Shown: one piece after another, positions 1 to 64,000 of the stretch
How the letters are laid out: each line of letters starts with the position of its first letter
Position numbering within the stretch: the first letter of the stretch is position 1
From: an uncultured delta proteobacterium
GTDB taxonomy: Bacteria; Desulfobacterota; Binatia; UBA9968
Assembly (NCBI GenBank): GCA_963816145.1
Contig: CAWFJP010000014.1
Span: 192,001-256,000 of the forward strand
Reading direction: 5' to 3'
DNA: 64,000 bases
The notes under the pieces: model-generated
Seen by the model: only the letters and a program-made list of their open reading frames with translations
Databases searched by the model: none
What the model was told of the DNA's origin: nothing
Made by a program: the position numbers and the translations under genes

Positions 1-362
1 GCGGTGGACGGCCGCAGCACCGCGTTCTCCAATTGCTGCTGGGTGAGACCGATGGCGTTGGCGAAACGAATCGCCAGCTCGTTGTGACCGGCGCTGCCGG
101 TGTCCATGCCGCGAGTCTCTTCTTCAACCACGCCCCAGAGCTTTTGCGCGATCTCCGGATCGGTGCAGGCGAGGTAGCGCAGCATCGCGATGCGCGGCAC
201 GACGGCGCGAAATTGATAGTCTTGAATCGCCCAGGCGCGAATTTGCTCCATGGTGGCGGTGCCTTCGCAGACCGCTTTCAAGAACGGATGCTTGATGCGG
301 ATCTTGGGGAACGCCTGGATATCTTTCTTCAGTTTTGCGACAAATTCTGCGGATGTGGCCAT
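1..362 (-). CDS. TenA/PqqC/CADD-like (heme-oxygenase-fold) iron-containing redox protein, partial (runs off window start)
   Basis: Manual translation from ATG 362 (RBS GGAGGA): MATSAEFVAKLKKDIQAFPKIRIKHPFLKAVCEGTATMEQIRAWAIQDYQF...EEETRGMDTGSAGHNEL. HPF...W..Q and EE..G...H motifs are typical of this family. Absent from the ORF track because its stop lies outside the window. Confidence 0.75.
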   Translation of the reverse strand, partial: MATSAEFVAKLKKDIQAFPKIRIKHPFLKAVCEGTATMEQIRAWAIQDYQFRAVVPRIAMLRYLACTDPEIAQKLWGVVEEETRGMDTGSAGHNELAIRFANAIGLTQQQLENAVLRPST

Positions 363-400
363 TGTGAAATTCCTCCTCTATTGCTTAATCCGATGGGACG

Positions 401-470
401 TTGGAGTCATGGAGTGCTGGACTGCGGCAAGGACCACAACTCCAGTGCTCCAATACTCAATTACTCCGAT
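401..470. repeat. Palindromic 8-nt-period repeat (TGGAGTNN units mirrored by CTCCAATA-like units)
   Basis: ttggagtcatggagtgctggactgc...caactccagtgctccaatactcaattactccga between two genes. Confidence 0.55.
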
Positions 471-1189
471 TGGTCTTTGTTTCGGCTCAGCCGGGTGACG
501 AAATATTCCCAGCCGCGCAGCGGAAAACGTTGGTCGGCGTTATACACTTCCAACTCTTCAGCAGTGAGATATTTCGGTTGGCCGTGCAAGAGGGCCAAGT
601 GATTCCACTCGCCCAACATCGCTAACCTGGTGGTGCGCTCGATCATCTGCTCTACGCTTTCGCCGACGACCGCGTCGCCGTGAGCGCGCATGAGGACCGC
701 CGGTCCGTCGCCGAGCGCGGCTGCCAAGTCGTTGCCGCGCTCGAGCGTGCGCACTAAGCCAACGCCCTCGTACACCGGCGGGCCGTCGGCGGAGAGAAAC
801 TTGCCATAATGGTGCAGCGGTTTGAGCTTGATCGGCAGCACGCTGAAGATCGTGCTCCATTTCGAGTGGGTATGGGCCACGCTGACGATTTCCGGACGGG
901 CTTTGAAAATGCAGGCGTGGATCGGCCATTCGTTGGGCGGGGTGGTGGCACCGTCGAGGTGGTTGCCGGTGAAATCCTGCATGATCAAGCGGTCGCGCGT
1001 GACCGATCCAGGGCTGATATTGGCGATGGTGATAAACGCGTCGGCGCCAGGCACGCGCACGCCGACGTGGCCGTATCCGTCAGTAACCCCTTCATGATCG
1101 AGAATATGACAGGCGGTAATCAGTTTGTCGGTGAGCTCTTTGAGCTCGGCGGAGTCGATGGTGGGAACATCTTTGCGATTGGTGGCCAT
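461..1189 (-). CDS. Class II aldolase/adducin family protein
   Basis: GYGHVGVR, PPNEWPIHACI, SVAHTHS, LMRAHG motifs; likely start MATNRKD at 1189. Confidence 0.9.
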   Translation of the reverse strand: MATNRKDVPTIDSAELKELTDKLITACHILDHEGVTDGYGHVGVRVPGADAFITIANISPGSVTRDRLIMQDFTGNHLDGATTPPNEWPIHACIFKARPEIVSVAHTHSKWSTIFSVLPIKLKPLHHYGKFLSADGPPVYEGVGLVRTLERGNDLAAALGDGPAVLMRAHGDAVVGESVEQMIERTTRLAMLGEWNHLALLHGQPKYLTAEELEVYNADQRFPLRGWEYFVTRLSRNKDQSE

Positions 1190-1262
1190 GCCGGTTCCTT
1201 CACGCGGATTGCGCGATAAAATCATCTGTTCGCCGCGACTCTAGTTGCGGTTATTCTAGCTG

Positions 1263-1985
1263 TCAAGCACCGCGCCGCTCACCCAAGCGGCTCAAAAAAT
1301 ATTCCCATGGGCGGGCGGGAAACGATCGGTCGCCGGCGAAAGTCGCCAACTCTTCTTCGGTCAAGTAATCCGGTCCGCCGTGGACCGCCGCCAAGTGCGC
1401 CAACTCGCCGAGAAACGCGAGCTGAACCGTGCGCAGAATCGCCTGCTCGACGCTGGCGCCGACGACGGCGTCGCCATGAGCGCGCAGCAAAGTGGCTGCG
1501 CCGTCTTTCAAGGTGTCGGCCAGCGCCTGGCCTCGCTCAACGGATGTGATCAGTCCGGCTTTGGGATAGATCGGCGCGCCGCCAACGGGAAGAAATCGGC
1601 CGTACATATGCGCGGGGCGCAGCCCTTTCTTGAGCACGCTGAAAAGCGCGCTCCATTTCGAATGGGTGTGGCACACGCTCATGACGTCGGGCCGCGCGCG
1701 CATGATGCAAGCGTGGATCGGCCATTCGTAAGGCGCCGGTTTGGCGCCGCCGAGATAGTTGCCGTCGAAGTCGAGCAAGACGAGCTTGTCGAGCGCCGCA
1801 CAGCCGGGGCTGACTTGAGCGATCGTGAGAAGCGCCGACTGTTCCGGAATCCGCACGCTGACATGGCCGAATCCGTCTGTGATGCCTTCGCGATCGAGGA
1901 TCAGACAGCCATTGACGACTTTCGCTTTGAGTTCTTTGAGCTCGCTGGAATCGAAAGCAGGTCCTTTGTACTCACTCGCAGCCAT
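1263..1985 (-). CDS. Class II aldolase/adducin family protein (tandem paralog)
   Basis: GFGHVSVR, EWPIHACI, SVCHTHS, LLRAHG; clearly homologous to 461-1189. Confidence 0.9.
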   Translation of the reverse strand: MAASEYKGPAFDSSELKELKAKVVNGCLILDREGITDGFGHVSVRIPEQSALLTIAQVSPGCAALDKLVLLDFDGNYLGGAKPAPYEWPIHACIMRARPDVMSVCHTHSKWSALFSVLKKGLRPAHMYGRFLPVGGAPIYPKAGLITSVERGQALADTLKDGAATLLRAHGDAVVGASVEQAILRTVQLAFLGELAHLAAVHGGPDYLTEEELATFAGDRSFPARPWEYFLSRLGERRGA

Positions 1986-2123
1986 CGTTACTCCTTGAGT
2001 TATTCGTTTCGTGGTCTCATGGTTCTAATCGCGGGCGAACAGGGAGTCAAGGAGAGTCTTTGTATGCTGGTGTAATGACTCCTGATCGGTTAGTTTTCGT
2101 AACGAGCATGGCAGCACCCGACT

Positions 2124-2690
2124 ATGAATGACTCGATGACCTCGCTAAAACCTTTTACTCTTGGCCATGGTGGCGCGGAAACCATTCAAGTCAAGCGTTG
2201 GTTACGTTGAACAGAATCTTTTGCGGATCTACTTATCTGGTGAAAGGTGACATTCGCACGCTGAAGATTCCGGAAAAGTGTTCATCTCATCGTGTCGATC
2301 GACTGTGGGAGCATACATGTTTCGAGGCGTTCATCCGTGCCGATCGGCGATCCGTCGTATTACGAGTTCAATTTTTCACCGTCGGGTGAGTGGGCGGTGT
2401 ATTCGTTTCGCGGTTATCGCGATGGCGGGCCGATTCAGGACGAGGAGCTGGCCCCTGATATTGTCGTTTGTTGCATGTCGATCGAATCGAGATCGATGCA
2501 GTCGTGCACTTGGATCGATTGTCGATGATTCGAACCGGTTCGATTGCTGCGGATCGGTCTGTCGGCGGTTATCGAAGCCACCGACGGCACGTTTTCCTAC
2601 TGGGCGCTGAAACATCCCGCGGCGAAGCCCGACTTTCACCACCCCGATTCTTTTGCTCTTGAGCGAGCTTTTCCTAGCCAGGGCGCGTGA
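2124..2690 (+). pseudogene. DOMON-like domain protein, multiply frameshifted (possibly sequencing indels)
   Basis: Fragments in different frames: LWEHTCFEAF / YYEFNFSPSGEWAVYSFRGYR / AVIEATDGTFSYWALKHPAAKPDFHHPDSF; this family is often found next to DUF1343. Confidence 0.7.
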
Positions 2691-2711
2691 TTGCGTTTAA
2701 AATAGATTTCT

Positions 2712-3917
2712 ATGAGATTTGGCATCGACCGACTGCTAGAAGAACCGGCGTTGCGCAAACCGCTCTCCGGCAAGCGCGTGGCCTTACTCGCCCATCCGGC
2801 ATCGGTGACGCGGGATCTGGTCCATTCGCTTGACGCCTTGACGGCACTTTCGGGTATCAAGCTAAGCGCTGCTTTCGGCCCGCAGCATGGGCTGCGCGGC
2901 GACAAACAGGACAACATGATCGAGTCGCCTGATTTTCTCGATCCGGTACATAATATTCCAGTTTTCAGCCTCTACGGCGAAGTACGCCGGCCGACGGCGG
3001 CGATGATGGATAGCTTCGATGTCTTGCTCGTCGATCTGCAGGACGTGGGTTGCCGCATTTACACGTTTATCACCACGCTTCGCTACGTTCTCGAAGCGGC
3101 GGCGCATTTTAGGAAGTCTGTTTGGGTGCTTGACCGGCCCAACCCTGTGGGCCGGCCAGTTGAGGGATTGCTGCTCCGGCCCGGTTGGGAGAGTTTTGTC
3201 GGCGCCGGCCCGCTGACCATGCGTCATGGCCTGACGCTCGGTGAATTGGCGCAGTGGTTCGTTAAAACTTTGAGGCTCGATGTCGATTGCCAAGTCGTAC
3301 AGATGGAGGGATGGAATCCAGACGGCGGTCCCGGCTTTGGCTGGCCGCTCGGTGAGCGAAGTTGGGTCAATCCCAGTCCCAATGCGTCCAATCTATCGAT
3401 GGCACGCTGCTACGCCGGCACCGTCATGCTCGAAGGCACGACGCTTTCCGAAGGGCGCGGCACGACCAGGCCCTTGGAGCTGTTCGGCGCACCGGGCCTC
3501 GACCCGCCCGCGCTGCTGCAGAAGATGGAATCCCTCGCCCCCGATTGGCTGCGCGGTTGCCGGCTGCGAGAGTGCTGGTTCGAGCCGACCTTCCACAAAC
3601 ACGCCGGCAAACTCTGCGCTGGCATTCAGATCCACGTCGACGATCCGCATTACGATCACGGTGCGTTCAAGCCCTGGCGCTTGATGGCGCTGGCGTTCAA
3701 AGCGCTGCGCTTGTTACAACCGGATTACGAGCTCTGGCGGGATTTTCCCTATGAGTACGAGAAGGACCGGTTGGCGATCGATCTGATCAATGGCGGAGAG
3801 GTGCTGCGACGATGGGTGGATGATCCAACCGCGGTTGTAGCGGATATTGACGCACTTGCGGCTGTCGACGAATTGGCGTGGGCCGATGAGCGGCGATCAT
3901 GCGAATTGTACAAGTGA
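2712..3917 (+). CDS. namZ: DUF1343 / exo-beta-N-acetylmuramidase NamZ family
   Basis: FGPQHGLRG, DLQDVGCRIYTF, LDRPNP, RHGLTLGEL, WVNPSPN, LSEGRGTTRP motifs. Confidence 0.88.
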   Translation: MRFGIDRLLEEPALRKPLSGKRVALLAHPASVTRDLVHSLDALTALSGIKLSAAFGPQHGLRGDKQDNMIESPDFLDPVHNIPVFSLYGEVRRPTAAMMDSFDVLLVDLQDVGCRIYTFITTLRYVLEAAAHFRKSVWVLDRPNPVGRPVEGLLLRPGWESFVGAGPLTMRHGLTLGELAQWFVKTLRLDVDCQVVQMEGWNPDGGPGFGWPLGERSWVNPSPNASNLSMARCYAGTVMLEGTTLSEGRGTTRPLELFGAPGLDPPALLQKMESLAPDWLRGCRLRECWFEPTFHKHAGKLCAGIQIHVDDPHYDHGAFKPWRLMALAFKALRLLQPDYELWRDFPYEYEKDRLAIDLINGGEVLRRWVDDPTAVVADIDALAAVDELAWADERRSCELYK

Positions 3918-4000
3918 TGTTATCGAAGACTTCTGGAATTTTGGTCGTGTCGGTTCGGTGCAAGGCGACGTCCGGTATTGTGCGGCGAACTTAAAATGAA

Positions 4001-4030
4001 GATGGATGCCGGCGTCCGCCGGCATGACAG
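4001..4030. repeat. REP-like palindrome (TGGATGCCGGC..GCCGGCATGAC family)
   Basis: gatggatgccggcgtccgccggcatgacag; related copies near 5996, 6069, 41266, 54726, 55920, 58487. Confidence 0.7.
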
Positions 4031-4048
4031 TCTTGCACTGATCCGTAT

Positions 4049-5047
4049 TTATTTCAGCCCCAGACTCCTGACGAAGCCGCTCTCGTCCAATTCCTTCACG
4101 ATACTGTCGTCGAGAATTTCTTCCACCTTGACGTCCTTGACCTTGGGATTGTCGCGGGCGGTAAAGTCGATCAGGGTTTTCCAGCCGCGGTTGACCGGGT
4201 AGGGGACTTTAGCGCGGATCTTGTTCACGTAGATGTCGTAGGCGACTTCCAGGATTTCGTCGTCGTTGACGCCGCCGTGGCTGGCCAGCAATTTTTTCGA
4301 CAGCGGTTTGTTTTCTAGGTTTACCTTGATCGCTTCGAGGTAGGCTTTCATGAAGCTGACAACCACCGGTCTCTTGGACTGCATGAACCGGCGCGTGGTG
4401 GCGACGCCGTTGAACGGGAAGTCGCCGCCGAGTTTCGAGATATCGATGAGCGTGTTGTAGCCCTGGCGCGCAAGCAGTTGCGCGAAGGAGTTGCCAAGAC
4501 CCATGGCTGCCGCGGAGATTTGGCCGGCCTGGAGCGCCGTGTAAGTTTCGCGCAGGCCGCCGGTGTAGATGACTTTCACGTCTTTGTCCGGCACCAGCCC
4601 ATGATGGCTGAGGCCGAAGCGCGCCCAATAGTCTGTGTTGGCGCCGCGCCGGGTGACGCCCACCGCTTTGCCTTTGAGATCATTCGGTTGCTTGATCTCG
4701 GGGCGCGACATGATTTGCGCCGCCATGCTGTTGATGATGGTGGCGATGAACACTGCGTCGACGCCCGCGGCTTTGCCGAAGAGCACGGCGGAGCCACCGA
4801 TCTGGCCGATCTGCACGTCGCCCGAGATCATCGCCTGGATGATTCTTGTGCTGCCGCCGAGATAGACTGTGCTGACATCGAGGCCGTACTTTTCGAACAA
4901 GCCGGTTTTTGACGCGGTGATCAGGGTCAGTTCGGACGGGCTGATCGATGAATAACCGGCGACGAGTTTTTCCGCGGCGGAACCATGCCGCGTCAGGGCA
5001 GTGCTGAGTATGACGAGGGCGACGAACGCAATGGATAGTTGTCTCAT
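4049..5047 (-). CDS. ABC transporter substrate-binding protein, NMT1/SsuA/TauA type
   Basis: Signal peptide, GLFEKYGLDV, DLKGKAVGVTRRG, C-terminal DDSIVKELDESGF. Confidence 0.85.
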   Translation of the reverse strand: MRQLSIAFVALVILSTALTRHGSAAEKLVAGYSSISPSELTLITASKTGLFEKYGLDVSTVYLGGSTRIIQAMISGDVQIGQIGGSAVLFGKAAGVDAVFIATIINSMAAQIMSRPEIKQPNDLKGKAVGVTRRGANTDYWARFGLSHHGLVPDKDVKVIYTGGLRETYTALQAGQISAAAMGLGNSFAQLLARQGYNTLIDISKLGGDFPFNGVATTRRFMQSKRPVVVSFMKAYLEAIKVNLENKPLSKKLLASHGGVNDDEILEVAYDIYVNKIRAKVPYPVNRGWKTLIDFTARDNPKVKDVKVEEILDDSIVKELDESGFVRSLGLK

Positions 5048-5187
5048 CGATTCCCTCCCATCGATCGTACCGGTCCTATCAGAGTGGCGGCGGAACCGTC
5101 AATTGCTTTATGCCATCGGCTAGAATCACGTTGACGGCGAATCGTTGCCGCATTATAAGCGAGCTAGCAAATCACCGGAGGTGATCC

Positions 5188-5955
5188 ATGGGCAAGCTCA
5201 GACATATCGCCTTTATTTCCAACGAACCGAAAGTGCAAAGCGATTTTTACCAAAAGTATTTCGGTTTCGAGGAATGCAAGGTCTTTCCCAGCGGCTCGCG
5301 CATGGTGATCGACCCGTTGTTCAATCTCGCCTTCTTGCAGCAGGCGGCCGTGTCGGTGGCGGTTTCCGGGACGCATCGAGCCGATGGCAGCGAGACCGAG
5401 TTGACGGTGGGAATACATCACTACGGTTTCCTGGTGGACAATTTGGAGCAAGCGGTCGCCAAATTGCCGGCGGGCGTAACCCGCGGTGCCAACCCGCAGA
5501 TCTCCGCCGGCGTCTCTGGCCCCGAAGCGGCGCGGCCAGCCGAAGTGCGTTTCATCGACCCCTGGGGCAACAACGTCGATCTGTCGTCGCGCGGTTATTT
5601 GGGGCGAGAAGAAAAGAAACTTCCCGCCGTGCGTCTACTCGCTGTGCAGGTGCCCGATTTGGCCGCGGCGTGCGAGTTTTACCAGCAACAGTTCGGTCTC
5701 GAGATCGCCGGCTGGACCGATGACGGGACAATTCGCTTGAGCGACGGCACGCTGACGCTGATGTTGACCAAGTCACAAGTGCGTCCAAAGGGTGGCGTGC
5801 AGTATTTTGGCATTCAGGTGAGCGATATTACCGGTCTCAAGAAGCGCTTACAGGACGGCGGTGTGGCAGTTTCGGATAACACCAATGGGCAGATTCAGTT
5901 TAACGATCCGGAAGGGAATCGGGTTGTGGTATCGGAAACTGGGTGGGCGAATTGA
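5188..5955 (+). CDS. VOC/glyoxalase family protein (two domains)
   Basis: KLRHIAF, GIHHYGFLV, DPWGNNVDL, DPEGNRV; RBS GGAGGT. Confidence 0.85.
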   Translation: MGKLRHIAFISNEPKVQSDFYQKYFGFEECKVFPSGSRMVIDPLFNLAFLQQAAVSVAVSGTHRADGSETELTVGIHHYGFLVDNLEQAVAKLPAGVTRGANPQISAGVSGPEAARPAEVRFIDPWGNNVDLSSRGYLGREEKKLPAVRLLAVQVPDLAAACEFYQQQFGLEIAGWTDDGTIRLSDGTLTLMLTKSQVRPKGGVQYFGIQVSDITGLKKRLQDGGVAVSDNTNGQIQFNDPEGNRVVVSETGWAN

Positions 5956-5995
5956 AATAGTTTTCTGCCAGCATTCCGTGATCGCAAAGTAAAAT

Positions 5996-6102
5996 CTGGA
6001 TGCCGGTTTTCACCGGCATGACGACTATGGGCGCTCTCCAGTTCTCCCTCGAATCTCTTATCCTTTTCCGTCATTCCGGCATGTTTTAAGCCGGAATCCA
6101 GG
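5996..6102. repeat. Pair of REP-like palindromes
   Basis: ctggatgccggttttcaccggcatgacga and cgtcattccggcatgttttaagccggaatccagg between convergent genes. Confidence 0.7.
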
Positions 6103-6161
6103 GGAGGCGGGGAGGTTCAGCACGGCTGCTTCTCATCCCGTAAGTTTTGTTCGCGCGCTGT

Positions 6162-8075
6162 TCAGGTTTTTGCGCCAAGTGCCCGCGCGATATAATCGCG
6201 CCGAACCTTGGTGCGCGGAACTTTGCCGGTAAACCAGCTCCGCACATCGGCGTCGAGGCCGATGCCGTGCATGTAGTTGTACAACGCCTTGTTCAGGGCT
6301 GTGCCGAGGGCGTCGTGGTCGACGCCGATGGGGTCGAGGAAGCCGACGTCGTTTTTGGCGAACGAGATCTCCGGCAAAGGGACGAGCGTGACGCCGTATT
6401 GTTCGGGATGCTTGCCCACCGGTGAATGCACCGTGCAGGCAAAGCGGTGGAAGAAGCCTGACTGGATGCAGCCGGCTATGAACAATTGCCGGACATATTC
6501 GAGGGCATCAACCGTGTCTTGCACGGTTTGGGTCGGGAAGCCGTACATCAAATAGGCGTGGACGAGAATGCCGGCGTCGGAAAATGCGCGCGTGACTCTG
6601 GCGACTTGCTCGACGCTGACGCCCTTCTTCATTAAATTGAGCAGGCGGTCGGAGGCGACCTCGAGCCCGCCGGATACCGCGATGCAGCCGCTGTCGACGA
6701 GTTCTTGGCAGAGCTGCGGCGTGAAAGATTTCTCGAAGCGAATGTTGCCCCACCATGAAATGGCCAGCTTGCGTTTCTTGATCTCGGCGGCGAGTGCTTT
6801 CAAGGTTTTTGGCGGTGCGGCCTCGTCGACGAAATGAAATCCGGTCTGTTGGGTTTCGGCGATGACGGTCTCGATGCGGTCGGCCAGGGTTGCGGCGGCG
6901 AGGTCGTCGTAGCGCGAGATGTAGTCGAGGGTGACGTCGCAGAAACTGCACTTTTTCCAGTAGCAGCCGTGGGCGACGGTGAGTTTGTTCCAGCGGCCGT
7001 CGGACCACAGCCGATGCATCGGGTTGAGCATGTCCAGTAGCGACAAGTAGCCGTCGAGCGGCAGTCCGTCCCAAGTCGGCGTGCCTACTTCCGCGAATGG
7101 AATGTCGGGCTCGCGTGCGTCGATGTAGCGGATTGTGGATTTATCGGCAGTGCGCCGGAAGGTGCGAACCAAATTGCTTTCGGGCCGGTTGCCGCCCAGA
7201 TATTCTAATAACGCCAACAGCGGCCGCTCGCCGTCATCCAAGGTGACATAGTCGAAATAATCGAACACCCGCGGCTCGCTCAGTTCGCGCAGCTCGGTGT
7301 TGACATAGCCGCCGCCGAGCGCGGTGATTATCGATGAATCGCGGGCTTTGATCGCCTGGGCGATGCGAAACGCGGCGTACACCGAGCCTGGGAACGGCAC
7401 CGAGAGCAGCACCAGATTCGGCGCATGGCGCGCCAGCGCCGCCAGCGTTAGGTCACGCAGTGTGCTGTCGACCAGATTGAGCGGCGCGGCCAGCGCTTCG
7501 GCGAGGGGATCGAAGGTCGGTTGGCTTTGCGCTAGAGACTCGGCATAGCGGACGAACTCAAAGCGCGGGTCGACGGCCTCGCGCAACACGTCGGCGAGAT
7601 CATCGAGGTAAAGAGTCGCCAAGTGTTTAGCGCGGTCTTCTATCCCAAGCGCTCCGAACGCCCAAGCCAGTGGATCGTCGGTGCCGCCTTGCAGATAAAA
7701 ATCTATTGGCTTGAAGCGCGGCCCTTCGGGAAGGAATTGCCGTCCACAAATGCGATGCGCCAGGGTCGGATCACGCCCCTGCAGGAACGCGATGGCGGGG
7801 GTGATCGTCGAGAGATAACGGTCGAATTTCTGGAGAAATGCTTTGGCGATCGGCGAACGCTTGCGCTGCGGGATCGCCTCGGCACGGTCCCGGATGGCTA
7901 ACAGCCCGTCAGTGGAAAAAAGCTTTAAGACTAGAGCCAATGCAAGATCTTCCTGCACAGCATCGAAACCCCGCGAGCGCAAGAAGCCGGTGAGATATGC
8001 CGTTGACGGATATGGCGTATTTAGCTGAGTCATCGGTGGGATTAGCGACAGCACGCGAATAGAATTGGTCGACAT
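6162..8075 (-). CDS. B12-binding-domain radical SAM protein
   Basis: PPMTQLNTPYPSTAYL N-terminus, GCYWKKCSFC (CxxxCxxC), FHFVDEA, SGGLE, AYLMYGFP. Confidence 0.9.
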   Translation of the reverse strand: MSTNSIRVLSLIPPMTQLNTPYPSTAYLTGFLRSRGFDAVQEDLALALVLKLFSTDGLLAIRDRAEAIPQRKRSPIAKAFLQKFDRYLSTITPAIAFLQGRDPTLAHRICGRQFLPEGPRFKPIDFYLQGGTDDPLAWAFGALGIEDRAKHLATLYLDDLADVLREAVDPRFEFVRYAESLAQSQPTFDPLAEALAAPLNLVDSTLRDLTLAALARHAPNLVLLSVPFPGSVYAAFRIAQAIKARDSSIITALGGGYVNTELRELSEPRVFDYFDYVTLDDGERPLLALLEYLGGNRPESNLVRTFRRTADKSTIRYIDAREPDIPFAEVGTPTWDGLPLDGYLSLLDMLNPMHRLWSDGRWNKLTVAHGCYWKKCSFCDVTLDYISRYDDLAAATLADRIETVIAETQQTGFHFVDEAAPPKTLKALAAEIKKRKLAISWWGNIRFEKSFTPQLCQELVDSGCIAVSGGLEVASDRLLNLMKKGVSVEQVARVTRAFSDAGILVHAYLMYGFPTQTVQDTVDALEYVRQLFIAGCIQSGFFHRFACTVHSPVGKHPEQYGVTLVPLPEISFAKNDVGFLDPIGVDHDALGTALNKALYNYMHGIGLDADVRSWFTGKVPRTKVRRDYIARALGAKT

Positions 8076-8311
8076 AGATATTTGGGATGTTTAAGGTCTA
8101 TATCCCTGTTTCAACTAACCCAGCATTAGCACGCACAACAGGAAAATAAACGGAGATCTTGCACAAGCCGGGTGTCCGAGTTTTTCGATCAGCCCGGCTC
8201 GTCTAATGAAACGCTGTACCGTGACGATCTTGAAAAACGAACACGAGCCACGATCGCGCGGCAACCCCTTGACGCTTTCGGCGTGACCGGTGTAGTTGTG
8301 ACGATGCCAAG

Positions 8312-8336
8312 ACGGGCGTATGCCATACGCCCCTAC
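8312..8336 (-). repeat. GTAG-type REP palindrome
   Basis: Minus strand GTAG-GGGCGTAT-GGC-ATACGCCC: GTAG tetranucleotide followed by a perfect hairpin. Confidence 0.6.
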
Positions 8337-8415
8337 GGCGGATTTAACAATAGTCTTGCTTTGCGCCTTTTGCGTTCTTTGCGGTTAAATCGTTCCGAGT
8401 CCAAGGAGGTCAATA

Positions 8416-8790
8416 ATGCGCGTGCTCAAAATCAACGATCTTAAGGAAACCCCGATGGACACGGCAACGCCGATCGCCGGCTGGACCGGCGGGGCGGTGA
8501 GCCGGACGCGGCAGGCGGTCATCGGCGATGGGCAGTCGGACAACTTCCGCTGTAACGTGGTCAACTTTCGCGTCGGCGCCACCACCGGCTGGCATGTCCA
8601 TGACTGCGATCAGATTCTCGTGGTCACGGCCGGCAAAGGCTTCGCCGCGACGGAGAGTGAACAGCGCGAGATCACCGTCGGCGATATCGTGCATATTAAA
8701 TCTGGCGAGCGCCACTGGCACGGCGCTTCGGCGGATTCGCCGCTGTCGCATATCACGGTGACGACGGTGGGCAGCACTTCGAAGCATTAG
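8416..8790 (+). CDS. Cupin domain protein
   Basis: TGWHVHDCDQIL...GKG and GERHWHGA cupin motifs; RBS AAGGAGG. Confidence 0.88.
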   Translation: MRVLKINDLKETPMDTATPIAGWTGGAVSRTRQAVIGDGQSDNFRCNVVNFRVGATTGWHVHDCDQILVVTAGKGFAATESEQREITVGDIVHIKSGERHWHGASADSPLSHITVTTVGSTSKH

Positions 8791-8850
8791 CCGGTCGGTT
8801 ATGATTTTGGGCGAAGGTTTGGTATCGGGACCGTTCCAAGGAGGATTTTC

Positions 8851-9741
8851 ATGGAAATTATCCGCGGCAACTTGAGCGATATCAAAGGCATCCCGCCGAG
8901 CGGTTTATGCGTCGGTGTGCACCGCGCCGGCGCGGTGCATAAGAAGATGGTCGCCAAGCATGGCGACGGTCTGGCGGTCTGGTCGCTTAGGCCCGATCTC
9001 GATTTCATCGCGTTCAAAAAGGAAGGCCTTGGTGAACAGGGGATTCGCTCGACCAACGACATGGCATCGATCGACGGCAATGAAAAACTGATTTATGGCG
9101 TGCGCGGCGCGCCGCCCGAGGTGCGCGAAACGGCGCGCGAGAAAGGTCTGACGCTGCTCGCCGACGCGACCTGTCCCTTTGTTTTACAGCAGGAAGAGGC
9201 CGAGATCGAGCTACTCAACGACGGGCGCCACTTGGTGTTACTCAGTAGTCCTACCCATCACGGCGTGCCGAGGATTCAAGGCATCGCGCGGACCAAGGGT
9301 AAAGAAGTCTTTATCGTCGAGCATGAGGACCAGGTCGACTCGATCCATCTGACTCGATTCGAACCCATCGGCGTGATCGTGCAGACGACTTTCTGGGTGG
9401 AAACCTACAAGAAAATCGTCGCCCGTTTACTGGAGCATTTCGCCAACGTGCAAATTCGCAACACTTCCTGCATCGACTCGCTGCAGCGCCTTCCCGAAGT
9501 CGAGAAGCTCGCCAAGCAAGTCGAAGCGATCGTTATTTTTGGCTGGACCGAAGGGATGACCACCCGGATGCTCGAAGTGGCGCGCGCTTTCAATCCGAAT
9601 GTTTACAAAATCGAGAAGGTGGACGATCTCCGGCTCGACTGGCTGCGCGGCAAGGAAACGGTCGGTATCATCGGTGCCAACGAGACACCCGAATGGATGA
9701 TGAACGATGCCATCGAGCGTATGAAGAGCATGGTGGCCTGA
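8851..9741 (+). CDS. Divergent IspH/LytB-fold [4Fe-4S] reductase (probably not a functional HMBPP reductase)
   Basis: Three cluster Cys retained (SGLCVGV, DATCPFV, NTSC) plus QTT, but the VHN, AHG, HPE, SSN and GAS motifs are altered; RBS AAGGAGGA. Confidence 0.8.
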   Translation: MEIIRGNLSDIKGIPPSGLCVGVHRAGAVHKKMVAKHGDGLAVWSLRPDLDFIAFKKEGLGEQGIRSTNDMASIDGNEKLIYGVRGAPPEVRETAREKGLTLLADATCPFVLQQEEAEIELLNDGRHLVLLSSPTHHGVPRIQGIARTKGKEVFIVEHEDQVDSIHLTRFEPIGVIVQTTFWVETYKKIVARLLEHFANVQIRNTSCIDSLQRLPEVEKLAKQVEAIVIFGWTEGMTTRMLEVARAFNPNVYKIEKVDDLRLDWLRGKETVGIIGANETPEWMMNDAIERMKSMVA

Positions 9742-9744
9742 ACC

Positions 9745-10026
9745 GTGCCGAAGATCACTTTCATTCCAGCGGAAAAATCGTTCGATGTCGCGCCAGGCAC
9801 GACCATCCTGGTTGCCGCAGTGCAAAACGGATTGCACCTGCGCCATGATTGCACCGAAGCGGTTTGCGGCACCGACCGGGTGAAGATCCTTTCCGGTGCG
9901 GAGCAGCTGAGTGCAATAACCGACAACGAGGAATTGACCCTCGAGATGATGAACGCGGGGCCCAACGAAAGGCTGGCTTGCGTCGCACGGATCGCCGGCG
10001 ATGTGATTGTCGAAATGCCCGAATAA
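9745..10026 (+). CDS. 2Fe-2S ferredoxin-like protein, third ligand Cys replaced by Asp
   Basis: HDCTEAVCGTDRV...ERLAC; GTG start 3 nt after the upstream stop. Confidence 0.85.
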   Translation: MPKITFIPAEKSFDVAPGTTILVAAVQNGLHLRHDCTEAVCGTDRVKILSGAEQLSAITDNEELTLEMMNAGPNERLACVARIAGDVIVEMPE

Positions 10027-10045
10027 GCGACTCTAAGGAGAATTA

Positions 10046-11152
10046 ATGCCGGCACCTGTGGCAATTCTAGCAAAACCGGACGATCACCGCGGCATTCTCA
10101 CCATGGCAGAAGCGGTCGACGCGATGCTCGATGCATTTCGCAATTGGGCGAATGACCCGCTGGTGGCGGAGCTGCGGCGACGCACGCACACGCCGAAGAA
10201 CGTGCGCATTACCCTACATCAGGGCGCGGCACCGGCTTATGGCACGACGGGCATCATGACCCATGCGGAGCTTGTGCGCATTTTCGGCGACAAACAAAAA
10301 TATCCGCGCCGCGGCCGCCCGGTTCTGGTGCTTTATGACAGCGACACGGCGGCTTTGAAGCTCATTCTCGTCGGCGAAATGCATCCCAAGGAGCTGCCGG
10401 ACGCCAACAGCGTGGTGGCGATGCCGACGGCCTGTGCCTCGATGGTCGGCACCGATTTGCTCGCGCGCAAAGACTGCCGGGTCGCCGGGGTTTTCGGTGC
10501 TGGAGATCAAGCGAAGATGCATCTCCTGGCGCTCACCTGTATTCGCAAGTCGATTGACAAGGCGCGCGTCTTCAGTCCGACCCGCGAGACTCGCGAAAAC
10601 TTTGCCGCGGAAATGAGCGCCGTATTGGGCATCGCAGTGACCGCCGCGGAGAGCGCTGCAGATGTTGTCGACGGCGCCGACGTAATCCTGTGCGCGACCA
10701 ATTCAAATGTTCCGGTATTCGACGGCAATTGGCTGGTTCCCGGCCAACATGTCACCTCGATCGTTTCGAGCAATATCGGATTGAAAAAGCGCGGCCACGT
10801 CATTGAAATGCGCCGCGAGATCGACGAGAGGACTCTGGAGCGGGCCGATATTTTGCTGACCAACGTTTGGGGACAGGAAGAGCTGGACAAGACCGCGGTG
10901 TTCTGGGAAGCCTCTCTCGATCGCCCAAACATCGCGGGCAAGATTGTCGATAGCGGAGAGCTCATCCGCGGTGAAAAAAGCGGACGAACCGACGCTGCTC
11001 AAATTACCTATTTCAAAAACTGCGCGTTTTGGGGTATTGGCGCGGCGGCCATCGGCGGACTGATCTATGACAAACTCTTGCAGCAGCGCAAGGGTTTGGC
11101 GCTCGACTTCAACCCGCATGAGTTCTATGACGATACTTGGGCGGAGGATTAG
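10046..11152 (+). CDS. Ornithine cyclodeaminase/mu-crystallin family protein
   Basis: GVFGAGDQA Rossmann motif, VFSPTRE, ADVILCATNS, GRTDAAQITYFK; RBS AAGGAG. Confidence 0.85.
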   Translation: MPAPVAILAKPDDHRGILTMAEAVDAMLDAFRNWANDPLVAELRRRTHTPKNVRITLHQGAAPAYGTTGIMTHAELVRIFGDKQKYPRRGRPVLVLYDSDTAALKLILVGEMHPKELPDANSVVAMPTACASMVGTDLLARKDCRVAGVFGAGDQAKMHLLALTCIRKSIDKARVFSPTRETRENFAAEMSAVLGIAVTAAESAADVVDGADVILCATNSNVPVFDGNWLVPGQHVTSIVSSNIGLKKRGHVIEMRREIDERTLERADILLTNVWGQEELDKTAVFWEASLDRPNIAGKIVDSGELIRGEKSGRTDAAQITYFKNCAFWGIGAAAIGGLIYDKLLQQRKGLALDFNPHEFYDDTWAED

Positions 11153-11218
11153 ATTTGTTTGAATGAGCGGGAAGCCTGGGTTACAGCGCGAAGATGATCG
11201 CAAGGAGGATTGGATAGC

Positions 11219-12124
11219 ATGCGCGGTATAACACCGAGACGAGAACAGGGCATGGCCGATCCGGTGTTGGCCGAGATGGTTCATGCCACCGGGGCGACGG
11301 AGTCGCGTCACTACGCGGCGGTGAAGCCGATCATTCAAGCCTATCGCGCCAGTTGGGTGAAGTTGGCGCCGTTTCGCGACGGGCCGGTCAACCCCCAGCG
11401 CGTGCCGGTCGACGATCCGGCGGCGATGACGGCGCAGATCAAGGCGAAGGCGAGCGAGTGGGGCGCCAACTTGGTCGGCGTCTGCCGCCTGCAGCCGCAT
11501 ATGATCGATCTCGGCTCGGAAGTGTCCCACGAGTTTGTCATCGCCTGCTGCGTCGCCGAAGACTACGAAAAGGTGCTTCAAGGCCCGGACGCCGTCGAGG
11601 AAGAGGCGATGCGGACGTACGCGAAGTGCACCGAGATATCCACTGCGTTAGCTGCCTACGTCCGTGAGATGGGATATCCCGCCATCGCGCACCACAACGG
11701 CGCCAGCGAGGTGCAGGCGATCCCAATTTTCTACCAAGTCGGATTCGGCGAGCTCGGCCGGCATGGCAGTCTGATCAATGAAAAGTATGGCGCGAGCTTT
11801 CGCCCTGGTTTCGTCACCACCGATTTGCCGCTCGTCGAAGACCAGCCGCGAGAGTTCGGCGTTCAGGACTTCTGCATGAACTGCAACGTTTGCCAGCGCA
11901 ACTGCCCGGGCGACGCGATCCCGCAAGACCATGTCATGACCCATGGCATCAAGCGCTGGCTGATCGATTTGGAGAAGTGCTATCCGTATTCCCGCCTGCG
12001 CGAGGAGTATTGCCATCTCTGCGTCGACGTCTGCCCGTACAACGTGAAGTCGCATCCGGACACGTACAAAGCGCTTATGAAAGAGCGTAAACAGGTTGGC
12101 TATAAGACACCAAAGACTTATTGA
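11219..12124 (+). CDS. Reductive dehalogenase-like cobalamin/2x[4Fe-4S] protein (short, no Tat signal)
   Basis: WGANLVGV, GFGELGRHGSLI, VTTDLPL, CMNCNVCQRNCP and C-x10-CHLCVDVCP. Start uncertain (11163 with a frameshift, 11219 or 11252). Confidence 0.75.
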   Translation: MRGITPRREQGMADPVLAEMVHATGATESRHYAAVKPIIQAYRASWVKLAPFRDGPVNPQRVPVDDPAAMTAQIKAKASEWGANLVGVCRLQPHMIDLGSEVSHEFVIACCVAEDYEKVLQGPDAVEEEAMRTYAKCTEISTALAAYVREMGYPAIAHHNGASEVQAIPIFYQVGFGELGRHGSLINEKYGASFRPGFVTTDLPLVEDQPREFGVQDFCMNCNVCQRNCPGDAIPQDHVMTHGIKRWLIDLEKCYPYSRLREEYCHLCVDVCPYNVKSHPDTYKALMKERKQVGYKTPKTY

Positions 12125-12203
12125 AGCGAGTTTGCACTAAGAGATCTCGGAAAAGAATATTTTCCCGCAAAGGCGCAAAGGCGCTAAGTTCGGAAAGGTT
12201 GGG

Positions 12204-12401
12204 ATGGAAAAGCTTTACGTCAATGCCATCGGACCCGACGGTGATGTCAGCACTGTCGGTTTGTTTTACTCGCAACCTGAAGCGCAAAAAACTGTTGACA
12301 TGCTGGGAACCAATCCCGAGCGAGTCGGTTATCGCTACGAAATCGTCGAAGCGGTGCGGCATGTGCTTTCAGAAAAAAATCCGCCAACCAGCAAGGAGTA
12401 G
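12204..12401 (+). CDS. Small hypothetical protein (65 aa)
   Basis: ATG start; stop overlaps the RBS (AAGGAG) of the next gene; co-directional within the cluster. Confidence 0.55.
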   Translation: MEKLYVNAIGPDGDVSTVGLFYSQPEAQKTVDMLGTNPERVGYRYEIVEAVRHVLSEKNPPTSKE

Positions 12402-12403
12402 CC

Positions 12404-12955
12404 ATGCCCTATATCAAGACGATTCCGCCCACAGAGGCGACCGGAAAACTGAAGGAAGTCTATGAAACGGCGGGCGGCCCTTCGGCGGCGCGCGGCAAGG
12501 TCGCGATGGTGCGCCAGGTGCAAAGCCTCAATGCCGACGCGCTCGCCGCCTGGAGCGATCTTGGCGCAGCGATCATGCACGGCCCGTCGCGCCTGAGCAG
12601 GCGCCAGCGCGAGATGATCGCCACGGTGGTGTCGGCGACCAATCATTGCAGCTATTGAACGACTGCGCACGGAGAGGCTCTCCGTAGCGAAACCCACGAC
12701 GATCCGTTCGTCAAAGCGATTAAACAGGATTACACCAAGATTGATTTAACGGCAGCGGAGCGGGCCATGCTCGATTACGCGGTGAAACTGACGGTGACGC
12801 CGTCGAGCGTAACGGCAGAAGATGTTTTGATATTGCGCGCTCATGGGTTCGACGACCGCGATATACTCGACATCATCTACGTTGTTTGTTTGTACAATTT
12901 TAACGACCGGCTGGCCGACGCGACCGGCATCAAAGGGCATGATTTTCTTAGTTGA
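12404..12955 (+). CDS. AhpD/carboxymuconolactone-decarboxylase-like peroxidase, predicted selenoprotein (CxxU), 183 aa
   Basis: ORF-track pieces 12404-12658 and 12767-12955 are in frame across a single TGA (12656-12658): REMIATVVSATNHCSY-U-TTAHGEALR...AERAMLDYAVKLT...YNFNDRLADATG. TGA occupies the second Cys of the AhpD CxxC..H motif. Confidence 0.88.
12667..12688 (+). promoter_or_regulatory. Bacterial SECIS-like hairpin
   Basis: GC-ACGGAGA-GGC-TCTCCGT-A-GC; G-containing loop about 17 nt after the UGA. Confidence 0.7.
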
Positions 12956-12994
12956 CATCGTCCGCCGCCGGGTGTGACGCACAGGTTGGCCATT

Positions 12995-13876
12995 ATGCCG
13001 TTCAGCTACGCCGAGTTCATGACTCAACTGATGGCGCCCAAGCCCTATCCAGCGCAGGCGGTTTTTACCGCGCCCCGGATAACGGCACTGCGCAAGCCGG
13101 TTGCAGAATGCACCCTCGGTGTCTTTACCAGCTGTGGCGCACAGCTGAAGGACGACCGACCGCTGGCCGAGACCAACGATCTTTCCTACCGGCTGCTGCA
13201 CCGTGACGTAGCGCTCTCGGAGCTGAAGATCAATCACATGACGCCGTCGCGCAAGTGGGCGCTGGAGGACTTGAACGTCGCTTATCCGCGCGACCGGCTG
13301 ATCGAGTTGGAGGCGGAGGGGGTTTTCAAGAAGCTTGCGCCCAGCGCCGTTTCCATGGTCGGTTCGATCACGTTGTACACGGAGCTTTTGAGCGATGCCG
13401 TGCCGCGGATCAAGCAAGAATTCGACCGGCAGGAAGTCGACCTGGTGCTGATCGTGCCGTTTTGACCGCAATGCCATCGGTCCGTGGGACTGATCGCAAG
13501 AGGACTGGAAGCGAGAGGTTTGCCGACCGTGAGCCTGAGCACCGTATGGGACATCACTCTGGCGGTAAAACCGCCGCGGCCATGCTTCCTGGATTTCCCG
13601 ATCGGCTGTCCGGTCGGCAAGCCGGGCATGCCGGAATTGCAGCGGCAAATACTGAAAGCGGTCTTCTCCCAGGCGGAGAAATTTACCGGTGATTGGGCGC
13701 TGCATGAGCTGCCCTTCCAGTGGGCAAAGGATGGCAGCCGTCATTGGGAGGAAGAGCTCAAGGATCTCTACCGGCGAGGCCTCGGCACGGTGGAGGCGCA
13801 TGTTGCGGATCATCGCCGTCGCGGTGAGGCGCTGATCGGTCAAGAGGAAGCGTTTGCGCTGCGCTGCAATTGCTAG
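12995..13876 (+). CDS. Glycine/sarcosine/betaine/proline reductase selenoprotein B (GrdB/PrdB)-like protein, UxxC, about 293 aa
   Basis: Pieces 12974-13465 and 13484-13876 are in frame across TGA 13463-13465: VDLVLIVPF-U-PQCHRSVGLIARGLEARGLPTV...KPPR. N-terminal LRKPVAECTLGVFTSCG and DLNVAYPRDRLIELEAEG match this family. Confidence 0.88.
13472..13498 (+). promoter_or_regulatory. Bacterial SECIS-like hairpin
   Basis: TGC-C-ATCGGTCC-GTG-GGACTGAT-C-GCA; G-first loop about 18 nt after the UGA. Confidence 0.7.
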
Positions 13877-13933
13877 CGTCCTGTCCACCCACTGACCGCC
13901 AGCCAATGAACGTATGAAAAGGAAGGTGCTGCG

Positions 13934-14719
13934 ATGATCGAACTCTATCACAACGACATGTCGGTGTGCGCGCAAAAGGTGCGTTTTACCCTGGCCGAGA
14001 AGAAACTTGCTTGGGACAGCCACCATATGAATCTGCGCGCCGGCGATCAGCAAAAGCCGGAATATTTGAAACTCAATCCCAACGCCCTGGTGCCTACCCT
14101 GGTCGACGATGGCACCGTTATTATCGAATCCACCGTGATCAACGAATATCTCGATGACGCGTATCCCGACCTGCCGCTGCGTCCGGCGGCCGCGACCGCG
14201 CGGGCGCGCATGCGTCTATGGACCAAACAGTTGGATGAAGGCGTTCACGCCGCGACCAGCGTGGTCAGCTCGGCGATCGCCTTTCGCTATCAAAAGCTCG
14301 CCATCGGCATGGAAGCGCTCGAAGAATTTCACAGGAAGATGCCCGACCCGGTGAAGCGCGAGAAGAGCTGGGAGAATGTCACCAAGGGCGTCGAGTCGCG
14401 CTTTTTCCCCGAGGCGGTCATGCGCTTCGACAAATTGCTTGGCGACATGGAGTCGGCCTTGAAAGACTCTCCGTGGCTCGCCGGCAAAGAGTTCTCGCTG
14501 GCCGATATCGGCTACGCGCCCTATGTTACCCGGCTCGATCACCTGCAACTGCAATTTCTCTGGGACAAGCGGCCGCACATTCCAGAATGGTACGATCGGC
14601 TGCGCGAACGGCGCGCGTATGGTGAGGCGCTGGAAAACTGGTTCAATCCCGCCTATTTGCCGCTGATGAAGGAAAAAGGATCGGAAGCGCGAGCCCGGGT
14701 CAAAGAGATCGTCGGCTAA
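13934..14719 (+). CDS. Glutathione S-transferase family protein
   Basis: SVCAQKVR, YLKLNPNALVPTL, IESTVINEYLD, WLAGKEFSLADI. Confidence 0.92.
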   Translation: MIELYHNDMSVCAQKVRFTLAEKKLAWDSHHMNLRAGDQQKPEYLKLNPNALVPTLVDDGTVIIESTVINEYLDDAYPDLPLRPAAATARARMRLWTKQLDEGVHAATSVVSSAIAFRYQKLAIGMEALEEFHRKMPDPVKREKSWENVTKGVESRFFPEAVMRFDKLLGDMESALKDSPWLAGKEFSLADIGYAPYVTRLDHLQLQFLWDKRPHIPEWYDRLRERRAYGEALENWFNPAYLPLMKEKGSEARARVKEIVG

Positions 14720-14887
14720 AGAATTAGAGCATTGGAATCGAGACGAGACGATACGAGGCAAACTCCGGATCGGTTCTGGCTACTTTGGGCGGCGCCGGAA
14801 ACAAGGTGCGCGGCGCGACAGGTTGTTTGGCGACGGTGAAAAATGAAGTCCAGCGGCCGGTTCCCTGGAGTGGAGGAAGGTAACGAA

Positions 14888-14907
14888 GGCTAACACTCCG
14901 GTTAGAC
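14888..14907. other. Terminal compact recombination site or truncated attC
   Basis: GGCTAAC-ACTCCG-GTTAGAC; the minus-strand GTCTAAC complements the GTTAGAC that opens the methyltransferase cassette. Confidence 0.55.
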
Positions 14908-14916
14908 CGCTTGGTT

Positions 14917-15774
14917 TTAGGTAGTCGCCACCAGCAGTTCCTCTGAATTCTTTGGCGGAAGAAGGCCATCTGTCCTGCCCGCGAAGTAGCGTTGGGCAAG
15001 CGTAGCTGCCGATACGTGCTCAACCTCTCTAAAGCCGGCATCGCGGGCCAGTGTCAGCATCTCTGTTGGCGTGAAGAAGCTGATGAACGGCGTGCCGTTT
15101 GCTCGCGCCCCCGCTAGCGCTCGCTCAATCCCGGGACGCACCTCGGGGTCCGTCATCTCGATCGGAAGCAGGAATGACATGGCGAGTGTGGAGCCGGGAG
15201 CGAGCGCCGCGACCTGGCGCAGCGTCGCCGTAATCGCGTCCTTGGTCAGGTACATGCTGACACCGGTCGACGCCACGACCGCGGGCCGCTCAGGGTCGAA
15301 TCCCGACGCAGCCAGCCGCTCGCACCATGGATCGCCTGCCTCGAAGTCGACTGGCACGAGCCGCAAGAACGACGGAATGCCGAAGCCGAGTTCGACGAGG
15401 CGCTGGCGCTTCCACATCTGAGGGCCGGGCTGATCGATCTCGAACACGACCAGACGGGAGGCAAGCTCCGGCCGACGCTGGGCGAAGGTGTCCAAGCCCG
15501 CTCCAAGGATGACGTACTGCCCGACGCCACGGGCAGCTTGCTCCGCGACGAGATCTTCGATGAAGCGGGCGCGGGCCACGATGGAGGCGCGGAATGGCCG
15601 CGTGAACGGGCTCATGTCCGGACGGCTGCGCCATCCGTCGTCTGGAGCCGCCAGCTTCAAGCCGACTTCGTCTTCGAGTACGTGCGGCGGCGAGTCGACT
15701 TCGACATGCAGCGCCCGCCACAAGGCGACCCGCACCGCCGTGTTGTCTGGCGCCGCCACTTGCGTATCATGCAC
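14917..15774 (-). CDS. SAM-dependent methyltransferase (LCM/TIGR00027-like), cassette-borne
   Basis: TAVRVALWRA, ARARFIED, QYVILGAGLDT, VFEIDQP, GVSMYL. Confidence 0.9.
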   Translation of the reverse strand: MHDTQVAAPDNTAVRVALWRALHVEVDSPPHVLEDEVGLKLAAPDDGWRSRPDMSPFTRPFRASIVARARFIEDLVAEQAARGVGQYVILGAGLDTFAQRRPELASRLVVFEIDQPGPQMWKRQRLVELGFGIPSFLRLVPVDFEAGDPWCERLAASGFDPERPAVVASTGVSMYLTKDAITATLRQVAALAPGSTLAMSFLLPIEMTDPEVRPGIERALAGARANGTPFISFFTPTEMLTLARDAGFREVEHVSAATLAQRYFAGRTDGLLPPKNSEELLVATT

Positions 15775-15806
15775 GACATTCTCTCTCTTGGTTTTCGGCG
15801 TTGTCG

Positions 15807-15866
15807 GTCTAACGTTTTCGGTGAGAGGCGCGAATTTCAGCGTCCTTCTCGACCCAATGGTTAGGT
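15807..15866 (-). other. attC site (60 bp)
   Basis: Minus strand ACCTAAC-CATTGGGTCGAGAAGGACGC...GCGCCTCTCACCGAAAAC-GTTAGAC; the mazF stop TAA lies within the RYYYAAC inverse core. Confidence 0.85.
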
Positions 15867-16199
15867 TCCGATAATCTCGTTCAATCCTTCAACAACCTGA
15901 GCCAATTCCTCTGGAGACGCCCGACCCATCACCTTTCCAATCCGTTCGACCGCGAGTGTTCGGATCTGGCTGATTTTCACCCACGACTTTTTCGGTAGCC
16001 CCCGTACATGAAGTTCGAGTGTTAAGGGGAACCCAGCGCGTTGAGGTTGACTCGTGAGCGCAACAGCAATCACCGTTCCGGAACGTTCATTGAAAACGTC
16101 CTGGCTTAGAATCAAAACCGGACGTAATCCGGCCTGTTCACGTCCCCGTACCGGATTCAAGTCGGCCCAGCGGATTTCACCCCTCAGTATTCGGGCCAT
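15861..16199 (-). CDS. mazF: Type II toxin, PemK/MazF family endoribonuclease
   Basis: [33 protein letters not shown]. Confidence 0.93.
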
Positions 16200-16426
16200 T
16201 CCGCTAGATCCTCGGACAGCCCTTCTTCTGCAAGCGCCTTCTCAAAGGTAGGATCGAGCTTGGCGCACTCTTGGGCTAGACGACTTTTCTCAAGCCGCGC
16301 GAGTTTCTCCGCAACAGCTTCCTCGATGGCCTGACTACGGTTGGGAAAGACTTGTTTCTTAACCAGTTGATCGAGACGAGCGAGGGTAGATTCATCTAAA
16401 GAAATTGCAACCTTGGATCTTGCCAT
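16184..16426 (-). CDS. Ribbon-helix-helix (CopG/NikR-like) antitoxin
   Basis: KVAISLDE...NRSQAIEEA; overlaps the toxin start. Confidence 0.88.
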
Positions 16427-16437
16427 GACTCACCTCG

Positions 16438-16473
16438 TGGTATGACATTACTTCATACCAGAAACTGCGTCAA
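16438..16473 (-). promoter_or_regulatory. Sigma70-type promoter with palindromic operator for the TA cassette
   Basis: Minus strand TTGACG-17 nt-TAATGT; perfect inverted repeat TGGTATGA-N7-TCATACCA straddles the -10 box. Confidence 0.7.
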
Positions 16474-16491
16474 GGACAATGCAACTTTCAA

Positions 16492-16572
16492 ACCTAACGC
16501 CCCGCATCACCTGCCAGCGGAAGTGGGCAAGGCCCGCTGTAGCCGGTCAGGTGCATGCGGCACTATTGATTG
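16492..16572 (-). other. attC site with degenerate inverse core
   Basis: Minus strand ...CCGCATGCACCTGACCGGC...GCTGGCAGGTGATGCGGGGC-GTTAGGT. L boxes with the extrahelical base are intact; RYYYAAC is not recognisable. Confidence 0.7.
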
Positions 16573-16637
16573 AAGCAGTGTCTAATCGACCTATTTCGAT
16601 CCTACGCTGCCCTTGGCCGACAAGCCGAGACTCGCAA

Positions 16638-17594
16638 TCAGCGCTTTGCCCCATTGGCGACCTTCATCTCGGCGTCCACTTCGTCCTCGAATGCGCGACG
16701 CTTCGACGCAACAAACTGCCGGTAGCCCTCGGGGTCCATCCACGCGTTGACGCCCTCGTTCACGGCGCGCTTGCGCTTCGCCTCCATGCCGAAGTACTCG
16801 GTGTGGTGTGCAAGCCAGATGTCCGGCTTGAGCATCTCCCAGGTATGGAGCGTCCGCCGGTAGTCGTCCTCGACGCCGGGGTACGAGGGATCTCGTGCCG
16901 CGACCCGGTAACCCGGATTGAACCCGCCGCCGTCTGGAAACACGACGGCGTAGGCCTTGCCAGTCTCGAAGAGTGTTGTGGTCCACGTCGTCGCACCGCG
17001 TGTATGGCCGGGCGTATGGAGAGCCGTGAGCAGCACGTCACCGAGCCGGACCTGGACGCCATCGCGGAGCACACGGTCGACCTTCACGGGCGGCTGGCCC
17101 ATGACCTGCCAGTCCTTGCCGTAGTGAAAGTCGCTCTTGCCTCCGTCCTCAACCATCGCGACGTCTTCCTGCATGATCGCGACCTGCGCGCCTGACAACT
17201 GCTTCAGGTAGGCGAACGCGCCCGCGTGGTCGGAATGGCCATGGCCATTGATAATGATCTTGATGTCTTCAGGCGTGAAGCCGAGCTTGCGAATCGACCC
17301 GACGATCATCGGGCCGGATTTCGGCGTGCCTGTATTCAGCAGGATGTGGCCCTCGCGTGTCGCGAACAGCCACGAGCTCAACCCCTGTGTACCGACGAAG
17401 TACAGTGGTCCGACGATATGGATCGGCTCCGCAGGTTCGTCCCACTTCAGGTATTTCGTGGCGAGTTCGATGAACAGCTTGTTGTCGTTCGCGAGCTGTT
17501 CCTTCGTCGGGGCGTTCGGCGGCAGCTCCTGCGCACCGGCCGAGAGCACTAGCGAGGCTGCGAGCGAAACGGCAATGAACCAACGCTTCTTCAT
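16638..17594 (-). CDS. Subclass B3 metallo-beta-lactamase (FEZ/BJP/L1-like), secreted
   Basis: Signal peptide MKKRWFIAVSLAASLVLSAGA, PIHIVGPLYFVGT, HGHSDHAG (HxHxDH), TPGHTRG, DIWLAHH. Confidence 0.88.
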   Translation of the reverse strand: MKKRWFIAVSLAASLVLSAGAQELPPNAPTKEQLANDNKLFIELATKYLKWDEPAEPIHIVGPLYFVGTQGLSSWLFATREGHILLNTGTPKSGPMIVGSIRKLGFTPEDIKIIINGHGHSDHAGAFAYLKQLSGAQVAIMQEDVAMVEDGGKSDFHYGKDWQVMGQPPVKVDRVLRDGVQVRLGDVLLTALHTPGHTRGATTWTTTLFETGKAYAVVFPDGGGFNPGYRVAARDPSYPGVEDDYRRTLHTWEMLKPDIWLAHHTEYFGMEAKRKRAVNEGVNAWMDPEGYRQFVASKRRAFEDEVDAEMKVANGAKR

Positions 17595-17667
17595 GGCGAT
17601 GCTCTCCCTCGGCAGCAATCACTGCACCACCGGTTTCGAGGACGACTGCAATGCGGCGTCCAATGCC

Positions 17668-17747
17668 GCATAACGCAAAGGCTGAGAGGGCGAGACCAGC
17701 GAGCGAAGCGAGCGGGTTGAAGATCCTTCTCAAGCCGTTTGTTATGC
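17668..17747 (-). other. attC site (80 bp)
   Basis: Minus strand GCATAAC-AAACGGCTTGAGAAGGATC...CGCTCGCTTCGCTCGC...CCCTCTCAGCCTTTGC-GTTATGC, 3 nt after the upstream gene's stop. Confidence 0.85.
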
Positions 17748-17750
17748 GCC

Positions 17751-18344
17751 TCACGGTGCCGACACACGCGCTTGCAGAGTTCGGAGAAATGCTGGCGCGA
17801 TATCATGTCCCGAAAACCATTTGCCTCGAGAACGACCTACGGTGGCCAGCCGGAAACAGCCGAGACAGTAGGGTCCGTCCGCTGGCCTCTTTTTGATAAG
17901 ACCTTTGACTGTGAAATAGGTGCACGACAGGCAAAGTTGAGTTCCGCACCTTTTGCAGCTGAATGCTTGTGGCATTTCTCTGTGTCTTATGCAGTAGTTC
18001 TTCGTTACGACAGCCTTGAGAAAATCCGCCTCAATCTTGTTTGACGCCTCAACACACTCGTGACAATGCCAGAGTGGTCCGGCAGCGGTAAAGGGATTCG
18101 TTTCGCGAGCGCAGCAAACCTTGCATATTGGTCGCTGACAGAGGCAGCACGTCCACTCGGCAGCGCTGTTGGTGTGGAAAGAGCACCGTTCCCCATTTTC
18201 TAGTGGCAGCGAATTAAAGGCGAGCGAAACATGTCCACACGTCACACAGTACGCAATGTCGTGCGTGAGAGGCGTCCAGCACCGCGTACAGCGATCCAAT
18301 GGGCCAACGACGTTCGGATCCCAAGAAGAGCCGTGATTATTCAT
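17751..18344 (-). CDS. Cys-rich protein: zinc ribbon plus two B-box-like zinc fingers, cassette-borne
   Basis: CTRC..CVTC; CSFH..CCLCQRPICKVC..CHEC; CIRH..CKRCGTQLCLSC..CLGC. Confidence 0.75.
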   Translation of the reverse strand: MNNHGSSWDPNVVGPLDRCTRCWTPLTHDIAYCVTCGHVSLAFNSLPLENGERCSFHTNSAAEWTCCLCQRPICKVCCARETNPFTAAGPLWHCHECVEASNKIEADFLKAVVTKNYCIRHREMPQAFSCKRCGTQLCLSCTYFTVKGLIKKRPADGPYCLGCFRLATVGRSRGKWFSGHDIAPAFLRTLQARVSAP

Positions 18345-18369
18345 GGTGTCTCAGGCGCTCTACCTTGCC

Positions 18370-18390
18370 GCCTAACCTATTAAGTGAGCC
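18370..18390 (-). other. attI-like simple site at the array head
   Basis: Minus strand GGCTCAC-TTAATAG-GTTAGGC about 25 nt before the first cassette ATG; no attC hairpin upstream. Confidence 0.5.
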
Positions 18391-18618
18391 GCCATAGCCG
18401 CCGACAATTGCTGGTCGGCTTATTCCGGCAATGGCTCGGACAACAAAAAAGTTCAAATCGACTGCAATATCGTTCAGGTAACTGAGCATGTCAACGTCAA
18501 GTTTTCCGGCAATAGCGGACCGGCGCGGCGGGTTATTCCAGCGAGTGGCGCGGCAACTGGGAATCGTTATCGGCGAACTTTGCTTGCAGGTCTGGCTTCC
18601 TTCGTGCTCGCTATCCCG

Positions 18619-19650
18619 CTACCGCCCGGATTGCAAAGCCACTCGTTTCCTCGCTTCCGCCAGGTAGCCGTTTTCTTCGAGCGCTTTCACGACGCTCATG
18701 TTGATGGATTCGTTGACGTCGACTTGGCCGGCCTTGGGATTGACCCGGGCGATGAATCTTTGGATATTCTTCCACGCCGCCGGGTCCGGCGCGATGTCGA
18801 GGCTGGTCATCGAACGCACGGAAAGATACGAGGTCTCGGCATCCTCGTCGGTGGTCAGGCGCAGGTGTTTTTTCATAACCTCGGCGACTTCCCGTTTGTT
18901 GCGCGGATCGAGAATGTAAACGATGCCGTCGATCATGCCTTTGGTGAGGCGCATGATCAGGTCGGGAGAAGCGGCCAGTCGCTCAGCCCGTCCACAGATA
19001 CCCACAGTCTGCAGCGGGATGCGCAGATCCGACGAGTTGACCAACGAGCGCATGCCGCCGCGCTTGGCCACCGCCGCGGAGGGCAAGGTCACGACCGCGG
19101 CATCTATGTTCGCACTGAGCAGTGCTTGGACGATGGTCGGTTCATCGCCGATGACGCGAATTTTCATGCCCAACTTGTCGGGGTCGAGGCCGAGACCGTC
19201 CAGGACCATCATAGTCTGGAGCCAGAATCCGCCGCCGATGCTTTGCACTCCGATAGTCTTGCCGCGCAGCGCCGCCACCGAGTCAATATCCTTGCGCACC
19301 ACCAGTTCGCGCGAAATCCCCTTGATCGGGAACGCGACGCAACCGATCTTCACCCCGGCCGACACGCCGCTCAGTACATTGCCGACCGACGGTAGAAAAA
19401 TCGGCACCTCGCCCGACACCAGCGCCGCCAAACTGATCTGCGCGTTACGCACCTGCAGCAAGCGCGCGTCGATCCCGTGCTTTTGATAGAGCCCTTTGTC
19501 GATCGCCACCCAATAGGGGCCGATGGTTTCGTTATGGCCGCCGTAGGCCATCAGCACAACGTCATCGGCGTGGGCTCGCCCTAGGAGCGAGAAAAACAGA
19601 ACGATGGAAATGCATCGACAAAGTCTCCAGGGTAGAAGCGCCAAATACAT
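18619..19650 (-). CDS. ABC transporter substrate-binding protein, NMT1/SsuA type
   Basis: Signal peptide, YWVAIDKGLYQKHGID, LRGKTIGVQSIGG, VVKALEENGY. Confidence 0.82.
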   Translation of the reverse strand: MYLALLPWRLCRCISIVLFFSLLGRAHADDVVLMAYGGHNETIGPYWVAIDKGLYQKHGIDARLLQVRNAQISLAALVSGEVPIFLPSVGNVLSGVSAGVKIGCVAFPIKGISRELVVRKDIDSVAALRGKTIGVQSIGGGFWLQTMMVLDGLGLDPDKLGMKIRVIGDEPTIVQALLSANIDAAVVTLPSAAVAKRGGMRSLVNSSDLRIPLQTVGICGRAERLAASPDLIMRLTKGMIDGIVYILDPRNKREVAEVMKKHLRLTTDEDAETSYLSVRSMTSLDIAPDPAAWKNIQRFIARVNPKAGQVDVNESINMSVVKALEENGYLAEARKRVALQSGR

Positions 19651-19734
19651 GCAATACCTCCGGCGAGCAGCGGAGATGCTAGGCCAGCGGCAATCCGGCT
19701 GTCAATCGCTTTGTTGTGTCACGCTGACGATTAC

Positions 19735-19868
19735 CACTGGGGTCAACCCGCAAAGGGTCGGGCCAACAGTTTAACCTGCCATCGTTGCCGGGTTCGCTTT
19801 GTACCGTTGATGGCCAGACTATGCTCGGGGTCGTGGTCTCATGACAAATAAACGAAGGGTACACCCAG
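19735..19868 (+). ncRNA. Candidate structured non-coding element (copy A)
   Basis: Closing stem CTGGG/CCCAG, hairpin ACCC-GCAAA-GGGT, long stem with GCCATC/GATGGC, hairpin GTCGTG/CATGAC; similar to the reverse complement of 22116-22257. Confidence 0.3.
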
Positions 19869-20063
19869 GGTCTGAGAATTTTCACGGTTCCGCATGCATC
19901 GTCCGACCGGAGCGTCCATTCTCCATTTTCGACCGGCCACTGCGCCGCGCCATCTGACAGATATTCTGGTGGGCTTGAATTCGCAGCCCGACTTGAAAAT
20001 AGCGCCGCACCTTGGTGCTTGAGGCAAAATCGTGTAGCTTTTTGCCCTGATAGGGGAGTCCGA

Positions 20064-21959
20064 ATGAACGCCGCACATTCATTTCTGCCGCTTCTAGTAG
20101 TTTTGCTGATCGCTGTGACCGTGCCGATCTTACTTGCGCGGGTCATACGCGTCGCGATCCCGATCGTGGTCGGTGAAATTCTCGCCGGCATGGTAGTGGG
20201 CCGCAGTGGCTTGGCCTGGGTGGCTGCCGGCGACCCGCTGATCAGTATCCTTGCCGATTTTGGCATCGTGTTTTTGATGTTTCTCTCCGGCATGGAGATC
20301 GATTTCAGCAGCCTGCGCATCAACCCGCCTTCCACACAGCGGTCCGACGGCGGACGAGTCGGCGTGCTGCCGCTGGCATTGTTGCATTTTGCCCTTACGC
20401 TGCTGTTGGCTAGCGCCGCGGCCTACGCATTGTTTCATTTCGGGCTGGTGAAAAACATTTGGATCGGAGCGCTCATCTTATCGACGACATCCCTAGGCGT
20501 TGTCGTTCCGGTACTCAAAGAGCGCAATCTCATCACTCAACGGTTAGGCCAATGCATCCTCGTGACGGCGGTCATCGCCGATTTTGCAACCATGCTGCTG
20601 ATCACCGTCGCAGTGGCGATCGTGTCGCAGGGTTTGACCGCCGAAATTTTGCTGATCAGTCTGCTCTTCGTGGTGTTTTTCCTGATGTACCGCTTCGGCA
20701 CGATCCTCAATCGCGTGGTGGCGCTGCGCCGCACCATCGAGGAGCTAAGCCACGCCACGGCGCAGATCAAGGTGCGGGCGGCGTTTGCGGTGATGATTGC
20801 GTTCGTCGGTCTGTCCGAAACGCTGGGCTCGGAAATTATTCTCGGCGCCTTTCTCGCCGGCGCCATCATCGGCTTGCTGCGCACTGCCGATGACGCCGAG
20901 CTGTCGCGGCAACTCGAAGCGATCGGATTCGGTTTTTTCATTCCGATTTTTTTTATTAAAGTCGGGGTTGATTTCAATTTGCCGGTGCTGCTGGCGTCGT
21001 CAGGGGCGCTGTTGCTGGTGCCCTTTCTGCTGGCGGCTGCCATCCTCGTGAAAGTGATTCCGGCCTTAAGCTTCACGGCGAATTTTCCGTTGCGCCAGGC
21101 CCTGGCTGCGGGGATCCTGTTGTCGGCGCGCTTGTCGCTGATTATCGCCGCAGCAGCCATCGGCAAGCGTCTCGGCGTGATCGGCGAAGCGGTCAATGGG
21201 GCGATCATTTTGGTTGCCGTCGTCACCGTTACCGTCGCGCCAATGATCTTTGTGCGTCTGGTTCCGGGCCGCCGGCACAGTAAGCTCGACCGCATCGTTG
21301 TCGTCGGCGCTGAAGATCTGGGAATGCAAGTGGCGAAACGGCTCAAAGCCCATCTGGAGCCAGTGACGATTGTCGATACGGCTCCCGTGCTGATCGCGCG
21401 CGCGAAGCGCAACGGCTTTGACTCTGTCTGCTGTGATCTCGATCAGGACGAGGGAAAATTCAAGGAAGTCTGCGATACGGCACGCGCTCTCGTGTGCACC
21501 TACGACGACGCGGAATCGGCCTATAGGATATGCTCGCTGGCCAAAGGAGTTTATAAAGTTCCTCATGTGGTGGCGCAGGTGGCGGATCCGACCGCGCGTG
21601 CCCGCTTCGACGCGCTCGGTGTGACCTCTATGAATGCCGCGCTGGATCGTCCCGCCCTGCTCGCACTGTTGACCCGAACGCCGGCGCTTTTTGCGCTGCT
21701 TTCGCGCACCGATGACGATAAGGAAGTCTTCGAGGTCGTAGTCGCAAATGACCGGGACCTGGATCGGCCGCTGCGCGAACTCGATCTCCCCGGAGGGTTG
21801 CTTGCCTTGGCGGTGCGCCGGGACGGCGAGCTGTTGCTGCCCAATGGCAACACCCGGCTATGCCGTAACGACCGCCTCACGATAGCGGGCTCCGTCGCCG
21901 ATATCGAACTGGCAAAGCAAAGATTCGGGGAAGTCGCGGCGCCGCGTTCGGAAAGCTAG
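20064..21959 (+). CDS. CPA2 monovalent cation (K+/Na+):H+ antiporter with TrkA-N and TrkA-C domains
   Basis: VGEILAG, FLMFLSGMEID, STTSLGVV, GAFLAG, GFFIPIFF, followed by VVVGAEDLG and AVRRDGELLLPNGNT. Confidence 0.9.
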   Translation: MNAAHSFLPLLVVLLIAVTVPILLARVIRVAIPIVVGEILAGMVVGRSGLAWVAAGDPLISILADFGIVFLMFLSGMEIDFSSLRINPPSTQRSDGGRVGVLPLALLHFALTLLLASAAAYALFHFGLVKNIWIGALILSTTSLGVVVPVLKERNLITQRLGQCILVTAVIADFATMLLITVAVAIVSQGLTAEILLISLLFVVFFLMYRFGTILNRVVALRRTIEELSHATAQIKVRAAFAVMIAFVGLSETLGSEIILGAFLAGAIIGLLRTADDAELSRQLEAIGFGFFIPIFFIKVGVDFNLPVLLASSGALLLVPFLLAAAILVKVIPALSFTANFPLRQALAAGILLSARLSLIIAAAAIGKRLGVIGEAVNGAIILVAVVTVTVAPMIFVRLVPGRRHSKLDRIVVVGAEDLGMQVAKRLKAHLEPVTIVDTAPVLIARAKRNGFDSVCCDLDQDEGKFKEVCDTARALVCTYDDAESAYRICSLAKGVYKVPHVVAQVADPTARARFDALGVTSMNAALDRPALLALLTRTPALFALLSRTDDDKEVFEVVVANDRDLDRPLRELDLPGGLLALAVRRDGELLLPNGNTRLCRNDRLTIAGSVADIELAKQRFGEVAAPRSES

Positions 21960-22115
21960 CATGGGCGAGCGCGCCGCTCCCCAACCGACGATCTGCTCGC
22001 CTGAGAGACACAGCCAAAACTAAAGGCGGCAATGTTCACGCCGAGTGACCGCGCCGCCGGGGGAAAATCATACTCGATCTCGATCAGGCGGAGCGCTGCT
22101 ATGATTGCTCAATCA

Positions 22116-22257
22116 ACCGGGGATTTCGCGATCGGGGTATCAACCCCGCTCGCGACCAAAGGGGATGTTCAACTCTCTTTGCAAACCCCAGCAATTTTGT
22201 GCCCGCAGCAAGTTGCAGGGAATATTAGGTTGAACCGACCTGGGGCTGACCCCGGTG
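22116..22257 (-). ncRNA. Candidate structured non-coding element (copy B)
   Basis: Terminal ACCGGGG/CCCCGGT, internal GTTCAAC/GTTGAAC stem, hairpin TCGCGA-TCGGGGT..ACCCCG-C-TCGCGA. Confidence 0.35.
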
Positions 22258-22314
22258 CTCTTGCCCGCTGCCGTGCTTCGGGCGTAGAAATAGCCATCGA
22301 CTTGCGAGGTTGCT

Positions 22315-23458
22315 ATGAAATTTTCCTTATTCATGATGCCGCTGCACCATCCGACGGAGAGTCCGTCGCTGGCGTTCGACCGCGACATTTCGCTGATCCA
22401 TCTCGCCGACGAACTCGGTTACGACGAGTGTTTCATCGGCGAGCACCACTCCGGCGGCTGGGAGACCATGCCGGCACCGGAGATGGCGTTGGCGAAGGCT
22501 TCGGCTTTGGCGCACCGGATTCGTCTCGGCACGTCGGTGATCAGTGTGCCGTTTCATCATCCTTACTATGTCGCCGAGCGCATGGCGTTTCTCGACCACT
22601 TGACGCGCGGGCGGGCGATCCTCGGTGTCGGGCCCTGTGCTTTGGTGACGGACAAAGTGCTTTTCGGTCTGCCCACTGAAAAACTCTATCCGATGATGGC
22701 GGAGTCGGTGGATATTATTGTCCGCCTGCTGGAATCGACCGAGCCGATCGACTACGACGGCCAGTTTTGGAAGTTCAAACAAATGCGTTTGCAGCTGCGC
22801 TCGTACCAGCAGCCGCGCCTGCCGATGGCGATCGCTTCATCGGGTAATCCCATTAGCCTCGAACTCGCCGGCAAATACGGCATGCTGTTCTTATCGCCGG
22901 CCGGGAAGAATGTCAGAAACAACCAGACCAAAGCCGAGCAGTGGAACAAGGTCGAAGCGATCGCCGCCCAGCACGGCACGGCGACGAGCCGCGACAACTG
23001 GCGCATTGCCACTTGCGTTTATCTCGCCGACAGCAAAGAAGAGGCGTGGCGGGACGTCGAGGCGAGCATCGGTCGCGACATGGAATATTTCGCTGCCATC
23101 GGTTTGAAAGCGCCCTACGAATCCTACCCTGGGCAACCGTTCAGCGAAATCACTCCCCGTTCTGGCGCCGACCGGCGCGACTGGATCATCGGCACGCCGG
23201 ACGATGCCATCCAAGCAGATCGAACGGATGCAGCTGGAGACCGGCGGCTTTGGCGGCTTGTTATTCTCGACCCATGAATGGACCGGCACCGAGAAGATCC
23301 GCCGCTCTTATGAATTATTCGCGCGCTACGTCATGCCGCACTTCCGCGGCCACACCGCCGGCTATCACGACGAATGGCGGCGCATTCAACACGCCAATGC
23401 TAACGGCGGATTCAAATTGGAAGACTTCGGTGCGCGCAGCAATCTGGCGGCGAAATGA
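22315..23458 (+). CDS. LLM-class flavin-dependent oxidoreductase, apparent +1 frameshift near 23212
   Basis: ADELGYDECFIGEHH, RIRLGTSV, LDHLTRGRAILGVG; the C-terminus (KQIERMQLETGGFGG...SYELFARYVMP) is in another frame after an extra C. Confidence 0.85.
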
Positions 23459-23488
23459 AATGGAATTCTGTGTTTGCGGGCACGATGA

Positions 23489-23575
23489 TCACACCCCGAA
23501 GGTCACGAAGGACACGAAGGGTTCGGATATCTAAAACTCCGAACTTCGTGCTCTTCGTGTCCTTCGTGGTGAGAA
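23489..23575. repeat. 9-nt-period palindromic repeat (CACGAAGGN)n...(NCTTCGTG)n
   Basis: caccccgaaggtcacgaaggacacgaagg...cttcgtgctcttcgtgtccttcgtggtga; near-identical copy at 42538-42622. Confidence 0.8.
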
Positions 23576-23615
23576 AAAACAAGCTCGTTGGATATGCTAC
23601 TGATTAAGGATCGAT

Positions 23616-24329
23616 ATGACCATTGCGACAGGCGTTCATGATTGGGAACAAGCGATCGGCGCGCGTGTGCACGCCACGATGGCGTCGTCGGAAATGGAAC
23701 GTTACTTCGCGGTCAAGATGACGCCGGCACGTGCGCGGGTGGCGCTATTGCAGCTAAGTCTGTTCGTCAGTTGCCGGCGCGATGGCTGGGCCAATTTGAT
23801 CGCCAACTGCGACGCGCCGGCGATGCGCCAGCGCTTGATGACGCACGAGTATGACGAACTAGTCGAAGACGAGTATAGCTCGAAAGGGCACTACGATTTG
23901 CTGATTCGCCAAGGGGCGTTGATCGGTCTCACGGCGGACGACTTCGCTCGGGTCGAGCCGCTGCGCACGAGCATGGCGACGTTTTACGGTTGGAAGTGGA
24001 TCACGCGCGCGGCACCTTGGCAGGATGGTCTGATCGCCATGATGGCCACCGAGTGGGTAAACGACGATCGTCGCCTGCTCGATCAAGGCGGCGGTCTTTC
24101 GCGCCGCGACGGACTGCGGTGGATCCGAGACTTCGGCTTCAAATGGGAGGAGATGCCCAACTTCGCCGCCCATGCTGTAGCCGACGAAAAGCATAGTGAT
24201 TTATTCGTGCCGTTGCTCGACAAATTCATCACGAATCCCGAGAGTGCGCTCAAGGCGGCGGACGATGCGCTGGAGCTATTCAAGTTGTATCACTTGGGCG
24301 TGGCGGAGGAGATGGAGCGATTGGATTAA
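23616..24329 (+). CDS. Heme-oxygenase-like diiron oxidase (CADD/TenA/PqqC family)
   Basis: HEYDE..GHYDL, ATEW, FAAHAVADEKH metal-ligand pattern. Confidence 0.7.
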   Translation: MTIATGVHDWEQAIGARVHATMASSEMERYFAVKMTPARARVALLQLSLFVSCRRDGWANLIANCDAPAMRQRLMTHEYDELVEDEYSSKGHYDLLIRQGALIGLTADDFARVEPLRTSMATFYGWKWITRAAPWQDGLIAMMATEWVNDDRRLLDQGGGLSRRDGLRWIRDFGFKWEEMPNFAAHAVADEKHSDLFVPLLDKFITNPESALKAADDALELFKLYHLGVAEEMERLD

Positions 24330-24334
24330 AAGAT

Positions 24335-24558
24335 TTAACCACAAAGGGCACAAAGTTCACAAATTTAGAATGTTTCGGAATCGGACATTGGCCGCAAAGG
24401 CCGCAAAAAACGCATAGAATATGCGCAGCAATCTGCGCCGTTGGAATAGGACATTAACCGCAAAAAGCGCAAAGGGCGCAAAAGAGAATTCTGACGCGCG
24501 AGTCGACGCGTCCGTCTTCCGTTGAACGTTTGAACCCTTGAACCTTGAATTTTTGAAC
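24335..24558. repeat. Cluster of short-period repeats (CGCAAAGGC-type 9-mers; TTGAAC units)
   Basis: aaccacaaagggcacaaag, ggccgcaaaggccgcaaaa, aaccgcaaaaagcgcaaagggcgcaaaa, ttgaacgtttgaacccttgaaccttgaatttttgaac. Confidence 0.6.
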
Positions 24559-25773
24559 TCTCGTCTCCACCGCTCGTTTCCCCGCGTCCCCCTCGCCGTG
24601 CCGTTCTGGAGCGGCGAGACCTATCGCAATATTCTGCGCTGTATCGTTACCGGCGAAATTATCGTCGGTCCCGACCTTGTAGAGTTAAAGAGTCAACTTC
24701 TCGCACACTTCGGCGTTCCCGATCTAGTTCTTTGTGGGTCGGGCAGCTTGGCGCTTGAGCTCGCCCTGCGTGTGTGCGACTTGCGCGCCGGCGATGAAGT
24801 GATCATTCCTACACTGTGTTGTAGTGCCGTGGTGGCACCGATCTTAGCGCTGGGCGCGACACCGGTGTTGGCCGATGCCGGCAGCGAACTCAATGTTACT
24901 GTTGAAACCGTCGACGCTGTGCGCACGCGCAAGACCCGGGCGGTTATCGTACCCCATTTGTTCGGCAATCCAGCGGACATTGGACTAATCGCAGAGCTCG
25001 GTAACGCGAATAACATAGTTGTCATCGACGATGCCGCACAGGCTCTTGGGGCGACGATCGACGATCAACCGGTGGGGAGCTGCGGCGACATGGGCGTCAT
25101 CAGCTTCGGCGCCGAGAAAATCTGTTTTGGCCTTGGTGGCGGAGTCTTGGTTGCCCACAGCGGCGGCGTGCTCGACGCGGCTCGACAATTTGTTCTTGGC
25201 TACCCGAGCGTCGGTCACACGCTCGCGAGAATGACTTCGACGCTAATTCGACGCCGCTGGCGCCGTTGGACTTTGCCGTTTCAACGCTTGCACGCTTTCG
25301 GACATGAAAGAAGCCCCGAAGCGCTGCCTGAGCAGTATCGACAGGAAAGTATGGCGAACCTAAACGCCGCGGTGACGCGCAGTCTCGTCGCTTCGTTGCC
25401 GAAGAATCTCCAAGCGCGCCGCGCCCGGGTTCAGGCTTACCGGGAACTACTGGGAAACCACGCGGGTGTCGAGTTAATTGGCCATCGGCCGGGATCGGCT
25501 TGTCTGACCCAGGTCCTGCGCGTATTGTCGAAGCGCAGCGGTGACGATGCGGCAGCACGGATCATTGGCGCCCTCGGCCAAGCCGGCTACGAGGTGCAAG
25601 GAAGCTACCTGCCGATTCACTTGCTAGCGCAATTTCCCCAGTGTGTTTGGGATACCTTGCCTTATGCCGAACGGGTATGGGCCGATCTGGTCGAGTTGCC
25701 TTGCGAGCCCAGCGTGAGCATGGCCGATGTGGAAAGCATCGCCGCCCTCGTCAAGCGAGTCTTGACGGCTTAG
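24538..25773 (+). CDS. DegT/DnrJ/EryC1/StrS PLP aminotransferase
   Basis: SGSLALELAL, GDEVIIP, HLFGNPAD, IDDAAQALG, SFGAEK (PLP Lys); start uncertain. Confidence 0.85.
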   Translation: MNLEFLNSRLHRSFPRVPLAVPFWSGETYRNILRCIVTGEIIVGPDLVELKSQLLAHFGVPDLVLCGSGSLALELALRVCDLRAGDEVIIPTLCCSAVVAPILALGATPVLADAGSELNVTVETVDAVRTRKTRAVIVPHLFGNPADIGLIAELGNANNIVVIDDAAQALGATIDDQPVGSCGDMGVISFGAEKICFGLGGGVLVAHSGGVLDAARQFVLGYPSVGHTLARMTSTLIRRRWRRWTLPFQRLHAFGHERSPEALPEQYRQESMANLNAAVTRSLVASLPKNLQARRARVQAYRELLGNHAGVELIGHRPGSACLTQVLRVLSKRSGDDAAARIIGALGQAGYEVQGSYLPIHLLAQFPQCVWDTLPYAERVWADLVELPCEPSVSMADVESIAALVKRVLTA

Positions 25774-25918
25774 ATTCTCCGCCCGATGCAATTTAGGGTT
25801 GAGCAATGAAGGTCGTATACCGACGCCGCTCGACCGAAAAGGCGCACTTGTGATATTGGTCGCAGCCGTGAGTAATTTTCTACGAGCAGAGTTGCGCAGC
25901 GTTTTTGCTTGCTGCGTC

Positions 25919-28480
25919 ATGCTCTCGACGGCGGGCGGTTTTACGGCTTGCGCTTTGTCTCCGGATGGCTCGGCGCAGCGGCAGCGACCATTTGTTTCCG
26001 CGCCATCGGATGGCTTTACCAATTTTGAAACCGAACCGGTGCGCCCATTGGCGCTGTCGGCGGACGGTCGCTATCTCTACGCACTCAACACCGCTGACGA
26101 CCGCTTGGAGATCTTTGAAACGCAGGGCGACGAGCTGCGTTCAATCGGCGAAACCGGAGTCGGCCTGCGCCCGGTGGCGCTCGTCGTGCGCGGGCAACAA
26201 GTTTGGGTCGTTAACCATTTGTCCGACTCGGTGAGCGTCGTCGATGTCGGTGATCCGGCGCGCCCCCGTGTCATCCACACACTGCAAGTGGGCGACGAGC
26301 CGCGCGGCATAGTGGTTGGCGGGCCGAAGCGGGATCGCGTGTTCGTCGCCACGGCGCGGCGCGGCGAAACCCTGACCCCTGGCATTGGACGGGCACAGCT
26401 CTGGGTCTTCGACGCGGCGCGGCCGGAGGCGCCGCCGCGGATCGTGACGCTGTTCGGCGCCAAGCCGCGCGCCCTTGCGGCGTCCGCCGACGGCAGGCGT
26501 ATTTATGCCGCGGTGTTTCTTTCCGGCAACCGCACCGCTTCAGTCTCTGGCGAAGACGCCGTGCGCCTCGGCCGGGCGCGGCAAATCTATTTCGATAATA
26601 TTCCGTATGCCGCTGTGCCCAAACAGGGCGTCATTGTGAAGCGAACCGAGCGCGGTTGGCGCGACTACGACGGTCGCGACTGGAGCGCCGCGGTGGCGTT
26701 CGATTTGCCGGATTACGATGTCTTCGTCATCGATGCCGAGGTGGAGCAGCCTAGGGTCGTCCAGACCATCAGCGATGTCGGCACGGTGCTGTTCAACATG
26801 GCGGTGCAGCCCGGCACTGGCGAGATTTGGGTATCCAACACCGAGGCGTTCAATCTCATCCCGTTCGAATCCCGGCTCAACGGTCGATTCGCCGAGAATC
26901 GCATTACGCGGGTGGTCCCGGATCAGTCGAACGATTACCGGACGGTGGTGGTTGATTTGAATCCGCATATCGCGTCCGCTGCGGGACGCGCCGCTGGCGA
27001 GATCGGACTAGCGCAACCGTTGGATTTGGTTTTTCAACCCGATGGGGGCGAAGCCTACGTCGCTGCGTTCGGTTCGCGCAAGGTCGGCGTGCTCGATGGC
27101 AGCGGCACCATCATTGATCACATCAACGTTGGTTTCGGCCCCGGCGGCTTGGCCCTCGACCCAAAGCGCCGGCGGCTGTATGTGCTCAACCATCTCGCTG
27201 CGACGATCTCGATCGTTGATCCTGGCAAGCGCCGGAGCATTGGAGAAGTCGCCTTGCGCCACGATCCGACGCCCGCGACGATCAAGGAAGGACGGCGTTT
27301 TTTTTACGACGCCGCCTTGACTTCGCGCTTCGGCGATTTGTCCTGCGCCACCTGTCATGTGTTCGGAGATGTCGATGGATTGGCCTGGGACCTGGGCGAT
27401 CCCAGCGGGCCGACGTTGGATATTCCGGTCGGCTTGCGCAACACCGGGCTCTCCACGCCGCGGCAAAACCTCCACCCTCTCAAAGGTCCCATGGTGACGC
27501 AGAGTTTGCGCGGGCTTGCCGGCAACGCGCCGTATCATTGGCGCGGCGACCGTTTCGGCGATGCGGCGGCGCCGGGCGGCGACGTCGCAGGCTTCAAAGA
27601 CTTCAATCCGGCCTTTGTCGATCTGCTCGGCCGCGCCGAAGAGATTACCGATGCGGCGATGGAGGCATTCGCCCGCTATATTTTCACCATCCGTTTCCCG
27701 CCCAATCCGCTGCAGCGGCTCGATCGCTCTTTCGATGCGCAGCAACAAGCCGGCTTCGAGTTTTTTACCGGGCCGTTCCTTTCCGGCTCCGGACAACAAA
27801 ATTGCGAGAACTGTCACCAACTCCCGGCAGGCACCAATCGTTTGGTCAATTTCGAAGGGCCGCAGATCGGCCGCGATATGAAGACAGCGCAGCTGCGCAA
27901 CGTCTACGACAAAATCGGCCGCTTCAATGCCGCCGGACCGCAAGTGTCGGGCTTCGGTCTGCTGCACGACGGCACCTTCGAAAGCGTGGCGAGTTTTTTG
28001 CGCTTGGACGTGTTCTTTTTCCCCGGAAACTCCGAGACGGAGAAAGATGTGATTCGGCGCCAGCTGCATGATTACGTTATGGCATTTGATACCGGCATGG
28101 CGCCGGCGGTGGGACGGCAGCTGACCATCAACGGCGCATTGACAGGCGATGAGCGGCCGACCTTCGAACTGCTTACGAACCGAGCCGGGGCTGGCGATTG
28201 CGACCTCATCGCCCGCGGCTGGGAAGGAAAAGCTCTGCGCGGCTGGTTGTATAAAAGCGGCGCATTCCAAGGGGATCGCAGCGGCGAACCGGCGCTGGCC
28301 CCGGATGCGCTGCTCGAGCGTTTCATTAATTACGGCGAACCGTTGACGCTGACCTGCGTGCCGCCGGGGGACGGCCGGCGCAGCGCCCTCGATCGCGCCT
28401 TGGATGGAAATCTCGACGGCGACGCGAAGGCGCGCCGGCGGCGCTCGGGCGGGGCATCGCAGCTTTGTGCGGCAAGCGGA
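25919..28480 (+). CDS. YVTN/YncE beta-propeller plus di-heme cytochrome c domain protein
   Basis: FTNFETEPVRPLALS, WVVNHLSDSVSVVD, SCATCH, KGPMVTQSLRGL, CENCH; C-terminal boundary uncertain. Confidence 0.75.
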
Positions 28481-28663
28481 ATTCAACCCATGAGATGGTC
28501 AGAACTTGACATGCCGCGGCGGAGCCGCCGGTGCAATTCGGAATCTCCCGCGCAAACACGCAAGGTCGTAAAGTTGTCGACTCGATTTCGAAGACTGGCG
28601 TCATGTCGAGATCGCTGCGGATTTGCCGGGCGATATTTCAATTTCAATCAATCGATCGTCGCG

Positions 28664-29758
28664 ATGCTCACGGCGATCTCGTTGGCCGCTTGCGCCGGTC
28701 TTCCCGTGCACGGCCTGGTCGGCGGACAGAGTTTCGACACCCGAGTCGATGCCGAAGTAGCGCAGTATTATCTGGCGAGCTATCTTTCCGGCCGCCGCAC
28801 CGACCCGGTGCTCGACCAGCGAATCGCCAAACTCTACCAGAACCCTTCCGGACTGCTACCCGACCGCGCCGAGCTCAAGCGTCTGAGCGATGAATTTTCC
28901 GTCGATTTCGCCGCGGCGTATTTCGCCGACCGCGTCGCCGAGATGCCCGACAATCGGCAATTCAGACGTGTGTTCAGCGAGAACCGCCGCGCCTTTGCCC
29001 AAGGCCACTTGAAACTGCCGGCGGTTGCGGCCCAGTACGAGGTGATGTTCGTGCCGACATATCTTTATAAGAGAGTGCCGTTGATCGGCTCGGATCTCGC
29101 CGTGCCCAAAAAGGCGTTGGAGAAAGCCGGCATGGCGGTGCATTTCGTCGAGACGGTGGAAGACGGCGCCGTCGAGGCCAACGCGGAGATTGTCGCCGCC
29201 GCGATCGTGTCACGGACGTCGAGCGGGCGGCGTTTGATTCTCGTCAGCGCGAGCAAATCCGGACCCGAAGTGGCGCTCGCCTTGACGCAGCTGGGACCGG
29301 TGCGGTCGCGCCATGTCGCCGGCTGGGTCAATGTGGTCGGCGCCCTGCAAGGAACGCCGCTTGCCGACGAGAAGGCGCTGTCCGACGCGGAGAGCCTGAT
29401 CGGCGCGGTCGATCCGGCCGGCATGGAAAGTTTGACGACCGAGCGGAGCCGGCGCCGCTTTAGACGATTTCGCCTCCCCGACCACATCATGGTCGTGAAC
29501 TACTTCGGCATCCCGCTCTCGGGTGATTTGTCGTCCTGGGCTCGGGTTGGATTCAAACCCTTGTCCAGGTATGGCCCCAATGACGGCATTCTTTTGCTCC
29601 CCGATATGATTTTCCCGGGCGGCATCAGCGTTGCCGAGATCGGTTTGGATCATTTCTTATTGGATCGAAATACCGATGCGGCCACGGTCGGCCTGGTGGC
29701 GGCGATGATGCAATGGATCGGGCAGGCGCCCGGCACGTTCATGCCGGTCTCAAACTGA
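28664..29758 (+). CDS. Putative lipoprotein alpha/beta-hydrolase
   Basis: Lipobox LAAC, SASKSG nucleophile-elbow variant, GTPLAD, NDG, LDH. In frame with the upstream ORF in this assembly but probably a separate gene. Confidence 0.65.
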   Translation: MLTAISLAACAGLPVHGLVGGQSFDTRVDAEVAQYYLASYLSGRRTDPVLDQRIAKLYQNPSGLLPDRAELKRLSDEFSVDFAAAYFADRVAEMPDNRQFRRVFSENRRAFAQGHLKLPAVAAQYEVMFVPTYLYKRVPLIGSDLAVPKKALEKAGMAVHFVETVEDGAVEANAEIVAAAIVSRTSSGRRLILVSASKSGPEVALALTQLGPVRSRHVAGWVNVVGALQGTPLADEKALSDAESLIGAVDPAGMESLTTERSRRRFRRFRLPDHIMVVNYFGIPLSGDLSSWARVGFKPLSRYGPNDGILLLPDMIFPGGISVAEIGLDHFLLDRNTDAATVGLVAAMMQWIGQAPGTFMPVSN

Positions 29759-29811
29759 TCGGCTACACACTTGCAGCTGGGATTTTCAAGATAAGGAAAG
29801 CGAAGCGCGCG

Positions 29812-31346
29812 ATGAAGGAAATTCGTTTTGTCGATACGACGGTCCGCGATGGCTCCTTGAGTTTGTGGGCGTTGGGCATGCGCACCGGCGCCATGCTGGC
29901 GATCGCCGAGCAGATGGACCGCTGTGGTTTTGAGTCCATGGAGTTCTTCGGTTTCGCCGGCTACATCAAGTACGTCAAGGAGCATAAGGAAAATCCCTGG
30001 ACCTGGATGGGCGAGGGCGCCAAGAAATTCCGCCGCACGCGCCTGCGCTACCATGGCGGGCTGGCGTCGGGTTTCGAGAAAATCCCGCGTTCGGTGCGCC
30101 TATTGATGATCGAGCGGGTGGTGGCCCATGGCATCACGCTGACGCGTTCGTCCGATCCGTGGAACGATTACGATGCCGCCGCGCTAGAGATTGCCGCGCT
30201 GCAAAAGCTCGGCATGGAGGTGATCATCAACATCATCTATTCCGTGTCGCCGCGCCATACCGATGAATACTTCGCGACCCGGGCGCGCCAGGCGGCTGCG
30301 ATCATGCCGTATCGGATTTGTTTCAAGGACGTTGCCGGGCTGCTGACCCCGGATCGAACACGGACGTTGATTCCGCTGATCAAGCAAAATATCGGCGCCA
30401 TTCCGCTGGAATTTCACGCCCACTGCAACAACGGCATGGCGCCGTTCAATTATCTCGAGGCGATGAAGCTCGGCGTCGACACCTTTCACACCGGCGTGCC
30501 GCCGCTGGCCAACGGTTCCGGCCAGCCATCGATTTTCAACGTGGCGCGCAATGCTCAAGCGCTCGGGTTCAAACCGCAAATCGACTTGGAAGCGGTCAAG
30601 CCGGTGGAAAGACATTTCACGACCATCGCCAAGCTCGAAGGCCACCCAGTGGGCGCGCAGCGCGAGTACGATCATGCGCAGTATTTGCATCAAGTGCCCG
30701 GCGGCATGATCTCCAATCTGCGCTTTCAGTTGACCAAGTTGGGCATGGCGAACCGGATCGAGGAAACGCTCGAGGAATGCGGCAGGGTGCGCGCCGAGTT
30801 CGGCTATCCGATCATGGTGACGCCGCTGGCGCAGTTCGTCGGCAGCCAGGCGGCGATCAACGTGATCACCGGCGAGCGCTACAAAGAGGTCACCGACCAG
30901 GCGATTCAATACGCGCTGGGCTACTGGGGCAAGGAAGCGCCGACGGTGATGGACGCCAGCGTCAAGGACAAGATTCTCAGCCGGCCGCGCGCCAAAGAGT
31001 GGGCTAACTGGTCCGTGCCGGACTTGTCGCTGGCAGAAGTGCGGCGCAAAATCGGCGGCTGAACGTTTCCGACGAGGAATTAGTCCTGCGCGTCATCGCC
31101 GGCGACCCCGCCGTCGATGCCATGCTCGCCGCCGGCGCACCGCAGGAATATCTGAGCGCGACGCAACCGCTGGTCCAGCTCATCGGTGAGCTCGTCAAGC
31201 GCAAAGACTGCAGCCAGGTGTTCATTGAGAAGAAAGGTTTGAAGTTGCGGCTGGAGAGGAGTCGGCCGGTGCCGGCCGTTGAAGAGTCCGTCCGCGCCAC
31301 CATTGAACAGTTTGCTCCAACAGCAGGGCCAATGGCAGACCGCTGA
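29812..31346 (+). CDS. Pyruvate carboxylase subunit B/oxaloacetate decarboxylase alpha-like carboxyltransferase (no biotin domain), frameshift near 31060
   Basis: VDTTVRDGSLSLWA, KENPW, CFKDVAGLL, FHAHCNNG, HQVPGGMISN, GYPIMVTPLAQFVGSQA; continues NVSDEELVLR in another frame. Confidence 0.85.
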
Positions 31347-32377
31347 GGATAATTACCGGGAACAGAAAACGATTGCCGTAGTGGCTAGTGTCCCAGAAGC
31401 GATACGCGGCGAAAAAGCCGTAAAGTAACAAAATGGATGCGCCGAGAGCGGCGCCAAGACGCCACCGTATCCGCACCAAGTAGACAAGTCCCACCAGCGA
31501 CGGCACGGTAATCGGACTTGTCCAGAGCAAGCCATGCCGACGGTCCAGTAGTTGCCCGACCAGACCACGTGGAAAGATCGCCGCCGAGAAGTCGCCGCGG
31601 TGGGTCGCTACATGCCATGCGCCTGCCTCGAAGATGGCGATGCGGTCGTAGGAAGTCACCAGCGGATGGCCAAACATTGCGCTGTTATACCCCAGCAAGA
31701 GCGCGACCGGACCGGCGAATCCAACGCCGAAATAGACCCAGCGCAAGGGTTTCGCTGGCAGCAGAAACATCAATGCCGGCAGCACTACGAGGTAGGGAAA
31801 TTTGGCAACGCAAGCGATGCCGAATGAAACGCCGGCTAAAAGCAGCCCGATCCGGCGATCGCTACGGCGATCGAGGCAGATAAAAGCGCCCAGCAGGAAC
31901 GCGGTGGCAAGAATGTCTTGGGAATAATTGTAAACATAGTGCGGCGCGAACGACGCCACGCCGACGAGAAATGTCGCCACGGAAGCGGCACCCGGCGAGC
32001 TGTAAGGAGTGATCCATAGATTGAGGGCGTGCAAGCACAGCAGCAGCTGCAGCAGGTTGAAAATGACCGCGCCCTCTCTGCCCCAGAGCGCGACCAGCGG
32101 CAATGACAGAATCGCCAGGACGATGTTGTGCTTCGGAACGAAATGGCCGTTGCGGTCCAACGCAATTTCGCCTGAATGTTGCTTCCGGTTGGCCGGGGAG
32201 TTGATTGGCAAGATCGAAGTCATGATCCTGCAGTAACGAATCCGCGGTGAGGTAGTAGTACCAAGCATCGCCGCGCAAAGCCGGTTCCCCGTCGTAGCCG
32301 GTACCGACGATGGCACCGTAAATGACCGCAAGAGCGAGTAAAACGGTCGCGGCGGGATTGAAGGAAAACCGGCGCAT
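31222..32377 (-). CDS. Polytopic membrane protein, GT-C (PMT/ArnT-like) glycosyltransferase-like, frameshift near 32175
   Basis: TM then GDAWYYYLTADSLLQDHDFDL; multiple TM helices, YNSAMFGHPL, HGLLWTSP, YGNRFL. Confidence 0.6.
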
Positions 32378-32544
32378 GTTAAATGAATCTATTGAAAGGG
32401 GCGCCGTGACGAGATTGTAACGTTTGCATCGATAATTTTTGCCCAGCGTCATTATGGTGGAAATGAACTTGGCAGGCAACCGAATGGCGTCTCAAGGTCC
32501 AAGCGATCGGTCGCGACGGTTATGGGGGAAACAAAGGAGGCATC

Positions 32545-32832
32545 ATGGTTTACGAGATGCGGTTTCAGACAGTGGAGCCGGCGAAACGGGCAGAGTACGT
32601 CAAGATTTACCGCGACGCGGTGTTGGGTTGTAAATCGGCGGGCTCGACCGGCGGACATATCTTATGCAGCGACGACGATCCGTCGGCAGTGATTGTTATT
32701 TTGCGCTGGGAAAGCAAAGAGCATCTGGCACGGTGGCGTGGCACCGAGTCGTACAAATCATTTCGCGCCGCGGTGGCGCCGCTTCAAACCAGTAAAAGCC
32801 ACGGCGGGCTTTACATCGCCGAGACCATTTAG
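32545..32832 (+). CDS. Antibiotic biosynthesis monooxygenase (ABM/Dabb) family protein
   Basis: DDPSAVIVILRWESKEHL..WRGTESY; RBS AAGGAGG. Confidence 0.8.
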   Translation: MVYEMRFQTVEPAKRAEYVKIYRDAVLGCKSAGSTGGHILCSDDDPSAVIVILRWESKEHLARWRGTESYKSFRAAVAPLQTSKSHGGLYIAETI

Positions 32833-32949
32833 TTCTCGTACGCCGGTGGTTTGCAGCGTCGCCGGTTTCGATTGACTCGCAAACGGCGTTTCGGTTACTC
32901 TTCTGACGCTTTCCATGTTTCGACCATCATCTTTATCTAGGGATCGCTG

Positions 32950-33107
32950 GTGGACGAGAGGGGCATCGATGGTCCCACCGCCGGCTGGAAAGGGAACGGT
33001 CCGTGGGCTAGCACCGGAACACGGAAACCGTTTCATACGGAAAGCAGCAACGGCATGTGGCTTAAGGACGTGACGTTCCATTGCGCCCCGATCCATTGGC
33101 GAAGTGA
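32950..33107 (+). pseudogene. Degenerate 3' remnant of a paralog of the downstream gene
   Basis: IDGPTAGWKGNGPW..TG.R.P..E and ttgcgccccgatccattggcgaagtga versus IDDPKAGWKGRGLW..TG.R.P..E and ttgcggcccgatccgctggcgaagtaa ending at 35384. Confidence 0.75.
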
Positions 33108-33218
33108 TCTGCTGCGAGGTAAGAAAATTCACAAGGAGTTAAGTTGGGTTGTCGGATGCAAGGACGGAATTATTCGGCGGTTCAACGGGGATTCAAGCTT
33201 GAACAGAGGAGAGTTGGT

Positions 33219-35384
33219 ATGAGAGCAAGAAGATTATCGAGTTTTGGATTGCTGGCCCTTGGTCTTGCAGCGCTACTGTGGGCCTATCCGGTGCAGTTGA
33301 GCAGCCAGCAGTCTGTCACCGTGCAGATCGACAATGATGACGTCGGCGGCGTGGTGAGCAGCGCCAAGGGGCCGGAAGCGGGCGTCTGGGTGATCGCGGA
33401 AACCAACGATCTGCCGACCCGGTTCGCTAGAATGGTAGTGACCGACGACGGCGGGCGTTATCTGTTGCCGGATTTGCCCAAGGCCACCTATAACATTTGG
33501 GTGCGCGGCTATGGCTTGGTCGATTCGCCGAAGATCAAGTCGGCGCCGGGTAAGATTCTCAATCTGAAGGCAGTGCTAGCGCCTAATGAAACTGCCGCGG
33601 CGAAGTATTATCCGGCGATTATTGGTACTCGATGATGAAGATTCCGGATAAAAGCCAGTTTGGCGGCAAGGGCAACATTCCGGAAAAAATCACGCAGACC
33701 GAATGGTTGAACTCGATGAAGAGCAACGGCTGCATTGGCTGCCACCAGTTGGGACAGTTGTCGACGCGCACGTTCCCGAACAATGTGCCCTTATCCGATG
33801 GGGAAGTTCAGCAACTCCGTCGAAGCTTGGTTTCGCCGCATTCAGTCGGGACAATCCGGCGAGTCGATGTTCAATACACTGGTCACGCAGATGGGCGCGG
33901 CGCCGATGGAGTATTTCGCCGACTGGACCGACCGCATCGCCAAGGGCGAACTGCCCCACACCAAGCCGCAACGGCCGCAGGGCGTGGAGCGCAATATCGT
34001 GGTGACGACCTGGGATTGGTCCAATGAAAAAAAATACTTGCATGACTTGATCGCTTCAGACCGGCGGTACCCAACCGTCAATGCCTACGGCCCGTTGTAC
34101 GGTTCCGCCGAGTACAGCACCGACATGGTGCCGGTGCTCAATCCGAAAACCCATTCGACGACCAATCTGGTGTTGCCGGTGCGGGATACCAACACGCCCG
34201 AGGCGTTGGGACCCGGCCATGCGGCGAGCGCTACGCTCATGCAACCGTCGCCTTATTGGGGCAATGAGAAGCTTTGGGACACCAAGGCGAACAATCATAA
34301 CGCCATGTTCGACCGCAAAGGACGAGTATGGTTCGCGGCGGCGGTGCGCGGCGCCGACAACCCAAGTTATTGCAAGAAGGGCTCGGATCATCCCTCCGCC
34401 AAGGTGTTTCCCATTGAACGCACCAACCGACATGTGACGATGCTCGATCCCAAGACCGGACAGTACACATTCTTTGATACCTGTTTTCAGACGCATCATT
34501 TGCAGTTCGGTTACGACGCCAACGAGACGCTGTGGACCAGCGGCGGCGGCTCGGTGGTGGGTTGGATCAATACCAAGTTATGGGAAGAAACCGGCGATTA
34601 TGTGAAGGCGCAAGGCTGGACGCCACTGATTCTCGATACCAACGGCAACGGCAAACGCGATGAATATGTCGAGCCCAATCAGCCGGTGGATCCCAAAAAA
34701 GACAAACGCATCGTCGCCGGCTTCTACGCCGTCATGCCGAGTCCAGTGGATGGCTCGATCTGGGGAACCTTCCGCAGCAATCCCGGCGCGGTGGTGCGGC
34801 TCATTCCCGGCAGCAATCCCAATGAGACCGCGCTAGCGGAAATCTACAACGTGCCGCTGCCCGGTTTCGGACCGCGCGGCGGCGACATCGATTCACAGGG
34901 TGTCGTCTGGGTCTCGCTAGCGAGCGGCCACTTAGGCAGCTTCGACCGGCGCAAATGCAAAGGTCCGCTTAACGGCCCGAAGGCCACCGGCGATCACTGT
35001 CCCGAGGGCTGGTCGTTCTATCAATATCCCGGCCCCGGCTTCAAAGGTCTGGGCGAGAATAGCGCTGAGTCGAGCTATTACACCTGGGTCGACCAGCACA
35101 ATACTTTCGGCCTCGGCGATGATGTGCCGATGTCCACAGGTAATTTGAACGACGGGTTGATCGCCTACAAAGACGGCAAGATGATTAACTTGCGCGTGCC
35201 CTATCCGATAGGTTTTTACGCCAAAGGATTCGATGGCCGTATCGATGATCCCAAAGCCGGTTGGAAGGGACGCGGACTGTGGAGCGCAACTGGCGACCGT
35301 GTGCCGTGGTTCAAAGAGACCGGCAGAGGCGCCAAGCCGATGGCCGTGCATTTCCAATTGCGGCCCGATCCGCTGGCGAAGTAA
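33219..35384 (+). CDS. Secreted carboxypeptidase-regulatory-like domain + c-type heme + beta-propeller protein, frameshifts near 33620 and 33790
   Basis: Signal peptide, GPEAGVWVIAET, WVRGYGLVDS, GCIGCHQLG, DTCFQTHHLQF, HFQLRPDPLAK. Confidence 0.8.
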
Positions 35385-35588
35385 CCATTCGGCATTCCAT
35401 CGCCGCGAATTAGAGCGCGGTCAGTTGAGCGGCGGAGTCTTTACACTGTGAAGGCTCCGTCGCATTTTTGGGGACGTTTTCCATCGCTACGTTTTTCCCG
35501 ATGCTTTTTGTGAGCAGCGAAAAGCTTTTGCAAATCGACCACCACCTGCCGTAAGAATTGGCAGGATTCCCAGAAAGGGGCTTGGCTC

Positions 35589-37304
35589 ATGGCTAAGATT
35601 ACACTCAATAACGTTACCGTTTCCGACGCTTACCTGGCGTTGCTCGCCGACCGCGGCGTCGACTACTGGTTCGCCAACGCCGGCACTGACTTCGCGCCGG
35701 TGGTCGAATCGCTGGCCAAGGCGCAGGTGTTGGAAACCCGAGTGCCGACGGCGATCACCTGTCCCCATGAGAATACCGCCATGCACATGGCGATCGGCTA
35801 TTTTCTGGTCACCGGAAAGCCGCAGGCGGTGATGGTGCATGTCAATGTCGGCACCGCCAACGGCATGAATGGCTTGCTCAACGCCGCCCGCGGCCATGTG
35901 CCGATGCTGTTTACCGCCGGGCGCACGCCGACCAACGAAGATGGCTTGGACGGCCATCGTAGTCTTGATATTCACTGGACCCAGGAGATGTTCGACCAGG
36001 CCGGCATGTTGCGCGAATCGGTGAAATGGGATTACGAACTGCGCAATGGCGAGCAACTGGAAACCGTGGTCGACCGGGCGCTGAGCATCGCCAAGAGCGA
36101 GCCGATGGGGCCGGTCTATCTGTCGCTGCCGCGCGAGGTGCTGGCGCATAAGATGGGCGAGTTCACCTACACGACGCCGTCGCGCCAACATGCCGCTGCG
36201 CCGACCTCTCCCAATGGCGCTGCAGTCGAAGAAGTCGCGGCGCTGTTGGCCGCGGCCGAACATCCGTTGATCATCACCAACTGCGCCGGGCGGGACCCTA
36301 AGTCGTGGTCGGCGCTCAGCGAGTTCGCCGAGCGTTACGCGATTCCGGTGGTCCAGTACCGCAACCGCTACATGTCGATTGCGAGCAGTCATCCGATGAA
36401 TTTGGGTTATGAGTTAAAGCCGTTGCTCCAGAGGGCGGATGTTATCCTGGCCATCGATATCGCCGTGCCTTGGTTGCCGGCGACCGACAAAGTGCGCGAT
36501 GACGCGAAAGTCATTCACATGGCTCCCGATCCGCTGCACGGTTACGTGCCGGTGCGCGGCCACCCCTGCGACATCGCGCTTGCCTGCGGCACCGCCGAGG
36601 GATTGCAGGTATTGAACGAATCCATGGCCGAGCATGAAGCGCGGGCGAAACTGCGCATCGATAAACGCCGGGCGGAGTTGGCGGTGAGCTGGCGCGCGCT
36701 GCGCGACGGCTGGAGTAAGAAGCTTGCCGAAGTCAAAGGTCAGTCGCCGATCCATCCCGCCTGGATCACCCACTGTATCGATCAAATCAAATCCAAAGAC
36801 ACCATCGTCATCAAAGAGTCGCCGCTATCGCCGGAGTATATCGACTTCTCTCAGCCGGCGACCATGTTTAACGCCGGCGCCGCTTCCGGGCTCGGCCATG
36901 GCTTGGGCTGCGCGCTCGGCGCCAAGCTCGCCGCCCGCGACCGATTGGTGATTGGCACCCATGGCGACGGTTCGTATATGTTCGGCAATCCGATTTCGGC
37001 GCACTATGTCGGTGCCGAGCAGGATTTACCGGTATTGACCGTGCTGTTCAACAACCAGCGCTGGCAGGCGGTGCGTCGCGCCACCGTCGACATGACCAAG
37101 GACGGCTACGCTGCAAAGAGTCAAAAGCAGCCGATTACCTTCTTGGACAGCATTTCGAATTACCAAAAAGCGGTGGAAGTCGCCGACGGTTACGGCGAAA
37201 AAGTCACCGAGGCGAGCGACGTGATACCGGCGCTCGAGCGCGGCCTCAAAGCGGTCAACGTCGAAAAACGCCAGGCTGTGATCAATATCATTTGTTCGGC
37301 GTAA
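35589..37304 (+). CDS. Thiamine pyrophosphate-requiring enzyme (acetolactate synthase-like)
   Basis: FANAGTDF, PHENTAMHMA, HVNVGTAN, GPVYLSLP, GDGSYMF..NN. Confidence 0.9.
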   Translation: MAKITLNNVTVSDAYLALLADRGVDYWFANAGTDFAPVVESLAKAQVLETRVPTAITCPHENTAMHMAIGYFLVTGKPQAVMVHVNVGTANGMNGLLNAARGHVPMLFTAGRTPTNEDGLDGHRSLDIHWTQEMFDQAGMLRESVKWDYELRNGEQLETVVDRALSIAKSEPMGPVYLSLPREVLAHKMGEFTYTTPSRQHAAAPTSPNGAAVEEVAALLAAAEHPLIITNCAGRDPKSWSALSEFAERYAIPVVQYRNRYMSIASSHPMNLGYELKPLLQRADVILAIDIAVPWLPATDKVRDDAKVIHMAPDPLHGYVPVRGHPCDIALACGTAEGLQVLNESMAEHEARAKLRIDKRRAELAVSWRALRDGWSKKLAEVKGQSPIHPAWITHCIDQIKSKDTIVIKESPLSPEYIDFSQPATMFNAGAASGLGHGLGCALGAKLAARDRLVIGTHGDGSYMFGNPISAHYVGAEQDLPVLTVLFNNQRWQAVRRATVDMTKDGYAAKSQKQPITFLDSISNYQKAVEVADGYGEKVTEASDVIPALERGLKAVNVEKRQAVINIICSA

Positions 37305-37320
37305 GCGCTGAAAAGAAGAA

Positions 37321-37505
37321 TGGCCGCAAAGAGCGCAAAGAGCGCAAAAAAAGCCGGAAGATTTCCCGCAAAGGCGCTAAGGCGCAAAGGTGACGGATCA
37401 ATGCCCGTCATCCCGAGTGAATGCGAGGGATCTAACTAGATTTCTCCCTGCGGTCGAAATGACAAAAATTCCGGACTTGGCGTCTTTGCGCCTTTGCGGG
37501 AGGCA
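37321..37505. repeat. Nested palindromic composite repeat
   Basis: CCCGCAAAGGCGCTAAGGCGCAAAG ... CTTGGCGTCTTTGCGCCTTTGCGGG enclosing GTCATCCCGAGTGAATGCGAGGGATCT..AGATTTCTCCCTGCGGTCGAAATGAC; degenerate copy at about 50915-51045. Confidence 0.7.
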
Positions 37506-37578
37506 TATCCGAATCCAATTGGACCGGACTTGGCGCGAGAAAAAACTTTCGATTCACAGATAAGATTTCGGTTGGACA

Positions 37579-38100
37579 ATGCTAGTGAACCGCCGCAACT
37601 TGCGCATCGAGTGGGGACAGTGCGATCCCGCCGGCATAGTTTTTTATCCCCAGTATCTGATTATCTTCGACACGAGCACGGCCTGGCTCTTCGAGCGCAC
37701 CGGCTTGACGCCTCTAGCGTTGCGCAAGAAATACCGCATCGTCGGCATGCCGGTGGTCGAGGTTGGCGCGCGCTTTGTCATGCCCTGCCGCTTCGACGAC
37801 GACATCGTCGTCGAAAGCGAGGTGAGCGAGTGGGGGCGCTCGAGCTTCACGGTGCGCCACCGGATTCTCAAGGCAGGTGAGCTCGCCGTAGACGGTTTTG
37901 AGAAGCGCGTCTGGGTCGCGCCCCATCCCGAGCGCGCCGGAGACATCAAAGCTCAAGCCGTGCCGGCGGAAATCATCGCCAGCCTTTCCGATCCTACCGG
38001 AGCGACGACGCTCGCAGTTCGACGGCGGCACATAGCTGGCGCAAGTCTCGACCCTGGACAAAACCAAGAGGCTGCGATAGCAAGGGGCCAATTCGAATGA
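37579..38100 (+). CDS. Acyl-CoA thioesterase (4-hydroxybenzoyl-CoA thioesterase-like)
   Basis: IEWGQCDPAGIVFYP hot-dog motif. Confidence 0.88.
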   Translation: MLVNRRNLRIEWGQCDPAGIVFYPQYLIIFDTSTAWLFERTGLTPLALRKKYRIVGMPVVEVGARFVMPCRFDDDIVVESEVSEWGRSSFTVRHRILKAGELAVDGFEKRVWVAPHPERAGDIKAQAVPAEIIASLSDPTGATTLAVRRRHIAGASLDPGQNQEAAIARGQFE

Positions 38101-38166
38101 CGATGCCACTCCGAGTCGACTGACGTTAACTACTCTAGACGATCGGGCCAGGGAAAGGAGTCGGTC

Positions 38167-39219
38167 ATGAATCAGCGTATTCTTGGGTTACCATCAATTC
38201 TCGGTTTGGTAAGTTTATTTCTCGCCTTTGCGCCGGATCTCCGGGCGCAATCCGAACCGTTCTACAAGGGTAAAACGATCCGCATCGTGGTCGGCTCGAC
38301 GGCTGGTGGGTTTTATGACCGATGGGCTCGCCTTCTTTCCAGACATATGGTCAAGCATATTCCGGGACAGCCGGAAATGGTCGTTCAGATCATGGCGGGT
38401 GCCGGCTCGGTGATCGCCGCCAACCACGTGTACAAAGTGGCCAAGCCCGACGGTCTCACCCTTGGTATGCCTCTCAACGGTATCTATGTCGACCAGTTCG
38501 TCGGTCGCGCCGAAGCGCAATATGATTTGCGCAAATTCCATTTCATCGGTTCTCCGGCGGTCGAATCGAACATCTTTTACATGCGTGCCGATGCGCCGTA
38601 CAAATCCATCGCGGATGTAATCAAGGCTAAGGAGCCGCCCAAGTGCGGCAGCACGGGGACAGCCAGCACCGATTATATTCTTTCGAAGATTCTCGAAGAC
38701 ACCGTTGGCGCGAAGTTCAACAGCGTGTTGGGATACGCCGGCGGCAGTGAGATCGATATCGCGGTGGAGAAGGGCGAAGTGGTTTGCCGCGCCCATAGTC
38801 TCTCCGCGCATTTTGGCCGCGAGCCCTTCGACTCGTGGCACAAAAAGAATTTTGACCGCCACCTCGTCCAGACCGCGCGCAAGCGGGATTCAAACGCAGC
38901 GGATGCGCCGACGCTTAACGAGATTTTCGAGCAGTATAAAGTCCCGGCGAACAGCCGCCGTGTGTCGCAAATTCTACTGGCCTCGGGAGATTTTGGCCGT
39001 CCGATTATGGTGACGCCGGGGACTCCAGCGGAACGAGTGAAAATTTTGCGAGAGGCATTTCTCAAGACCATGAGCGATCCCGAAGCGTTGGCGGAAGCGA
39101 AAAAAGGCCGAATGGATGTCGAGGTGACTTCCGGAGAAGAGCTTGAATCGCTGGTCAAAGAAATCTTCGATTCTCCGCCGGACGTCGTCGAGCGCGCCAA
39201 GAAAATGCTGGCACAGTAA
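38167..39219 (+). CDS. Tripartite tricarboxylate transporter substrate-binding protein (TctC/Bug-like)
   Basis: FYKGKTIRIVVGSTAGGFYD, HIPGQP, GAGS, KPDGLT, PGTPAERV. Confidence 0.88.
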   Translation: MNQRILGLPSILGLVSLFLAFAPDLRAQSEPFYKGKTIRIVVGSTAGGFYDRWARLLSRHMVKHIPGQPEMVVQIMAGAGSVIAANHVYKVAKPDGLTLGMPLNGIYVDQFVGRAEAQYDLRKFHFIGSPAVESNIFYMRADAPYKSIADVIKAKEPPKCGSTGTASTDYILSKILEDTVGAKFNSVLGYAGGSEIDIAVEKGEVVCRAHSLSAHFGREPFDSWHKKNFDRHLVQTARKRDSNAADAPTLNEIFEQYKVPANSRRVSQILLASGDFGRPIMVTPGTPAERVKILREAFLKTMSDPEALAEAKKGRMDVEVTSGEELESLVKEIFDSPPDVVERAKKMLAQ

Positions 39220-39278
39220 TTTGGGGTCTTCAGGCGTTTCTTGAATCAGAGCTCGGAAATTGTACCGCGGAGGCGCAG

Positions 39279-41143
39279 GGCGTGAGAAAAAATCTCCAGC
39301 GGCTCATGTTCGTAGTATATATAGGAGCATAGTGAAGTTCAGAGCAAGAGCCGAGGTTTTATAATCAGAGTCGCACAGGAACCGAAGCGGAGGAGGAGAG
39401 GGAAGAGTGGGGATAGAACAGGAAAGGTTACCCGGATGTGAATCGGCGGTTGGAAGTGAAGCGCAAGCCAAGCAGAGGTCGGCGGCCAGGATGGGCAAGC
39501 CGCGTTACGAAGTGATCGACCGCGAGCAGCTGTGTTGGCGGCAGATCGATGTCGAGCGGCTGATCGGGGCCGACCATCCAGCCCGGGCGGTGTGGGAGTT
39601 TATCGGGCGTCTTGATTTAAGCGCATACCAGCAAGAGGCACGAGCGGTAGAAGGCCAAGCGGGACGGCCGGGATGGGAGCCGCGGTTACTGATCAGCCTG
39701 TGGGTGTATGGGTACAGCAAAGGAGTCGGATCAGCGCGAGCGATCGAAGAGTTATGTGAATGGGAGCCAGCCTACCAGTGGCTGACGGGATCAAGAGTGG
39801 TCAATGCCCATACGCTATCGGACTTTCGGGTCAAGCACGACAAGGCGCTCAATGGGCTGTTTGTGCAGGCCTTGGGGCTACTGAGTACCGATGGATTGAT
39901 CACGCTGGAACGAGTGATGCAGGACGGGACCAAGATCAGAGCCAAGGCAGCAGCGGATAGTTTTCGTCGCCAAGAGCGAGTCGAAAAAGCGCTCAACGAA
40001 GCCAAGGAGCAAGTGGCCGCGCTCCAAGCGCAGAGCGAAGAGGAAACCAGCCGGCGCATGGCCAAGGCACGCCAGCGAGCGGCCCGCGAGCGCCAGGAGC
40101 GGCTAGAGCAAGCGCTCAAGGAATTTGAGCAACAGGAAAAACAAGACAAGGACAAAGAGCAAAGACGAGTGAGCACGAGCGATCCCCAAGCGCGAGTGAT
40201 GAAACAGCCTGGGAGTGGGTATGCGCCGAGCTACAATGTGCAGATTGACACCGATGCAAAGAACGGTGTGGTGGTGGCGGTGGGAGTGGTGCAAGCGGGC
40301 AATGACTTCGAGCAATTGGCGCCTGGGATTGACCGAGTGCTACAGAACCAAGGCGAGACTCCCAAAGAAGTGGTCACCGACGGCGGCTATGTCAGTAAAG
40401 AGACGATCGTGGCGATGAAGGAGCGCGAAATCGAGTACATCGCGCCGTGTGTCGATGAGGTGGGCAAGGGACAGAGTTCCTATGACAACCGCGGCGTGAG
40501 CGCCGAGTATCAAAGCTCCCAGTTTATCTACGATGCTCAGAGCAATAGTTATCGTTGTCCGCAGGGAAAGATCCTGAAGTATGAAGGCAAAGAAGAGCGC
40601 CACCTGCAGCTGAGCTACCGGTATCGAGCGCAGAGATCGGACTGCCAGGGATGTCCGATGAAGAGCCAGTGTTGTCCTGGGAATCGAGTGACGGGGCGGT
40701 CGGTGCATCGCAGCGAAGAGTTGGCCGAAGTGGCCGAGTTTCGTCAGAAGATGGAGACACAACGAGCGCGCGAGATCTACAAAACCAGAGCCCAGGTGGC
40801 CGAGACGCCCAATCTGTGGATCAAGGCGAAGTTTGGGCTACGCCAGTTCAGCGTGCGCGGGTTAGCCAAGGTGGGGATGGAAGCGCTCTGGGCGTGTCTC
40901 ACCTACAACATCCGAGTGTGGATGCGGCTATGCTGGAGAAAAGCAGTGGTGGTGCAGCCTGCGTAGAGAAAAGGGAGAAACACGTCGTGTAGAAGAGAAA
41001 ATCGGCCAGTTTTGAGCCGCTCAACAGCGGTTCAAAGTTTCGCATCCGAATAATTACGGCAAAGATGAGTTTTTTCCAAAAAAGAAAAAACGCCGAGGCG
41101 TAGGATCAATCCAGATTACGATAAATCAATTTTTTCTCATGAC
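39279..41143 (+). mobile_element. IS1182-family insertion sequence (1865 bp)
   Basis: 15-bp imperfect IRs GGCGTGAGAAAAAAT / ATTTTTTCTCATGAC; flanking direct repeat CGCAG (39274-39278, 41144-41148). Confidence 0.85.
39407..40966 (+). CDS. IS1182-family DDE transposase
   Basis: DHPAR, GRPGWEPRLL, TLSDFR, QDGTKIRA, SDPQAR, PSYNVQ, TDGGY, CPQG, CQGCP, FGLRQFSVRG; start may be 39491. Confidence 0.92.
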   Translation: MGIEQERLPGCESAVGSEAQAKQRSAARMGKPRYEVIDREQLCWRQIDVERLIGADHPARAVWEFIGRLDLSAYQQEARAVEGQAGRPGWEPRLLISLWVYGYSKGVGSARAIEELCEWEPAYQWLTGSRVVNAHTLSDFRVKHDKALNGLFVQALGLLSTDGLITLERVMQDGTKIRAKAAADSFRRQERVEKALNEAKEQVAALQAQSEEETSRRMAKARQRAARERQERLEQALKEFEQQEKQDKDKEQRRVSTSDPQARVMKQPGSGYAPSYNVQIDTDAKNGVVVAVGVVQAGNDFEQLAPGIDRVLQNQGETPKEVVTDGGYVSKETIVAMKEREIEYIAPCVDEVGKGQSSYDNRGVSAEYQSSQFIYDAQSNSYRCPQGKILKYEGKEERHLQLSYRYRAQRSDCQGCPMKSQCCPGNRVTGRSVHRSEELAEVAEFRQKMETQRAREIYKTRAQVAETPNLWIKAKFGLRQFSVRGLAKVGMEALWACLTYNIRVWMRLCWRKAVVVQPA

Positions 41144-41199
41144 CGCAGAGGACGCGGAGTAAAATATACTTGATAAGGAATTACTCCAAACTCTGCGAA

Positions 41200-41335
41200 C
41201 TCTGTGCCTCCTTCGAAAATAAATCTGCAGGTAGGATCCAGGCGACGATTTGGCACGAAGGTTTCGTCATACCGGCGAAAGCCGGTATCCATCCCCTCCC
41301 TTCCTTGGATGCCGGCCTCCGCCGGCATGACGGTT
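41200..41335. repeat. REP-like doublet
   Basis: cgtcataccggcgaaagccggtatcca...tggatgccggcctccgccggcatgacg. Confidence 0.7.
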
Positions 41336-41445
41336 CGATGAAACAACCTGTGGGGGGGGTGCCGTGCAATTTCATACTCTGTAGACGAGCGTAAGCTCAT
41401 GAACACTCTGTGGTAAACATCTCTTTGCAAGAAACCCGGAAGAAT

Positions 41446-42489
41446 CTACAAACTAAACAGCCGCTTGGCGTTTTTGTAAAGGATTTTCTCTTTCACGGCT
41501 TCGGACAGCACCGCATGGTTGCGCAGATGTTCCAAGTTGCCGGGAAACTCGCTGTCCCAGTGTGGAATGTCCGACGCCCAGACAAAATGGTCGGCGCCGA
41601 CATAGTCGATAGTCGCGGGCAATTGCGACTCGCCAGGCTCGATGCTGAAATATACCTCCGACTTGCGCACTAATGCGCTGGGCTTTTCTTTGAGCAGCGG
41701 CATTTCGACCTCGGCGCGTTTCTCCCAGTGCTCGTCGAGCCGGTCTAAGTAATAGGGCAACCAAGTGGCGCCGATTTCCAGGAAAGCGAAGCGCAGTTTG
41801 GGAAAACGCACCGGTACGCCTTGGCAGATCATGCTGGTGAACTGGAGCAAGATGCCCGCGGTAAACGCGTAGGCGTGCACTTCGGCAAACGTGTTGAGTC
41901 CCTCGGCGCCAAGCTCGCGCGACCAGCTGCGTGTGCCGTGGATGCCGAGCACCGCGCCGCATCGTTCGGCGGCCGCATAGACGGGATCATAGAATGGATC
42001 GCCGAGCGCCAAGGGCAAACCGACCGGCAGAATTTCGAAGGCGGTAATGCCCAATTCCTTCACCGCGCGCTCCAACTCCTCCGCCGCCGCCTGCGGCGAG
42101 CGCAGCGGCAGCACGCCGACGCATTTGATCCGCTTGGAGTGGGCATTGTAGTCGGCGGCGAAATGATCGTTGCAGGCGCGCGCCACGGCGATTTGAAAAT
42201 GGAGCTCTTGAAGGCGGACTACGCTTCCCGAGCCGGTGGGAAAACAGACCGCGGTCTCGATCCCATGCTCGTCGAGAATGTCGTGCCATTTACCGACCTG
42301 TTCGCGCGCCGACAGCTTGCTCCAAGTCATTTCGGTGACAAAGCGGCCGAACATGTAGTTATCCCAAGGCTGGTCGCCCGGCCGCAGGGGCGTCGTGCGT
42401 AGATTCCACGGCGCCTTCAAGTGTTTGCGGATTTCACTTTCCTTCTCGATGACATGACCGTCGGCATCGATGGCGGTTATTTTGCTCAT
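41446..42489 (-). CDS. Amidohydrolase_2 family protein
   Basis: IDADGHVIE, ACNDH, FLEIGATW, WASDIPHWD, NAKRLF. Confidence 0.9.
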   Translation of the reverse strand: MSKITAIDADGHVIEKESEIRKHLKAPWNLRTTPLRPGDQPWDNYMFGRFVTEMTWSKLSAREQVGKWHDILDEHGIETAVCFPTGSGSVVRLQELHFQIAVARACNDHFAADYNAHSKRIKCVGVLPLRSPQAAAEELERAVKELGITAFEILPVGLPLALGDPFYDPVYAAAERCGAVLGIHGTRSWSRELGAEGLNTFAEVHAYAFTAGILLQFTSMICQGVPVRFPKLRFAFLEIGATWLPYYLDRLDEHWEKRAEVEMPLLKEKPSALVRKSEVYFSIEPGESQLPATIDYVGADHFVWASDIPHWDSEFPGNLEHLRNHAVLSEAVKEKILYKNAKRLFSL

Positions 42490-42537
42490 GGTTTACTCCT
42501 CCATAACTAGATTGTCGTGGTTGATGAGAATGCGATC

Positions 42538-42622
42538 TCACCACGAAGATCACGAAGGACACGAAGGTTTCGGAAAATCAAAATTCCGAACTTCGTGGTC
42601 TTCGTGTCCTTCGTGGTGAAAA
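42538..42622. repeat. 9-nt-period palindromic repeat, second copy
   Basis: caccacgaagatcacgaaggacacgaagg...cttcgtggtcttcgtgtccttcgtggtg. Confidence 0.8.
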
Positions 42623-42632
42623 ATAATCTTCG

Positions 42633-42800
42633 TCATTTAACTGCATCCAACAGTTTGACCAAGCGGTCGTTAAAAAACTGCGCTGGTGTGGCTTTTTGGC
42701 TTCGGGAATGGTCTCGGACAAAAAGTCGAGCATGCCCTGGACGCCGGGCTCGGAGATCGTCAGCTCACGGCGAAAGCCGGCGCGGCGATTATCGCGCAAC
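42633..42800 (-). pseudogene. C-terminal remnant of an NMT1-type substrate-binding protein
   Basis: ISEPGVQGMLDFLSETIPEAKK then, after a frameshift, ATPAQFFNDRLVKLL; resembles the tails of other SBPs in this window. Confidence 0.45.
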
Positions 42801-43033
42801 GAACAGAGAGCTGTGAAAAATGTCTTATCGTTCATGCGCGGCGCTCCGCATCGAGAGGACGATGGCTTCGCGAAAGACTTCCCGCGTGATCACGGCATTC
42901 CTGATTGGCGGTAGGTCTACTACAGCTGCTTTGTGTCGTGCAACAGCTAAGTTCTCGTGCGGCTCCAATTCGCTCACACAGATGATTCGGCTCGCGCCAA
43001 GATTCAAAGCAGGCAAAAACCGGATATCAGTTT

Positions 43034-44083
43034 CTACTTTACGCCGGCGGCCTGAAGGTACTTGAGTTCGACGAAGCGCTCGGCTGCGGGCAGGGGCTGC
43101 TTCAGCAATCCGGCTTCATTCATGAACGCGATGACTTGAGACAGCCCTTTGACATTGACCTCGCCTTGGATCGGTAGGACATTTTTCTCCGGTTCGAAAA
43201 ACAGCGCGAGGGTTTTCTCGGCAATGTCGGCGGGGGTATCGGTGGTTTCGAGGATGGTTTTGATGACCGCCTTGCGGTTTGCCGGATTGCGGATGAATTT
43301 GAAGGTCGCGCTCAGGCCGCGCAGGTAACGCACGCTAGTTTCACGATTTTTCTCGGCCCAGGAGCGGCGCGCTGCCGTCACTGTATAGAGAAAGTCCGGA
43401 ACCGCGTCGTTGGAAATGCCGAGGACGCGGAATCCTTCTTTTTGCGCGATCAAGTCCTGAGGCTGGCCAAGTGGGACTGCGTCGCACTCACCCCGCTTAA
43501 GGCAATTCCAGCGCGTCGGCGTGCCTTCAATGGTTTTGACGCGAAAGTCGCCGCTATTGACACCATGCATCGCGAGTAGTCTGCGTGTCGAAATCGAAAT
43601 GGTTCCAGCCTCATCAGCCAAGCCGATCAGTTTGCCTTTGAGATCGGCGAAGGTTTTGATTTCCGGTTTGACCACCAGGCTGTAGATCGGGTTGGTGAAC
43701 TCAGCGGCGATGGCGACCGCGTCGGAACCGTTGAGCGCGGCGCGAATCAAAAAGGGCACGGCGACATGGGTTATGTCGACGGTGTCGTCATGGAGCGCGT
43801 CGATCATCTTGTCCGACCCGCCGGGTATTGGGATGATGATTTTGAAATTCAAACCGGCTCGGCGAAAAAAGCCTTCGCGCTCGCCAACGAAAATCGGCAG
43901 CGAGAAGATGCTCTTGGCCGCGGAAATCGCTTGGCCGTAGCGCAGCGCGATGGATTGCGCGGCGGTTTCAAATCCAGTGATCGTGCAGAATGCGAGGACG
44001 AGCGGCAAGGTGAGCCAACTCTTAAAAAAACAGACGGCCTGAATTTCCTGCTGCGCGGGAATTACGGTTGGGGACGGGGACAT
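43034..44083 (-). CDS. ABC transporter substrate-binding protein, NMT1/SsuA type
   Basis: EGFFRRAGL, IYSLVVKPEIKTFADLKGK; start uncertain. Confidence 0.82.
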   Translation of the reverse strand: MSPSPTVIPAQQEIQAVCFFKSWLTLPLVLAFCTITGFETAAQSIALRYGQAISAAKSIFSLPIFVGEREGFFRRAGLNFKIIIPIPGGSDKMIDALHDDTVDITHVAVPFLIRAALNGSDAVAIAAEFTNPIYSLVVKPEIKTFADLKGKLIGLADEAGTISISTRRLLAMHGVNSGDFRVKTIEGTPTRWNCLKRGECDAVPLGQPQDLIAQKEGFRVLGISNDAVPDFLYTVTAARRSWAEKNRETSVRYLRGLSATFKFIRNPANRKAVIKTILETTDTPADIAEKTLALFFEPEKNVLPIQGEVNVKGLSQVIAFMNEAGLLKQPLPAAERFVELKYLQAAGVK

Positions 44084-44118
44084 GGAGCAGTTCGGGTTTT
44101 ATTTTAGCGGAAGTAAAA

Positions 44119-44547
44119 CTACTTCGCTCCGACCTGCTTCATGGTGCATTCGATTTCGATGGCGATGGGCGGGGTCTTGCTCGGCCGGGTTTTGAGCAAG
44201 GTTTTGGTTTGTTTATAACCTTCTTTGGCGCAGGAAATCGTCACATTGGTGGGCGAGATATTTTTGCCGAAGCCGGGTATGCGGTAGGCGCCGGCGGCGT
44301 TCGTGCGCGCGACCACCGACGGCCGGCCTTTAATGTCGGCGGTGACTTTGGCGTCGCGGATCGTTTTGCCCGCGGTATCCTTAACGAAGCCGAAATAATT
44401 GGGTCCGTCATCGTGATCGTGATCATCCGGACCGTTTTCGCCGCCCGCCCAGACCGCGGTGCAGAGCGCTAACAGCGAATAGACCAACAGCCTCGCTGCA
44501 ATGCCGGCGCGATCGCCGCAAAATTTCATAAACGTCCTCATTTTCAA
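44119..44547 (-). CDS. Secreted carboxypeptidase-regulatory-like domain protein
   Basis: Signal-like segment, FGFVKDTAGKTIRDAKV, RTNAAGAY, CAKEGY. Confidence 0.6.
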   Translation of the reverse strand: MKMRTFMKFCGDRAGIAARLLVYSLLALCTAVWAGGENGPDDHDHDDGPNYFGFVKDTAGKTIRDAKVTADIKGRPSVVARTNAAGAYRIPGFGKNISPTNVTISCAKEGYKQTKTLLKTRPSKTPPIAIEIECTMKQVGAK

Positions 44548-44566
44548 CCGGCAAGGTCCAAGCGTT

Positions 44567-44905
44567 TTATCGCAAGAAGAAAGTCCTCAATAGGTACGCG
44601 AAATTTACCATGACGAGGAACGGGATCAACCACGACCACATGGGCCTGATACGACCGGTGACCGCGTTGGGCAGGTAGGAGGCAAGGGTCGCAATGGCGA
44701 ATGCGCCGATCGCGGCAGTGGCGATCCAACCGTACCAATACATGGCCGGGCCGTCTTTAGTTTTTTCGACGTACAGCCCGAAACTTTCAAGCGCCGGGTG
44801 GTAGGTGAACAGCGCCCAATTGTTTTGAACCGCAAGCAGGTAAAGCGAGGCGAAAGCAACGGCGAAGACAATGACAAAAGTCGGGGTGGATCGAACCAAT
44901 ATCAT
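44567..44905 (-). CDS. Hypothetical membrane protein
   Basis: Three hydrophobic helices, LFTYHP, GPAMYWYGW; ATGA overlap with the upstream gene. Confidence 0.6.
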   Translation of the reverse strand: MILVRSTPTFVIVFAVAFASLYLLAVQNNWALFTYHPALESFGLYVEKTKDGPAMYWYGWIATAAIGAFAIATLASYLPNAVTGRIRPMWSWLIPFLVMVNFAYLLRTFFLR

Positions 44906-45366
44906 ACTTCGAAGCCTCGGATGTTGTTGAGGATATGGCCAACGAGGAAGCCCCACCAGACGATAAACGCCAGGATCGCCGTGACGACCTTGCGGCTCTG
45001 GGCAAGTTGCTCCGAGAGCGGTTGGCGCCACAGATACCAGTAGGCCGGTAGCATGCCCATGCCGACGGCGACTAGATGCTCCTTCAATTCGAAAACTCCG
45101 TTGGCTTTGTGCAGTTCATATTGTTCCAGGACGATTCTCACATTCAATCGATAGGTGGGGTAGATGATGCCACCGAGAAGCGCGGTGGCGATAAAGAGAA
45201 CGACGACCGCGGTGACGTAAGCGGGGGCCGACACCGAGCGCATGCGGCCGATGAAAGAATCCGCGCCTGGGCGCGCCGGCAGCCACGCGCCAATGGCTTG
45301 GTGCGTGATCGCACCGAGTAGGCCAACCGCGAGCAACCCGTGGATGATGAGCAACACGATCATCAT
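44902..45366 (-). CDS. Hypothetical membrane protein
   Basis: Four TM helices with His residues (IHG, THQ, KEH, GH). Confidence 0.65.
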   Translation of the reverse strand: MMIVLLIIHGLLAVGLLGAITHQAIGAWLPARPGADSFIGRMRSVSAPAYVTAVVVLFIATALLGGIIYPTYRLNVRIVLEQYELHKANGVFELKEHLVAVGMGMLPAYWYLWRQPLSEQLAQSRKVVTAILAFIVWWGFLVGHILNNIRGFEV

Positions 45367-45539
45367 ATTGACTAGAGGGTTGCTTTACTCTATGTCGCGG
45401 GTGGATGTCCAGCAGATTTGCCGGAACTTCGACATCGGACCGCGCGTTGGGGTTGAAATAGCAACCAGAGCGATTAGAGTTGGCAACGAACACCGCCGCC
45501 GGCAATGAGGAGCAAGCCGATGGCGTCGAGGCGTTAAAC

Positions 45540-46592
45540 ATGGGCGAAATTCTTGGTCTCGGGGTCACCCATTATCCCGGTTTGACGGCGCAGGGAAATC
45601 TCAGCCGCCGCATTAAGATCTGCCTAGCCGATCCAGCGCTGCCCGAGCGTTTTCGCGAGTTGAAAAATTGGCCGGCGGCGATGCGCGAGCAGTGGAGCGA
45701 TGACGAAGGGAAAGCCCATTCGGACGCCCATCGCCAAGAGATGATCGAAGGTTTCCGCATGGCGCGGCGGGCGCTGAACGAATTCAAGCCCGACTTTTGT
45801 GTCGTCTGGGGCGATGACCAATATGAGAATTATCAAGCCGACTGCGTGCCACCGTTTTCGATACTGGCTTATGATCAAGTCGAAATCTTTCCGTGGCGCG
45901 ATAATCAGCGCGGTTTAAATTCCTGGAATGAGCCCAAGGACAAAGGCTTTGTTATTCACGGGTATCGCGACGGCGCGAAACACCTGGCATCTTATCTAAT
46001 CGATCATGGCTTCGATATCCCTTACGCGTATAAACCGCTGCATCACGGCTTGGGCCATGCTTTTTCCAACACGGTGCTGTTTCTCGACTGGGACCGCCAA
46101 GGTTTCACGTTCCCTTTGGTGCCATTTACCACTAATGCCTACGGGCGCTACCTGAGCGCCAGCAAAGGCGTGCCGCCGACACCGTCGGCGGCGGCGAAAT
46201 TTCCGGGCTACGAAGATCCACCGGGACCGCAGCCCTGGCGCTGTTTTCAAATCGGCGCGGCGACGGCCCGGGCGTTCGCCGACAGCCCATGGCGGGTTGC
46301 CTTGATCGCGTCTTCAAGCTGGTCCCATTCCTTCCTCACCGCGAAGCATGGCCGCATGTATCCCGATGTCGAATCCGATCGGCGTTATTTCGCCGCGCTG
46401 CAAGCGGGCGATTGGGAAATCTGGAAAAACACTCAACTGGCCGACGCTGAAGACCGCGGTCATCACGAGCTGATCAATTGGTTTTGCCTGGCGGGGGCGA
46501 TGGCCGAGCTGAAACGTAAGCCAGACCAAGCCGTGTTCCTGGAATCGTGGATCACCAATTCCGACAAAGTGTTTGCCGTATTTCGGCCGTAG
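45540..46592 (+). CDS. Class III extradiol ring-cleavage dioxygenase (LigB-like)
   Basis: LGLGVTHYP, VVWGDDQYEN, GLGHAF, ASSSWSH, GHHELINW. Confidence 0.85.
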   Translation: MGEILGLGVTHYPGLTAQGNLSRRIKICLADPALPERFRELKNWPAAMREQWSDDEGKAHSDAHRQEMIEGFRMARRALNEFKPDFCVVWGDDQYENYQADCVPPFSILAYDQVEIFPWRDNQRGLNSWNEPKDKGFVIHGYRDGAKHLASYLIDHGFDIPYAYKPLHHGLGHAFSNTVLFLDWDRQGFTFPLVPFTTNAYGRYLSASKGVPPTPSAAAKFPGYEDPPGPQPWRCFQIGAATARAFADSPWRVALIASSSWSHSFLTAKHGRMYPDVESDRRYFAALQAGDWEIWKNTQLADAEDRGHHELINWFCLAGAMAELKRKPDQAVFLESWITNSDKVFAVFRP

Positions 46593-46700
46593 GGACAGTA
46601 AAGATTGAGGAATTGAGAATTGATAATGGAGAATTAAAAATTTGGCAAAGCGGGGCGGGAACTCTTAAGTTTCTAACTGAATTTATCGACGGAGGTGCCG

Positions 46701-47012
46701 ATGGTGATTCTCCACGTAACCATTCAGGTTAAGCCTGAACATGTGGCGCAGTTCCGCGACGTCGCGCGCTATGATGCCGAGCATTCGGAAAAGGACGAGG
46801 CCGGCTGCCTGCGCTTCGATGTGATTCAAGACCGCGACGACGCCAACCGCTTCTATTTCTATGAAGTCTATCGCGACGCGGCGGCGCTGGCGGCGCATCG
46901 CGAGACGCCGCACTTCAAATACTATGCGGAAAAGACTCAGCCTTGGCTGGCCGCGCCGCCGGAGCGCCGCTTTGGCACAAACGTGATTCCCGCCGATGCG
47001 GCGTGGCGGTGA
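46701..47012 (+). CDS. ABM-family protein (LsrG/quinol monooxygenase-like)
   Basis: EAGCLRFDV, FYFYEVY, AHRETPHF; RBS GGAGGT. Confidence 0.85.
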   Translation: MVILHVTIQVKPEHVAQFRDVARYDAEHSEKDEAGCLRFDVIQDRDDANRFYFYEVYRDAAALAAHRETPHFKYYAEKTQPWLAAPPERRFGTNVIPADAAWR

Positions 47013-47091
47013 TGGAATTTTGTTATGCGTCGCCCCAGTCCCTAAACCAGCTTGGTCCGGGCGGAAGAACTGACAATTAACCGGAGGTCGT

Positions 47092-48096
47092 ATGAAGGTT
47101 TCGCGAACCATCAATATTATCGTCGGTCTACTGTGGGTCGTTGTCGGCATCGTCGATCATGCTGCCGCCCAGGAAAAAGTTCGTTTGTCGCATAGCGCCT
47201 TGGAAACCAGCAATTCGGTGTGGTTTATCGCCCAGGAGCTAGGTTTCTACAAGAAATACGGCGTGGATTCCGAGCTGCTTTACATTCCCAGTACGACGAC
47301 CAGCTTAACGAGTCTCTTGGCTGGGGATGTTCACGTCGCCAATGTGTCGGGAGGCGCGGTGGCGAGCGCGGTGTTGGCGGGCGCGCAGATCGCCCTTGTG
47401 TCGTGCTATCTCAATTCGCTGCCTTATGAATTGGTCGTCAACGAATCGATAAAATCGGCCGAAGAACTCAAAGGCAAGAGCGTCGGTATCAGCCGTCTGG
47501 GGAGCGCGTCCGATGTGGCGGCGCGGGCGCTTCTGCGCGGTTTGAACTTGGAACCGGACAAACAAGTGCCGATCCTTCAAGTCGGCGGTTCGTCCGAAAG
47601 GGCGGCGGCGTTTCGCACGGGGCGCATCGCCGGATTCCCGTCGCCGCCGGGGATCGTTCACTTGACCAAGGGGATGCCGTTTCGGATTCTCATCAGCACG
47701 GCGGATTTCAAACAGCGCTTCGAGTTTCCCTATATTTGCGCGGCGACCACGCGCGACTATCTGCAAAAAAACCGCGACATCGTCAGAAGGGTGATCATGG
47801 CCCATATCGAAGCGGTGCACTTCGTCAAAACCCGCAAGGACGAGAGCAAAAAGATCATGTCCAAATACGCCCGCACGACCAACGAGGACTATTTGGAATC
47901 GGCTTATACGGCGAGTTCTAAACTCTACGATGCGGTGCCGCTGGTGACTCGGCCCGGCGTCGAAATTCAAATCCGCGAAGCGATCGCGACGGCGCGCAAG
48001 CCCGGCGCCCAGCTGCGCTTCGATGACATGGTTGATGAAAGTATCGTTCGTGAACTCGACAAGAGCGGGTTCATCGATAAGATTTACAAGCGCTAG
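47092..48096 (+). CDS. ABC transporter substrate-binding protein, NMT1/SsuA type
   Basis: Signal peptide, GFYKKYGVD, LKGKSVGISRLGSAS, DESIVRELDKSGFID. Confidence 0.85.
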   Translation: MKVSRTINIIVGLLWVVVGIVDHAAAQEKVRLSHSALETSNSVWFIAQELGFYKKYGVDSELLYIPSTTTSLTSLLAGDVHVANVSGGAVASAVLAGAQIALVSCYLNSLPYELVVNESIKSAEELKGKSVGISRLGSASDVAARALLRGLNLEPDKQVPILQVGGSSERAAAFRTGRIAGFPSPPGIVHLTKGMPFRILISTADFKQRFEFPYICAATTRDYLQKNRDIVRRVIMAHIEAVHFVKTRKDESKKIMSKYARTTNEDYLESAYTASSKLYDAVPLVTRPGVEIQIREAIATARKPGAQLRFDDMVDESIVRELDKSGFIDKIYKR

Positions 48097-48161
48097 TTCC
48101 AGCGCTGACCGGCATTCGGATGTTGAAAACGTCCGAACGGATACTCCGGGCGTGCGACGAT

Positions 48162-48920
48162 TTAATTAGCTCTCCATACCCTCTGCGGCCGCCAGTGATG
48201 TGCTCGGTGGGCATCGACGTATTCCTGCCGGGCGAAAAGTTTGATCAGCGCCACGCCGGCGACGAAACCGCCGACATGCGCCCAAAAAGCGACTCCGCCC
48301 ATGTCGCCAACAGAAAACAAACCGCTCACCACTTGAATGATAAACCAGTAGCCAATCATCGCCCAGGCGGGCAAGGCGATCGATGTGAAGAATATGAAAA
48401 TCGGCACCAGCGCGTAAACCCTTACCCGTGGATAAAGAACCAGATACGCCCCCATCACGCCGCTGATCGCGCCTGAGGCGCCAACCATGGGAATGATCGA
48501 GGCAGGGCTGGCGATCACTTGTCCGAGCGCCGCCGCCAGGCCGGTGAGCAAATAAAACGCGATGAAACGCAGCCGCCCCATGGAGTCCTCGACATTGTTG
48601 CCGAAAATCCACAGAAACCACATGTTGCCGATTAGATGCATCCAGCCGCCGTGGAGAAACATCGAGGTGAGTAAATGGGAAGTCTGACGTCCCGGATCGG
48701 TCAAACAAGCCACGCCCTCTCCCATCGAAAAGCCGCGCCCCGGGGCGATTAAGCCGGTGAGCTCGCCGGGGATGAGGCCGAGGTTGCAGACCGACTTGGC
48801 CAGGGGAAGGTCGGCGCCGGCCCCTTGCACCACCAGCCAACTGAGAATGTTTAAAGCGATAATCGTTGCGGTGGCGATGGCGCGGCGTTGAGTTTCATTT
48901 TCATCGCGGTATGGAATCAT
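48162..48920 (-). CDS. Rhomboid family intramembrane serine protease
   Basis: SMFLHGGWMHLIGNM, GASGAISG, AFWAHVGGF. Confidence 0.93.
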   Translation of the reverse strand: MIPYRDENETQRRAIATATIIALNILSWLVVQGAGADLPLAKSVCNLGLIPGELTGLIAPGRGFSMGEGVACLTDPGRQTSHLLTSMFLHGGWMHLIGNMWFLWIFGNNVEDSMGRLRFIAFYLLTGLAAALGQVIASPASIIPMVGASGAISGVMGAYLVLYPRVRVYALVPIFIFFTSIALPAWAMIGYWFIIQVVSGLFSVGDMGGVAFWAHVGGFVAGVALIKLFARQEYVDAHRAHHWRPQRVWRAN

Positions 48921-49225
48921 GGATATCTTCCTAGCTTAAATTTGCCGAAAAGCCGAGGGGATAGGCTGTGGTCGGCGCTGCCCAGGGGGCGCTGCACAAA
49001 ATTGTTGTCGGCAAAAAAACTCTCGCGCGATCGCAAGTACAATTCGGTACGCCCCGGCGATCCTAAAGCGAGAATTACATGATCGGCGCAATCGGCAGCA
49101 AAGGGTGCGAAAAACTTTCCGCAGCTTTGGCAAATCGCGCCTTCGATTACCTTGCTGCCAGAACCAAATTTTGGCATTGCCGCTGGCCGACACTTTGCTC
49201 CAAGCTGCCACGGGGGTTAACTTCT

Positions 49226-49540
49226 ATGTTGGAGCAAAAAGCCAAGCGTGAGGAAGCTACTGCGAGATCGTCCACTACAAAGTCGCAGCCGGACTCGTCC
49301 ACGGGGCACAGTGTCATTGCGCTGCATGATCTCACACCCGGACCTGAGGCCGAGATCAGCCGACTAAAAACCCGGGTGATCGAGTTGACGGTGGAGACCG
49401 GGAATCTGCGGAACGAAAACCAAAGCCTCAAAGCGGAACTGCGGGAGATCAAGCTGGTGTTGAGCAAGGTCCAGCTCGACGAACTTCGCGGGTTCGAGAA
49501 GGTCAATTCTTGGTTGCGCTCATTGAAGTTGGTTCTTTGA
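49226..49540 (+). CDS. Hypothetical coiled-coil protein
   Basis: Heptad-rich EISRLKTRVIELTVETGNLRNENQSLKAELREIK. Confidence 0.4.
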   Translation: MLEQKAKREEATARSSTTKSQPDSSTGHSVIALHDLTPGPEAEISRLKTRVIELTVETGNLRNENQSLKAELREIKLVLSKVQLDELRGFEKVNSWLRSLKLVL

Positions 49541-49775
49541 TTTATCGAAACATTGCCACCGTTTCGCGGATTAAACTCTGACCGGCGTCCACCGTGCGTC
49601 CCATTCTTGTGGTTCAGCGCTAGCCGCCTCTCGTCGTCGCAACCCCGCGGCGATGCTCTCCTAGCTCTGGACAATCTGGTATTTTCGCCATAGATAACCG
49701 TTGCATACGCGACGTTGCCTGCGGAAGAATATCCGCATTGGCGCGGCGCTCGTGAATTACCTGAACGGAGGCGAC

Positions 49776-50870
49776 ATGAGCACGAAGGGGCGGGCGGCGA
49801 TCTATGTCGAACCGAAAAAGCCGCTGGTGGTCGATGAAGTAGAGTTCGGTGATCCTGGACCGGATCAGGTCTTGGTGAAACTGTTCGCCAGCGGCGTATG
49901 CCACTCGCAGTTGCACACCATGCAGCGGCCGGCGCGCAAGGGGCAGAGTTTGCCGGCGCTCTTGGGCCACGAGTCCACGGGTGTCGTGGTTGCCAGAGGG
50001 CGCGATGTGCGTCATGTGAAGGAAGGCGATCATGTGATCACCACCTGGGTCGATCGCGACAGCGCCACCACCAACCAGCCGATGGTAATGCATGCGCTCA
50101 ACGAGCGCGCTCAATACAATGCAAACTGGAAGGGTAAGAGTGTCATGCACTCGGCGGCCACCTGGGCCGAATATACGATCGCCCAGGAGCGGGTCGTCGT
50201 ACGCATGCCAAAGGATCTGCCGACCGACGTGACGTCGATTGTCGGCTGCGCCGTGATGACCGGGGCGGGGGCGATCGTCAATACGCTGCAAGTGCGGCCG
50301 AGTCAATCGGTCGCCGTATTCGGCGCGGGCGGCATCGGCCTCTGCGCGATTTCGGCAGCCGCCGTCGTCGATGCATATCCGATTATTGCGGTCGATGTTC
50401 ACCCGGAGAAATTGGATTTCGCCCGGCGGCTGGGCGCCACCCATGGCATCAATGCCAAAAATCTCGACCCCGTTCAGGTGATCAAAGATCTTACCGGCGG
50501 TGGCGTCGACTATGCAATTGACGCCATCGGCTTGCCGCTGACGCAGGAGCAAATCCTGCGCTCCGTGCGGCCAGGTTTCTCAGGACTCAGCCAAGGCGGA
50601 ACTGCGTTGCTCGTCGGCATCACGCCTCCCGATGCCAAAGCGCTGCTCGATACCAGCTGGTTCATCGGCAATCGCTCGTTCAAACGCACCAGCGGCGGCG
50701 ACTGCAAGCCCGACCGTGATTTCCCAATGTTTCTGCGCTGGTTCCGTGACGGCAAATTAAAGTTGAACGAGCTGATCACCAATCGCTATAAGCTCGAGCA
50801 GATCAATCAGGCCGTTGATGACTTGGAACATGGGCGGATATTGGGCCGGGCCATTTTGACGTTCGCTTGA
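49776..50870 (+). CDS. Zinc-binding alcohol dehydrogenase (MDR family)
   Basis: GVCHSQ, LGHE, GCAVMTG, VFGAGGIG; structural-Zn Cys cluster absent. Confidence 0.9.
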   Translation: MSTKGRAAIYVEPKKPLVVDEVEFGDPGPDQVLVKLFASGVCHSQLHTMQRPARKGQSLPALLGHESTGVVVARGRDVRHVKEGDHVITTWVDRDSATTNQPMVMHALNERAQYNANWKGKSVMHSAATWAEYTIAQERVVVRMPKDLPTDVTSIVGCAVMTGAGAIVNTLQVRPSQSVAVFGAGGIGLCAISAAAVVDAYPIIAVDVHPEKLDFARRLGATHGINAKNLDPVQVIKDLTGGGVDYAIDAIGLPLTQEQILRSVRPGFSGLSQGGTALLVGITPPDAKALLDTSWFIGNRSFKRTSGGDCKPDRDFPMFLRWFRDGKLKLNELITNRYKLEQINQAVDDLEHGRILGRAILTFA

Positions 50871-51122
50871 GATTAACTTAGCCGCTTGGAACGCAAAAAA
50901 GAAAAATCGGAATGTTTCCCGCAAAGACGCCACGTCGCAAAGCTAAGATGACCGTGTCATTTCAACCGGAGGGAGAAGTCTTTTTTAGATCCGCCGCATT
51001 CGGGAGGACAGTCTAAACCTCTAAACTTAGCGTCTTGGCGGGAGGAATTTCCTTATCCGAGATCGGCTCGCAATACATTTGTTTCGCCGCTAACTTCATT
51101 ACGACAGAAATGGAACAACAAC

Positions 51123-52100
51123 ATGACGACAAAACCTTCCGATAAACCTATGACCCGTTCGATCGGTAGAGACACGATCCGTTCCCGTTTGGTGCTCGAA
51201 GTGGCTGCCGAGATGATCGAGCAAGAGGGTTGGCCCAACCGTCAGGCGCGAGTGAGCTTGCGGCCTCAGGGCGCGGAGGAGTGGGCGGTGAACATGATCG
51301 CCAGCGATGGGCCGGCGGCGCTGGATATGGTCGCGCGCGGCGAGATGCAACTGGCGATTAGTAATCCGGCGATGTATTTGGCGTTGGCGCTGCGCGGCAC
51401 GGGGCCATACAAAAAGGCTATTCCCTTGCGCGCCATCACCGTCATTCCGTCACCGGATCAATTGGCTTTTGCCGTTACTGAAAAGACCGGCTTGAAGTCG
51501 CTGCACGAGATTCGCGAGCGGCGTGTGCCGCTGCGGGTGTCGGTGCGCGGCCAGCGGGATCACGCGCTGCATCCGATCACCCATGAAGTCTTGAAGGCTA
51601 TGGGTTTCTCCCTTGACGATATCGTTTCCTGGGGCGGGCAGGTGCGCTACGATGACGGCTTGCCGAGCAAAGACAACCGCTTCGGCGCGATGCAGCGCGG
51701 CGAGGTCGATATGATCATCGACGAAGCGGTGCGCGGCTGGGCCAACAGTGCGCTCGATGCCGGCATGCGCATCCTGCCGCTCGAGGAAAGTGTCTTGGCG
51801 AAAATGGAAGCGCTCGGCCTGCGTCGCGGCATTATGCCGATGGCGCGCTATCCAAAGTTGGGTAAAGATTTACCAACGTTGGATTTCAGCGGCTTCGCTG
51901 TTTATACGCACGCCGATGTGCCCGATTCAGTCATCACATCGATCTGCGCGGCCCTGGAAGCGCGCAAGGAGCGCATCGGCTGGCAGGAGCCAGGGCCGCT
52001 GCCGGTCGAAAGCGGTTGCCGCGACACCGCCGACGGGCCGCTGGTGATTCCACTGCACCCGGCGGCGGAGAAATTTTGGCGCGGGCAAGGGTATTTGTAG
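51123..52100 (+). CDS. TAXI-family TRAP solute-binding-like protein
   Basis: C-terminal IPLHPAAEKFWRGQGYL, LRAITVIPSPD. Confidence 0.65.
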   Translation: MTTKPSDKPMTRSIGRDTIRSRLVLEVAAEMIEQEGWPNRQARVSLRPQGAEEWAVNMIASDGPAALDMVARGEMQLAISNPAMYLALALRGTGPYKKAIPLRAITVIPSPDQLAFAVTEKTGLKSLHEIRERRVPLRVSVRGQRDHALHPITHEVLKAMGFSLDDIVSWGGQVRYDDGLPSKDNRFGAMQRGEVDMIIDEAVRGWANSALDAGMRILPLEESVLAKMEALGLRRGIMPMARYPKLGKDLPTLDFSGFAVYTHADVPDSVITSICAALEARKERIGWQEPGPLPVESGCRDTADGPLVIPLHPAAEKFWRGQGYL

Positions 52101-52152
52101 GGAAGAGGAAATTTCATTTTGCGCCGACCCGGCGAACGGCAAGTGGTTTCCG

Positions 52153-54561
52153 ATGCAAAACACCGTCATTGCTCCTGATGCAAGAACAGATTCCGTGCGC
52201 GGCTTCTGCGCGCTGTGCACGGCGCACTGCGCTACGATCGCGACCGTGACAGATGGCAAAGTCGTTCGGCTCGAAGCCGATGACGATCATCCCAACGGCG
52301 GGGTATTTTGCCTCAAAGGAAAAGCTGCGCCGGAACTGTTCTACCATCCGGATCGGCTCAATCATCCGCTCAAACGAACCAGACCGAAAGGCGACAGCGA
52401 TCCGGGATGGCAACGGGTCAGCTGGGACGAAGCGCTGGACGACATTGCGCATCGATTGAATGTCATTCGCGAACGTTACGGCGCCCGCGCTGTGGCGCTC
52501 GCTAAAGGCACCGGCGGGGGCACCTCGGTTTCCGATGCCGAGCGATGGCTGGCACGTCTGCTCAATCGCTTCGGCAGTCCCAACTGGACATCAACTACGC
52601 ATGTTTGCAATTGGCATAAGGACACCGGGTTCACCTACACGTTCGGCGTGGAAATTCCGACGCCGGACGTAATGCACAGCGGCGCCTTTTTACTCTGGGG
52701 GCACAATCCGAGCTCGACCTCGTTGATCCTGGCCCACGACATTGTCGCAGCGCGCAAACGCGGCATGAAGATCGTCGCGGTGGACCCGCGACGCGTCGGC
52801 ATCGCGGCGCAGGCCGACGTGCTGCTGCAAGTGCGGCCGGGCACCGACGGCGCGCTCGCGTTAGCGATGATTGACGTGGCGATCAAAGAAAGACTTTTCG
52901 ATGAAGACTTCGTGCGTCAGTGGACCAATGGCTCTTTGTTGATTCGTTCCGATACCGGCGCAGCGCTGACCGAAGCTGATTTGAGCGCGAGCGGATCGAT
53001 GGATCGATTCGTCGCCTGGGACGAAATCGCCGGCGCGCCGATCGTCTTTGATTCTGCAACCGGTAGTTATGAATGCCAAACGGCCCGCCTCGCTATTTCG
53101 GGAGAGCGCCGTGTCTGGACTAAAGATGGCAGCGCGATTTCCTGCGAGCCGGCGTTTGCGCGCCTGGCAGCGCTGGCGGCCGAGTTCACGCCAGAGAAAT
53201 CGTCATCGACTACCTGGGTGTCTGCCGACAAAGTTCGGCAAGCGGTGCGCGTGCTGGCGGCGAACCGGCCGGTCAGTATGTTTATGCACAACGGTGTCGG
53301 CCAGCACACCAATGCGACCCAAACGAGCCGGGCGATCGCGACGTTCTATGCGCTCTTCGGCGACATCGATCGCCAAGGCGGCAACGTGGTTTTTCCCAAA
53401 GCGCCGCTTAACGCGATGTCGGGGAAAGAATTTCTTCCCAAAGAAATGGCGCAGCAGCGGATTGGCCGCGAGCGCAAACCGCTTGGCCCGCCGGCCAAAC
53501 CCGGCAACTGCGCGGCCTACGATATATTCACCGCGGTGCTCGAAGGCCGGCCTTATCCGGTGAAGGCGCTGCTCAATTTCGGTTCGAACACGATCATGTC
53601 CACCGGCGACTCGCAGCGAGCCCGCGAAGCCTTCTGTGCGTTGGATTTCGGTGTTGCCGCAGAATTATTCATGACGCCCACCGCCGATCTCTGCGATTAC
53701 GTTTTGCCGGCGACGAGCTTTCTGGAAATGGCCACGGTGTCGAATGACTTCAAGCATCGCGAACAGGGTAGGCGGCATGTGCAGTATCGCCCGGCGGTGG
53801 TTGCGCCGTTGGCCGAGCGGCGTTCCGATACTTGGATCGTCTTCGAATTGGCGAAGCGGTTGGGGTTCGCCGATGACTTCTGGCAGGGCGATATCGAGGC
53901 GGCGTATGCACAAGAGTTGGCGCCCGCCGGGATCACATTGAACCAACTCAAGGCTTCGTCAGGCGGCATCACGATTTCCGCGTTACCCCGCTACCAGAAA
54001 TTCACCACGTTGGAGAAATCCGGCGCGCCGCGCGGCTTCAACACACCAGATAAGAAGGTGGCGATTTATTCGCATACTTTCGCGGCGCACGGCTTTGCCG
54101 CGCTGCCGGAGTACGTCGAGCCCCTGGTCAGTCCGATCAGCCGCCCGGATGTGGCGGAAGAATATCCGTTGGTGCTGACCAACGCGAAGTTTACCACTTA
54201 CATCCACAGCCAGCTGCGCGGCTTGACCAGTTTGCGCAAAGTGTCGCCCCATCCAAGCGCCGATATTCATCCCGAGACCGCGTCCCGTTTTGGCATCACC
54301 GACAAAAGCTGGATGATGATTGAAAGTCCGCGCGACTCGATCCGCGCCAAAGCGCGCGTCACCGACGCGATCGCACCGGGAGTGGTGTGTTGCCAACATG
54401 GCTGGTGGCAAGAATGTAAAGCGCTGGAGTTGCCCGGTTACGATTCCTACGGCGCGGGTTCGGCGAATCCGAGTTTGCTGATCGGTTCTGATATCTCCGA
54501 TCCGATCAGCGGCTCCCTGCCCCATCGGTCGTTTCTGTGCCGGGTCCGGCCGGCGGTTTAG
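52153..54561 (+). CDS. Molybdopterin (bis-MGD) oxidoreductase catalytic subunit with N-terminal [4Fe-4S]
   Basis: CALCTAHC..CLKG, HPDRLNHPLKR, VSWDEALD, PGTDGALAL, DYVLPA, HSQLR, HGWW. Confidence 0.92.
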   Translation: MQNTVIAPDARTDSVRGFCALCTAHCATIATVTDGKVVRLEADDDHPNGGVFCLKGKAAPELFYHPDRLNHPLKRTRPKGDSDPGWQRVSWDEALDDIAHRLNVIRERYGARAVALAKGTGGGTSVSDAERWLARLLNRFGSPNWTSTTHVCNWHKDTGFTYTFGVEIPTPDVMHSGAFLLWGHNPSSTSLILAHDIVAARKRGMKIVAVDPRRVGIAAQADVLLQVRPGTDGALALAMIDVAIKERLFDEDFVRQWTNGSLLIRSDTGAALTEADLSASGSMDRFVAWDEIAGAPIVFDSATGSYECQTARLAISGERRVWTKDGSAISCEPAFARLAALAAEFTPEKSSSTTWVSADKVRQAVRVLAANRPVSMFMHNGVGQHTNATQTSRAIATFYALFGDIDRQGGNVVFPKAPLNAMSGKEFLPKEMAQQRIGRERKPLGPPAKPGNCAAYDIFTAVLEGRPYPVKALLNFGSNTIMSTGDSQRAREAFCALDFGVAAELFMTPTADLCDYVLPATSFLEMATVSNDFKHREQGRRHVQYRPAVVAPLAERRSDTWIVFELAKRLGFADDFWQGDIEAAYAQELAPAGITLNQLKASSGGITISALPRYQKFTTLEKSGAPRGFNTPDKKVAIYSHTFAAHGFAALPEYVEPLVSPISRPDVAEEYPLVLTNAKFTTYIHSQLRGLTSLRKVSPHPSADIHPETASRFGITDKSWMMIESPRDSIRAKARVTDAIAPGVVCCQHGWWQECKALELPGYDSYGAGSANPSLLIGSDISDPISGSLPHRSFLCRVRPAV

Positions 54562-54668
54562 CCACGAAAGGTTTGTCGTTGTTGCCAGCGAAAGCAAAAC
54601 TCGACAATCAGATGGTTCATTAGCGGCTCAACGCGACTTGGTTTACTTTCACGGCGGCATCGTACGCA

Positions 54669-54899
54669 TTAATGCCCGTTAAGGGGATCGTTGAAATCCC
54701 TTCCCTTCAGGCGAAGCGAGGATTTGTCATACCGGCGAAAGCCGGAATCCATCTTCGCTTGTTCTGCAAGGCTGAAAGACCTGGATTCCGGCCGCGGATC
54801 GGGTCCGGGGCAAGCTCTGCGCCGGAATTACGGAAGGAATAGTCGACTTCCAGTCGATAAATTCAGAACTCATCGGCTTATAGCCGAGGGGTGTTCAGT
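54669..54899 (+). repeat. ~230-bp REP-containing repeat, copy 1
   Basis: Shares GTTGAAATCC, GATTTGTCAT.CCGGCG, ACCTGGATTCCGGCC, CTTCCAGTCGA.AAATTCAGAAC, TCGGCTTA with 55839-56070. Confidence 0.75.
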
Positions 54900-54993
54900 T
54901 ACCTTGCTTGCACGATTTGGCGATGATGCGGAATTTGTTAGATGAAGGCCCGCAGGTAAAGTTTAGGACGGGATAAAAACCCTGGAGGATACT

Positions 54994-55671
54994 ATGAGAG
55001 TGCGTCTATTTCTGCTTGTCATCGGAGCCGTAGTGATTATCGCCAGCAGCCGTTGGGAAAATATTGTTGGCGCCGCCAGCGCCCCGCCCCCAAGCATGGG
55101 CTTCTTCGTTACTAGCGCTAAGAGCAAGACCGGTAACCTTGGGGGCCTGGTAGGCGCGGACAAAATCTGCCAAACGTTAGCCGCTGCCGTCGGGCAGGGT
55201 GACAAAACTTGGCGAGCCTACTTGAGCGCGGATCGGGACCCTGCCAACAACAATAATCCAACCAATGCGCGCGACCGGATCGGCAATGGCCCTTGGTATA
55301 ATGCCAACGGCCTCATGGTCGGCAATGATCTCGCCGACCTTCATGCGCGCAGGGGAAATCCTATCTTGCTTGTCGACGAGCGTGGCCAAATGGTCCCGGG
55401 CAACTGGCCGAACTCACCCAAGCCGACCGAGCACGACGTCCTAACCGGCTCGACAGCCGAAGGGACGGTCATAGCTGGAAAAACCTGCAACAGTTGGACG
55501 TCGGAATCTCCCGACGTGAAGGCGCAAATAGGTCATATTGACGGGATCGGTCTCGTCGGCAATACGGCGGGCGCTTCTTCGTCGTGGAATTCGGCTCATG
55601 AAAATCGAAGCTGCGGCGATACCGCTCCGGGCGGTGGGGCCGGAAGATTCTACTGTTTTGCAGCGAAGTAG
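54994..55671 (+). CDS. Secreted lectin-like (DUF1554/endostatin-like) protein
   Basis: FFVTS, NLGGLVGADKICQ, WRAYLS, ARDRIGNGPW, HDVLTGS, CNSWTS, FYCFA; RBS GGAGG. Confidence 0.75.
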   Translation: MRVRLFLLVIGAVVIIASSRWENIVGAASAPPPSMGFFVTSAKSKTGNLGGLVGADKICQTLAAAVGQGDKTWRAYLSADRDPANNNNPTNARDRIGNGPWYNANGLMVGNDLADLHARRGNPILLVDERGQMVPGNWPNSPKPTEHDVLTGSTAEGTVIAGKTCNSWTSESPDVKAQIGHIDGIGLVGNTAGASSSWNSAHENRSCGDTAPGGGAGRFYCFAAK

Positions 55672-55838
55672 CTGACGTTGACGCCGAACGGCTCAAGCCC
55701 AGGCTGTTAATCGGCTCCGAGATCGGTTGTACGATCTGGAGCTCACTGCGAGGTCGACGTTTTTACTGCAACGCACTTGTGCTGGAGTTGCGGTGACGAA
55801 TTGTTTGCCTTAATTCCACGTCAGAAAAATGCGCAAAT

Positions 55839-56070
55839 TTAATGTCCCTCTCGGGGACGGTTGAAATCCTTCGCCCCTTCGAGAAACCTCGGGGCAGGCT
55901 TCTGGCGAAGAGAAGATTTGTCATGCCGGCGCAGACCGGCATCCATCGTTGCTCGTTTTTGCCAGGCCAAAAACACCTGGATTCCGGCCTGCGCCGGAAT
56001 GACGAAAGGAAGAGTCGGCTTCCAGTCGACAAATTCAGAACCCCTCGGCTTAAAGTCAAGGCTCATTCAG
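55839..56070 (+). repeat. ~230-bp REP-containing repeat, copy 2
   Basis: Direct repeat of 54669-54899. Confidence 0.75.
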
Positions 56071-56091
56071 TAGATGATTTTGTCTGTCGGT

Positions 56092-57120
56092 TTAACGAAA
56101 CGCAGGCAAAACTTCCCGCGCAAAAAGTTGCAGCATTTCGGAGTGCCGTTCGAGGCTCGGATAGATAAACTTGATCTCGAAGTGCGACACGCCCGCGTCG
56201 CTGTAAGCTTTGACTTGCTTGCGGATCTCTTCCGGCGAGCCGATCAGGCTCACTGCGGCCAATTGTTCGACGCTCATCATCCTTTCGAACGTGCTTTGAC
56301 CGATCGCGAGGGTGCCGTAGCCGTCTTGGCGCGCTTTGGCGCCGTCTTCGTCGATGCAACCGTAAACTTCGATACCGAGCTGGATTCGTTCCGGATCTCT
56401 ACCGAGTCTTTCGGCTTGTTCTTTCAACTCGCGAAAGCGCTTGCCGATATCTTCGGGCAGGAGCCATGCTGGCAGCCAGCCGTCGCCCAATGCTGCGGTA
56501 CGCTTCATCGCGGCTTCGGTCCAGCCGCCGACCCAGAGCGGCGGGTTGGGTTTCTGTAGCGGCTTGGGACAGATCTCGGCGTTTTCGAACTTGACGAACT
56601 GACCGTCGTAGCTGGCCGGATGATTCGACCAGATGGTTTTCATCGCGCGCAGATGATCGTCGGCGATCTTGCCGCGCTGTTTTCGATTCACGCCCAGCAC
56701 TTCGTACTCGCGCGATTTAATCGTCGACGGCGATCCGATGCCGACGCCGATATCGAGCCGCCCGCCGCACAGGACGTCGAGAGTGGCAATTTGTTTAGCG
56801 GCCAAAAGCGGATTGCGGCACGGGACGACGACGCAAGCGATGCCGAGACGAACTTTGCGAACTTGACCGGCGATAAATGCCAGCGAGGTCATCGCTTCAA
56901 AGAAGTCGGGGCTTGGGTTGCCGGTGTGCGAGTCGTCGGATCCCGAGGAAATATGGGTGCGATGAATTTCATCCGACCAGGTCAGGTGATCGTGCACCCA
57001 GACTGAGTCGAAACCCAAAGCCTCGACTTCTTGAGCGACTTGCAGCATCGACTGTGGCGATGCTAGCGGTCCGGAGTTGGGAATGCGAATGCCAAAGCTG
57101 ACTTTGTGCGGGCTACTCAT
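56092..57120 (-). CDS. LLM-class oxidoreductase (TIGR03619-like, probably F420-dependent)
   Basis: GFDSVWVHDH, RNPLLAAKQIATLDVL, PKPLQKPNPPLWVGG, GDGWLP. Confidence 0.88.
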   Translation of the reverse strand: MSSPHKVSFGIRIPNSGPLASPQSMLQVAQEVEALGFDSVWVHDHLTWSDEIHRTHISSGSDDSHTGNPSPDFFEAMTSLAFIAGQVRKVRLGIACVVVPCRNPLLAAKQIATLDVLCGGRLDIGVGIGSPSTIKSREYEVLGVNRKQRGKIADDHLRAMKTIWSNHPASYDGQFVKFENAEICPKPLQKPNPPLWVGGWTEAAMKRTAALGDGWLPAWLLPEDIGKRFRELKEQAERLGRDPERIQLGIEVYGCIDEDGAKARQDGYGTLAIGQSTFERMMSVEQLAAVSLIGSPEEIRKQVKAYSDAGVSHFEIKFIYPSLERHSEMLQLFAREVLPAFR

Positions 57121-57224
57121 AGTTGGAGACTCCTTGGAACTGGTAACTAATATGAAGCAGAATACGGCTTGCAACCGATTCGCTGAACATTGCGAGAACG
57201 TCGCAGCGCTGGCATAGTCGTCGG

Positions 57225-58440
57225 ATGAAGCTATCGCGATATTCAATTCTGTTTCTGTGCACCGCCGTGGCGACCATGACTTCCATCGGCATGAGCACGT
57301 TTAGTTTGTTCTCTGCCGCCGATCGAGAAAGAGTTTGGCTTGTCGCGCTCGATGGTGACGCTGCCTTACATGGTGGCGATGCTCGGATGGGCCGCGGGGG
57401 CGCTGACTTTCGGCAAATTGGCCGACGACCGCGGCTCGCGGTTGGTGGTTTTGATCGGCATCGCGCTGATGGGGGTGGGATTTGCCGGCATGGGGATGTC
57501 GCAAAACTTGTGGCAGCTATCGCTCTCTTACGGCGTCTGCGTCGGCATGGCCATGGGCGCGTGCAGTTTGGTGATCATGTCGCTTTTGGTGTCGAAACAT
57601 TTCGCCGCCAATCGCGGCCTCGCGGTGGCGGTGATTCAAACCGCGCCGCCGATGAGTCCTCTGTTGTTCGCGCCGATTATTTATTTCCTGATTCGTTCCT
57701 ATGATTGGCGCACCGCCGCGCTGTTGGTCAGCGCGTTGTTGTTCCTGATCGCCTGGCCGCTCGCATGGTTCGGCGCCCGCGATCCCGAGGGTTCGCTGCT
57801 CAGCCGCAACGCGCGGGTGGGCTGGAGCGCGTGCCTGCCGTATCTGCGCACGCGCTCGATGCGGTTATTGTTCGCCGTGCGCTTCTCGTGCGGCGTGGCG
57901 TTTTTTCAAATCGCCCATCTGGTTGCTCTGACCATGAGCAAAGGCTTCGATGCCGCCACCGGCGCCAAGGCGGTGAGCGTCTTCGGCGCCGGTGCGGTGG
58001 TGTCGGCGTTGCTTTTCGGCTGGCTGTCGGATCGCTACGGCAGACCGCGCATCTTGGGTCTGAGCTATCTCACGCGCGGCGTCGGAACTCTATTGATGGC
58101 CCTCGATATCAGCAACGCCTACGTCTATTACGCCGTAGTCGCTCTGGCGATCGGGCCGACGTTCGGCACCGTGGCGGTGGGCAATGTTTTGTTCTATGAA
58201 CTCGTCGGTCCGAAAATGGCGGGAATGGTCCTCGGTATGAGTTTTATTGTGCACCAAATCGGCTCCGCGGCCGGTCCGATGGTCGCAAGCATCACTTACG
58301 ACCGCACCGGCAGCTATGACGGCTTTTTGGTGGTGATGAGCATGGTGCTGTTGGCGTCCGGCTTGGCGCTGTTTTGGGAAGGCGAGGCCGGCGCGATCGC
58401 CGTTGATACCGCACCGCTCTCGAATCCTTCGACAACCTAA
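57225..58440 (+). CDS. MFS transporter, frameshift near 57312
   Basis: GKLADDRGSR, GWLSDRYGRP; N-terminus in a different frame (extra T in ttgttctctgccg). Confidence 0.85.
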
Positions 58441-58485
58441 ATACGATTCGCCGTATCCTTTTGAGCCGCTGGCAAGGAAAAAAAT

Positions 58486-58572
58486 CGTCACGCCGGTGCA
58501 AACCGGCGTCCATTCTGATTCACCTCCAGTCGCAATTCCAAAGATGGATTCCGGCGTGCGCCGGAATGACCG
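58486..58572. repeat. REP-like doublet
   Basis: cgtcacgccggtgcaaaccggcgtcca...tggattccggcgtgcgccggaatgac. Confidence 0.7.
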
Positions 58573-58663
58573 AAAAGAGGCGAGTTCAATTCGACGTTGA
58601 GCGAATCTCCGGATATCGAGCCAACGGTTGCTTCATTCAGAAATAGAATCGCCGAAGCATCAC

Positions 58664-59455
58664 TCAGCTCATCAACCGCCCGCCCGAGACATTCAACGAC
58701 TCTCCTGTCGTGTGCGAAGAGTCGCTCGATGCCAGGAACAGCGCGGCGTTGGCAACTTCTTCGTGCTTGGCGTATTTGCGCAACGGCGTGAGGGAGAGGA
58801 TTTGCGCCTCATGCGCCTCAACGGTCATGCCGAGATTTTTCGCGCGTTGGGCGTACATCTCGCGCAGGTCGGGTTCGTCCATGCCACCGGGGCAGATGAT
58901 GTTGGCGCGGATGCCGTGGGGGCCGTATTCCTTGGCGATGGTTTGGGTCAGACCGACGACGCCCCACTTGGCGGCGCACAGTGAGCCGCGCATCGCCATG
59001 CCTTCGCGGCCGGCGGTGCCGGAGATGCTGACGATGCTACCGCTTTTCTGCTTGACCATTTGCTTGAGCACGGCGCGGCAGCAGAGAAAGACCAGCTTCA
59101 AGTTGTAAAGAATCACGTCGTCGAACTCTTTTTCGCTGATCTCGGTCACGGCCACCAGCGGGCCGCGGAAGCCGGCGCTGTTGATCAAGATGTCGATCTT
59201 GCCGAAACGGCGCACGGTGTCGTCGACCAAGGCGTTTACCTGGCGGTCGTCGCTGCAATCGGCAGTGAGAGCGACGGCGTTGCCGCCCTTTTGAATGACC
59301 GCTTTTGCCACTGCGTTGAGTTCGGTTTTCATTCTTTCGAGATCGACCAGGACGATGGTCGCGCCTTCTCTGGAAAAAGTGTGGGCGATGGTTTCGCCGA
59401 TGCCGCGGGCGCCGCCGATGATCAATGCTACCTGACCGTCTAACTTCATTTTCAT
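58664..59455 (-). CDS. SDR family oxidoreductase
   Basis: GGARGIG, INSAG, NIICPG; the catalytic YxxxK reads LCAAK (Tyr absent). Confidence 0.9.
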   Translation of the reverse strand: MKMKLDGQVALIIGGARGIGETIAHTFSREGATIVLVDLERMKTELNAVAKAVIQKGGNAVALTADCSDDRQVNALVDDTVRRFGKIDILINSAGFRGPLVAVTEISEKEFDDVILYNLKLVFLCCRAVLKQMVKQKSGSIVSISGTAGREGMAMRGSLCAAKWGVVGLTQTIAKEYGPHGIRANIICPGGMDEPDLREMYAQRAKNLGMTVEAHEAQILSLTPLRKYAKHEEVANAALFLASSDSSHTTGESLNVSGGRLMS

Positions 59456-59612
59456 TCCTCCTGCAATTACCTAAAGTGGGCTGAACCGATAACGGTTCTT
59501 CAGTCAGAAAACTCTGTTGTCACCTTACTGAAATGTCTTGACGAGAACAACGAAGATCGAATAGCTTTCGGTGGATCGCTATGACTTACGAATTGATCTT
59601 GGAGGCGTGCCC

Positions 59613-60614
59613 ATGGGTAAAGCAATTGTTGGTCTAATAGCTTTTTGTTTCATTACCGGTGCCGCTCATGGCCAGGACGCCAAACTTATCGACGCGGCAA
59701 AAAAAGAAGGCGGTAAGGTCGTGGTCTACAGTTCGATGGAGTCGAGCATCTCGGATGGTATTGCCGCGGGCTTCAAAAAGAAGACGGGCCTGGAGATGGA
59801 TTATTGGCGGGGATCGTCAACCAAGGTCCTCGATCGCGCGCTGAGCGAGCACCGCGCCGGCAAGCCGCTCTTCGATGTCGCCATCACCATCGCCGATCCG
59901 ATGTTCTTGATGCAAAGGGAAGGCGTGTTCGCCAAATATGAATCGCCCGCGGCGGCGGATTATCCGAAAGCGTTGATCGATCCCAATCTTGGACCGAATT
60001 ATCGCACGCTTCTAATTGGCATCGTTTACAACACGAACTCCATCAAGCCCGCTGACGCGCCTAAGTCCTTTGAAGATCTCGTGAAACCGCAGTTCAAAGG
60101 CAAAGTTATCATGCCGGATCCGACGCAACACACGACGACCACACAGTGGGTTGCGAGTCTGCCGAAGTTAATGGGTAAAGATCGGGCCGACAAATTCATC
60201 CGCGAATTGGCGGCAACAAAACCGATTCTCGCCGAGTCGCTGCTGCCACCGGTTGAACGGGCGGTCAGCGGCGAAGTGCCGATCGCGATCACGCTGCTGC
60301 ATTACACCTACGTGTTCCGCCAGCAGGGCGCACCGTTGGATTATGTGCGGATGCCCAAGTTGCTGGGCGACGGTAATTACGTCGCGTTGGGCAACAAAGC
60401 GCCCCATCCCAACGCCGGCAAAGCGTTCATCGATTTTTTTCTCGATGACGAATGCATGAATCTCATGTCCAAGCTCGGCGAGTTCGTCAATCGCAAAGGC
60501 ATCGTGCCGCCGCTCGAAGGCGTGGATAAGATTCAGTTCGTGCCGATGGATCGGCTGGACGCCAAAACCTACGCCGAGAAAAAGAAAGAGTATCAAACAC
60601 TATTCTTGCGCTAG
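59613..60614 (+). CDS. Extracellular solute-binding protein (Fe3+/thiamine/polyamine-type ABC)
   Basis: AAKKEGGKVVVYSS, YNTN, APHPNAGKAFIDF. Confidence 0.85.
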   Translation: MGKAIVGLIAFCFITGAAHGQDAKLIDAAKKEGGKVVVYSSMESSISDGIAAGFKKKTGLEMDYWRGSSTKVLDRALSEHRAGKPLFDVAITIADPMFLMQREGVFAKYESPAAADYPKALIDPNLGPNYRTLLIGIVYNTNSIKPADAPKSFEDLVKPQFKGKVIMPDPTQHTTTTQWVASLPKLMGKDRADKFIRELAATKPILAESLLPPVERAVSGEVPIAITLLHYTYVFRQQGAPLDYVRMPKLLGDGNYVALGNKAPHPNAGKAFIDFFLDDECMNLMSKLGEFVNRKGIVPPLEGVDKIQFVPMDRLDAKTYAEKKKEYQTLFLR

Positions 60615-60735
60615 AATAGCGAAATATGAGAATTGGCTGGAAAGAACTCCTCGAACGCGAAAATAATACCGTTTGGTGATCGATTGCTTGAGAGTGAACG
60701 AATGGCCGCCGCCGGATTCTTCAGGAGCTAAGTAA

Positions 60736-61344
60736 ATGACGACAATTTCCGATCCCTGGGATCATCACGATTGGGCCTCGCGCGATTACGTGCTGGAGTG
60801 GGCCGAGCGCCAAGACGCCAGCAAACCTCATCGCGAGCAGGCGTTTGGTGTCATCGCCGCGACGATGCCATTCGAGAAGGATGCGCGAATCAAGATTCTC
60901 GATGTCGGCTCGGGTTACGGCGCGTTGACGTTCTATCTTCTAAGCCAATTCCGCAATGGCCGAGCGGTTTGTCATGACGGTTCGGCCGAGATGCTTGCGC
61001 TCGGACGCGAGCGCTTGGGCAAATTTAAAGGGCGCGTCAAGTTCATTCAGAGCGATTTGAGCAAGCCGGGGTGGAGCAAAAAACTAAAAGGTCCTTTCGA
61101 TGCGGTGGTGTCATCGATCGCGATCCACAACGTGCGCGAGCACGCGGCTATTCGTTCGATCTACGGCGAGAGTTTTGACCTGCTGAATCCCGGCGGCTGC
61201 TTTTTGAATCTCGACCGAATGCGGCCCTCGGTGAACGAACAACTCGACTGGCTGCGCGAAGCCGGCTACCAGCAAGTTCAGCAGTTTTGGGATGGCGGCA
61301 AGCGCGCGATCGTTGGCGGATTTCGGCAATCTCAGCGAAAATAG
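60736..61344 (+). CDS. Class I SAM-dependent methyltransferase
   Basis: ILDVGSGYG, FDAVVSSIAIH, LNPGGCFLNLD. Confidence 0.88.
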   Translation: MTTISDPWDHHDWASRDYVLEWAERQDASKPHREQAFGVIAATMPFEKDARIKILDVGSGYGALTFYLLSQFRNGRAVCHDGSAEMLALGRERLGKFKGRVKFIQSDLSKPGWSKKLKGPFDAVVSSIAIHNVREHAAIRSIYGESFDLLNPGGCFLNLDRMRPSVNEQLDWLREAGYQQVQQFWDGGKRAIVGGFRQSQRK

Positions 61345-61363
61345 CGGGCGGATGTTTTAGATA

Positions 61364-62449
61364 TCAAGTCGCCGTGTAATACTTTTCCATCAAATTGCTC
61401 ACGCCGGTTTTGGCGCATGCCTCCGAAAACATCTTTCTGACGATCGGGTCTTCGTCCTCGTACTCGATCTGATTGCCGCCAAGTTTGACGTCGACATCGG
61501 CTTTGCCGCGCCCTTCGCCCCACATCTCGTGATATTTTTGGCTGCCCCAGCGCAGCGCTAGATAGCGCACCGGGACCGAACCGGAGTTGAAATGTTGATG
61601 AAACCAGCCGCCAGGCGGGACGACCAGGCTGCCGGGTCGCCAATCGAAGCGTTTGATCTCCTGGCCGTGCGGCCAGAGGAGGGAGTAGCCTTCGCCGGCG
61701 AGGATGATCACATGGGCGCCGGGGCCGTGAAAGTGGGCTTTCTTGTAACTGCCGACGGCGAACTGCGAGATATGGCCGCAAAGGGTGTTCTCCGACAATT
61801 CTAACCGCACTTGTGAACCTCCGCCGCCGCGCTCCTTCCAGTCGAGCAGTTTTAAATTTTTCACATCGGCAACGAAGTTGGTGTTCCAAGTCCGGCCGGA
61901 GTACCAAGTGCCGGGATTGCCGAAATAGTCCTCTTGGGAATGATAGCGGTCGCTGAAGACGTAGGGACAGTTGAAGATAAAATCGGTGTTGTGAATCAAA
62001 TTCATCATGCACGGCGCGCTGGTGACGGCGAGGAAGCGGGCCGGCTCGCTGCCGTTGCCGTTAAAGATCTCGTGCCAGGAATTGAGCGGCGGCGAGAACA
62101 ACGAGCCTTCTTGCCATTCAAAAGTCCGCTTTGGCTCGCTTTCGTTCCACACCGTCGCCGCGCCGCGACCGCTGATGACGTAGATCAACTCTTCGTACAT
62201 ATGCTTTTCCGGCGCCAGCGATTTGCCGGGTGGAATCTCGCAGATATAGGCGTCGTTGGTTTCGCCGGTGCCTTCCAAGCACAAGCGGACGCCCAGGCCA
62301 CCGGTCCGTTTCCATGGTTTAAGCGCCACGCTAGCGATATCTTCGACGAAGAAGCTCTCGATTAGCGGTATCCCTTCGCTCTCGACCCATTTTCTATAGG
62401 TCCCGCCCTTGCCGACGACGGATTCGCTGGAAATCTTCGGCTCTTGCAT
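61364..62449 (-). CDS. Bicupin protein (gentisate-dioxygenase-like fold)
   Basis: EIPPG, KHMYEE, PLNSWH, KAHFHGPGAH, WFHQHFN. Confidence 0.8.
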   Translation of the reverse strand: MQEPKISSESVVGKGGTYRKWVESEGIPLIESFFVEDIASVALKPWKRTGGLGVRLCLEGTGETNDAYICEIPPGKSLAPEKHMYEELIYVISGRGAATVWNESEPKRTFEWQEGSLFSPPLNSWHEIFNGNGSEPARFLAVTSAPCMMNLIHNTDFIFNCPYVFSDRYHSQEDYFGNPGTWYSGRTWNTNFVADVKNLKLLDWKERGGGGSQVRLELSENTLCGHISQFAVGSYKKAHFHGPGAHVIILAGEGYSLLWPHGQEIKRFDWRPGSLVVPPGGWFHQHFNSGSVPVRYLALRWGSQKYHEMWGEGRGKADVDVKLGGNQIEYEDEDPIVRKMFSEACAKTGVSNLMEKYYTAT

Positions 62450-62482
62450 TCTCACTGTCTCCCGGTGGTTTGGTTATAAACG

Positions 62483-62518
62483 CTCGGCCGTTCGATCCGC
62501 GAAGACCGAACGGCCGAG
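62483..62518. terminator. Intergenic hairpin (terminator or mRNA stabiliser)
   Basis: CTCGGCCGTTCG...CGAACGGCCGAG perfect 12-bp stem. Confidence 0.5.
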
Positions 62519-62543
62519 ATAAATCAGTTCGCCGCGAGTTTAA

Positions 62544-63512
62544 TCAACCAATCAGCTTGGCATACTTCTCGCGCAGTTTGCCGTAGCGTTGGCCGCCTTC
62601 GGTGGCGGCTTTGCGGAAATCGTCCGGCATGTAGTTGTAGGGCGGGCGGATCGGGCCGGTCTTGCAATAACCGGAGGCGGCCATCAAGACCTTTTCCAAT
62701 TGGATGTTGTACGACGCGAAGATTTCTTGCGAACCGGTGATCGCGTGATGCGGCTCGTTGGCCCAGGCAATGTCGGCGGCGACGGTTTTGGCTTGCTCGG
62801 CGCTGCCATCGGCGAGCGCTTTCATCAGCGCGATGGCGACCTGCGGGCCGACCGACGGAATCCAGCAGGTAGTCTGGCTCGCCGGCGAGATCTGCGCGAA
62901 CTCATAAGCGAGGCCCACCGGCGGCACGAAATTCACTTTGCCTTTCGAGGCTTCGACGCATTGTTTGAGAATCGCCTTGCTGGAAAATTTTGCCGACATC
63001 ACCGTCGGCGCCTTCTGCACCACCGGTCCCCAGAAGTCGACGCCGAAGTCGAAGCGAAACGCGCGCGGGTTGGCATAAACCATGATCGGAAAATCGGGAA
63101 AGGTCTCGGCGACGTCGGCGTAGAACTTTACCGCCATTTCAACATTAGCCGGCTGCCACATGGGAATACCGAGAAGGGTGCCGGTGGCGCCACGCTCTTT
63201 GACGAATTTGATGCGTCGCGCGATCTCGTGGCCGCCGAGCGCCGTGGTGCCGACAAAAGTCGGGATCCGGCCGCGCACGGTCTTGAGCAGGCAGTCGACG
63301 TAGGCTTCGTAGTCGGCTTGCGCAGTCGTCGCGCACTCGCCCATGGTGCCGAGCGCCATGATGCCGTTGGCGCCATCGCGCACCAGCGCTTCGGCGAGTC
63401 GTGCAGTCTCGTCCAGATCGACGGTGTTGGTGGCATCTAAACGTTCAGCACCTTGTTTTGCCGGCGTCGGCATGATCGCGAGCGCGCCTTTCAATTCCTG
63501 AGCGGTGATCAT
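62544..63512 (-). CDS. DHDPS/NAL-family aldolase, NahE (hydroxybenzylidenepyruvate hydratase-aldolase)-like
   Basis: AIMPTPAK..TVDLDET, GTMGECAT, LLGIPMW, VYANPRAFRFDF, YNIQLEK, GPIRPPY. Confidence 0.8.
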   Translation of the reverse strand: MITAQELKGALAIMPTPAKQGAERLDATNTVDLDETARLAEALVRDGANGIMALGTMGECATTAQADYEAYVDCLLKTVRGRIPTFVGTTALGGHEIARRIKFVKERGATGTLLGIPMWQPANVEMAVKFYADVAETFPDFPIMVYANPRAFRFDFGVDFWGPVVQKAPTVMSAKFSSKAILKQCVEASKGKVNFVPPVGLAYEFAQISPASQTTCWIPSVGPQVAIALMKALADGSAEQAKTVAADIAWANEPHHAITGSQEIFASYNIQLEKVLMAASGYCKTGPIRPPYNYMPDDFRKAATEGGQRYGKLREKYAKLIG

Positions 63513-63605
63513 AAATCCTCCTTTGATCTGGTCAAGATAACGGTTGGTGGTTGATTTGATTGCCTCTTAGCATGACCGGTCAACCTGTGGCAATCGGTTC
63601 AAGGG

Positions 63606-64000
63606 CTAAAGCGTCGTGGCGATTCTGTCGGTCAGGACAATTTCTCTAGCTGTCACCTTGGCGCGGTAAGGCAGCGCTTCGACGCCGGCTTTGATCGCCT
63701 TGCGCAACCAGCGGCCGTACTCGCTATCGATCTCGTCGGCCGGGCGGAAAGTGCTGCAGTCGCCGCGTTGGATAACAAAAACGATGGCGGCGCGGTGGCC
63801 CTGGCGTTTGAGGCGCATGAGTGCTTTTAGGTGCTTCGTGCCGCGTTCGCTGACCGCGTCGGGAAACGCGGCGGTGCCGTTCATCGCTAGGGTAACGTTT
63901 TTCACCTCGATGAAGCAGTTTCCGTTCGGTCCCTCCAAGCAAAGATCGAGCCGGGTATGGGCGCTGACTTTGACTTCGCGGCGTATCGATGGATAGCCGG
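63606..64000 (-). CDS. sfsA: DNA/RNA nuclease SfsA (sugar fermentation stimulation protein), 5'-partial
   Basis: RREVKV, RLDL, FIEVKNVTL, FPDAVSERGTKHL, FVIQR, GVE. Confidence 0.92.
   Translation of the reverse strand, partial: GYPSIRREVKVSAHTRLDLCLEGPNGNCFIEVKNVTLAMNGTAAFPDAVSERGTKHLKALMRLKRQGHRAAIVFVIQRGDCSTFRPADEIDSEYGRWLRKAIKAGVEALPYRAKVTAREIVLTDRIATTL

Follow-up and report, generated by a model that had tools for sequence, protein, structure and literature searches.

Do nine co-directional redox genes at positions 8416 to 14719 of a Binatia contig encode one pathway, a more flexible operon, or a chance assembly of accessory genes? We analyzed the gene layout of the locus, its counterparts in related genomes, and the protein families encoded within it. 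The window is the whole stretch of DNA analyzed (64 kb).

Layout and gene content of the array

Open reading frames were listed under translation table 11 and with TGA read as selenocysteine (U), and the products were scanned for known families. Nine plus-strand genes fill the interval exactly, separated in 5′ to 3′ order by 60, 3, 19, 66, 79, 2, 39, and 57 nt (Table 1). The tight, co-directional packing described in the initial annotation is thus borne out, and its family calls (an IspH-like protein with an altered site, a Fer2 protein with a putative Asp ligand, an OCD enzyme, a short RdhA, two selenoproteins, and a GST) were all right. It had also anticipated that standard gene callers would mislabel the IspH homologue and miscall the selenoproteins; JGI indeed calls the homologues HMBPP reductase, and protein databases hold the Sec genes only as Cys-type or split ORFs. 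The array lies between a divergent B12-radical-SAM gene at its 5′ side and a convergent LCM methyltransferase gene at its 3′ side. A terminator-like scan gave six sites versus 7.9 expected from shuffles, and there is therefore no evidence of internal termination. Judged by their spacing, the nine genes are probably co-transcribed.

Table 1. Genes and SECIS-like hairpins of the array, with neighboring genes of the window
Feature	Coordinates	Strand	Length (aa)	Characteristics
VOC protein	5188–5955
B12-radical-SAM gene	6162–8075	−		5′ flank
Cupin_2 protein	8416–8790	+	124	First gene of array; Pfam Cupin_2, 37.7 bits
IspH-like [4Fe-4S] protein	8851–9741	+	296	Pfam LYTB, 151.4 bits
[2Fe-2S] ferredoxin, plant-type spacing	9745–10026	+	93	Pfam Fer2, 43 bits; C-x4-C-x2-D...C
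OCD/mu-crystallin NAD(P)-dependent enzyme	10046–11152	+	368	Pfam OCD_Mu_crystall, 113.5 bits
Short cytoplasmic RdhA/NpRdhA-like protein	11219–12124	+	301	Two [4Fe-4S] motifs; RDH TIGR02486, 119.2 bits
Conserved 65-aa protein	12204–12401	+	65	Companion of Rdh-like gene
AhpD-like (TIGR01926/COG2128) selenoprotein	12404–12955	+	183	C-S-Y-U; UGA at 12656–12658
SECIS-like hairpin, AhpD-like gene	12666–12689	+		10 nt past UGA; 3-nt loop, G first
PrdB-like selenoprotein	12995–13876	+	293	F-U-P-Q-C (UxxC); UGA at 13463–13465
SECIS-like hairpin, PrdB-like gene	13472–13498	+		9 nt past UGA; loop GUG
Glutathione S-transferase (GST)	13934–14719	+	261	Last gene of array; Pfam GST_N_2, 65 bits; GST_C_2, 43.7 bits
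LCM methyltransferase gene	14917–15774	−		3′ flank

An AAGGAGG ribosome-binding site precedes the cupin gene, whose product scored 80 bits against the NCBIfam (R)-mandelonitrile lyase model (cutoff, 140). The top solved relative of the OCD protein is a delta1-pyrroline-2-carboxylate reductase (6t3e, E = 7e-27). The highest-scoring NCBIfam models for the GST, FzlA (75.1 bits) and maiA (74.9 bits), did not reach their cutoffs.

Gene order and content in related loci

In total, 59 related loci were retrieved by two clade-specific peptide patterns, and the sample is therefore biased toward the IspH-like clade; all derive from Binatia-type MAGs, with binning errors visible in the record titles. The complete nine-gene set occurs in 0/59 loci and in 0/22 of those in which 5 kb or more of sequence follows the IspH-like gene. 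Within the latter, the ferredoxin gene is present in 22/22, the OCD gene in 7/22, the Rdh-like and 65-aa genes in 5/22, a complete GST gene in 2/22, and the PrdB-like gene in 1/22. The IspH-like and ferredoxin genes are the sole constant pair, the latter following the former in 29 loci. Comparison of nucleotide blocks indicated that the remaining genes are present or absent as whole cassettes, with the order and strand of the window retained and the boundaries located in spacers. The block running from the IspH-like gene through the ferredoxin, OCD, Rdh-like, 65-aa, and AhpD-like genes recurs in three loci (L008, L011, and L058), and in L015 without the AhpD-like gene. The OCD gene was found in 10/59 loci, and cupin orthologues (86 to 94%) in L003, L004, L005, and L059, with a partial copy in L019. 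GST orthologues are complete in L001 and L003 and persist as remnants in L019 (310 nt of the 3′ end) and L005 (53 nt of the 5′ end). Such deletion remnants suggest that the ancestral array was longer.

The initial annotation had proposed that the nine genes form one dedicated, undescribed Se/B12/Fe-S pathway, with every product required for the degradation or detoxification of one substrate, a small amine or a halogenated compound. The retention of order and strand wherever the genes are present upholds part of this proposal, as do the shared direction, the gaps of 2 to 79 nt, the recurring block, and an order that is never permuted. The obligate nine-gene set, however, did not hold up. Besides the incompleteness of all 22 adequate loci, relatives with IspH-like proteins 84 to 89% identical retain the core but shed whole cassettes, and a different set of partners lies beside the IspH-like gene in 25 other Binatia loci. 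The conserved-synteny comparison across related MAGs thus lends no support to a single obligate pathway, which we consider improbable. The related genomes show mix-and-match cassettes rather than one fixed nine-step pathway, and the cassettes are probably individually dispensable accessories.

Alternatively, unrelated redox genes might have come to lie on one strand of a variable region by chance, with neither regulation nor function in common. Gene content does vary greatly among close relatives, and the window overall is an accessory-type region that includes an IS1182 transposase along with numerous orphan binding proteins and oxidoreductases. Several features argue against such a juxtaposition: the spacers are very short, including the 2- and 3-nt junctions; deletions spare flanking genes and spacers, and cassettes recur by the same core in the same order and strand; the Rdh-like and 65-aa genes stay together in 6/6 loci; and L008 clusters up to five AhpD-like genes at the core, of which four carry TGA where Sec is expected. 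Since order and strand are kept, the orthologues are not scattered, as the initial annotation had held they should be in a chance assembly, and we regard this reading as unlikely. Collinearity among relatives may reflect common descent with deletions and is by itself no proof of a functional link.

We favor, at a probability of roughly 0.6, a flexible, lineage-specific Binatia operon, probably co-transcribed, in which an IspH-like/ferredoxin core is joined by optional cassettes in fixed order. These cassettes would comprise the cupin, an OCD-type imine reductase or cyclodeaminase, the short NpRdhA-like protein with its 65-aa companion, one or more AhpD-like CxxU proteins, the PrdB-like UxxC protein, and the GST.

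The IspH-like protein and its ferredoxin

IspH requires ferredoxin or flavodoxin as an electron donor, and the presence of a ferredoxin partner likens the window protein to canonical IspH. It could accordingly be the housekeeping HMBPP reductase of Binatia, equipped with its own donor and surrounded by incidental neighbors. The gene recurs at 66 to 89% identity in 58 species-level genomes with GC contents of 51 to 69%, internal branches within its clade are short, and in L020 to L022 it adjoins Fe-S assembly genes, SufT-like and Mrp/NUBPL. No second IspH was found in the window and ∼1 Mb of loci, which cover a small part of each genome.

The putative active site speaks against this housekeeping role. 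Residues were mapped onto the Aquifex and E. coli enzymes. Like canonical IspH, the protein has a full-length LYTB domain and the three Cys ligands of the [4Fe-4S] cluster (equivalents of C12, C96, and C197). Only 2/9 HMBPP-binding or catalytic residues are retained, H124 and T167 (H136 and T179 in the window protein); unlike canonical IspH, it has F52 for H41, R85 for H74, G138 for E126, a gap for S225, G235 for S226, M236 for N227, and E278 for S269. Glu126 is essential in E. coli IspH. The diphosphate-contacting residues are retained in 0/6 cases, and the clade carries the motif HHG where canonical IspH has HPE. All seven NCBIfam IspH models scored under their cutoffs (e.g., TIGR00216, 130.4 versus 187.85). 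Among 1.84 billion representatives, the only intermediates between the IspH-like protein and canonical IspH (24 to 33%) were P0016 (82%), P0243 (46%), P0248 (39%), P0262 (35%), and P0263 (36%). In the tree, the Binatia clade (SH-aLRT, 98) is set apart from 78 canonical rows (support, 95). Moreover, the gene is accompanied by redox or decarboxylase genes rather than by isoprenoid genes. A housekeeping HMBPP reductase is therefore an unlikely identity; with its pocket and Glu126 lost and its clade narrow and separate, the protein probably reduces a different anionic substrate.

The ferredoxin gene begins with GTG 3 nt past the IspH-like stop codon. Its product shares the Fer2 domain and C-x4-C-x2-X...C spacing of plant-type [2Fe-2S] ferredoxins such as the solved Ferredoxin-4 (PDB 9i2a) but, unlike them, has three Cys only, with Asp aligned to the third Cys ligand. 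This Asp, a putative ligand, is part of a motif (HDCTEAxCGTDRV) invariant in 24/24 ferredoxin orthologues. An Asp ligand occurs in the cluster of E. coli SdhB. What is new at this locus is the IspH paralogue together with a ferredoxin of its own, and for these we infer the following function. Single electrons would pass from the ferredoxin to the IspH-like [4Fe-4S] cluster, whose unique iron would bind an oxygen function of the anionic, non-HMBPP substrate at a site with Arg85 in the position of His74, His136 retained, and Glu278 in the position of Ser269. The cluster would then perform a two-electron reductive C-O cleavage.

In the 25 high-GC Binatia loci with other partners, a gene for a PhdA-like UbiD decarboxylase follows the IspH-like gene in place of the ferredoxin. 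These loci also carry TIGR00725 (25/25), an AI-2E permease (23/25), and a VOC protein upstream of the IspH-like gene (14/25). The UbiD-family product matches PDB 7pda (E = 5e-112), followed by HudA/PA0254 (8e-56); 7pda is identified as PhdA in PMC10850782. PhdA is a prFMN-dependent phenazine-1-carboxylate decarboxylase. The likeness to PhdA belongs to these 25 loci, and the PhdA-like gene is absent from the 64-kb window. In L003 and L005, only a 46% paralogue is present, on the upstream side. The recurrence of VOC, PhdA-like UbiD, Amidohydro_2, and NpRdhA-like proteins as neighbors hints weakly that substituted aromatic or N-heterocyclic acids are reductively catabolized or detoxified. The neighbor families on which this theme rests are abundant in the genomes concerned; SsuA-type binding proteins, for instance, are encoded at least four times within the 64 kb.

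The Rdh-like protein and the selenoproteins

The Rdh-like gene has candidate starts at TTG 11210, ATG 11219, and ATG 11252, and its TIGR02486 score lies below the cutoff of 160.35. The best solved relative is NpRdhA (PDB 4ras, E = 3.6e-55). As in NpRdhA/BhbA-type dehalogenases, there are two [4Fe-4S] motifs, and Tyr 426 of NpRdhA is retained; Lys 488 is replaced by Arg, and Arg 552 falls in an alignment gap. Unlike NpRdhA (704 aa, two core domains), the protein and its homologues have 290 to 301 aa and one core domain. Neither a Tat twin-arginine motif nor a membrane-anchor gene was seen among the window ORFs and homologue sequences. The ferredoxin may also feed this reductase-less enzyme, a presumed cobalamin user. 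A further difference from NpRdhA is the constant pairing with the 65-aa protein of unassigned family, which is 52 to 86% identical across the six loci holding both. This Binatota-only protein had no match in Pfam or NCBIfam, and its nearest Atlas clusters are Binatota hypotheticals. The top PDB fold match of its model (pLDDT 76) was PaaB, which is not significant (E = 0.69).

Both selenoprotein families are previously described: the GOS and Sargasso papers include AhpD-like 1 (COG2128) together with its CxxU motif, and in these marine metagenome surveys the "proline reductase PrdB" family (pfam07355, UxxC) is listed as abundant. Recoding of both in-frame TGAs as Sec is supported by conservation in orthologues and by SECIS-like hairpins. 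The CxxU and UxxC proteins and the GST might carry out thiol/selenol redox or conjugation steps.

The PrdB-like protein resembles the selenoprotein subunit of D-proline reductase (PrdB) in having a UxxC motif in a PrdB/GrdB-related domain, and scored 115.5 bits against NCBIfam PrdB TIGR04483 (cutoff, 300). Unlike PrdB, it is a stand-alone form of 292 to 294 aa that is widespread as Cys homologues, in which the invariant Cys of F-C-P-x-C-H aligns with U; among the window's annotated genes, none was recognized as a PrdA-type partner. No PDB relative was found by sequence or by fold (model pLDDT 90). The TGA is retained in L001, the sole orthologue available, where the hairpin is identical (−14.1 kcal/mol, z = −2.2; 6/200 shuffles equally stable).

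The AhpD-like protein has the CxxU motif of AhpD-like 1 and exceeds the TIGR01926 cutoff (143.6 versus 81.8 bits), the match spanning the TGA. Unlike the described family, it belongs to several paralogue groups in tandem beside the IspH-like/ferredoxin pair, an arrangement for which no description was found in the literature. The TGA is retained in L005, L008, L011, L014, and L058, as well as in three further paralogue groups. The hairpin (−14.3 kcal/mol, z = −2.3) was matched in stability by 7/200 shuffles. Over 20 UGA sites, 99.3% of cells are paired, and one pair shows a compensatory GC-to-CG change in five sequences.

Array layout and synteny among related loci

Open reading frames (ORFs) were listed under table 11 and also with TGA read as selenocysteine (Sec), and families were assigned by Pfam and NCBIfam scans. 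Both confirm the run of nine co-directional genes at 8416-14719 that the initial annotation had described, with gaps of 2 to 79 nt (5′ to 3′: 60, 3, 19, 66, 79, 2, 39, and 57 nt). On either side of the array lie a B12-binding radical-SAM gene, which is divergent, and an LCM-type methyltransferase gene, which is convergent; the GC content of the array is unremarkable compared to the window. A promoter/terminator consensus scan of the array region returned counts at or below the shuffle expectation, with no excess, and Rfam and tRNA scans of the 64-kb window returned no matches. One terminator-like hairpin with a T-run is located inside the 65-aa ORF, just past the Rdh-like gene, and may be a chance occurrence, because the regional total of such sites is below the shuffle expectation.

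Features of the array and of its setting in the window
Feature	Position	Strand	Remarks
Class II aldolase	461-1225		3,4-dihydroxyphthalate-decarboxylase-like
SsuA/NMT1-family protein	4049-5047		orphan substrate-binding protein
VOC-type protein	5188-5955		
B12-binding radical-SAM protein	6162-8075	-	637 aa; divergent from the array
Cupin	8416-8790	+	124 aa
IspH-like	8851-9741	+	296 aa
Fer2 ferredoxin	9745-10026	+	93 aa
OCD/mu-crystallin	10046-11152	+	368 aa
RdhA-like	11219-12124	+	ATG 11219 or 11252 favored over TTG 11210 (homologues 290-301 aa)
65-aa ORF	12204-12401	+	no known family
Terminator-like hairpin	12235-12259	+	inside the 65-aa ORF
AhpD-like	12404-12955	+	TGA 12656-12658
PrdB-like	12995-13876	+	start from homologues beginning MPYSF; TGA 13463-13465
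GST	13934-14719	+	261 aa
Subclass B3 metallo-beta-lactamase homologue	16638-17618	-	NCBIfam 299.5, cutoff 240
SsuA/NMT1-family protein	18619-19650		orphan substrate-binding protein
Beta-propeller repeat protein	25799-29755	+	1,319 aa
IS1182-family transposase	39407-40963	+	397.7 bits, cutoff 270
SsuA/NMT1-family protein	43037-44083		orphan substrate-binding protein
SsuA/NMT1-family protein	47092-48093		orphan substrate-binding protein
Molybdopterin oxidoreductase	52153-54558	+	802 aa; Fdh-alpha-like, 276 bits, below cutoff

Related loci (L001-L059) were retrieved from one-genome-per-species GTDB contigs by means of an alignment of IspH-like proteins (identity, 66-89%). All 59 are Binatia-type metagenome-assembled genomes, some otherwise named, probably through binning or older taxonomy; because both search patterns are clade specific, more distant relatives fall outside the sample. 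The loci were scanned by tblastn with the nine window proteins and two flanking proteins. An ORF-family map was drawn with a codon-position filter against antisense ORFs, which still wrongly selects the antisense strand at the TGA-split PrdB gene.

A ferredoxin gene follows the IspH-like gene in 29 loci (L001-L026, L049, L057, and L058); in 22 of them, the sequence extends ≥5 kb downstream. The ferredoxin is present in all 22, the OCD gene in 7, the Rdh gene together with the 65-aa gene in 5, an AhpD orthologue at ≥73% identity in 4 (a fifth, in L003, at the nucleotide level only), a complete GST gene in 2, and the PrdB gene in 1. The cupin gene was found in 3 of the 18 loci with sufficient upstream sequence. 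The seven short contigs contribute further OCD genes (L002, L004, and L049) and an Rdh-65aa-AhpD run (L014). Neither partner is within approximately 1.4 kb of the IspH-like gene in L046 and L050, and L053, L056, and L059 terminate at this gene.

None of the 22 loci carries all nine genes (0/22). The initial annotation had read the nine genes as possibly one undescribed selenium/cobalamin/Fe-S reductive pathway, and this reading fails the synteny test, the ferredoxin alone being constant. The conservation that was proposed as its check is found for the ferredoxin and for the gene order, not for the full set.

Cassette boundaries were delimited by aligning the array with ten loci at the nucleotide level. 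These loci keep the window's order throughout, with whole genes missing at the spacers. L001 lacks exactly the OCD (10045-11195) and AhpD (12385-12994) genes, and L003 lacks Rdh-65aa and PrdB. In L005, cupin, IspH-like, ferredoxin, and AhpD genes are accompanied by 53 nt left from the GST 5′ end (L005:11946-11998), and L019 (9983-12613) follows the array through OCD and then passes directly into the final 310 nt of GST. The remnants in L005 and L019 argue for a longer ancestral array that underwent deletions. The L019 matches to cupin, IspH-like, and OCD are partial. Other relatives carry extra cassettes that are missing from the window. Two or three further AhpD-like genes can stand between the cupin and IspH-like genes, and there are genes for AhpC/TSA, OsmC, another type of GST, a nitroreductase, and a GntR regulator. 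The picture is that of a pan-operon with a fixed core, the IspH-like/ferredoxin pair, and optional redox cassettes. A chance juxtaposition of the array genes fits poorly with the invariant order, the 2- to 3-nt junctions, and the clean cassette boundaries. In L020 (3160-3456), L021 (11865-12962), and L022, the core is followed convergently by Fe-S assembly genes, which encode a SufT-like FeS_assembly_P protein and an Mrp/NUBPL-type carrier.

The IspH-like protein and its ferredoxin

The LYTB domain spans the full length of the IspH-like protein (Pfam PF02401, 151.4 bits, residues 16-292). In an alignment with Aquifex and E. coli IspH, the [4Fe-4S] cysteine ligands of the E. coli enzyme (C12, C96, and C197) correspond to C20, C108, and C207, and His124 and Thr167 are retained as H136 and T179. 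The column of Glu126, the catalytic proton relay of IspH, is occupied by G138. None of the six diphosphate-binding residues is kept (His41 is F52, His74 is R85, Ser225 falls in a gap, Ser226 is G235, Asn227 is M236, and Ser269 is E278), so that 2/9 non-Cys functional residues survive. The substitutions of HHG for HPE and of RGAPP for the His74 motif are clade-wide. All seven NCBIfam IspH equivalog models score the protein below cutoff (e.g., TIGR00216, 130.4 versus 187.85; NF002187, 138.6 versus 276). The protein shares with HMBPP reductase the complete LYTB domain and the three cluster cysteines and differs from it at Glu126, at the diphosphate-binding positions, and in the equivalog scores. 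Judged from the alignment, the loss of Glu126 and of the entire diphosphate pocket argues against the protein being the housekeeping HMBPP reductase of Binatia. Eight canonical IspH queries run against the loci and the window, seeking a second IspH, returned the IspH-like gene itself and no other.

An exhaustive search of 1.84 billion representative proteins yielded 3,589 relatives at an E value of 0.001 or better. The closest (P0001) is 92% identical and encoded on a 41,882-nt contig, and canonical IspH proteins are 24-33% identical. The interval between the window protein and canonical IspH is bridged only by a single 50% cluster (P0016, 82%) and by P0243, P0248, P0262, and P0263, which are sparse, full-length relatives (46, 39, 35, and 36%, respectively). 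A quick IQ-TREE tree was built from 97 rows: the window protein, 13 of the 59 loci, the 4 distant relatives, and 79 canonical sequences, the latter being matches of 270-330 aa among P0265-P0389. The Binatia IspH-like sequences are monophyletic (SH-aLRT, 98), and the canonical set is split off by a branch with a support of 95, with one long-branch canonical row outside.

Homologues are named HMBPP reductase by JGI and hypothetical by NCBI; the former bears out the mislabeling that the initial annotation anticipated. It had also known of no described operon with this composition, and among the papers listed by searches of one literature library, we found no account of the array or of an IspH paralogue with such a diverged function. 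The terms IspH, mevalonate, DOXP, isopentenyl, and selen- are absent from the Binatota genome paper.

The ferredoxin begins 3 nt past the IspH-like stop codon and has only three cysteines. The third Cys-ligand position of plant-type ferredoxins is an Asp when aligned with PDB 9i2a, and the motif HDCTEAxCGTDRV is invariant in 24/24 ferredoxin orthologues. An Asp-ligated [2Fe-2S] cluster has a precedent in E. coli SdhB, and the Asp of the array ferredoxin is a putative [2Fe-2S] ligand. A fusion of the two proteins through the IspH-like TGA, by Sec insertion or read-through, was considered and rejected, as the homologues all end alike (...SMAA). Longer database entries do not support a fusion, the 375-aa ones being N-terminal mis-starts and the single 370-aa one carrying an internal duplication.

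Cassette proteins and selenoproteins

The best solved relative of the OCD-like protein is a delta1-pyrroline-2-carboxylate reductase (6t3e, E value of 7e-27). The Rdh-like protein scores 119.2 against TIGR02486 (cutoff, 160.35) and contains, C-terminal to the corrinoid domain, two [4Fe-4S] motifs, CMNCNVCQRNCP and CHLCVDVCP (Pfam Fer4_7, 36.9 bits). NpRdhA, a catabolic dehalogenase, is matched in both of its halves (4ras, E value of 3.6e-55). Among the NpRdhA active-site residues, Tyr426 is retained, Lys488 is Arg, and the Arg552 column is gapped in the alignment. No twin-arginine Tat motif was seen at its N terminus, and the next gene encodes a soluble 65-aa protein instead of an RdhB anchor; therefore, the Rdh-like protein is nonrespiratory, as is NpRdhA. 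A reductase domain is absent from it. JGI names its homologues ferredoxin or QueG.

The 65-aa protein is 52-86% conserved and occurs with the Rdh-like gene in 6/6 loci. It matches no family, its Atlas neighbors are Binatota hypotheticals only, and its best PDB fold match, PaaB, is not significant (E value of 0.69, TM 0.5). A complex prediction with the Rdh-like protein scored 0.00, which speaks neither for nor against binding. A tblastn search of a plasmid collection with a PrdB-like and the Rdh-like protein recovered distant relatives only (≤35% identity).

With the TGA read as Sec, the AhpD-like protein scores 143.6 against TIGR01926 (cutoff, 81.8), in a match that spans the TGA, and has the CxxC/CxxU motif in the form CSYU. 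The TGA is in frame in five orthologues (L005, L008, L011, L014, and L058; 73-78% identical), and 14 further sites with CRFU or CSYU motifs occur in three other AhpD-like paralogue groups, giving 19 sites in the loci and 1 in the window. A 7-bp hairpin begins approximately 10 nt past each UGA, with 99.3% of cells pairing. Its covariation amounts to one compensatory pair, GC to CG, in five sequences of one paralogue group, where a Gly codon becomes an Ala codon and the matching change, in a Leu codon, is synonymous. Tandem AhpD-like paralogues adjoin the core, up to five in L008 (8114-9875 and 13495-14708) and others in L004, L013, L016, and L059. Four paralogue groups have the in-frame TGA (CxxU) and the common SECIS-like hairpin; in a group with the motif CLRCE, TGA is absent at the Sec position.

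In 18 Cys homologues of the PrdB-like protein, the position of its Sec residue is taken by the first Cys of F-C-P-x-C-H, which is invariant, and the TGA is retained in the single orthologue found (L001, 78%). The hairpin past this UGA folds at -14.1 kcal/mol, and 6/200 shuffles fold equally well. The protein differs from D-proline reductase PrdB in its TIGR04483 score of 115.5 (cutoff, 300), and no PrdA-like pyruvoyl partner was seen in the array or the rest of the window. It has no sequence relative in the PDB and no fold match at an E value of 0.001 despite a confident model (pLDDT 90). The window's annotated ORFs include no Sec-machinery gene (selA, selB, selC, or selD), and the window contains no tRNA.

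In the GOS and Sargasso Sea selenoproteome papers, the marine selenoprotein families of highest abundance include "AhpD-like 1" (COG2128, CxxU) and "proline reductase PrdB" (pfam07355, UxxC). Both selenoproteins are real, as the in-frame UGA at the redox Cys position, the conserved downstream coding, and the SECIS-like hairpins attest, and because those papers list both, they are new members of already described families. Standard gene callers truncate or split both genes, as had been expected.

High-GC loci and a possible function of the core

The IspH-like gene has a second context in 25 high-GC loci (L027-L045, L047, L048, L051, L052, L054, and L055; e.g., L054:10001-14022), with a GC content of 0.58-0.69, proteins 69-71% identical to that of the window, and no adjacent ferredoxin. 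A UbiD-family decarboxylase gene follows in 25/25, at a gap of ∼15-150 nt in 23 and past an insertion of ∼1.3-1.5 kb in L035 and L036. A TIGR00725 protein is encoded downstream in 25/25, an AI-2E permease in 23/25, and an Amidohydro_2 protein nearby; a 346-aa protein upstream in 14/25 is placed by Atlas in the VOC/glyoxalase superfamily (score, 0.98). The best solved relative of the decarboxylase is 7pda (E value of 5e-112), followed by PA0254/HudA (E value of 8e-56); 7pda is the phenazine-1-carboxylate decarboxylase PhdA, according to a passage of PMC10850782. Two low-GC loci, L003 (2225-3646) and L005 (5-1258), encode a UbiD-family paralogue 6-9 kb upstream of the IspH-like gene, with 46% identity to the high-GC decarboxylase; none was found in the 64-kb window. 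The window does encode a VOC-type protein and a dihydroxyphthalate-decarboxylase-like aldolase. Together with the NpRdhA-like enzyme, the neighbor families hint at a chemical theme of substituted aromatic or N-heterocyclic acids.

The best-supported reading, to which we assign a confidence of 0.58, is a flexible operon. At its core, the dedicated ferredoxin would drive a two-electron reductive step by the IspH-like protein on a substrate other than HMBPP, and the optional cassettes would provide B12-, selenol-, thiol-, and NAD(P)H-dependent redox steps.

A more specific proposal is tentative and, taken as a whole, rather unlikely. The IspH-like/ferredoxin pair would be a new type of Fe-S reductase that applies IspH-type organometallic chemistry to a non-isoprenoid, carboxylate-bearing allylic or benzylic alcohol. 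The substrate might be a hydroxylated pyrroline-2-carboxylate in its enamine form, in which case the neighboring Pyr2C-reductase-like enzyme of the OCD type would then reduce the product. Alternatively, it might be a hydroxylated N-heteroaromatic acid that is processed jointly with the PhdA-like decarboxylase found in other Binatia. Aerobic soil Binatia would plug the selenium- and B12-dependent cassettes into the core as a mix-and-match reductive toolkit.

IspH is a textbook single-function enzyme and drug target. A class-wide clade with the cluster ligands, a rebuilt pocket, and its own Asp-type ferredoxin points to a possible second function of the fold; if true, IspH-type reductive chemistry would extend beyond isoprenoid synthesis, and enzymologists would have a defined candidate. 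MEP-pathway inference for Binatia may be wrong, because public annotation names the IspH-like genes HMBPP reductase. With whole cassettes gained and lost in a single ordered array, the locus is a clear case of operon plasticity, and AhpD-like and PrdB-like, abundant selenoprotein families of unknown function, are tied here to a specific genomic context.

Several features of the window lie outside the array. The divergent radical-SAM protein weakly matches PhpK- or RiPP-type methyltransferases, far under the cutoffs, and has an 83% orthologue ∼3.8 kb upstream of cupin in L059 only. At least four SsuA/NMT1-family proteins occur in the window and more in related loci; their co-occurrence with the array is uninformative because these proteins are abundant. 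The subclass B3 metallo-beta-lactamase model was passed by an environmental homologue. The beta-propeller repeat protein and the molybdopterin oxidoreductase are unrelated to the array, and the IS1182-family transposase marks this region of the window as rearrangement-prone.

Follow-up and report, generated by a model that had tools for sequence, protein, structure and literature searches.

An IspH-fold protein with intact cluster ligands, a rebuilt active site and a co-occurring ferredoxin partner in uncultured Binatia

The LytB/IspH superfamily has, to our knowledge, so far been treated as a single-function family devoted to one reaction, and we know of very few enzymes besides IspH that use an iron–sulfur cluster for bioorganometallic C–O bond cleavage. 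IspH is also a drug target. Its diphosphate pocket comprises H41, H74, H124, S225, S269, T168, N227 and Q166, and the E126Q, E126D and E126A mutants are almost inactive, as given in the accessible part of PMC8837944. The present study concerns a gene found in a window of 64,000 nucleotides, i.e. the whole stretch of DNA that was analysed (G000:C14:192001-256000), from the genome of an uncultured delta proteobacterium (G000, 7.8 Mb in 31 contigs). A preliminary description had proposed that this gene encodes an IspH-fold protein in which the cluster ligands are intact but the active site is rebuilt. The gene belongs to a same-strand run that comprises, from 5′ to 3′, the following genes and then a GST gene; occurrences refer to 26 related loci.

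8416–8790, plus strand: Cupin_2 protein, 124 aa, directly upstream of the IspH-like gene and with its own AAGGAGG; 4 of 26 loci
8851–9741, plus strand: IspH-like (LytB-fold) protein, 296 aa, predicted [4Fe-4S] cluster ligands C20/C108/C207
9745–10026, plus strand: predicted 2Fe-2S ferredoxin of 93 aa; its GTG start codon lies 3 nt beyond the stop of the IspH-like gene
10046–11152, plus strand: ornithine cyclodeaminase/mu-crystallin family (OCD-like) protein, 368 aa; 11 of 26 loci
11210–12124, plus strand: short reductive-dehalogenase-like (RDH-like) protein, 304 aa, with a 2x[4Fe-4S] domain; 7 of 26 loci
12404–12955, plus strand: AhpD/CMD-type peroxidase-related protein, probable selenoprotein, in-frame TGA at codon 85 (C-S-Y-U)
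12974–13876, plus strand: PrdB/GrdB-like putative selenoprotein, in-frame TGA at codon 164 (U-x-x-C); 1 of 26 loci

The IspH-like frame is intact and runs for 296 codons from an ATG with an AAGGAGG box located 8 nt before it, and the cupin gene may be the one that opens the operon. A scan for promoters and terminators yielded sites no commoner than in shuffled sequence, and no RNA run was present among the sequencing runs that contain the stretch, the holders being DNA runs labelled as wetland, soil and sediment metagenomes. Divergent from the operon lies a gene for a B12-binding radical SAM protein of 637 aa (6162–8075, minus strand), whose best NCBIfam matches, a PhpK-type P-methyltransferase and a RiPP C-methyltransferase, were far below the cut-offs; at none of the other loci was it a neighbour of the IspH-like gene.

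Membership of the product in the superfamily was clear, as Pfam LYTB (PF02401) matched residues 16–292 with 151.4 bits, above its gathering score of 24.5. Each of the seven NCBIfam IspH models hitting the protein, however, scored under its curated equivalog cut-off, e.g. TIGR00216 with 130.4 versus 187.85 and NF002187 with 138.6 versus 276. The closest solved structures were all IspH (Aquifex 3dnf, 9e-33; E. coli, ~1.5e-19), and an AF2 model built from a 95-row alignment (pLDDT 94.9, pTM 0.90) retrieved solely IspH chains in Foldseek at E ≤ 1e-15, with a TM score of 0.79–0.85 and 21–26% identity to E. coli IspH. An ESM Atlas search likewise returned solely LytB clusters, and a Pfam scan revealed no DNA-binding or signalling domain. 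The proposed fold was thus borne out by both modelling and structure search, and the residue losses by the alignments.

To locate these losses, residues were mapped to E. coli IspH by HMMER pairwise alignment, by MAFFT with 15 and with 95 sequences, and by hhalign profile–profile alignment, and the pocket geometry was deduced from these alignments alone. All three methods placed C20, C108 and C207 at C12, C96 and C197, and T179 at T167, in agreement with the four equivalents already listed as retained; H136 (H124), Q178 (Q166) and T180 (T168) were kept by all three methods too, the retention of H124 being a new addition. The three cysteines, predicted ligands of a [4Fe-4S] cluster, did not vary in any of the 34 family or 57 canonical sequences. 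The H41 motif was indeed missing (H41 becomes D51 in MAFFT and hhalign or F52 in HMMER, and N42 becomes I53), while H74 was replaced by R85, S225/S226/N227 by E234/G235/M236 and S269 by E278 in all three methods, the same changes that had been noticed by eye. As for the reported change of HPE to HHG, the loss of E126 held, but that register, which puts G138 at E126 (HMMER), is one of two, the other being R141 after a 3-residue insertion (MAFFT, hhalign); no acid occupies the position in either. Altogether, five of the eight diphosphate-pocket residues of IspH proper were replaced and three kept (H124, Q166, T168), with E126 replaced as well, so that the protein differs from IspH proper also in the proton-relay pair Glu126/Thr167, where T167 persists as T179 and E126 is lost. 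The family-specific pocket residues are R47, D51, R85, H137-G138, R141, E234, M236, N277 and E278. As the substitutions were invariant in all 34 sampled family sequences, the active-site changes are not due to chance; the canonical residues were 91–100% conserved in the 57 canonical sequences. These comparisons confirmed, at the level of alignment and model, that the gene encodes a predicted IspH-fold protein with cluster ligands intact and active site rebuilt.

A word-indexed search found 360 related proteins, and the best 120 of the 360 were nearly all 72–92% identical and 290–375 aa long, with P0006 (58% identical) as the exception; the names of these best 120 point to Candidatus Binatia or “Deltaproteobacteria” MAGs. 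An exhaustive HMMER search over 1.84 billion 50%-cluster representatives added a handful of full-length non-canonical clusters, namely P0016 (the main one), P0125 (46%), P0130 (39%) and P0144 and P0145 (35–36%), below which ordinary IspH starts at ~120 bits. At 90% identity the P0130 clade splits into seven clusters, of which one bears the label Thermodesulfobacteriota, and two metagenome scans for the genomic context of P0125 and P0130 gave no match. In a quick ML tree, whose canonical rows were those most similar to the query and which is the only tree reported, 13 non-canonical proteins were split from 57 canonical IspH by a branch with an SH-aLRT of 99, and G000's own canonical IspH grouped among the 57. 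Among genomes of the class, the IspH-like gene was detected in 51 of 401, all in three families of one Binatia order. Family f1 accounts for G000 plus 19 of 63 genomes (10 of 21 within the genus of G000), and every genome sampled from f112 (27 of 27) and f113 (4 of 4) had the gene; the 306 genomes sampled from 17 other families of the class yielded no copy. Within a 401-genome sample of the phylum, G000 alone carried it.

The distant relatives also bear on the ligand. The preliminary description had taken the new acidic residues as a hint of a neutral or cationic, non-phosphorylated ligand; this was not supported as stated, because it is arginines that are conserved most widely among the new residues, and E234 and E278 are Binatia-specific. 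R85 and R141 were present in four of the four distant members (P0125, P0130, P0144, P0145) and R47 in two; common to all four were, besides R85 and R141, the H137-G138 insertion, Q114 and D209/S210, with N277 in three, and these shared replacements are basic or neutral. The acidic E234 and E278 were restricted to the Binatia clade. A carboxylate, phosphate or sulfonate, i.e. an anionic group, would be accommodated at least equally well by two to three arginines beside H136/H137; these could bind phosphate or diphosphate, i.e. the substrate could be phosphorylated, or they may pair with the new acids in internal salt bridges. An anionic handle or such salt bridges would therefore fit this pattern better than a neutral or cationic ligand.

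The tight coupling to a ferredoxin gene, noticed previously, turned out to reflect a dedicated, co-occurring partner. The ferredoxin matched Fer2 (PF00111) with 43 bits against a cut-off of 21 and has only three cysteines (C36, C41, C79), in the ligand pattern H34-D-C36-x4-C41-x2-D44...C79, where Asp occupies the usual third-Cys position. D44 and H34, the latter two residues before the first Cys, were invariant in 21 of 21 ferredoxins (orthologues compared: window 9745–10026, L003–L024, L039, L048, L052 and L071), a pattern that points to an unusual cluster ligation. Fifty-one related loci were compared, 26 in group A (74–89% identical) and 25 in group B (69–71%, one genus). Directly 3′ of the IspH-like gene, the ferredoxin gene was found in 24 of the 25 group A loci with downstream sequence; in group B, the sister genus, the orthologue (60–62% identical) was unlinked and far off on the chromosome, and present in 25 of 27 genomes. 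Across the class, the ferredoxin occurred in 47 of 401 genomes, all 47 among the 51 IspH-like carriers, with no occurrence in the remaining 350 genomes; these counts are not independent because the genomes are related and, in f1, both genes are adjacent and would be gained or lost together. Without G733 and G743, which are flagged unpublished, there are 49 IspH-like and 45 ferredoxin carriers. In the same genus, five of five non-carriers (95–99% complete) yielded no ferredoxin. Thus, the ferredoxin is the only constant partner of the IspH-like gene. It may serve other enzymes too, as in the sister genus it lies directly upstream of a PEP-mutase/isocitrate-lyase-family gene in three of three loci (L071:574-1815, minus strand; L069; L070). 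A complex prediction for the two proteins scored 0.25 (mark 0.32) and carries no weight either way.

Since the cluster site is kept, the diphosphate and proton-donor residues are replaced and the ferredoxin travels along even when unlinked, IspH-type chemistry on another substrate is suggested, and we favour, with moderate confidence, a ferredoxin-driven [4Fe-4S] reductase or dehydroxylase that performs IspH-type two-electron chemistry on a predicted non-HMBPP substrate. The assembly of the cluster, the ferredoxin as donor, the type of reaction and the nature of the substrate are what we infer from these patterns. The protein would be a neofunctionalised IspH paralogue, a cytoplasmic [4Fe-4S] enzyme with a trefoil fold, whose three cysteines would leave one cluster iron free for the substrate, with the Thr-Thr, Gln and His predicted beside that iron kept and the distal pocket, which serves HMBPP diphosphate binding and proton delivery, apparently rebuilt. 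Electrons would most likely be supplied singly by its own, presumably Asp-ligated, 2Fe-2S ferredoxin; a hydroxyl or other heteroatom of the substrate would bind the free iron and be removed or reduced in a two-electron reductive dehydroxylation, while Arg85, Arg141 and Arg47 may bind the substrate by an anionic handle, and the proton that Glu126 donates in IspH could come from a different residue or from water.

The preserved cluster site and the missing proton-delivering Glu would also fit a non-redox Fe-S enzyme or a sensor, in which the free iron acts as a Lewis acid (a hydratase or dehydratase, aconitase-like or akin to the acetylene-hydratase side activity of IspH) or senses O2 or iron, and the ferredoxin is a mere cluster or redox buffer. 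IspH can convert alkynes to aldehydes or ketones, according to the accessible part of PMC8837944, and genes for Fe-S assembly (DUF59, Mrp/NUBPL) follow downstream at 2 of 26 loci. We nevertheless regard this as unlikely, because the strict co-occurrence with a dedicated ferredoxin is explained most simply by electron transfer, other recurrent neighbours, namely the RDH-like protein and a Cys-x-x-Sec protein, are reductive too, and the Pfam scan gave no domain expected of a DNA-binding or signalling protein.

Beyond the ferredoxin, the neighbourhood varies and forms no coherent pathway, and we dismissed a pathway deduced from the neighbours as insufficiently supported. Non-carriers, too, have OCD-like orthologues, e.g. 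3 of 11 in genus g256, for which the count of the IspH-like gene was 0 of 10, and many carriers lack them. At one of the 11 loci with both genes, ferredoxin and OCD-like protein share one 458-aa frame (L013:3790-5166, plus strand; Fer2 + OCD_Mu_crystall), which could reflect a genuine fusion, a short deletion or misassembly. The RDH-like protein matched TIGR02486 with 119 bits, under the cut-off of 160. The AhpD-type gene was found in 11 of 26 loci, either upstream or downstream of the IspH-like gene; its TGA is retained at the corresponding position in 5 of 6 related loci, and SelB is encoded in the G000 genome (417 bits), and the gene probably encodes a selenoprotein. The PrdB/GrdB-like gene matched TIGR04483 with 115 bits, below the cut-off, and has the same TGA in L003, and no PrdA/GrdA-like partner was seen near it. 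Elsewhere in the 64-kb window there are five NMT1/THI5-like periplasmic binding-protein genes (4049–5047, 18619–19650, 43034–44083, 47092–48096 and 51123–52100), a family also encoded next to the IspH-like gene at many of the related loci, and a 1319-aa ORF (25799–29758, plus strand) with a faint di-haem cytochrome c peroxidase match alone. A MazF/PemK-like toxin gene (15861–16199, minus strand) and a DDE transposase gene (39407–40966, plus strand) fit a mosaic accessory region.

In group B, a UbiD-family gene replaces the ferredoxin gene after the IspH-like gene and is followed by a SLOG/TIGR00725 gene and, in most loci, by one for an AI-2E transporter. The UbiD family of prFMN decarboxylases is extraordinarily expanded in G000 and five congeners, with 45 matches in G000 itself, next to one clear UbiX, and 35–47 in the congeners.

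The group B arrangement raised the possibility of a role in UbiD/prenylated-FMN metabolism, in which the protein provides dimethylallyl monophosphate for UbiX from an HMBPP monophosphate analogue, or prepares or consumes the substrate of one UbiD. Both the UbiD-family gene and the SLOG/TIGR00725 gene follow in 25 of 25 sister-genus loci, the former after a gap of ~12–145 nt in 23 of them; the IspH-like/UbiD/SLOG block stays while the upstream genes vary, a C5 prenyl product is attractive in view of IspH chemistry, and G000 is rich in UbiD matches. The adjacency is limited, however, to one genus whose members are 89–95% identical to each other, and in G000 the UbiD orthologue (72% identity) is found on a different contig, with an alpha/beta hydrolase and an SDR as neighbours, and the single UbiX on yet another. 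Moreover, all five congeners counted above (G448, G537, G606, G633 and G757) lack the IspH-like gene, so the gene is dispensable for general prFMN supply, and with at least 40 UbiD genes per genome a chance adjacency becomes likelier. We therefore give this role a small probability, a little below that of a non-redox enzyme or sensor, and retain the ferredoxin-driven reductase as the preferred reading.

A search of G000 for a separate canonical ispH found one on contig 17 (326 bits) with all motifs, and both forms coexisted in six of six carrier genomes checked (G000 and five others). The IspH-like gene is therefore not a sole, essential copy as IspH proper is, the canonical copy being present in all six carriers and the paralogue in only 10 of 21 same-genus genomes. 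This weighs against a second, divergent but functional HMBPP reductase, i.e. an isozyme in which arginines replace histidines and serines as diphosphate binders. Such an isozyme would share the fold, the cluster ligands and H124, T167, T168 and Q166 with IspH, the three new arginines could hold a diphosphate, and relatives are called HMBPP reductase in several databases, but these names are automatic; E126, whose Q, D and A mutants are almost inactive (accessible part of PMC8837944), is lost, two of the five pocket replacements are Glu, the protein scored below every equivalog cut-off, and a patchy presence within one genus is unlike an essential step. We consider an isozyme very improbable.

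Selection was then evaluated from pairwise comparisons. The IspH-like gene had a dN/dS of 0.04–0.17 in 20 computable pairs, and of 0.04–0.14 in the least saturated ones (dS 0.41–0.67), indicating purifying selection rather than decay. Its identities in four genome pairs were 86, 84, 76 and 70%, versus 67, 69, 63 and 47% for canonical IspH; from genome to genome, the housekeeping enzyme is thus the less conserved of the two. A decaying or non-functional duplicate, as might be read from the patchy presence in the genus and from one related copy with a frameshift or stop (L019), is effectively refuted by these selection data and hardly credible given the invariant family-specific residues, the gene's presence in every genome sampled from two families (27 of 27 and 4 of 4), the intact frame and the good ribosome-binding site. 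The gene is a paralogue under strong purifying selection, neither a replacement for ispH nor a wreck.

Going further, and only tentatively, the protein may be the founding member of a second LytB/IspH class, a ferredoxin-driven, organometallic-type [4Fe-4S] reductive dehydroxylase of soil and wetland Binatia whose substrate would be an allylic or otherwise activated alcohol, non-isoprenoid and probably anionic (carrying a carboxylate), with the dedicated Asp-ligated ferredoxin as donor. The distant P0125, P0130, P0144 and P0145 clades carry the R85/R141/H-G signature and may use other substrates. If true, Fe-S C–O cleavage chemistry would have been reused for another substrate, and nature would provide a “pocket-swap” with which to test the roles of E126 and of the diphosphate cage. 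As relatives are labelled HMBPP reductase in public records, MEP-pathway calls are inflated, and the same labels would mask an unknown reaction carried out by uncultured but widespread bacteria of soil and wetland. Among the titles and abstract openings listed from the open-access literature, no IspH class without catalytic residues was described, and nothing was found there joining IspH to Binatota, or Binatia to UbiD.

With respect to known systems, the C-x4-C-x2-D...C pattern of the partner ferredoxin resembles what we take to be the Asp-ligated 2Fe-2S centre of the succinate dehydrogenase type, and SdhB-type subunits were among its weak NCBIfam matches. Unlike SdhB, it is a stand-alone protein of 93 aa, and its best matches were ISC-type and reductase-domain ferredoxins, far below the cut-offs. 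The IspH-like protein resembles canonical IspH in its modelled three-domain trefoil, in the three cysteines predicted to hold a site-differentiated [4Fe-4S] cluster, in the equivalents of H124, Q166, T167 and T168 and in its similar length, and electron supply by a ferredoxin is plausible for it as well. It differs in its low identity (21–26%), in the replacement of H41, H74, E126, S225, S226, N227 and S269, in the 3-residue insertion after H124 (or a G at E126) and in scores below the curated cut-offs, and its gene differs in coexisting with a canonical copy, in its patchy accessory distribution and in having its own ferredoxin gene. Also comparable are the fused or extended IspH classes that come from family-wide sequence networks, i.e. 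IspH-RPS1, IspH-UbiA and the plant and Plasmodium N-terminal extensions (Rao et al., PMC4746011), which are likewise variants within the InterPro/Pfam LytB family; the accessible part of that report describes no class without the catalytic residues. Those classes, as presented there, keep the HMBPP active site and add domains, whereas the protein described here has a plain architecture and a changed active site.

Follow-up and report, generated by a model that had tools for sequence, protein, structure and literature searches.

A PrdB-like gene with an in-frame TGA in an uncultured delta proteobacterium: evidence for a selenoprotein of an uncharacterised, probably non-Stickland clade of the protein B superfamily

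Analysis of a 64,000-nucleotide stretch of DNA from an uncultured delta proteobacterium (hereafter, the window) confirmed that positions 12995 to 13876 of its forward strand hold one gene with an in-frame TGA codon. Taken as a whole, the data are best explained by a selenoprotein that belongs to an uncharacterised clade within the GrdB/PrdB "protein B" superfamily and would serve thiol/selenol redox chemistry outside Stickland fermentation, a reading that we consider fairly probable. This supports the overall interpretation of an earlier note on this DNA, which had described a stand-alone GrdB/PrdB-like UxxC selenoprotein without Stickland partners. The features concerned are collected in Table 1.

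Table 1. Features of the PrdB-like gene and its neighbourhood in the window
Feature	Position	Strand	Details
LytB/IspH-like gene	8851-9741	+	same-strand cluster
2Fe-2S ferredoxin gene	9745-10026	+	same-strand cluster
OCD/mu-crystallin gene (ornithine-cyclodeaminase homologue)	10046-11152	+	same-strand cluster
Gene for reductive-dehalogenase (RDH)/QueG-like protein, 4Fe-4S dicluster domain	11210-12124	+	TIGR02486, 119.2 bits, below the cutoff of 160.35
AhpD-like selenoprotein gene (TIGR01926, CMD)	12404-12955	+	motif H-C-S-Y-U; 143.6 bits versus cutoff 81.8
PrdB-like selenoprotein gene	12995-13876	+	293 codons plus TAG stop; C-x-C-tail clade, GrdB/PrdB superfamily
UGA putatively read as selenocysteine (U157)	13463-13465	+	motif F-U-P-x-C-H-R
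SECIS-like hairpin	13472-13498	+	core stem 13476-13483/13487-13494, loop GUG 13484-13486, three outer pairs
C-terminal Cys291-Asn292-Cys293	13865-13873	+	low-confidence, probably flexible tail
Glutathione S-transferase (GST) gene	13934-14719	+	immediately downstream of the PrdB-like gene

The in-frame TGA reported earlier at 13463, giving VPF-U-PQC-HR, is present in a frame that runs from ATG 12995 to the TAG stop at 13874-13876, and translation with TGA read as U yields 293 residues, comprising ...LIVPF-U157-PQC160-HRSVGLIAR... and ending in ...FALRCNC. The mechanical ORF list starts this frame at GTG 12974; ATG 12995 is the likely start, because the homologues of the protein align from MPFSY or MPYSF. 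Under translation table 11 the frame is broken in two, an ORF of 163 aa at 12974-13465 and one of 130 aa at 13484-13876. Standard pipelines would mis-annotate the gene as two such fragments, and its AhpD-like neighbour likewise, so that the correct call matters for annotation.

A search for homologous proteins returned 301 at E <= 0.001, full-length and of the Cys type; those among the 120 matches listed share 50-59% identity with the window protein over lengths of 267-314 aa. The UGA codon aligned with an invariant Cys in 17/17 aligned homologues, and F156, C157, P158, C160, H161 and R162 are invariant in 18/18 aligned sequences. Since the TGA aligns with the invariant Cys of full-length homologues, these are single proteins and not two; the Cys forms measure about 292-294 aa, and the pair of separate proteins that the earlier note had set against its own claim was not what the homologues turned out to be. 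Mis-annotation of a Sec gene should leave split database entries, and several of these either end in ...PF at residue 155-156 or start with V/M-GLIAR at residue 164. At the U157 position, the codon in 49 related genomic loci is TGA in 8, TGC or TGT in 40 and frameshifted in 1; the window gene and these 8 loci make up the nine TGA forms referred to below. The 8 other genomes belong to at least two phyla and keep the conserved sequence intact on both sides of the TGA. Downstream of it, differences at codon positions 1/2/3 numbered 31/11/54 from locus L040, 22/15/63 from L002 and 23/17/62 from L001, and in all three comparisons the pattern is alike before and after the TGA. Judged by these alignments, the divergence, which falls mainly on third codon positions, is the behaviour of coding sequence. 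The gene thus has what is asked of a selenoprotein gene, namely an in-frame UGA at the Cys of its homologues with conservation on both sides. Read-through of UGA157 is well supported by these comparisons, and we regard the gene as a genuine selenoprotein gene; Sec insertion itself is inferred.

The alternative in which the TGA is a true stop, so that the region would hold two genes (12995-13465 and 13484-13876), a pseudogene, a sequencing error or, as the real gene, an antisense ORF of 435 aa (12746-14053), draws on the split under table 11, on the halves that stand as separate database entries, on the existence of the long antisense ORF and on the lack of Sec machinery in the window. Indeed, SelA, SelB and SelD were not found in the 64-kb window by profile scans of the ORF translations, and a tRNA scan of the window gave no tRNA at all, and therefore no tRNA-Sec. 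A SelA gene lies near the Cys-form homologue of locus L037. Against a true stop stand the recurrence of the same TGA, hairpin and intact flanks in the 8 other genomes, the single-protein Cys forms, a CxxC-type site in the AhpD-like neighbour that likewise combines a TGA with a hairpin, and an antisense ORF that gave no Pfam match; on this evidence we hold the alternative to be very improbable.

The passage on bacterial SECIS elements in PMC1088965 describes them as a stem-loop immediately 3' of the UGA whose apical loop is small and has a G in it. The hairpin of the PrdB-like gene has this form: its core, AUCGGUCC-GUG-GGACUGAU at 13476-13494, has an 8-bp stem that begins 11 nt after the UGA and is extended by three further outer pairs to 13472-13498. 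The distance from UGA to loop is 18 nt, and it is 17 nt in the adjacent AhpD-like gene (UGA 12656-12658, hairpin 12667-12688, loop 12676-12678), which agrees with the near-equal spacing previously claimed for the two genes; the TGA and hairpin of the AhpD-like gene are also kept in L002. By itself, the hairpin is within chance expectation in DNA of 58% G+C (76-nt fold, z = -0.55; 53/200 shuffles fold at least as well). Its weight comes from being near-identical in all nine TGA genes and present in none of the 40 Cys genes: the consensus CAUCRGUCCGUSGGACUGAUCG is nearly invariant in 9/9 TGA forms and absent from 40/40 Cys forms, and the 30 nt that follow the codon fold with a mean energy of -14.3 kcal/mol in the former versus -6.3 in the latter. 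All nine TGA forms share the same 8-bp stem with a GUS loop, and in four of them a G-to-A change converts a G.U pair into A-U, for which the protein pays with an R-to-Q substitution. The hairpin that had been pointed out downstream of the UGA hence behaves as a conserved SECIS. An Rfam scan of the whole window at gathering thresholds gave no match, which is neutral on a SECIS.

As to family placement, the closest profile was TIGR04483 (D-proline reductase PrdB; E 2.4e-33, residues 26-245, 220/238 profile positions), at 115.6 bits versus an equivalog cutoff of 300 bits, which only 1/81 superfamily representatives reached (P0207, 453 bits). The search with the GRDB Pfam proposed in the earlier note returned a homology signal but not a score above the cutoff (PF07355, 17.5 versus 22). 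GrdB-type models overall scored 27-40 bits against cutoffs of 65-800 (TIGR01918, 27.7 versus 65.45; GrdF, 40.5 versus 800), and the match was confined to profile positions about 275-409. With GrdB, GrdF and GrdH the window protein thus shares distant homology in the C-terminal half and the UxxC motif; these are two-domain proteins of ~430 aa (profiles of 431-435 positions) versus its 293 aa, and no GrdA or GrdE lies near its gene. The UxxC motif of reductase selenoprotein B had been recognised correctly, as F-U-P-Q-C-H-R aligns with G-C-G-T-C-H-R of the canonical representative. In a quick tree of 47 rows, with P0207 as the one canonical PrdB representative, the window protein falls into a C-x-C clade of 23 rows (SH-aLRT 99), outside the canonical PrdB clade and with many lineages between it and P0207. 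The profile scores and this tree, a phylogeny having been suggested as a check, together place the protein as related to PrdB and GrdB yet neither of them. From sequence comparison, we assign it to a large uncharacterised branch of the protein B superfamily, and not to canonical PrdB or GrdB; it carries the signature of the clade, F-[C/U]-P-x-C-H with a C-terminal extension ending in C-[N/A/D]-C. The automatic cluster name of a Cys homologue (P0007), 'putative glycine/sarcosine/betaine reductase selenoprotein B family protein', is at the family level only, and many homologues bear the JGI label 'D-proline reductase (dithiol) PrdB'. A weak search for fused relatives of 514-2000 aa found none at E <= 1e-20.

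PrdB of the Clostridium/Acetoanaerobium sticklandii type has the same UxxC/CxxC-H-R centre at an equivalent position, with Sec in some members. The window protein differs from it in adding a C-terminal helix and the C-x-C tail (canonical PrdB ends ~48 residues earlier), in having no PrdA pyruvoyl proprotein nearby and no PrdC-type family in the Pfam scans, and in that soil aerobes or facultative organisms make up most of the hosts of its clade. Apart from the PrdB-like protein itself, Pfam scans of 71 window ORF translations, which may miss ORFs shorter than 80 aa or interrupted by a TGA of their own (as GrdA would be), detected no glycine, sarcosine, betaine or proline reductase family, in keeping with the earlier statement that grdA, grdE and prdA are missing from the window. 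Nor were PrdA, GrdE or GrdA found around the 49 loci, where neighbour ORFs were covered as cluster representatives of at least 140 aa. As no PrdA or GrdE accompanies the clade anywhere we looked, it very probably does not represent a Stickland D-proline or glycine reductase. True D-proline (or glycine/sarcosine/betaine) reductase activity, with the window protein as B subunit and PrdA, GrdE or GrdA encoded elsewhere in the genome, would fit the best-matching profile, the conserved UxxC motif and the JGI name; it is highly unlikely in view of the scores below the PrdB, GrdB-type and GRDB cutoffs, the separate clade far from P0207, the 48-residue C-terminal extension, the lack of a partner in both sets of ORFs, and the hosts of the related loci, which include Acidobacteriota, Vulcanimicrobiota/Eremiobacterota, Mycobacterium and Saccharopolyspora, none of them known to be Stickland fermenters.

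The C-terminal CxC (LRCNC) to which attention had been drawn is present and conserved, but it is a hallmark of the whole clade and not unusual as had been thought. C291-N292-C293 is invariant in 18/18 aligned sequences, as are H269 and H273, the C-x-C end occurs in 48/49 loci (the 49th being cut off by a contig end), and within the superfamily it is confined to this clade (10/86 rows). In an AF2 model of the protein (pLDDT 81, pTM 0.84), U157-P-Q-C160-H-R lies between strand 150-154 and helix 158-173, a predicted position that in PrdB and GrdB is occupied by the UxxC/CxxC centre, and residues 277-293, which include the tail, have a pLDDT below 50. A sequence-profile search of the PDB gave two chance-level matches only (E 0.7-0.8), and Foldseek comparison of the model with the PDB gave none at E <= 0.001, the best TM being about 0.3. 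With nothing similar to the model among solved structures, the proposed chemistry is drawn by analogy from PrdB and GrdB. The hairpin that starts 11 nt downstream of UGA157 would help to recode this codon as selenocysteine; by analogy, the selenolate would be the nucleophile, and Cys160 would resolve the adduct to give a selenenyl-sulfide, which would then have to be re-reduced. The invariant C-x-C on its flexible tail is a candidate shuttle for this last step. No nucleotide-binding or flavin domain able to supply electrons was detected.

Across the 49 loci, genes of the thiol peroxidase type (OsmC-like, AhpD-like and Prx-like) recur as neighbours of the PrdB-like gene, in a minority of loci. 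OsmC-like genes on the same strand occur in 8/49 loci from three phyla, all above the Pfam cutoff, directly adjacent to the PrdB-like gene in 7/8 and with a TGA at the catalytic Cys in 3/8; the window has none. A Cys-form PrdB-like gene next to an OsmC-like gene is found in the Actinomycetota loci L043 and L047. In L002, AhpD-like(U), OsmC-like(U) and PrdB-like(U) genes follow one another, and L028 has a Prx-like gene directly upstream of the PrdB-like gene. In grdA-grdB operons (examples in PMC13188914), a CxxU gene stands beside a UxxC protein-B gene on the same strand, as do the AhpD-like and PrdB-like genes of the window, which are separated by 39 nt; unlike GrdA, the CxxU partner in the window is an AhpD/CMD-fold protein. 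This AhpD-like/PrdB-like pairing occurs in the window and L002 only; neither the close relatives L001 and L040 nor any of the other 46 loci have it. Together with the GST gene, such neighbours hint, at low confidence, at a thiol/selenol redox relay in hydroperoxide or electrophile detoxification, and not at amino-acid fermentation. In a more specific form, which we offer as a tentative and rather unlikely proposal, the C-x-C-tail PrdB-like proteins would not reduce amino acids but would be the selenol/thiol part of a so far unrecognised peroxide/electrophile detoxification relay with OsmC-, AhpD- and Prx-like proteins. The PrdB-like protein might, for instance, regenerate its OsmC-, AhpD- or Prx-like partners, or the reverse, via U/CxxC and a swinging CxC, and the three-selenoprotein operon of L002 would be the full form. 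A predicted complex of the Cys-form PrdB-like protein of L020 with the adjacent OsmC-like protein scored 0.00 in both runs, with alignments of 18 and 5 rows respectively, a result that speaks neither for nor against a complex.

The window cluster reads, in order, LytB/IspH-like, ferredoxin, OCD/mu-crystallin, RDH/QueG-like, AhpD-like, PrdB-like and GST, and the LytB/OCD/RDH-like context is lineage-specific, because window genes recur in no relatives other than the closest, L002 and L040. Alternatively, the protein could be a reductase with a catabolic role, breaking a C-N (or other C-X) bond in a small molecule that neighbouring enzymes provide, for example an imino or cyclic amino acid from the OCD/mu-crystallin homologue, through PrdB-type selenoether chemistry with the activating group supplied otherwise than by PrdA. 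Consistent with this are the common strand from the LytB/IspH-like gene to GST, the RDH/QueG-like gene that adjoins the PrdB-like gene in both L002 and L040 (90-92% identity), the Amidohydro_2 gene nearby in about 20 loci, mostly Acidobacteriota and mostly directly downstream, and PrdB as the closest profile. The GST arrangement is found in L040 as well (86% identity). However, the OCD homologue is absent between the LytB and RDH-like genes of L040, was found in no other locus and scores about 104 bits versus NCBIfam cutoffs of 408-417; the window holds no proline racemase; and the neighbours differ between lineages, so that no single pathway emerges. A catabolic role of this kind therefore appears doubtful. 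Apart from the peroxidase-type genes, the neighbours vary greatly, and in further loci they code for NMT1 binding proteins, luciferase-like monooxygenases or subunits of Mo-hydroxylases. In 12 Acidobacteriota loci, the gene directly upstream codes for a protein that is secreted and carries a C-terminal CxxCH motif, and most of these loci also have genes for cytochrome c and PQQ dehydrogenase, which lie further downstream; being secreted and having CxxCH, this protein probably belongs with the adjacent cytochrome c/PQQ-dehydrogenase genes, and we rejected it as a hidden redox partner.

The kind of gene seen in the window is already known, since 'proline reductase PrdB' homologues have been tabulated as selenoproteins in organisms outside the Stickland group since 2005-2008; the relevant passages of PMC1088965, PMC2398784 and PMC1794560 present an abundant selenoprotein family of oxic seawater that also occurs in Anaeromyxobacter and Geobacter, so that the novelty of the PrdB-like selenoprotein had been overrated. 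That surveyed PrdB/PR family (Sargasso Sea, GOS, Olavius symbionts, Anaeromyxobacter, Geobacter), listed with Cys homologues in the passages concerned (PMC1088965, PMC2398784, PMC1794560, PMC1976440), resembles the window protein in its UxxC motif, its PrdB homology and hosts in which Stickland fermentation is not expected, a likeness by description and not by sequence comparison, which does not imply membership of the C-x-C-tail clade. The same passages do not discuss missing PrdA partners, a C-terminal CxC or OsmC/AhpD neighbours, and the surveys that cover both reductase selenoprotein B and OsmC merely list the two families. A search of the openly accessible literature found no description of the C-x-C-tail clade, of the CxC tail or of the OsmC link.

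Genome annotation gives hundreds of such proteins the label 'D-proline reductase PrdB', and selenoproteome surveys call them 'proline reductase'. For the clade in soil and other non-fermenting bacteria this label is probably wrong, because the clade goes without the defining partner and does not reach the equivalog cutoff. The recurrent link to OsmC-, AhpD- and Prx-type genes, several of which code for selenoproteins too, offers a definite starting point, open to test, for working out what an abundant orphan redox family does, and a functional test is practical, as Cys-form orthologues exist in culturable Actinomycetota, including Saccharopolyspora soli of locus L046. If true, the detoxification relay would mean a new functional assignment for part of the 'PrdB' selenoprotein family, which is among the most abundant in oxic surveys.

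Read with TGA as selenocysteine (U), the PrdB-like frame gives 293 residues with the segment LIVPF-U157-PQC160-HRSVGLIAR and the end FALRCNC, and under translation table 11 it splits into two ORFs (12974-13465 and 13484-13876). The features on which the earlier note had described a stand-alone GrdB/PrdB-like selenoprotein, namely the TGA at 13463, the UxxC motif, the hairpin and the CNC end, were all found in place. A 435-aa antisense ORF is without a Pfam match. Judged by itself, the hairpin is unremarkable in DNA of 58% G+C (z = -0.55; 53 of 200 shuffles fold equally well), and its loop lies 18 nt from the UGA, versus 17 nt in the adjoining AhpD-like gene, whose hairpin has 9 bp.

Features of the PrdB-like gene and its same-strand cluster (window positions)
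Feature	Position	Strand	Basis
LytB/IspH-like	8851-9741	+	same-strand cluster; 131-139 bits, under IspH cutoffs
Small 2Fe-2S ferredoxin	9745-10026	+	same-strand cluster, after LytB/IspH paralogue
Ornithine cyclodeaminase/mu-crystallin homologue	10046-11152	+	same-strand cluster
Reductive-dehalogenase/QueG-like Fe-S protein	11210-12124	+	same-strand cluster
AhpD-like selenoprotein	12404-12955	+	TIGR01926, 143.6 bits vs 81.8; TGA 12656-12658 in H-C-S-Y-U
PrdB-like gene	ATG 12995, in-frame TGA 13463-13465, TAG 13874-13876	+	window sequence
Hairpin AUCGGUCC-GUG-GGACUGAU	13476-13494	+	core of minimum-energy fold
GST	13934-14719	+	same-strand cluster, after PrdB-like gene

Four comparative lines support read-through of the UGA, by which the PrdB-like gene is very probably a selenoprotein gene. 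(i) A word-indexed search with a limit of E <= 0.001 gave 301 homologues; the 120 matches listed are 267-314 aa long, share 50-59% identity and cover 89-100% of the query, and are thus single proteins across the TGA. An 18-sequence alignment shows no variation at F156, P158, C160, H161 and R162, nor at C157, which occupies the Sec position. (ii) Among 49 loci from a genomic scan (one genome per species), the codon aligned to U157 is TGC or TGT in 40 (Cys forms), TGA in 8 and frameshifted in one (L048); the TGA loci are labelled Binatia or "Deltaproteobacteria" (L001, L002, L038, L040), Acidobacteriota (L033, L036, L042) and Patescibacteria group (L019). The gene is intact, with UGA at the conserved nucleophile position. 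(iii) In the nine TGA forms (the window gene and these eight), CAUCRGUCCGUSGGACUGAUCG is nearly base-identical, including synonymous positions, at a protein identity between groups of only about 55%. Over 30 nt, the folding energy of these nine averages -14.3 kcal/mol (-12.0 to -17.3), every one showing the same stem and a GUS loop, against -6.3 kcal/mol for the 40 Cys forms, none of which has this hairpin (two carry unrelated ones, about -14.8); the conserved SECIS-like hairpin goes with the TGA forms only. Four of the TGA forms carry a G-to-A substitution that turns a G.U pair into A-U while altering Arg to Gln, which suggests that the RNA structure is selected in its own right. (iv) Relative to L040, L002 and L001, third codon positions hold most of the divergence 3' of the TGA (e.g. 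31/11/54), the same as 5' of it. In an exhaustive search, split entries among the cluster representatives end in PF (query residue 155-156) or begin with V/M-GLIAR (residue 164), which we read as the signature of Sec genes cut in two by annotation.

The best profile was NCBIfam TIGR04483 (D-proline reductase PrdB; E 2.4e-33, residues 26-245), at 115.6 bits under a cutoff of 300; the GrdF, GrdH, GrdB and TIGR01918 profiles gave 27-40 bits, far under their respective cutoffs, and Pfam GRDB 17.5 bits against 22. At E <= 0.001 the PrdB-like superfamily comprises 1004 representative clusters. Only one of its 81 longer representatives is a canonical PrdB (P0207, 241 aa, 453 bits), the others giving at most 206 bits or no match to the PrdB profile at E <= 1e-30, so that canonical PrdB makes up a minor fraction of a very large superfamily. 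Of 86 superfamily rows aligned, 10 have the terminal C-x-C, and these are the nearest relatives of the query; it is also present in 48 of the 49 loci, the remaining one being truncated by a contig end. In a 47-row maximum-likelihood tree from a quick search, with P0207 as the one canonical PrdB and outgroup, the C-x-C proteins form a clade of 23 rows (SH-aLRT 99) far from P0207; the window protein clusters with L040, L002 and L001 (support 100), and TGA forms are interspersed with Cys forms at three or more places. As canonical PrdB ends at about residue 245 of the window protein, the clade carries an extension of about 48 residues. These sequence comparisons set the clade apart from both PrdB and GrdB. 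Elsewhere in the superfamily, the 805-aa representative P0258 combines an acyl-CoA synthetase/AMP-ligase with a distant PrdB-like domain (residues 591-762), a fusion that may hint at the function of another branch.

The window gene belongs to an already known kind of selenoprotein, as surveys, reviews and automatic cluster names already list the PrdB-type family. "Proline reductase PrdB/PR" with a UxxC motif figures in selenoproteome surveys (PMC1088965, PMC2398784, PMC1976440, PMC1794560), which place it among the most abundant families (Sargasso Sea, 42 genes; GOS, 235 selenoproteins and 110 Cys homologues) and record it in Olavius delta-proteobacterial symbionts, Anaeromyxobacter dehalogenans and Geobacter uraniumreducens. 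Recent reviews include D-proline reductase (TIGR04483) and AhpD-like proteins (TIGR01926, CxxU) (PMC9312934, PMC13188914), and Atlas clusters of Cys homologues are named [quoted passage not shown]. The separate C-x-C-tail clade, the PrdA absence and the OsmC/AhpD association were not found described in the literature searched.

In 71 translated ORFs of the window, Pfam scanning detected no other glycine/proline-reductase component and no SelA, SelB or SelD, and ARAGORN no tRNA in the 64 kb. A B12-binding radical SAM gene (6162-8075, -) diverges from the LytB/IspH paralogue and ferredoxin (8851-10026, +). Just 3' of the cluster lies a type II toxin-antitoxin pair (15861-16426, -), with a MazF/PemK-like toxin (15861-16199) and an upstream ribbon-helix-helix protein (16184-16426). 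An ORF at 16638-17618 (-) matches the subclass B3 metallo-beta-lactamase NCBIfam model (299.5 bits, cutoff 240) and presumably encodes an MBL-fold enzyme of environmental type. The 64 kb contain five genes for NMT1/THI5-like periplasmic binding proteins (4049-5047, 18619-19650, 43034-44083, 47092-48096, 51123-52100); NMT1-type genes are likewise found beside the PrdB-like genes of L003 and L010, both Vulcanimicrobiota/Eremiobacterota loci. A DDE transposase (39407-40966, +; DUF772 and DDE_Tnp_1_6) possibly marks an insertion sequence.

Neighbours vary highly across the 49 loci, and only the close relatives L040 (LytB, RDH-like, PrdB-like, GST) and L002 (RDH-like, AhpD-like, PrdB-like) share the window context; L040 keeps the LytB-like gene at 89% identity. 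One family, OsmC-like, recurs in deep branches, on the same strand in 8 loci labelled Deltaproteobacteria (Binatia-like), Acidobacteriota and Actinomycetota, some closely related (L020/L024, L043/L047); it is absent from the flanks of the other 41 and from the window. All eight genes exceed the Pfam cutoff (41.7-58.9 vs 27.5 bits), lying directly upstream (L002, L020, L024, L031), directly downstream (L025, L043, L047) or 1.7 kb upstream (L028, where a Prx-like gene is directly upstream). Three have TGA at the first catalytic Cys (L002, L025, L028). Those at L025:6947-7426 (AAG-U-LTG) and L028:3824-4300 (TAG-U-MLG) adjoin Cys-form PrdB-like genes, so Sec/Cys usage is mixed between neighbours. 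At L002:3356-5464, three consecutive same-strand genes, AhpD-like (HCSYU), OsmC-like (GFUMFS) and PrdB-like (FUPQC), each have an in-frame TGA at a catalytic Cys position, a candidate three-selenoprotein operon; its AhpD-like hairpin is identical to that of the window. L037, an Acidobacteriota MAG whose PrdB-like gene is of the Cys form, has a SelA gene (L-seryl-tRNA selenium transferase; 1428-3092, -; Pfam E 4e-116) some 3-4.5 kb upstream of it. In twelve Acidobacteriota loci (among L004-L035), the gene directly upstream, about 600-700 nt before the PrdB-like gene (e.g. L007:5325-5993), encodes a conserved ~190-aa protein. It matches no Pfam family, has a hydrophobic segment at the N-terminus and the motif C-Y-S-C-H-K at the C-terminus, and is probably a secreted c-type cytochrome of small size tied to nearby cytochrome c/PQQ-dehydrogenase genes.

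An AlphaFold2 model (18-row alignment; pLDDT 81, pTM 0.84) predicts an alpha/beta fold in which U157 follows strand 150-154 and precedes helix 158-173, and a long helix (250-275) followed by a low-confidence tail (277-293) bearing the CNC; among solved structures none was similar by sequence or fold. The chemistry of PrdB and GrdB summarised in PMC13188914, and reportedly described by Kabisch et al. (1999), serves here as a model for the window protein, with selenolate attack, Cys resolution and dithiol re-reduction. By the established bacterial mechanism, Sec would be inserted at UGA157 in a SelB-dependent manner. By analogy with PrdB and GrdB, the selenolate would attack an electrophilic centre, the adduct would be resolved by Cys160 to a selenenyl-sulfide, and a dithiol would regenerate the active site; the invariant CxC, carried on a flexible tail, could plausibly act as a shuttle within the protein. 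Pyruvoyl partners are absent near the PrdB-like genes of the window and the 49 loci, no PrdA/GrdE/GrdA-type protein occurring among neighbour cluster representatives of at least 140 aa in the latter. In the absence of PrdA/GrdE, no pyruvoyl imine can hold the substrate; the substrate would therefore have to be electrophilic by itself, unless the protein acts purely as a selenol/thiol oxidoreductase. The PrdB-like protein is thus very probably not a Stickland reductase, and the GST and the neighbours of peroxidase type speak for a role in detoxification or in a redox relay, the link to detoxification being tentative.
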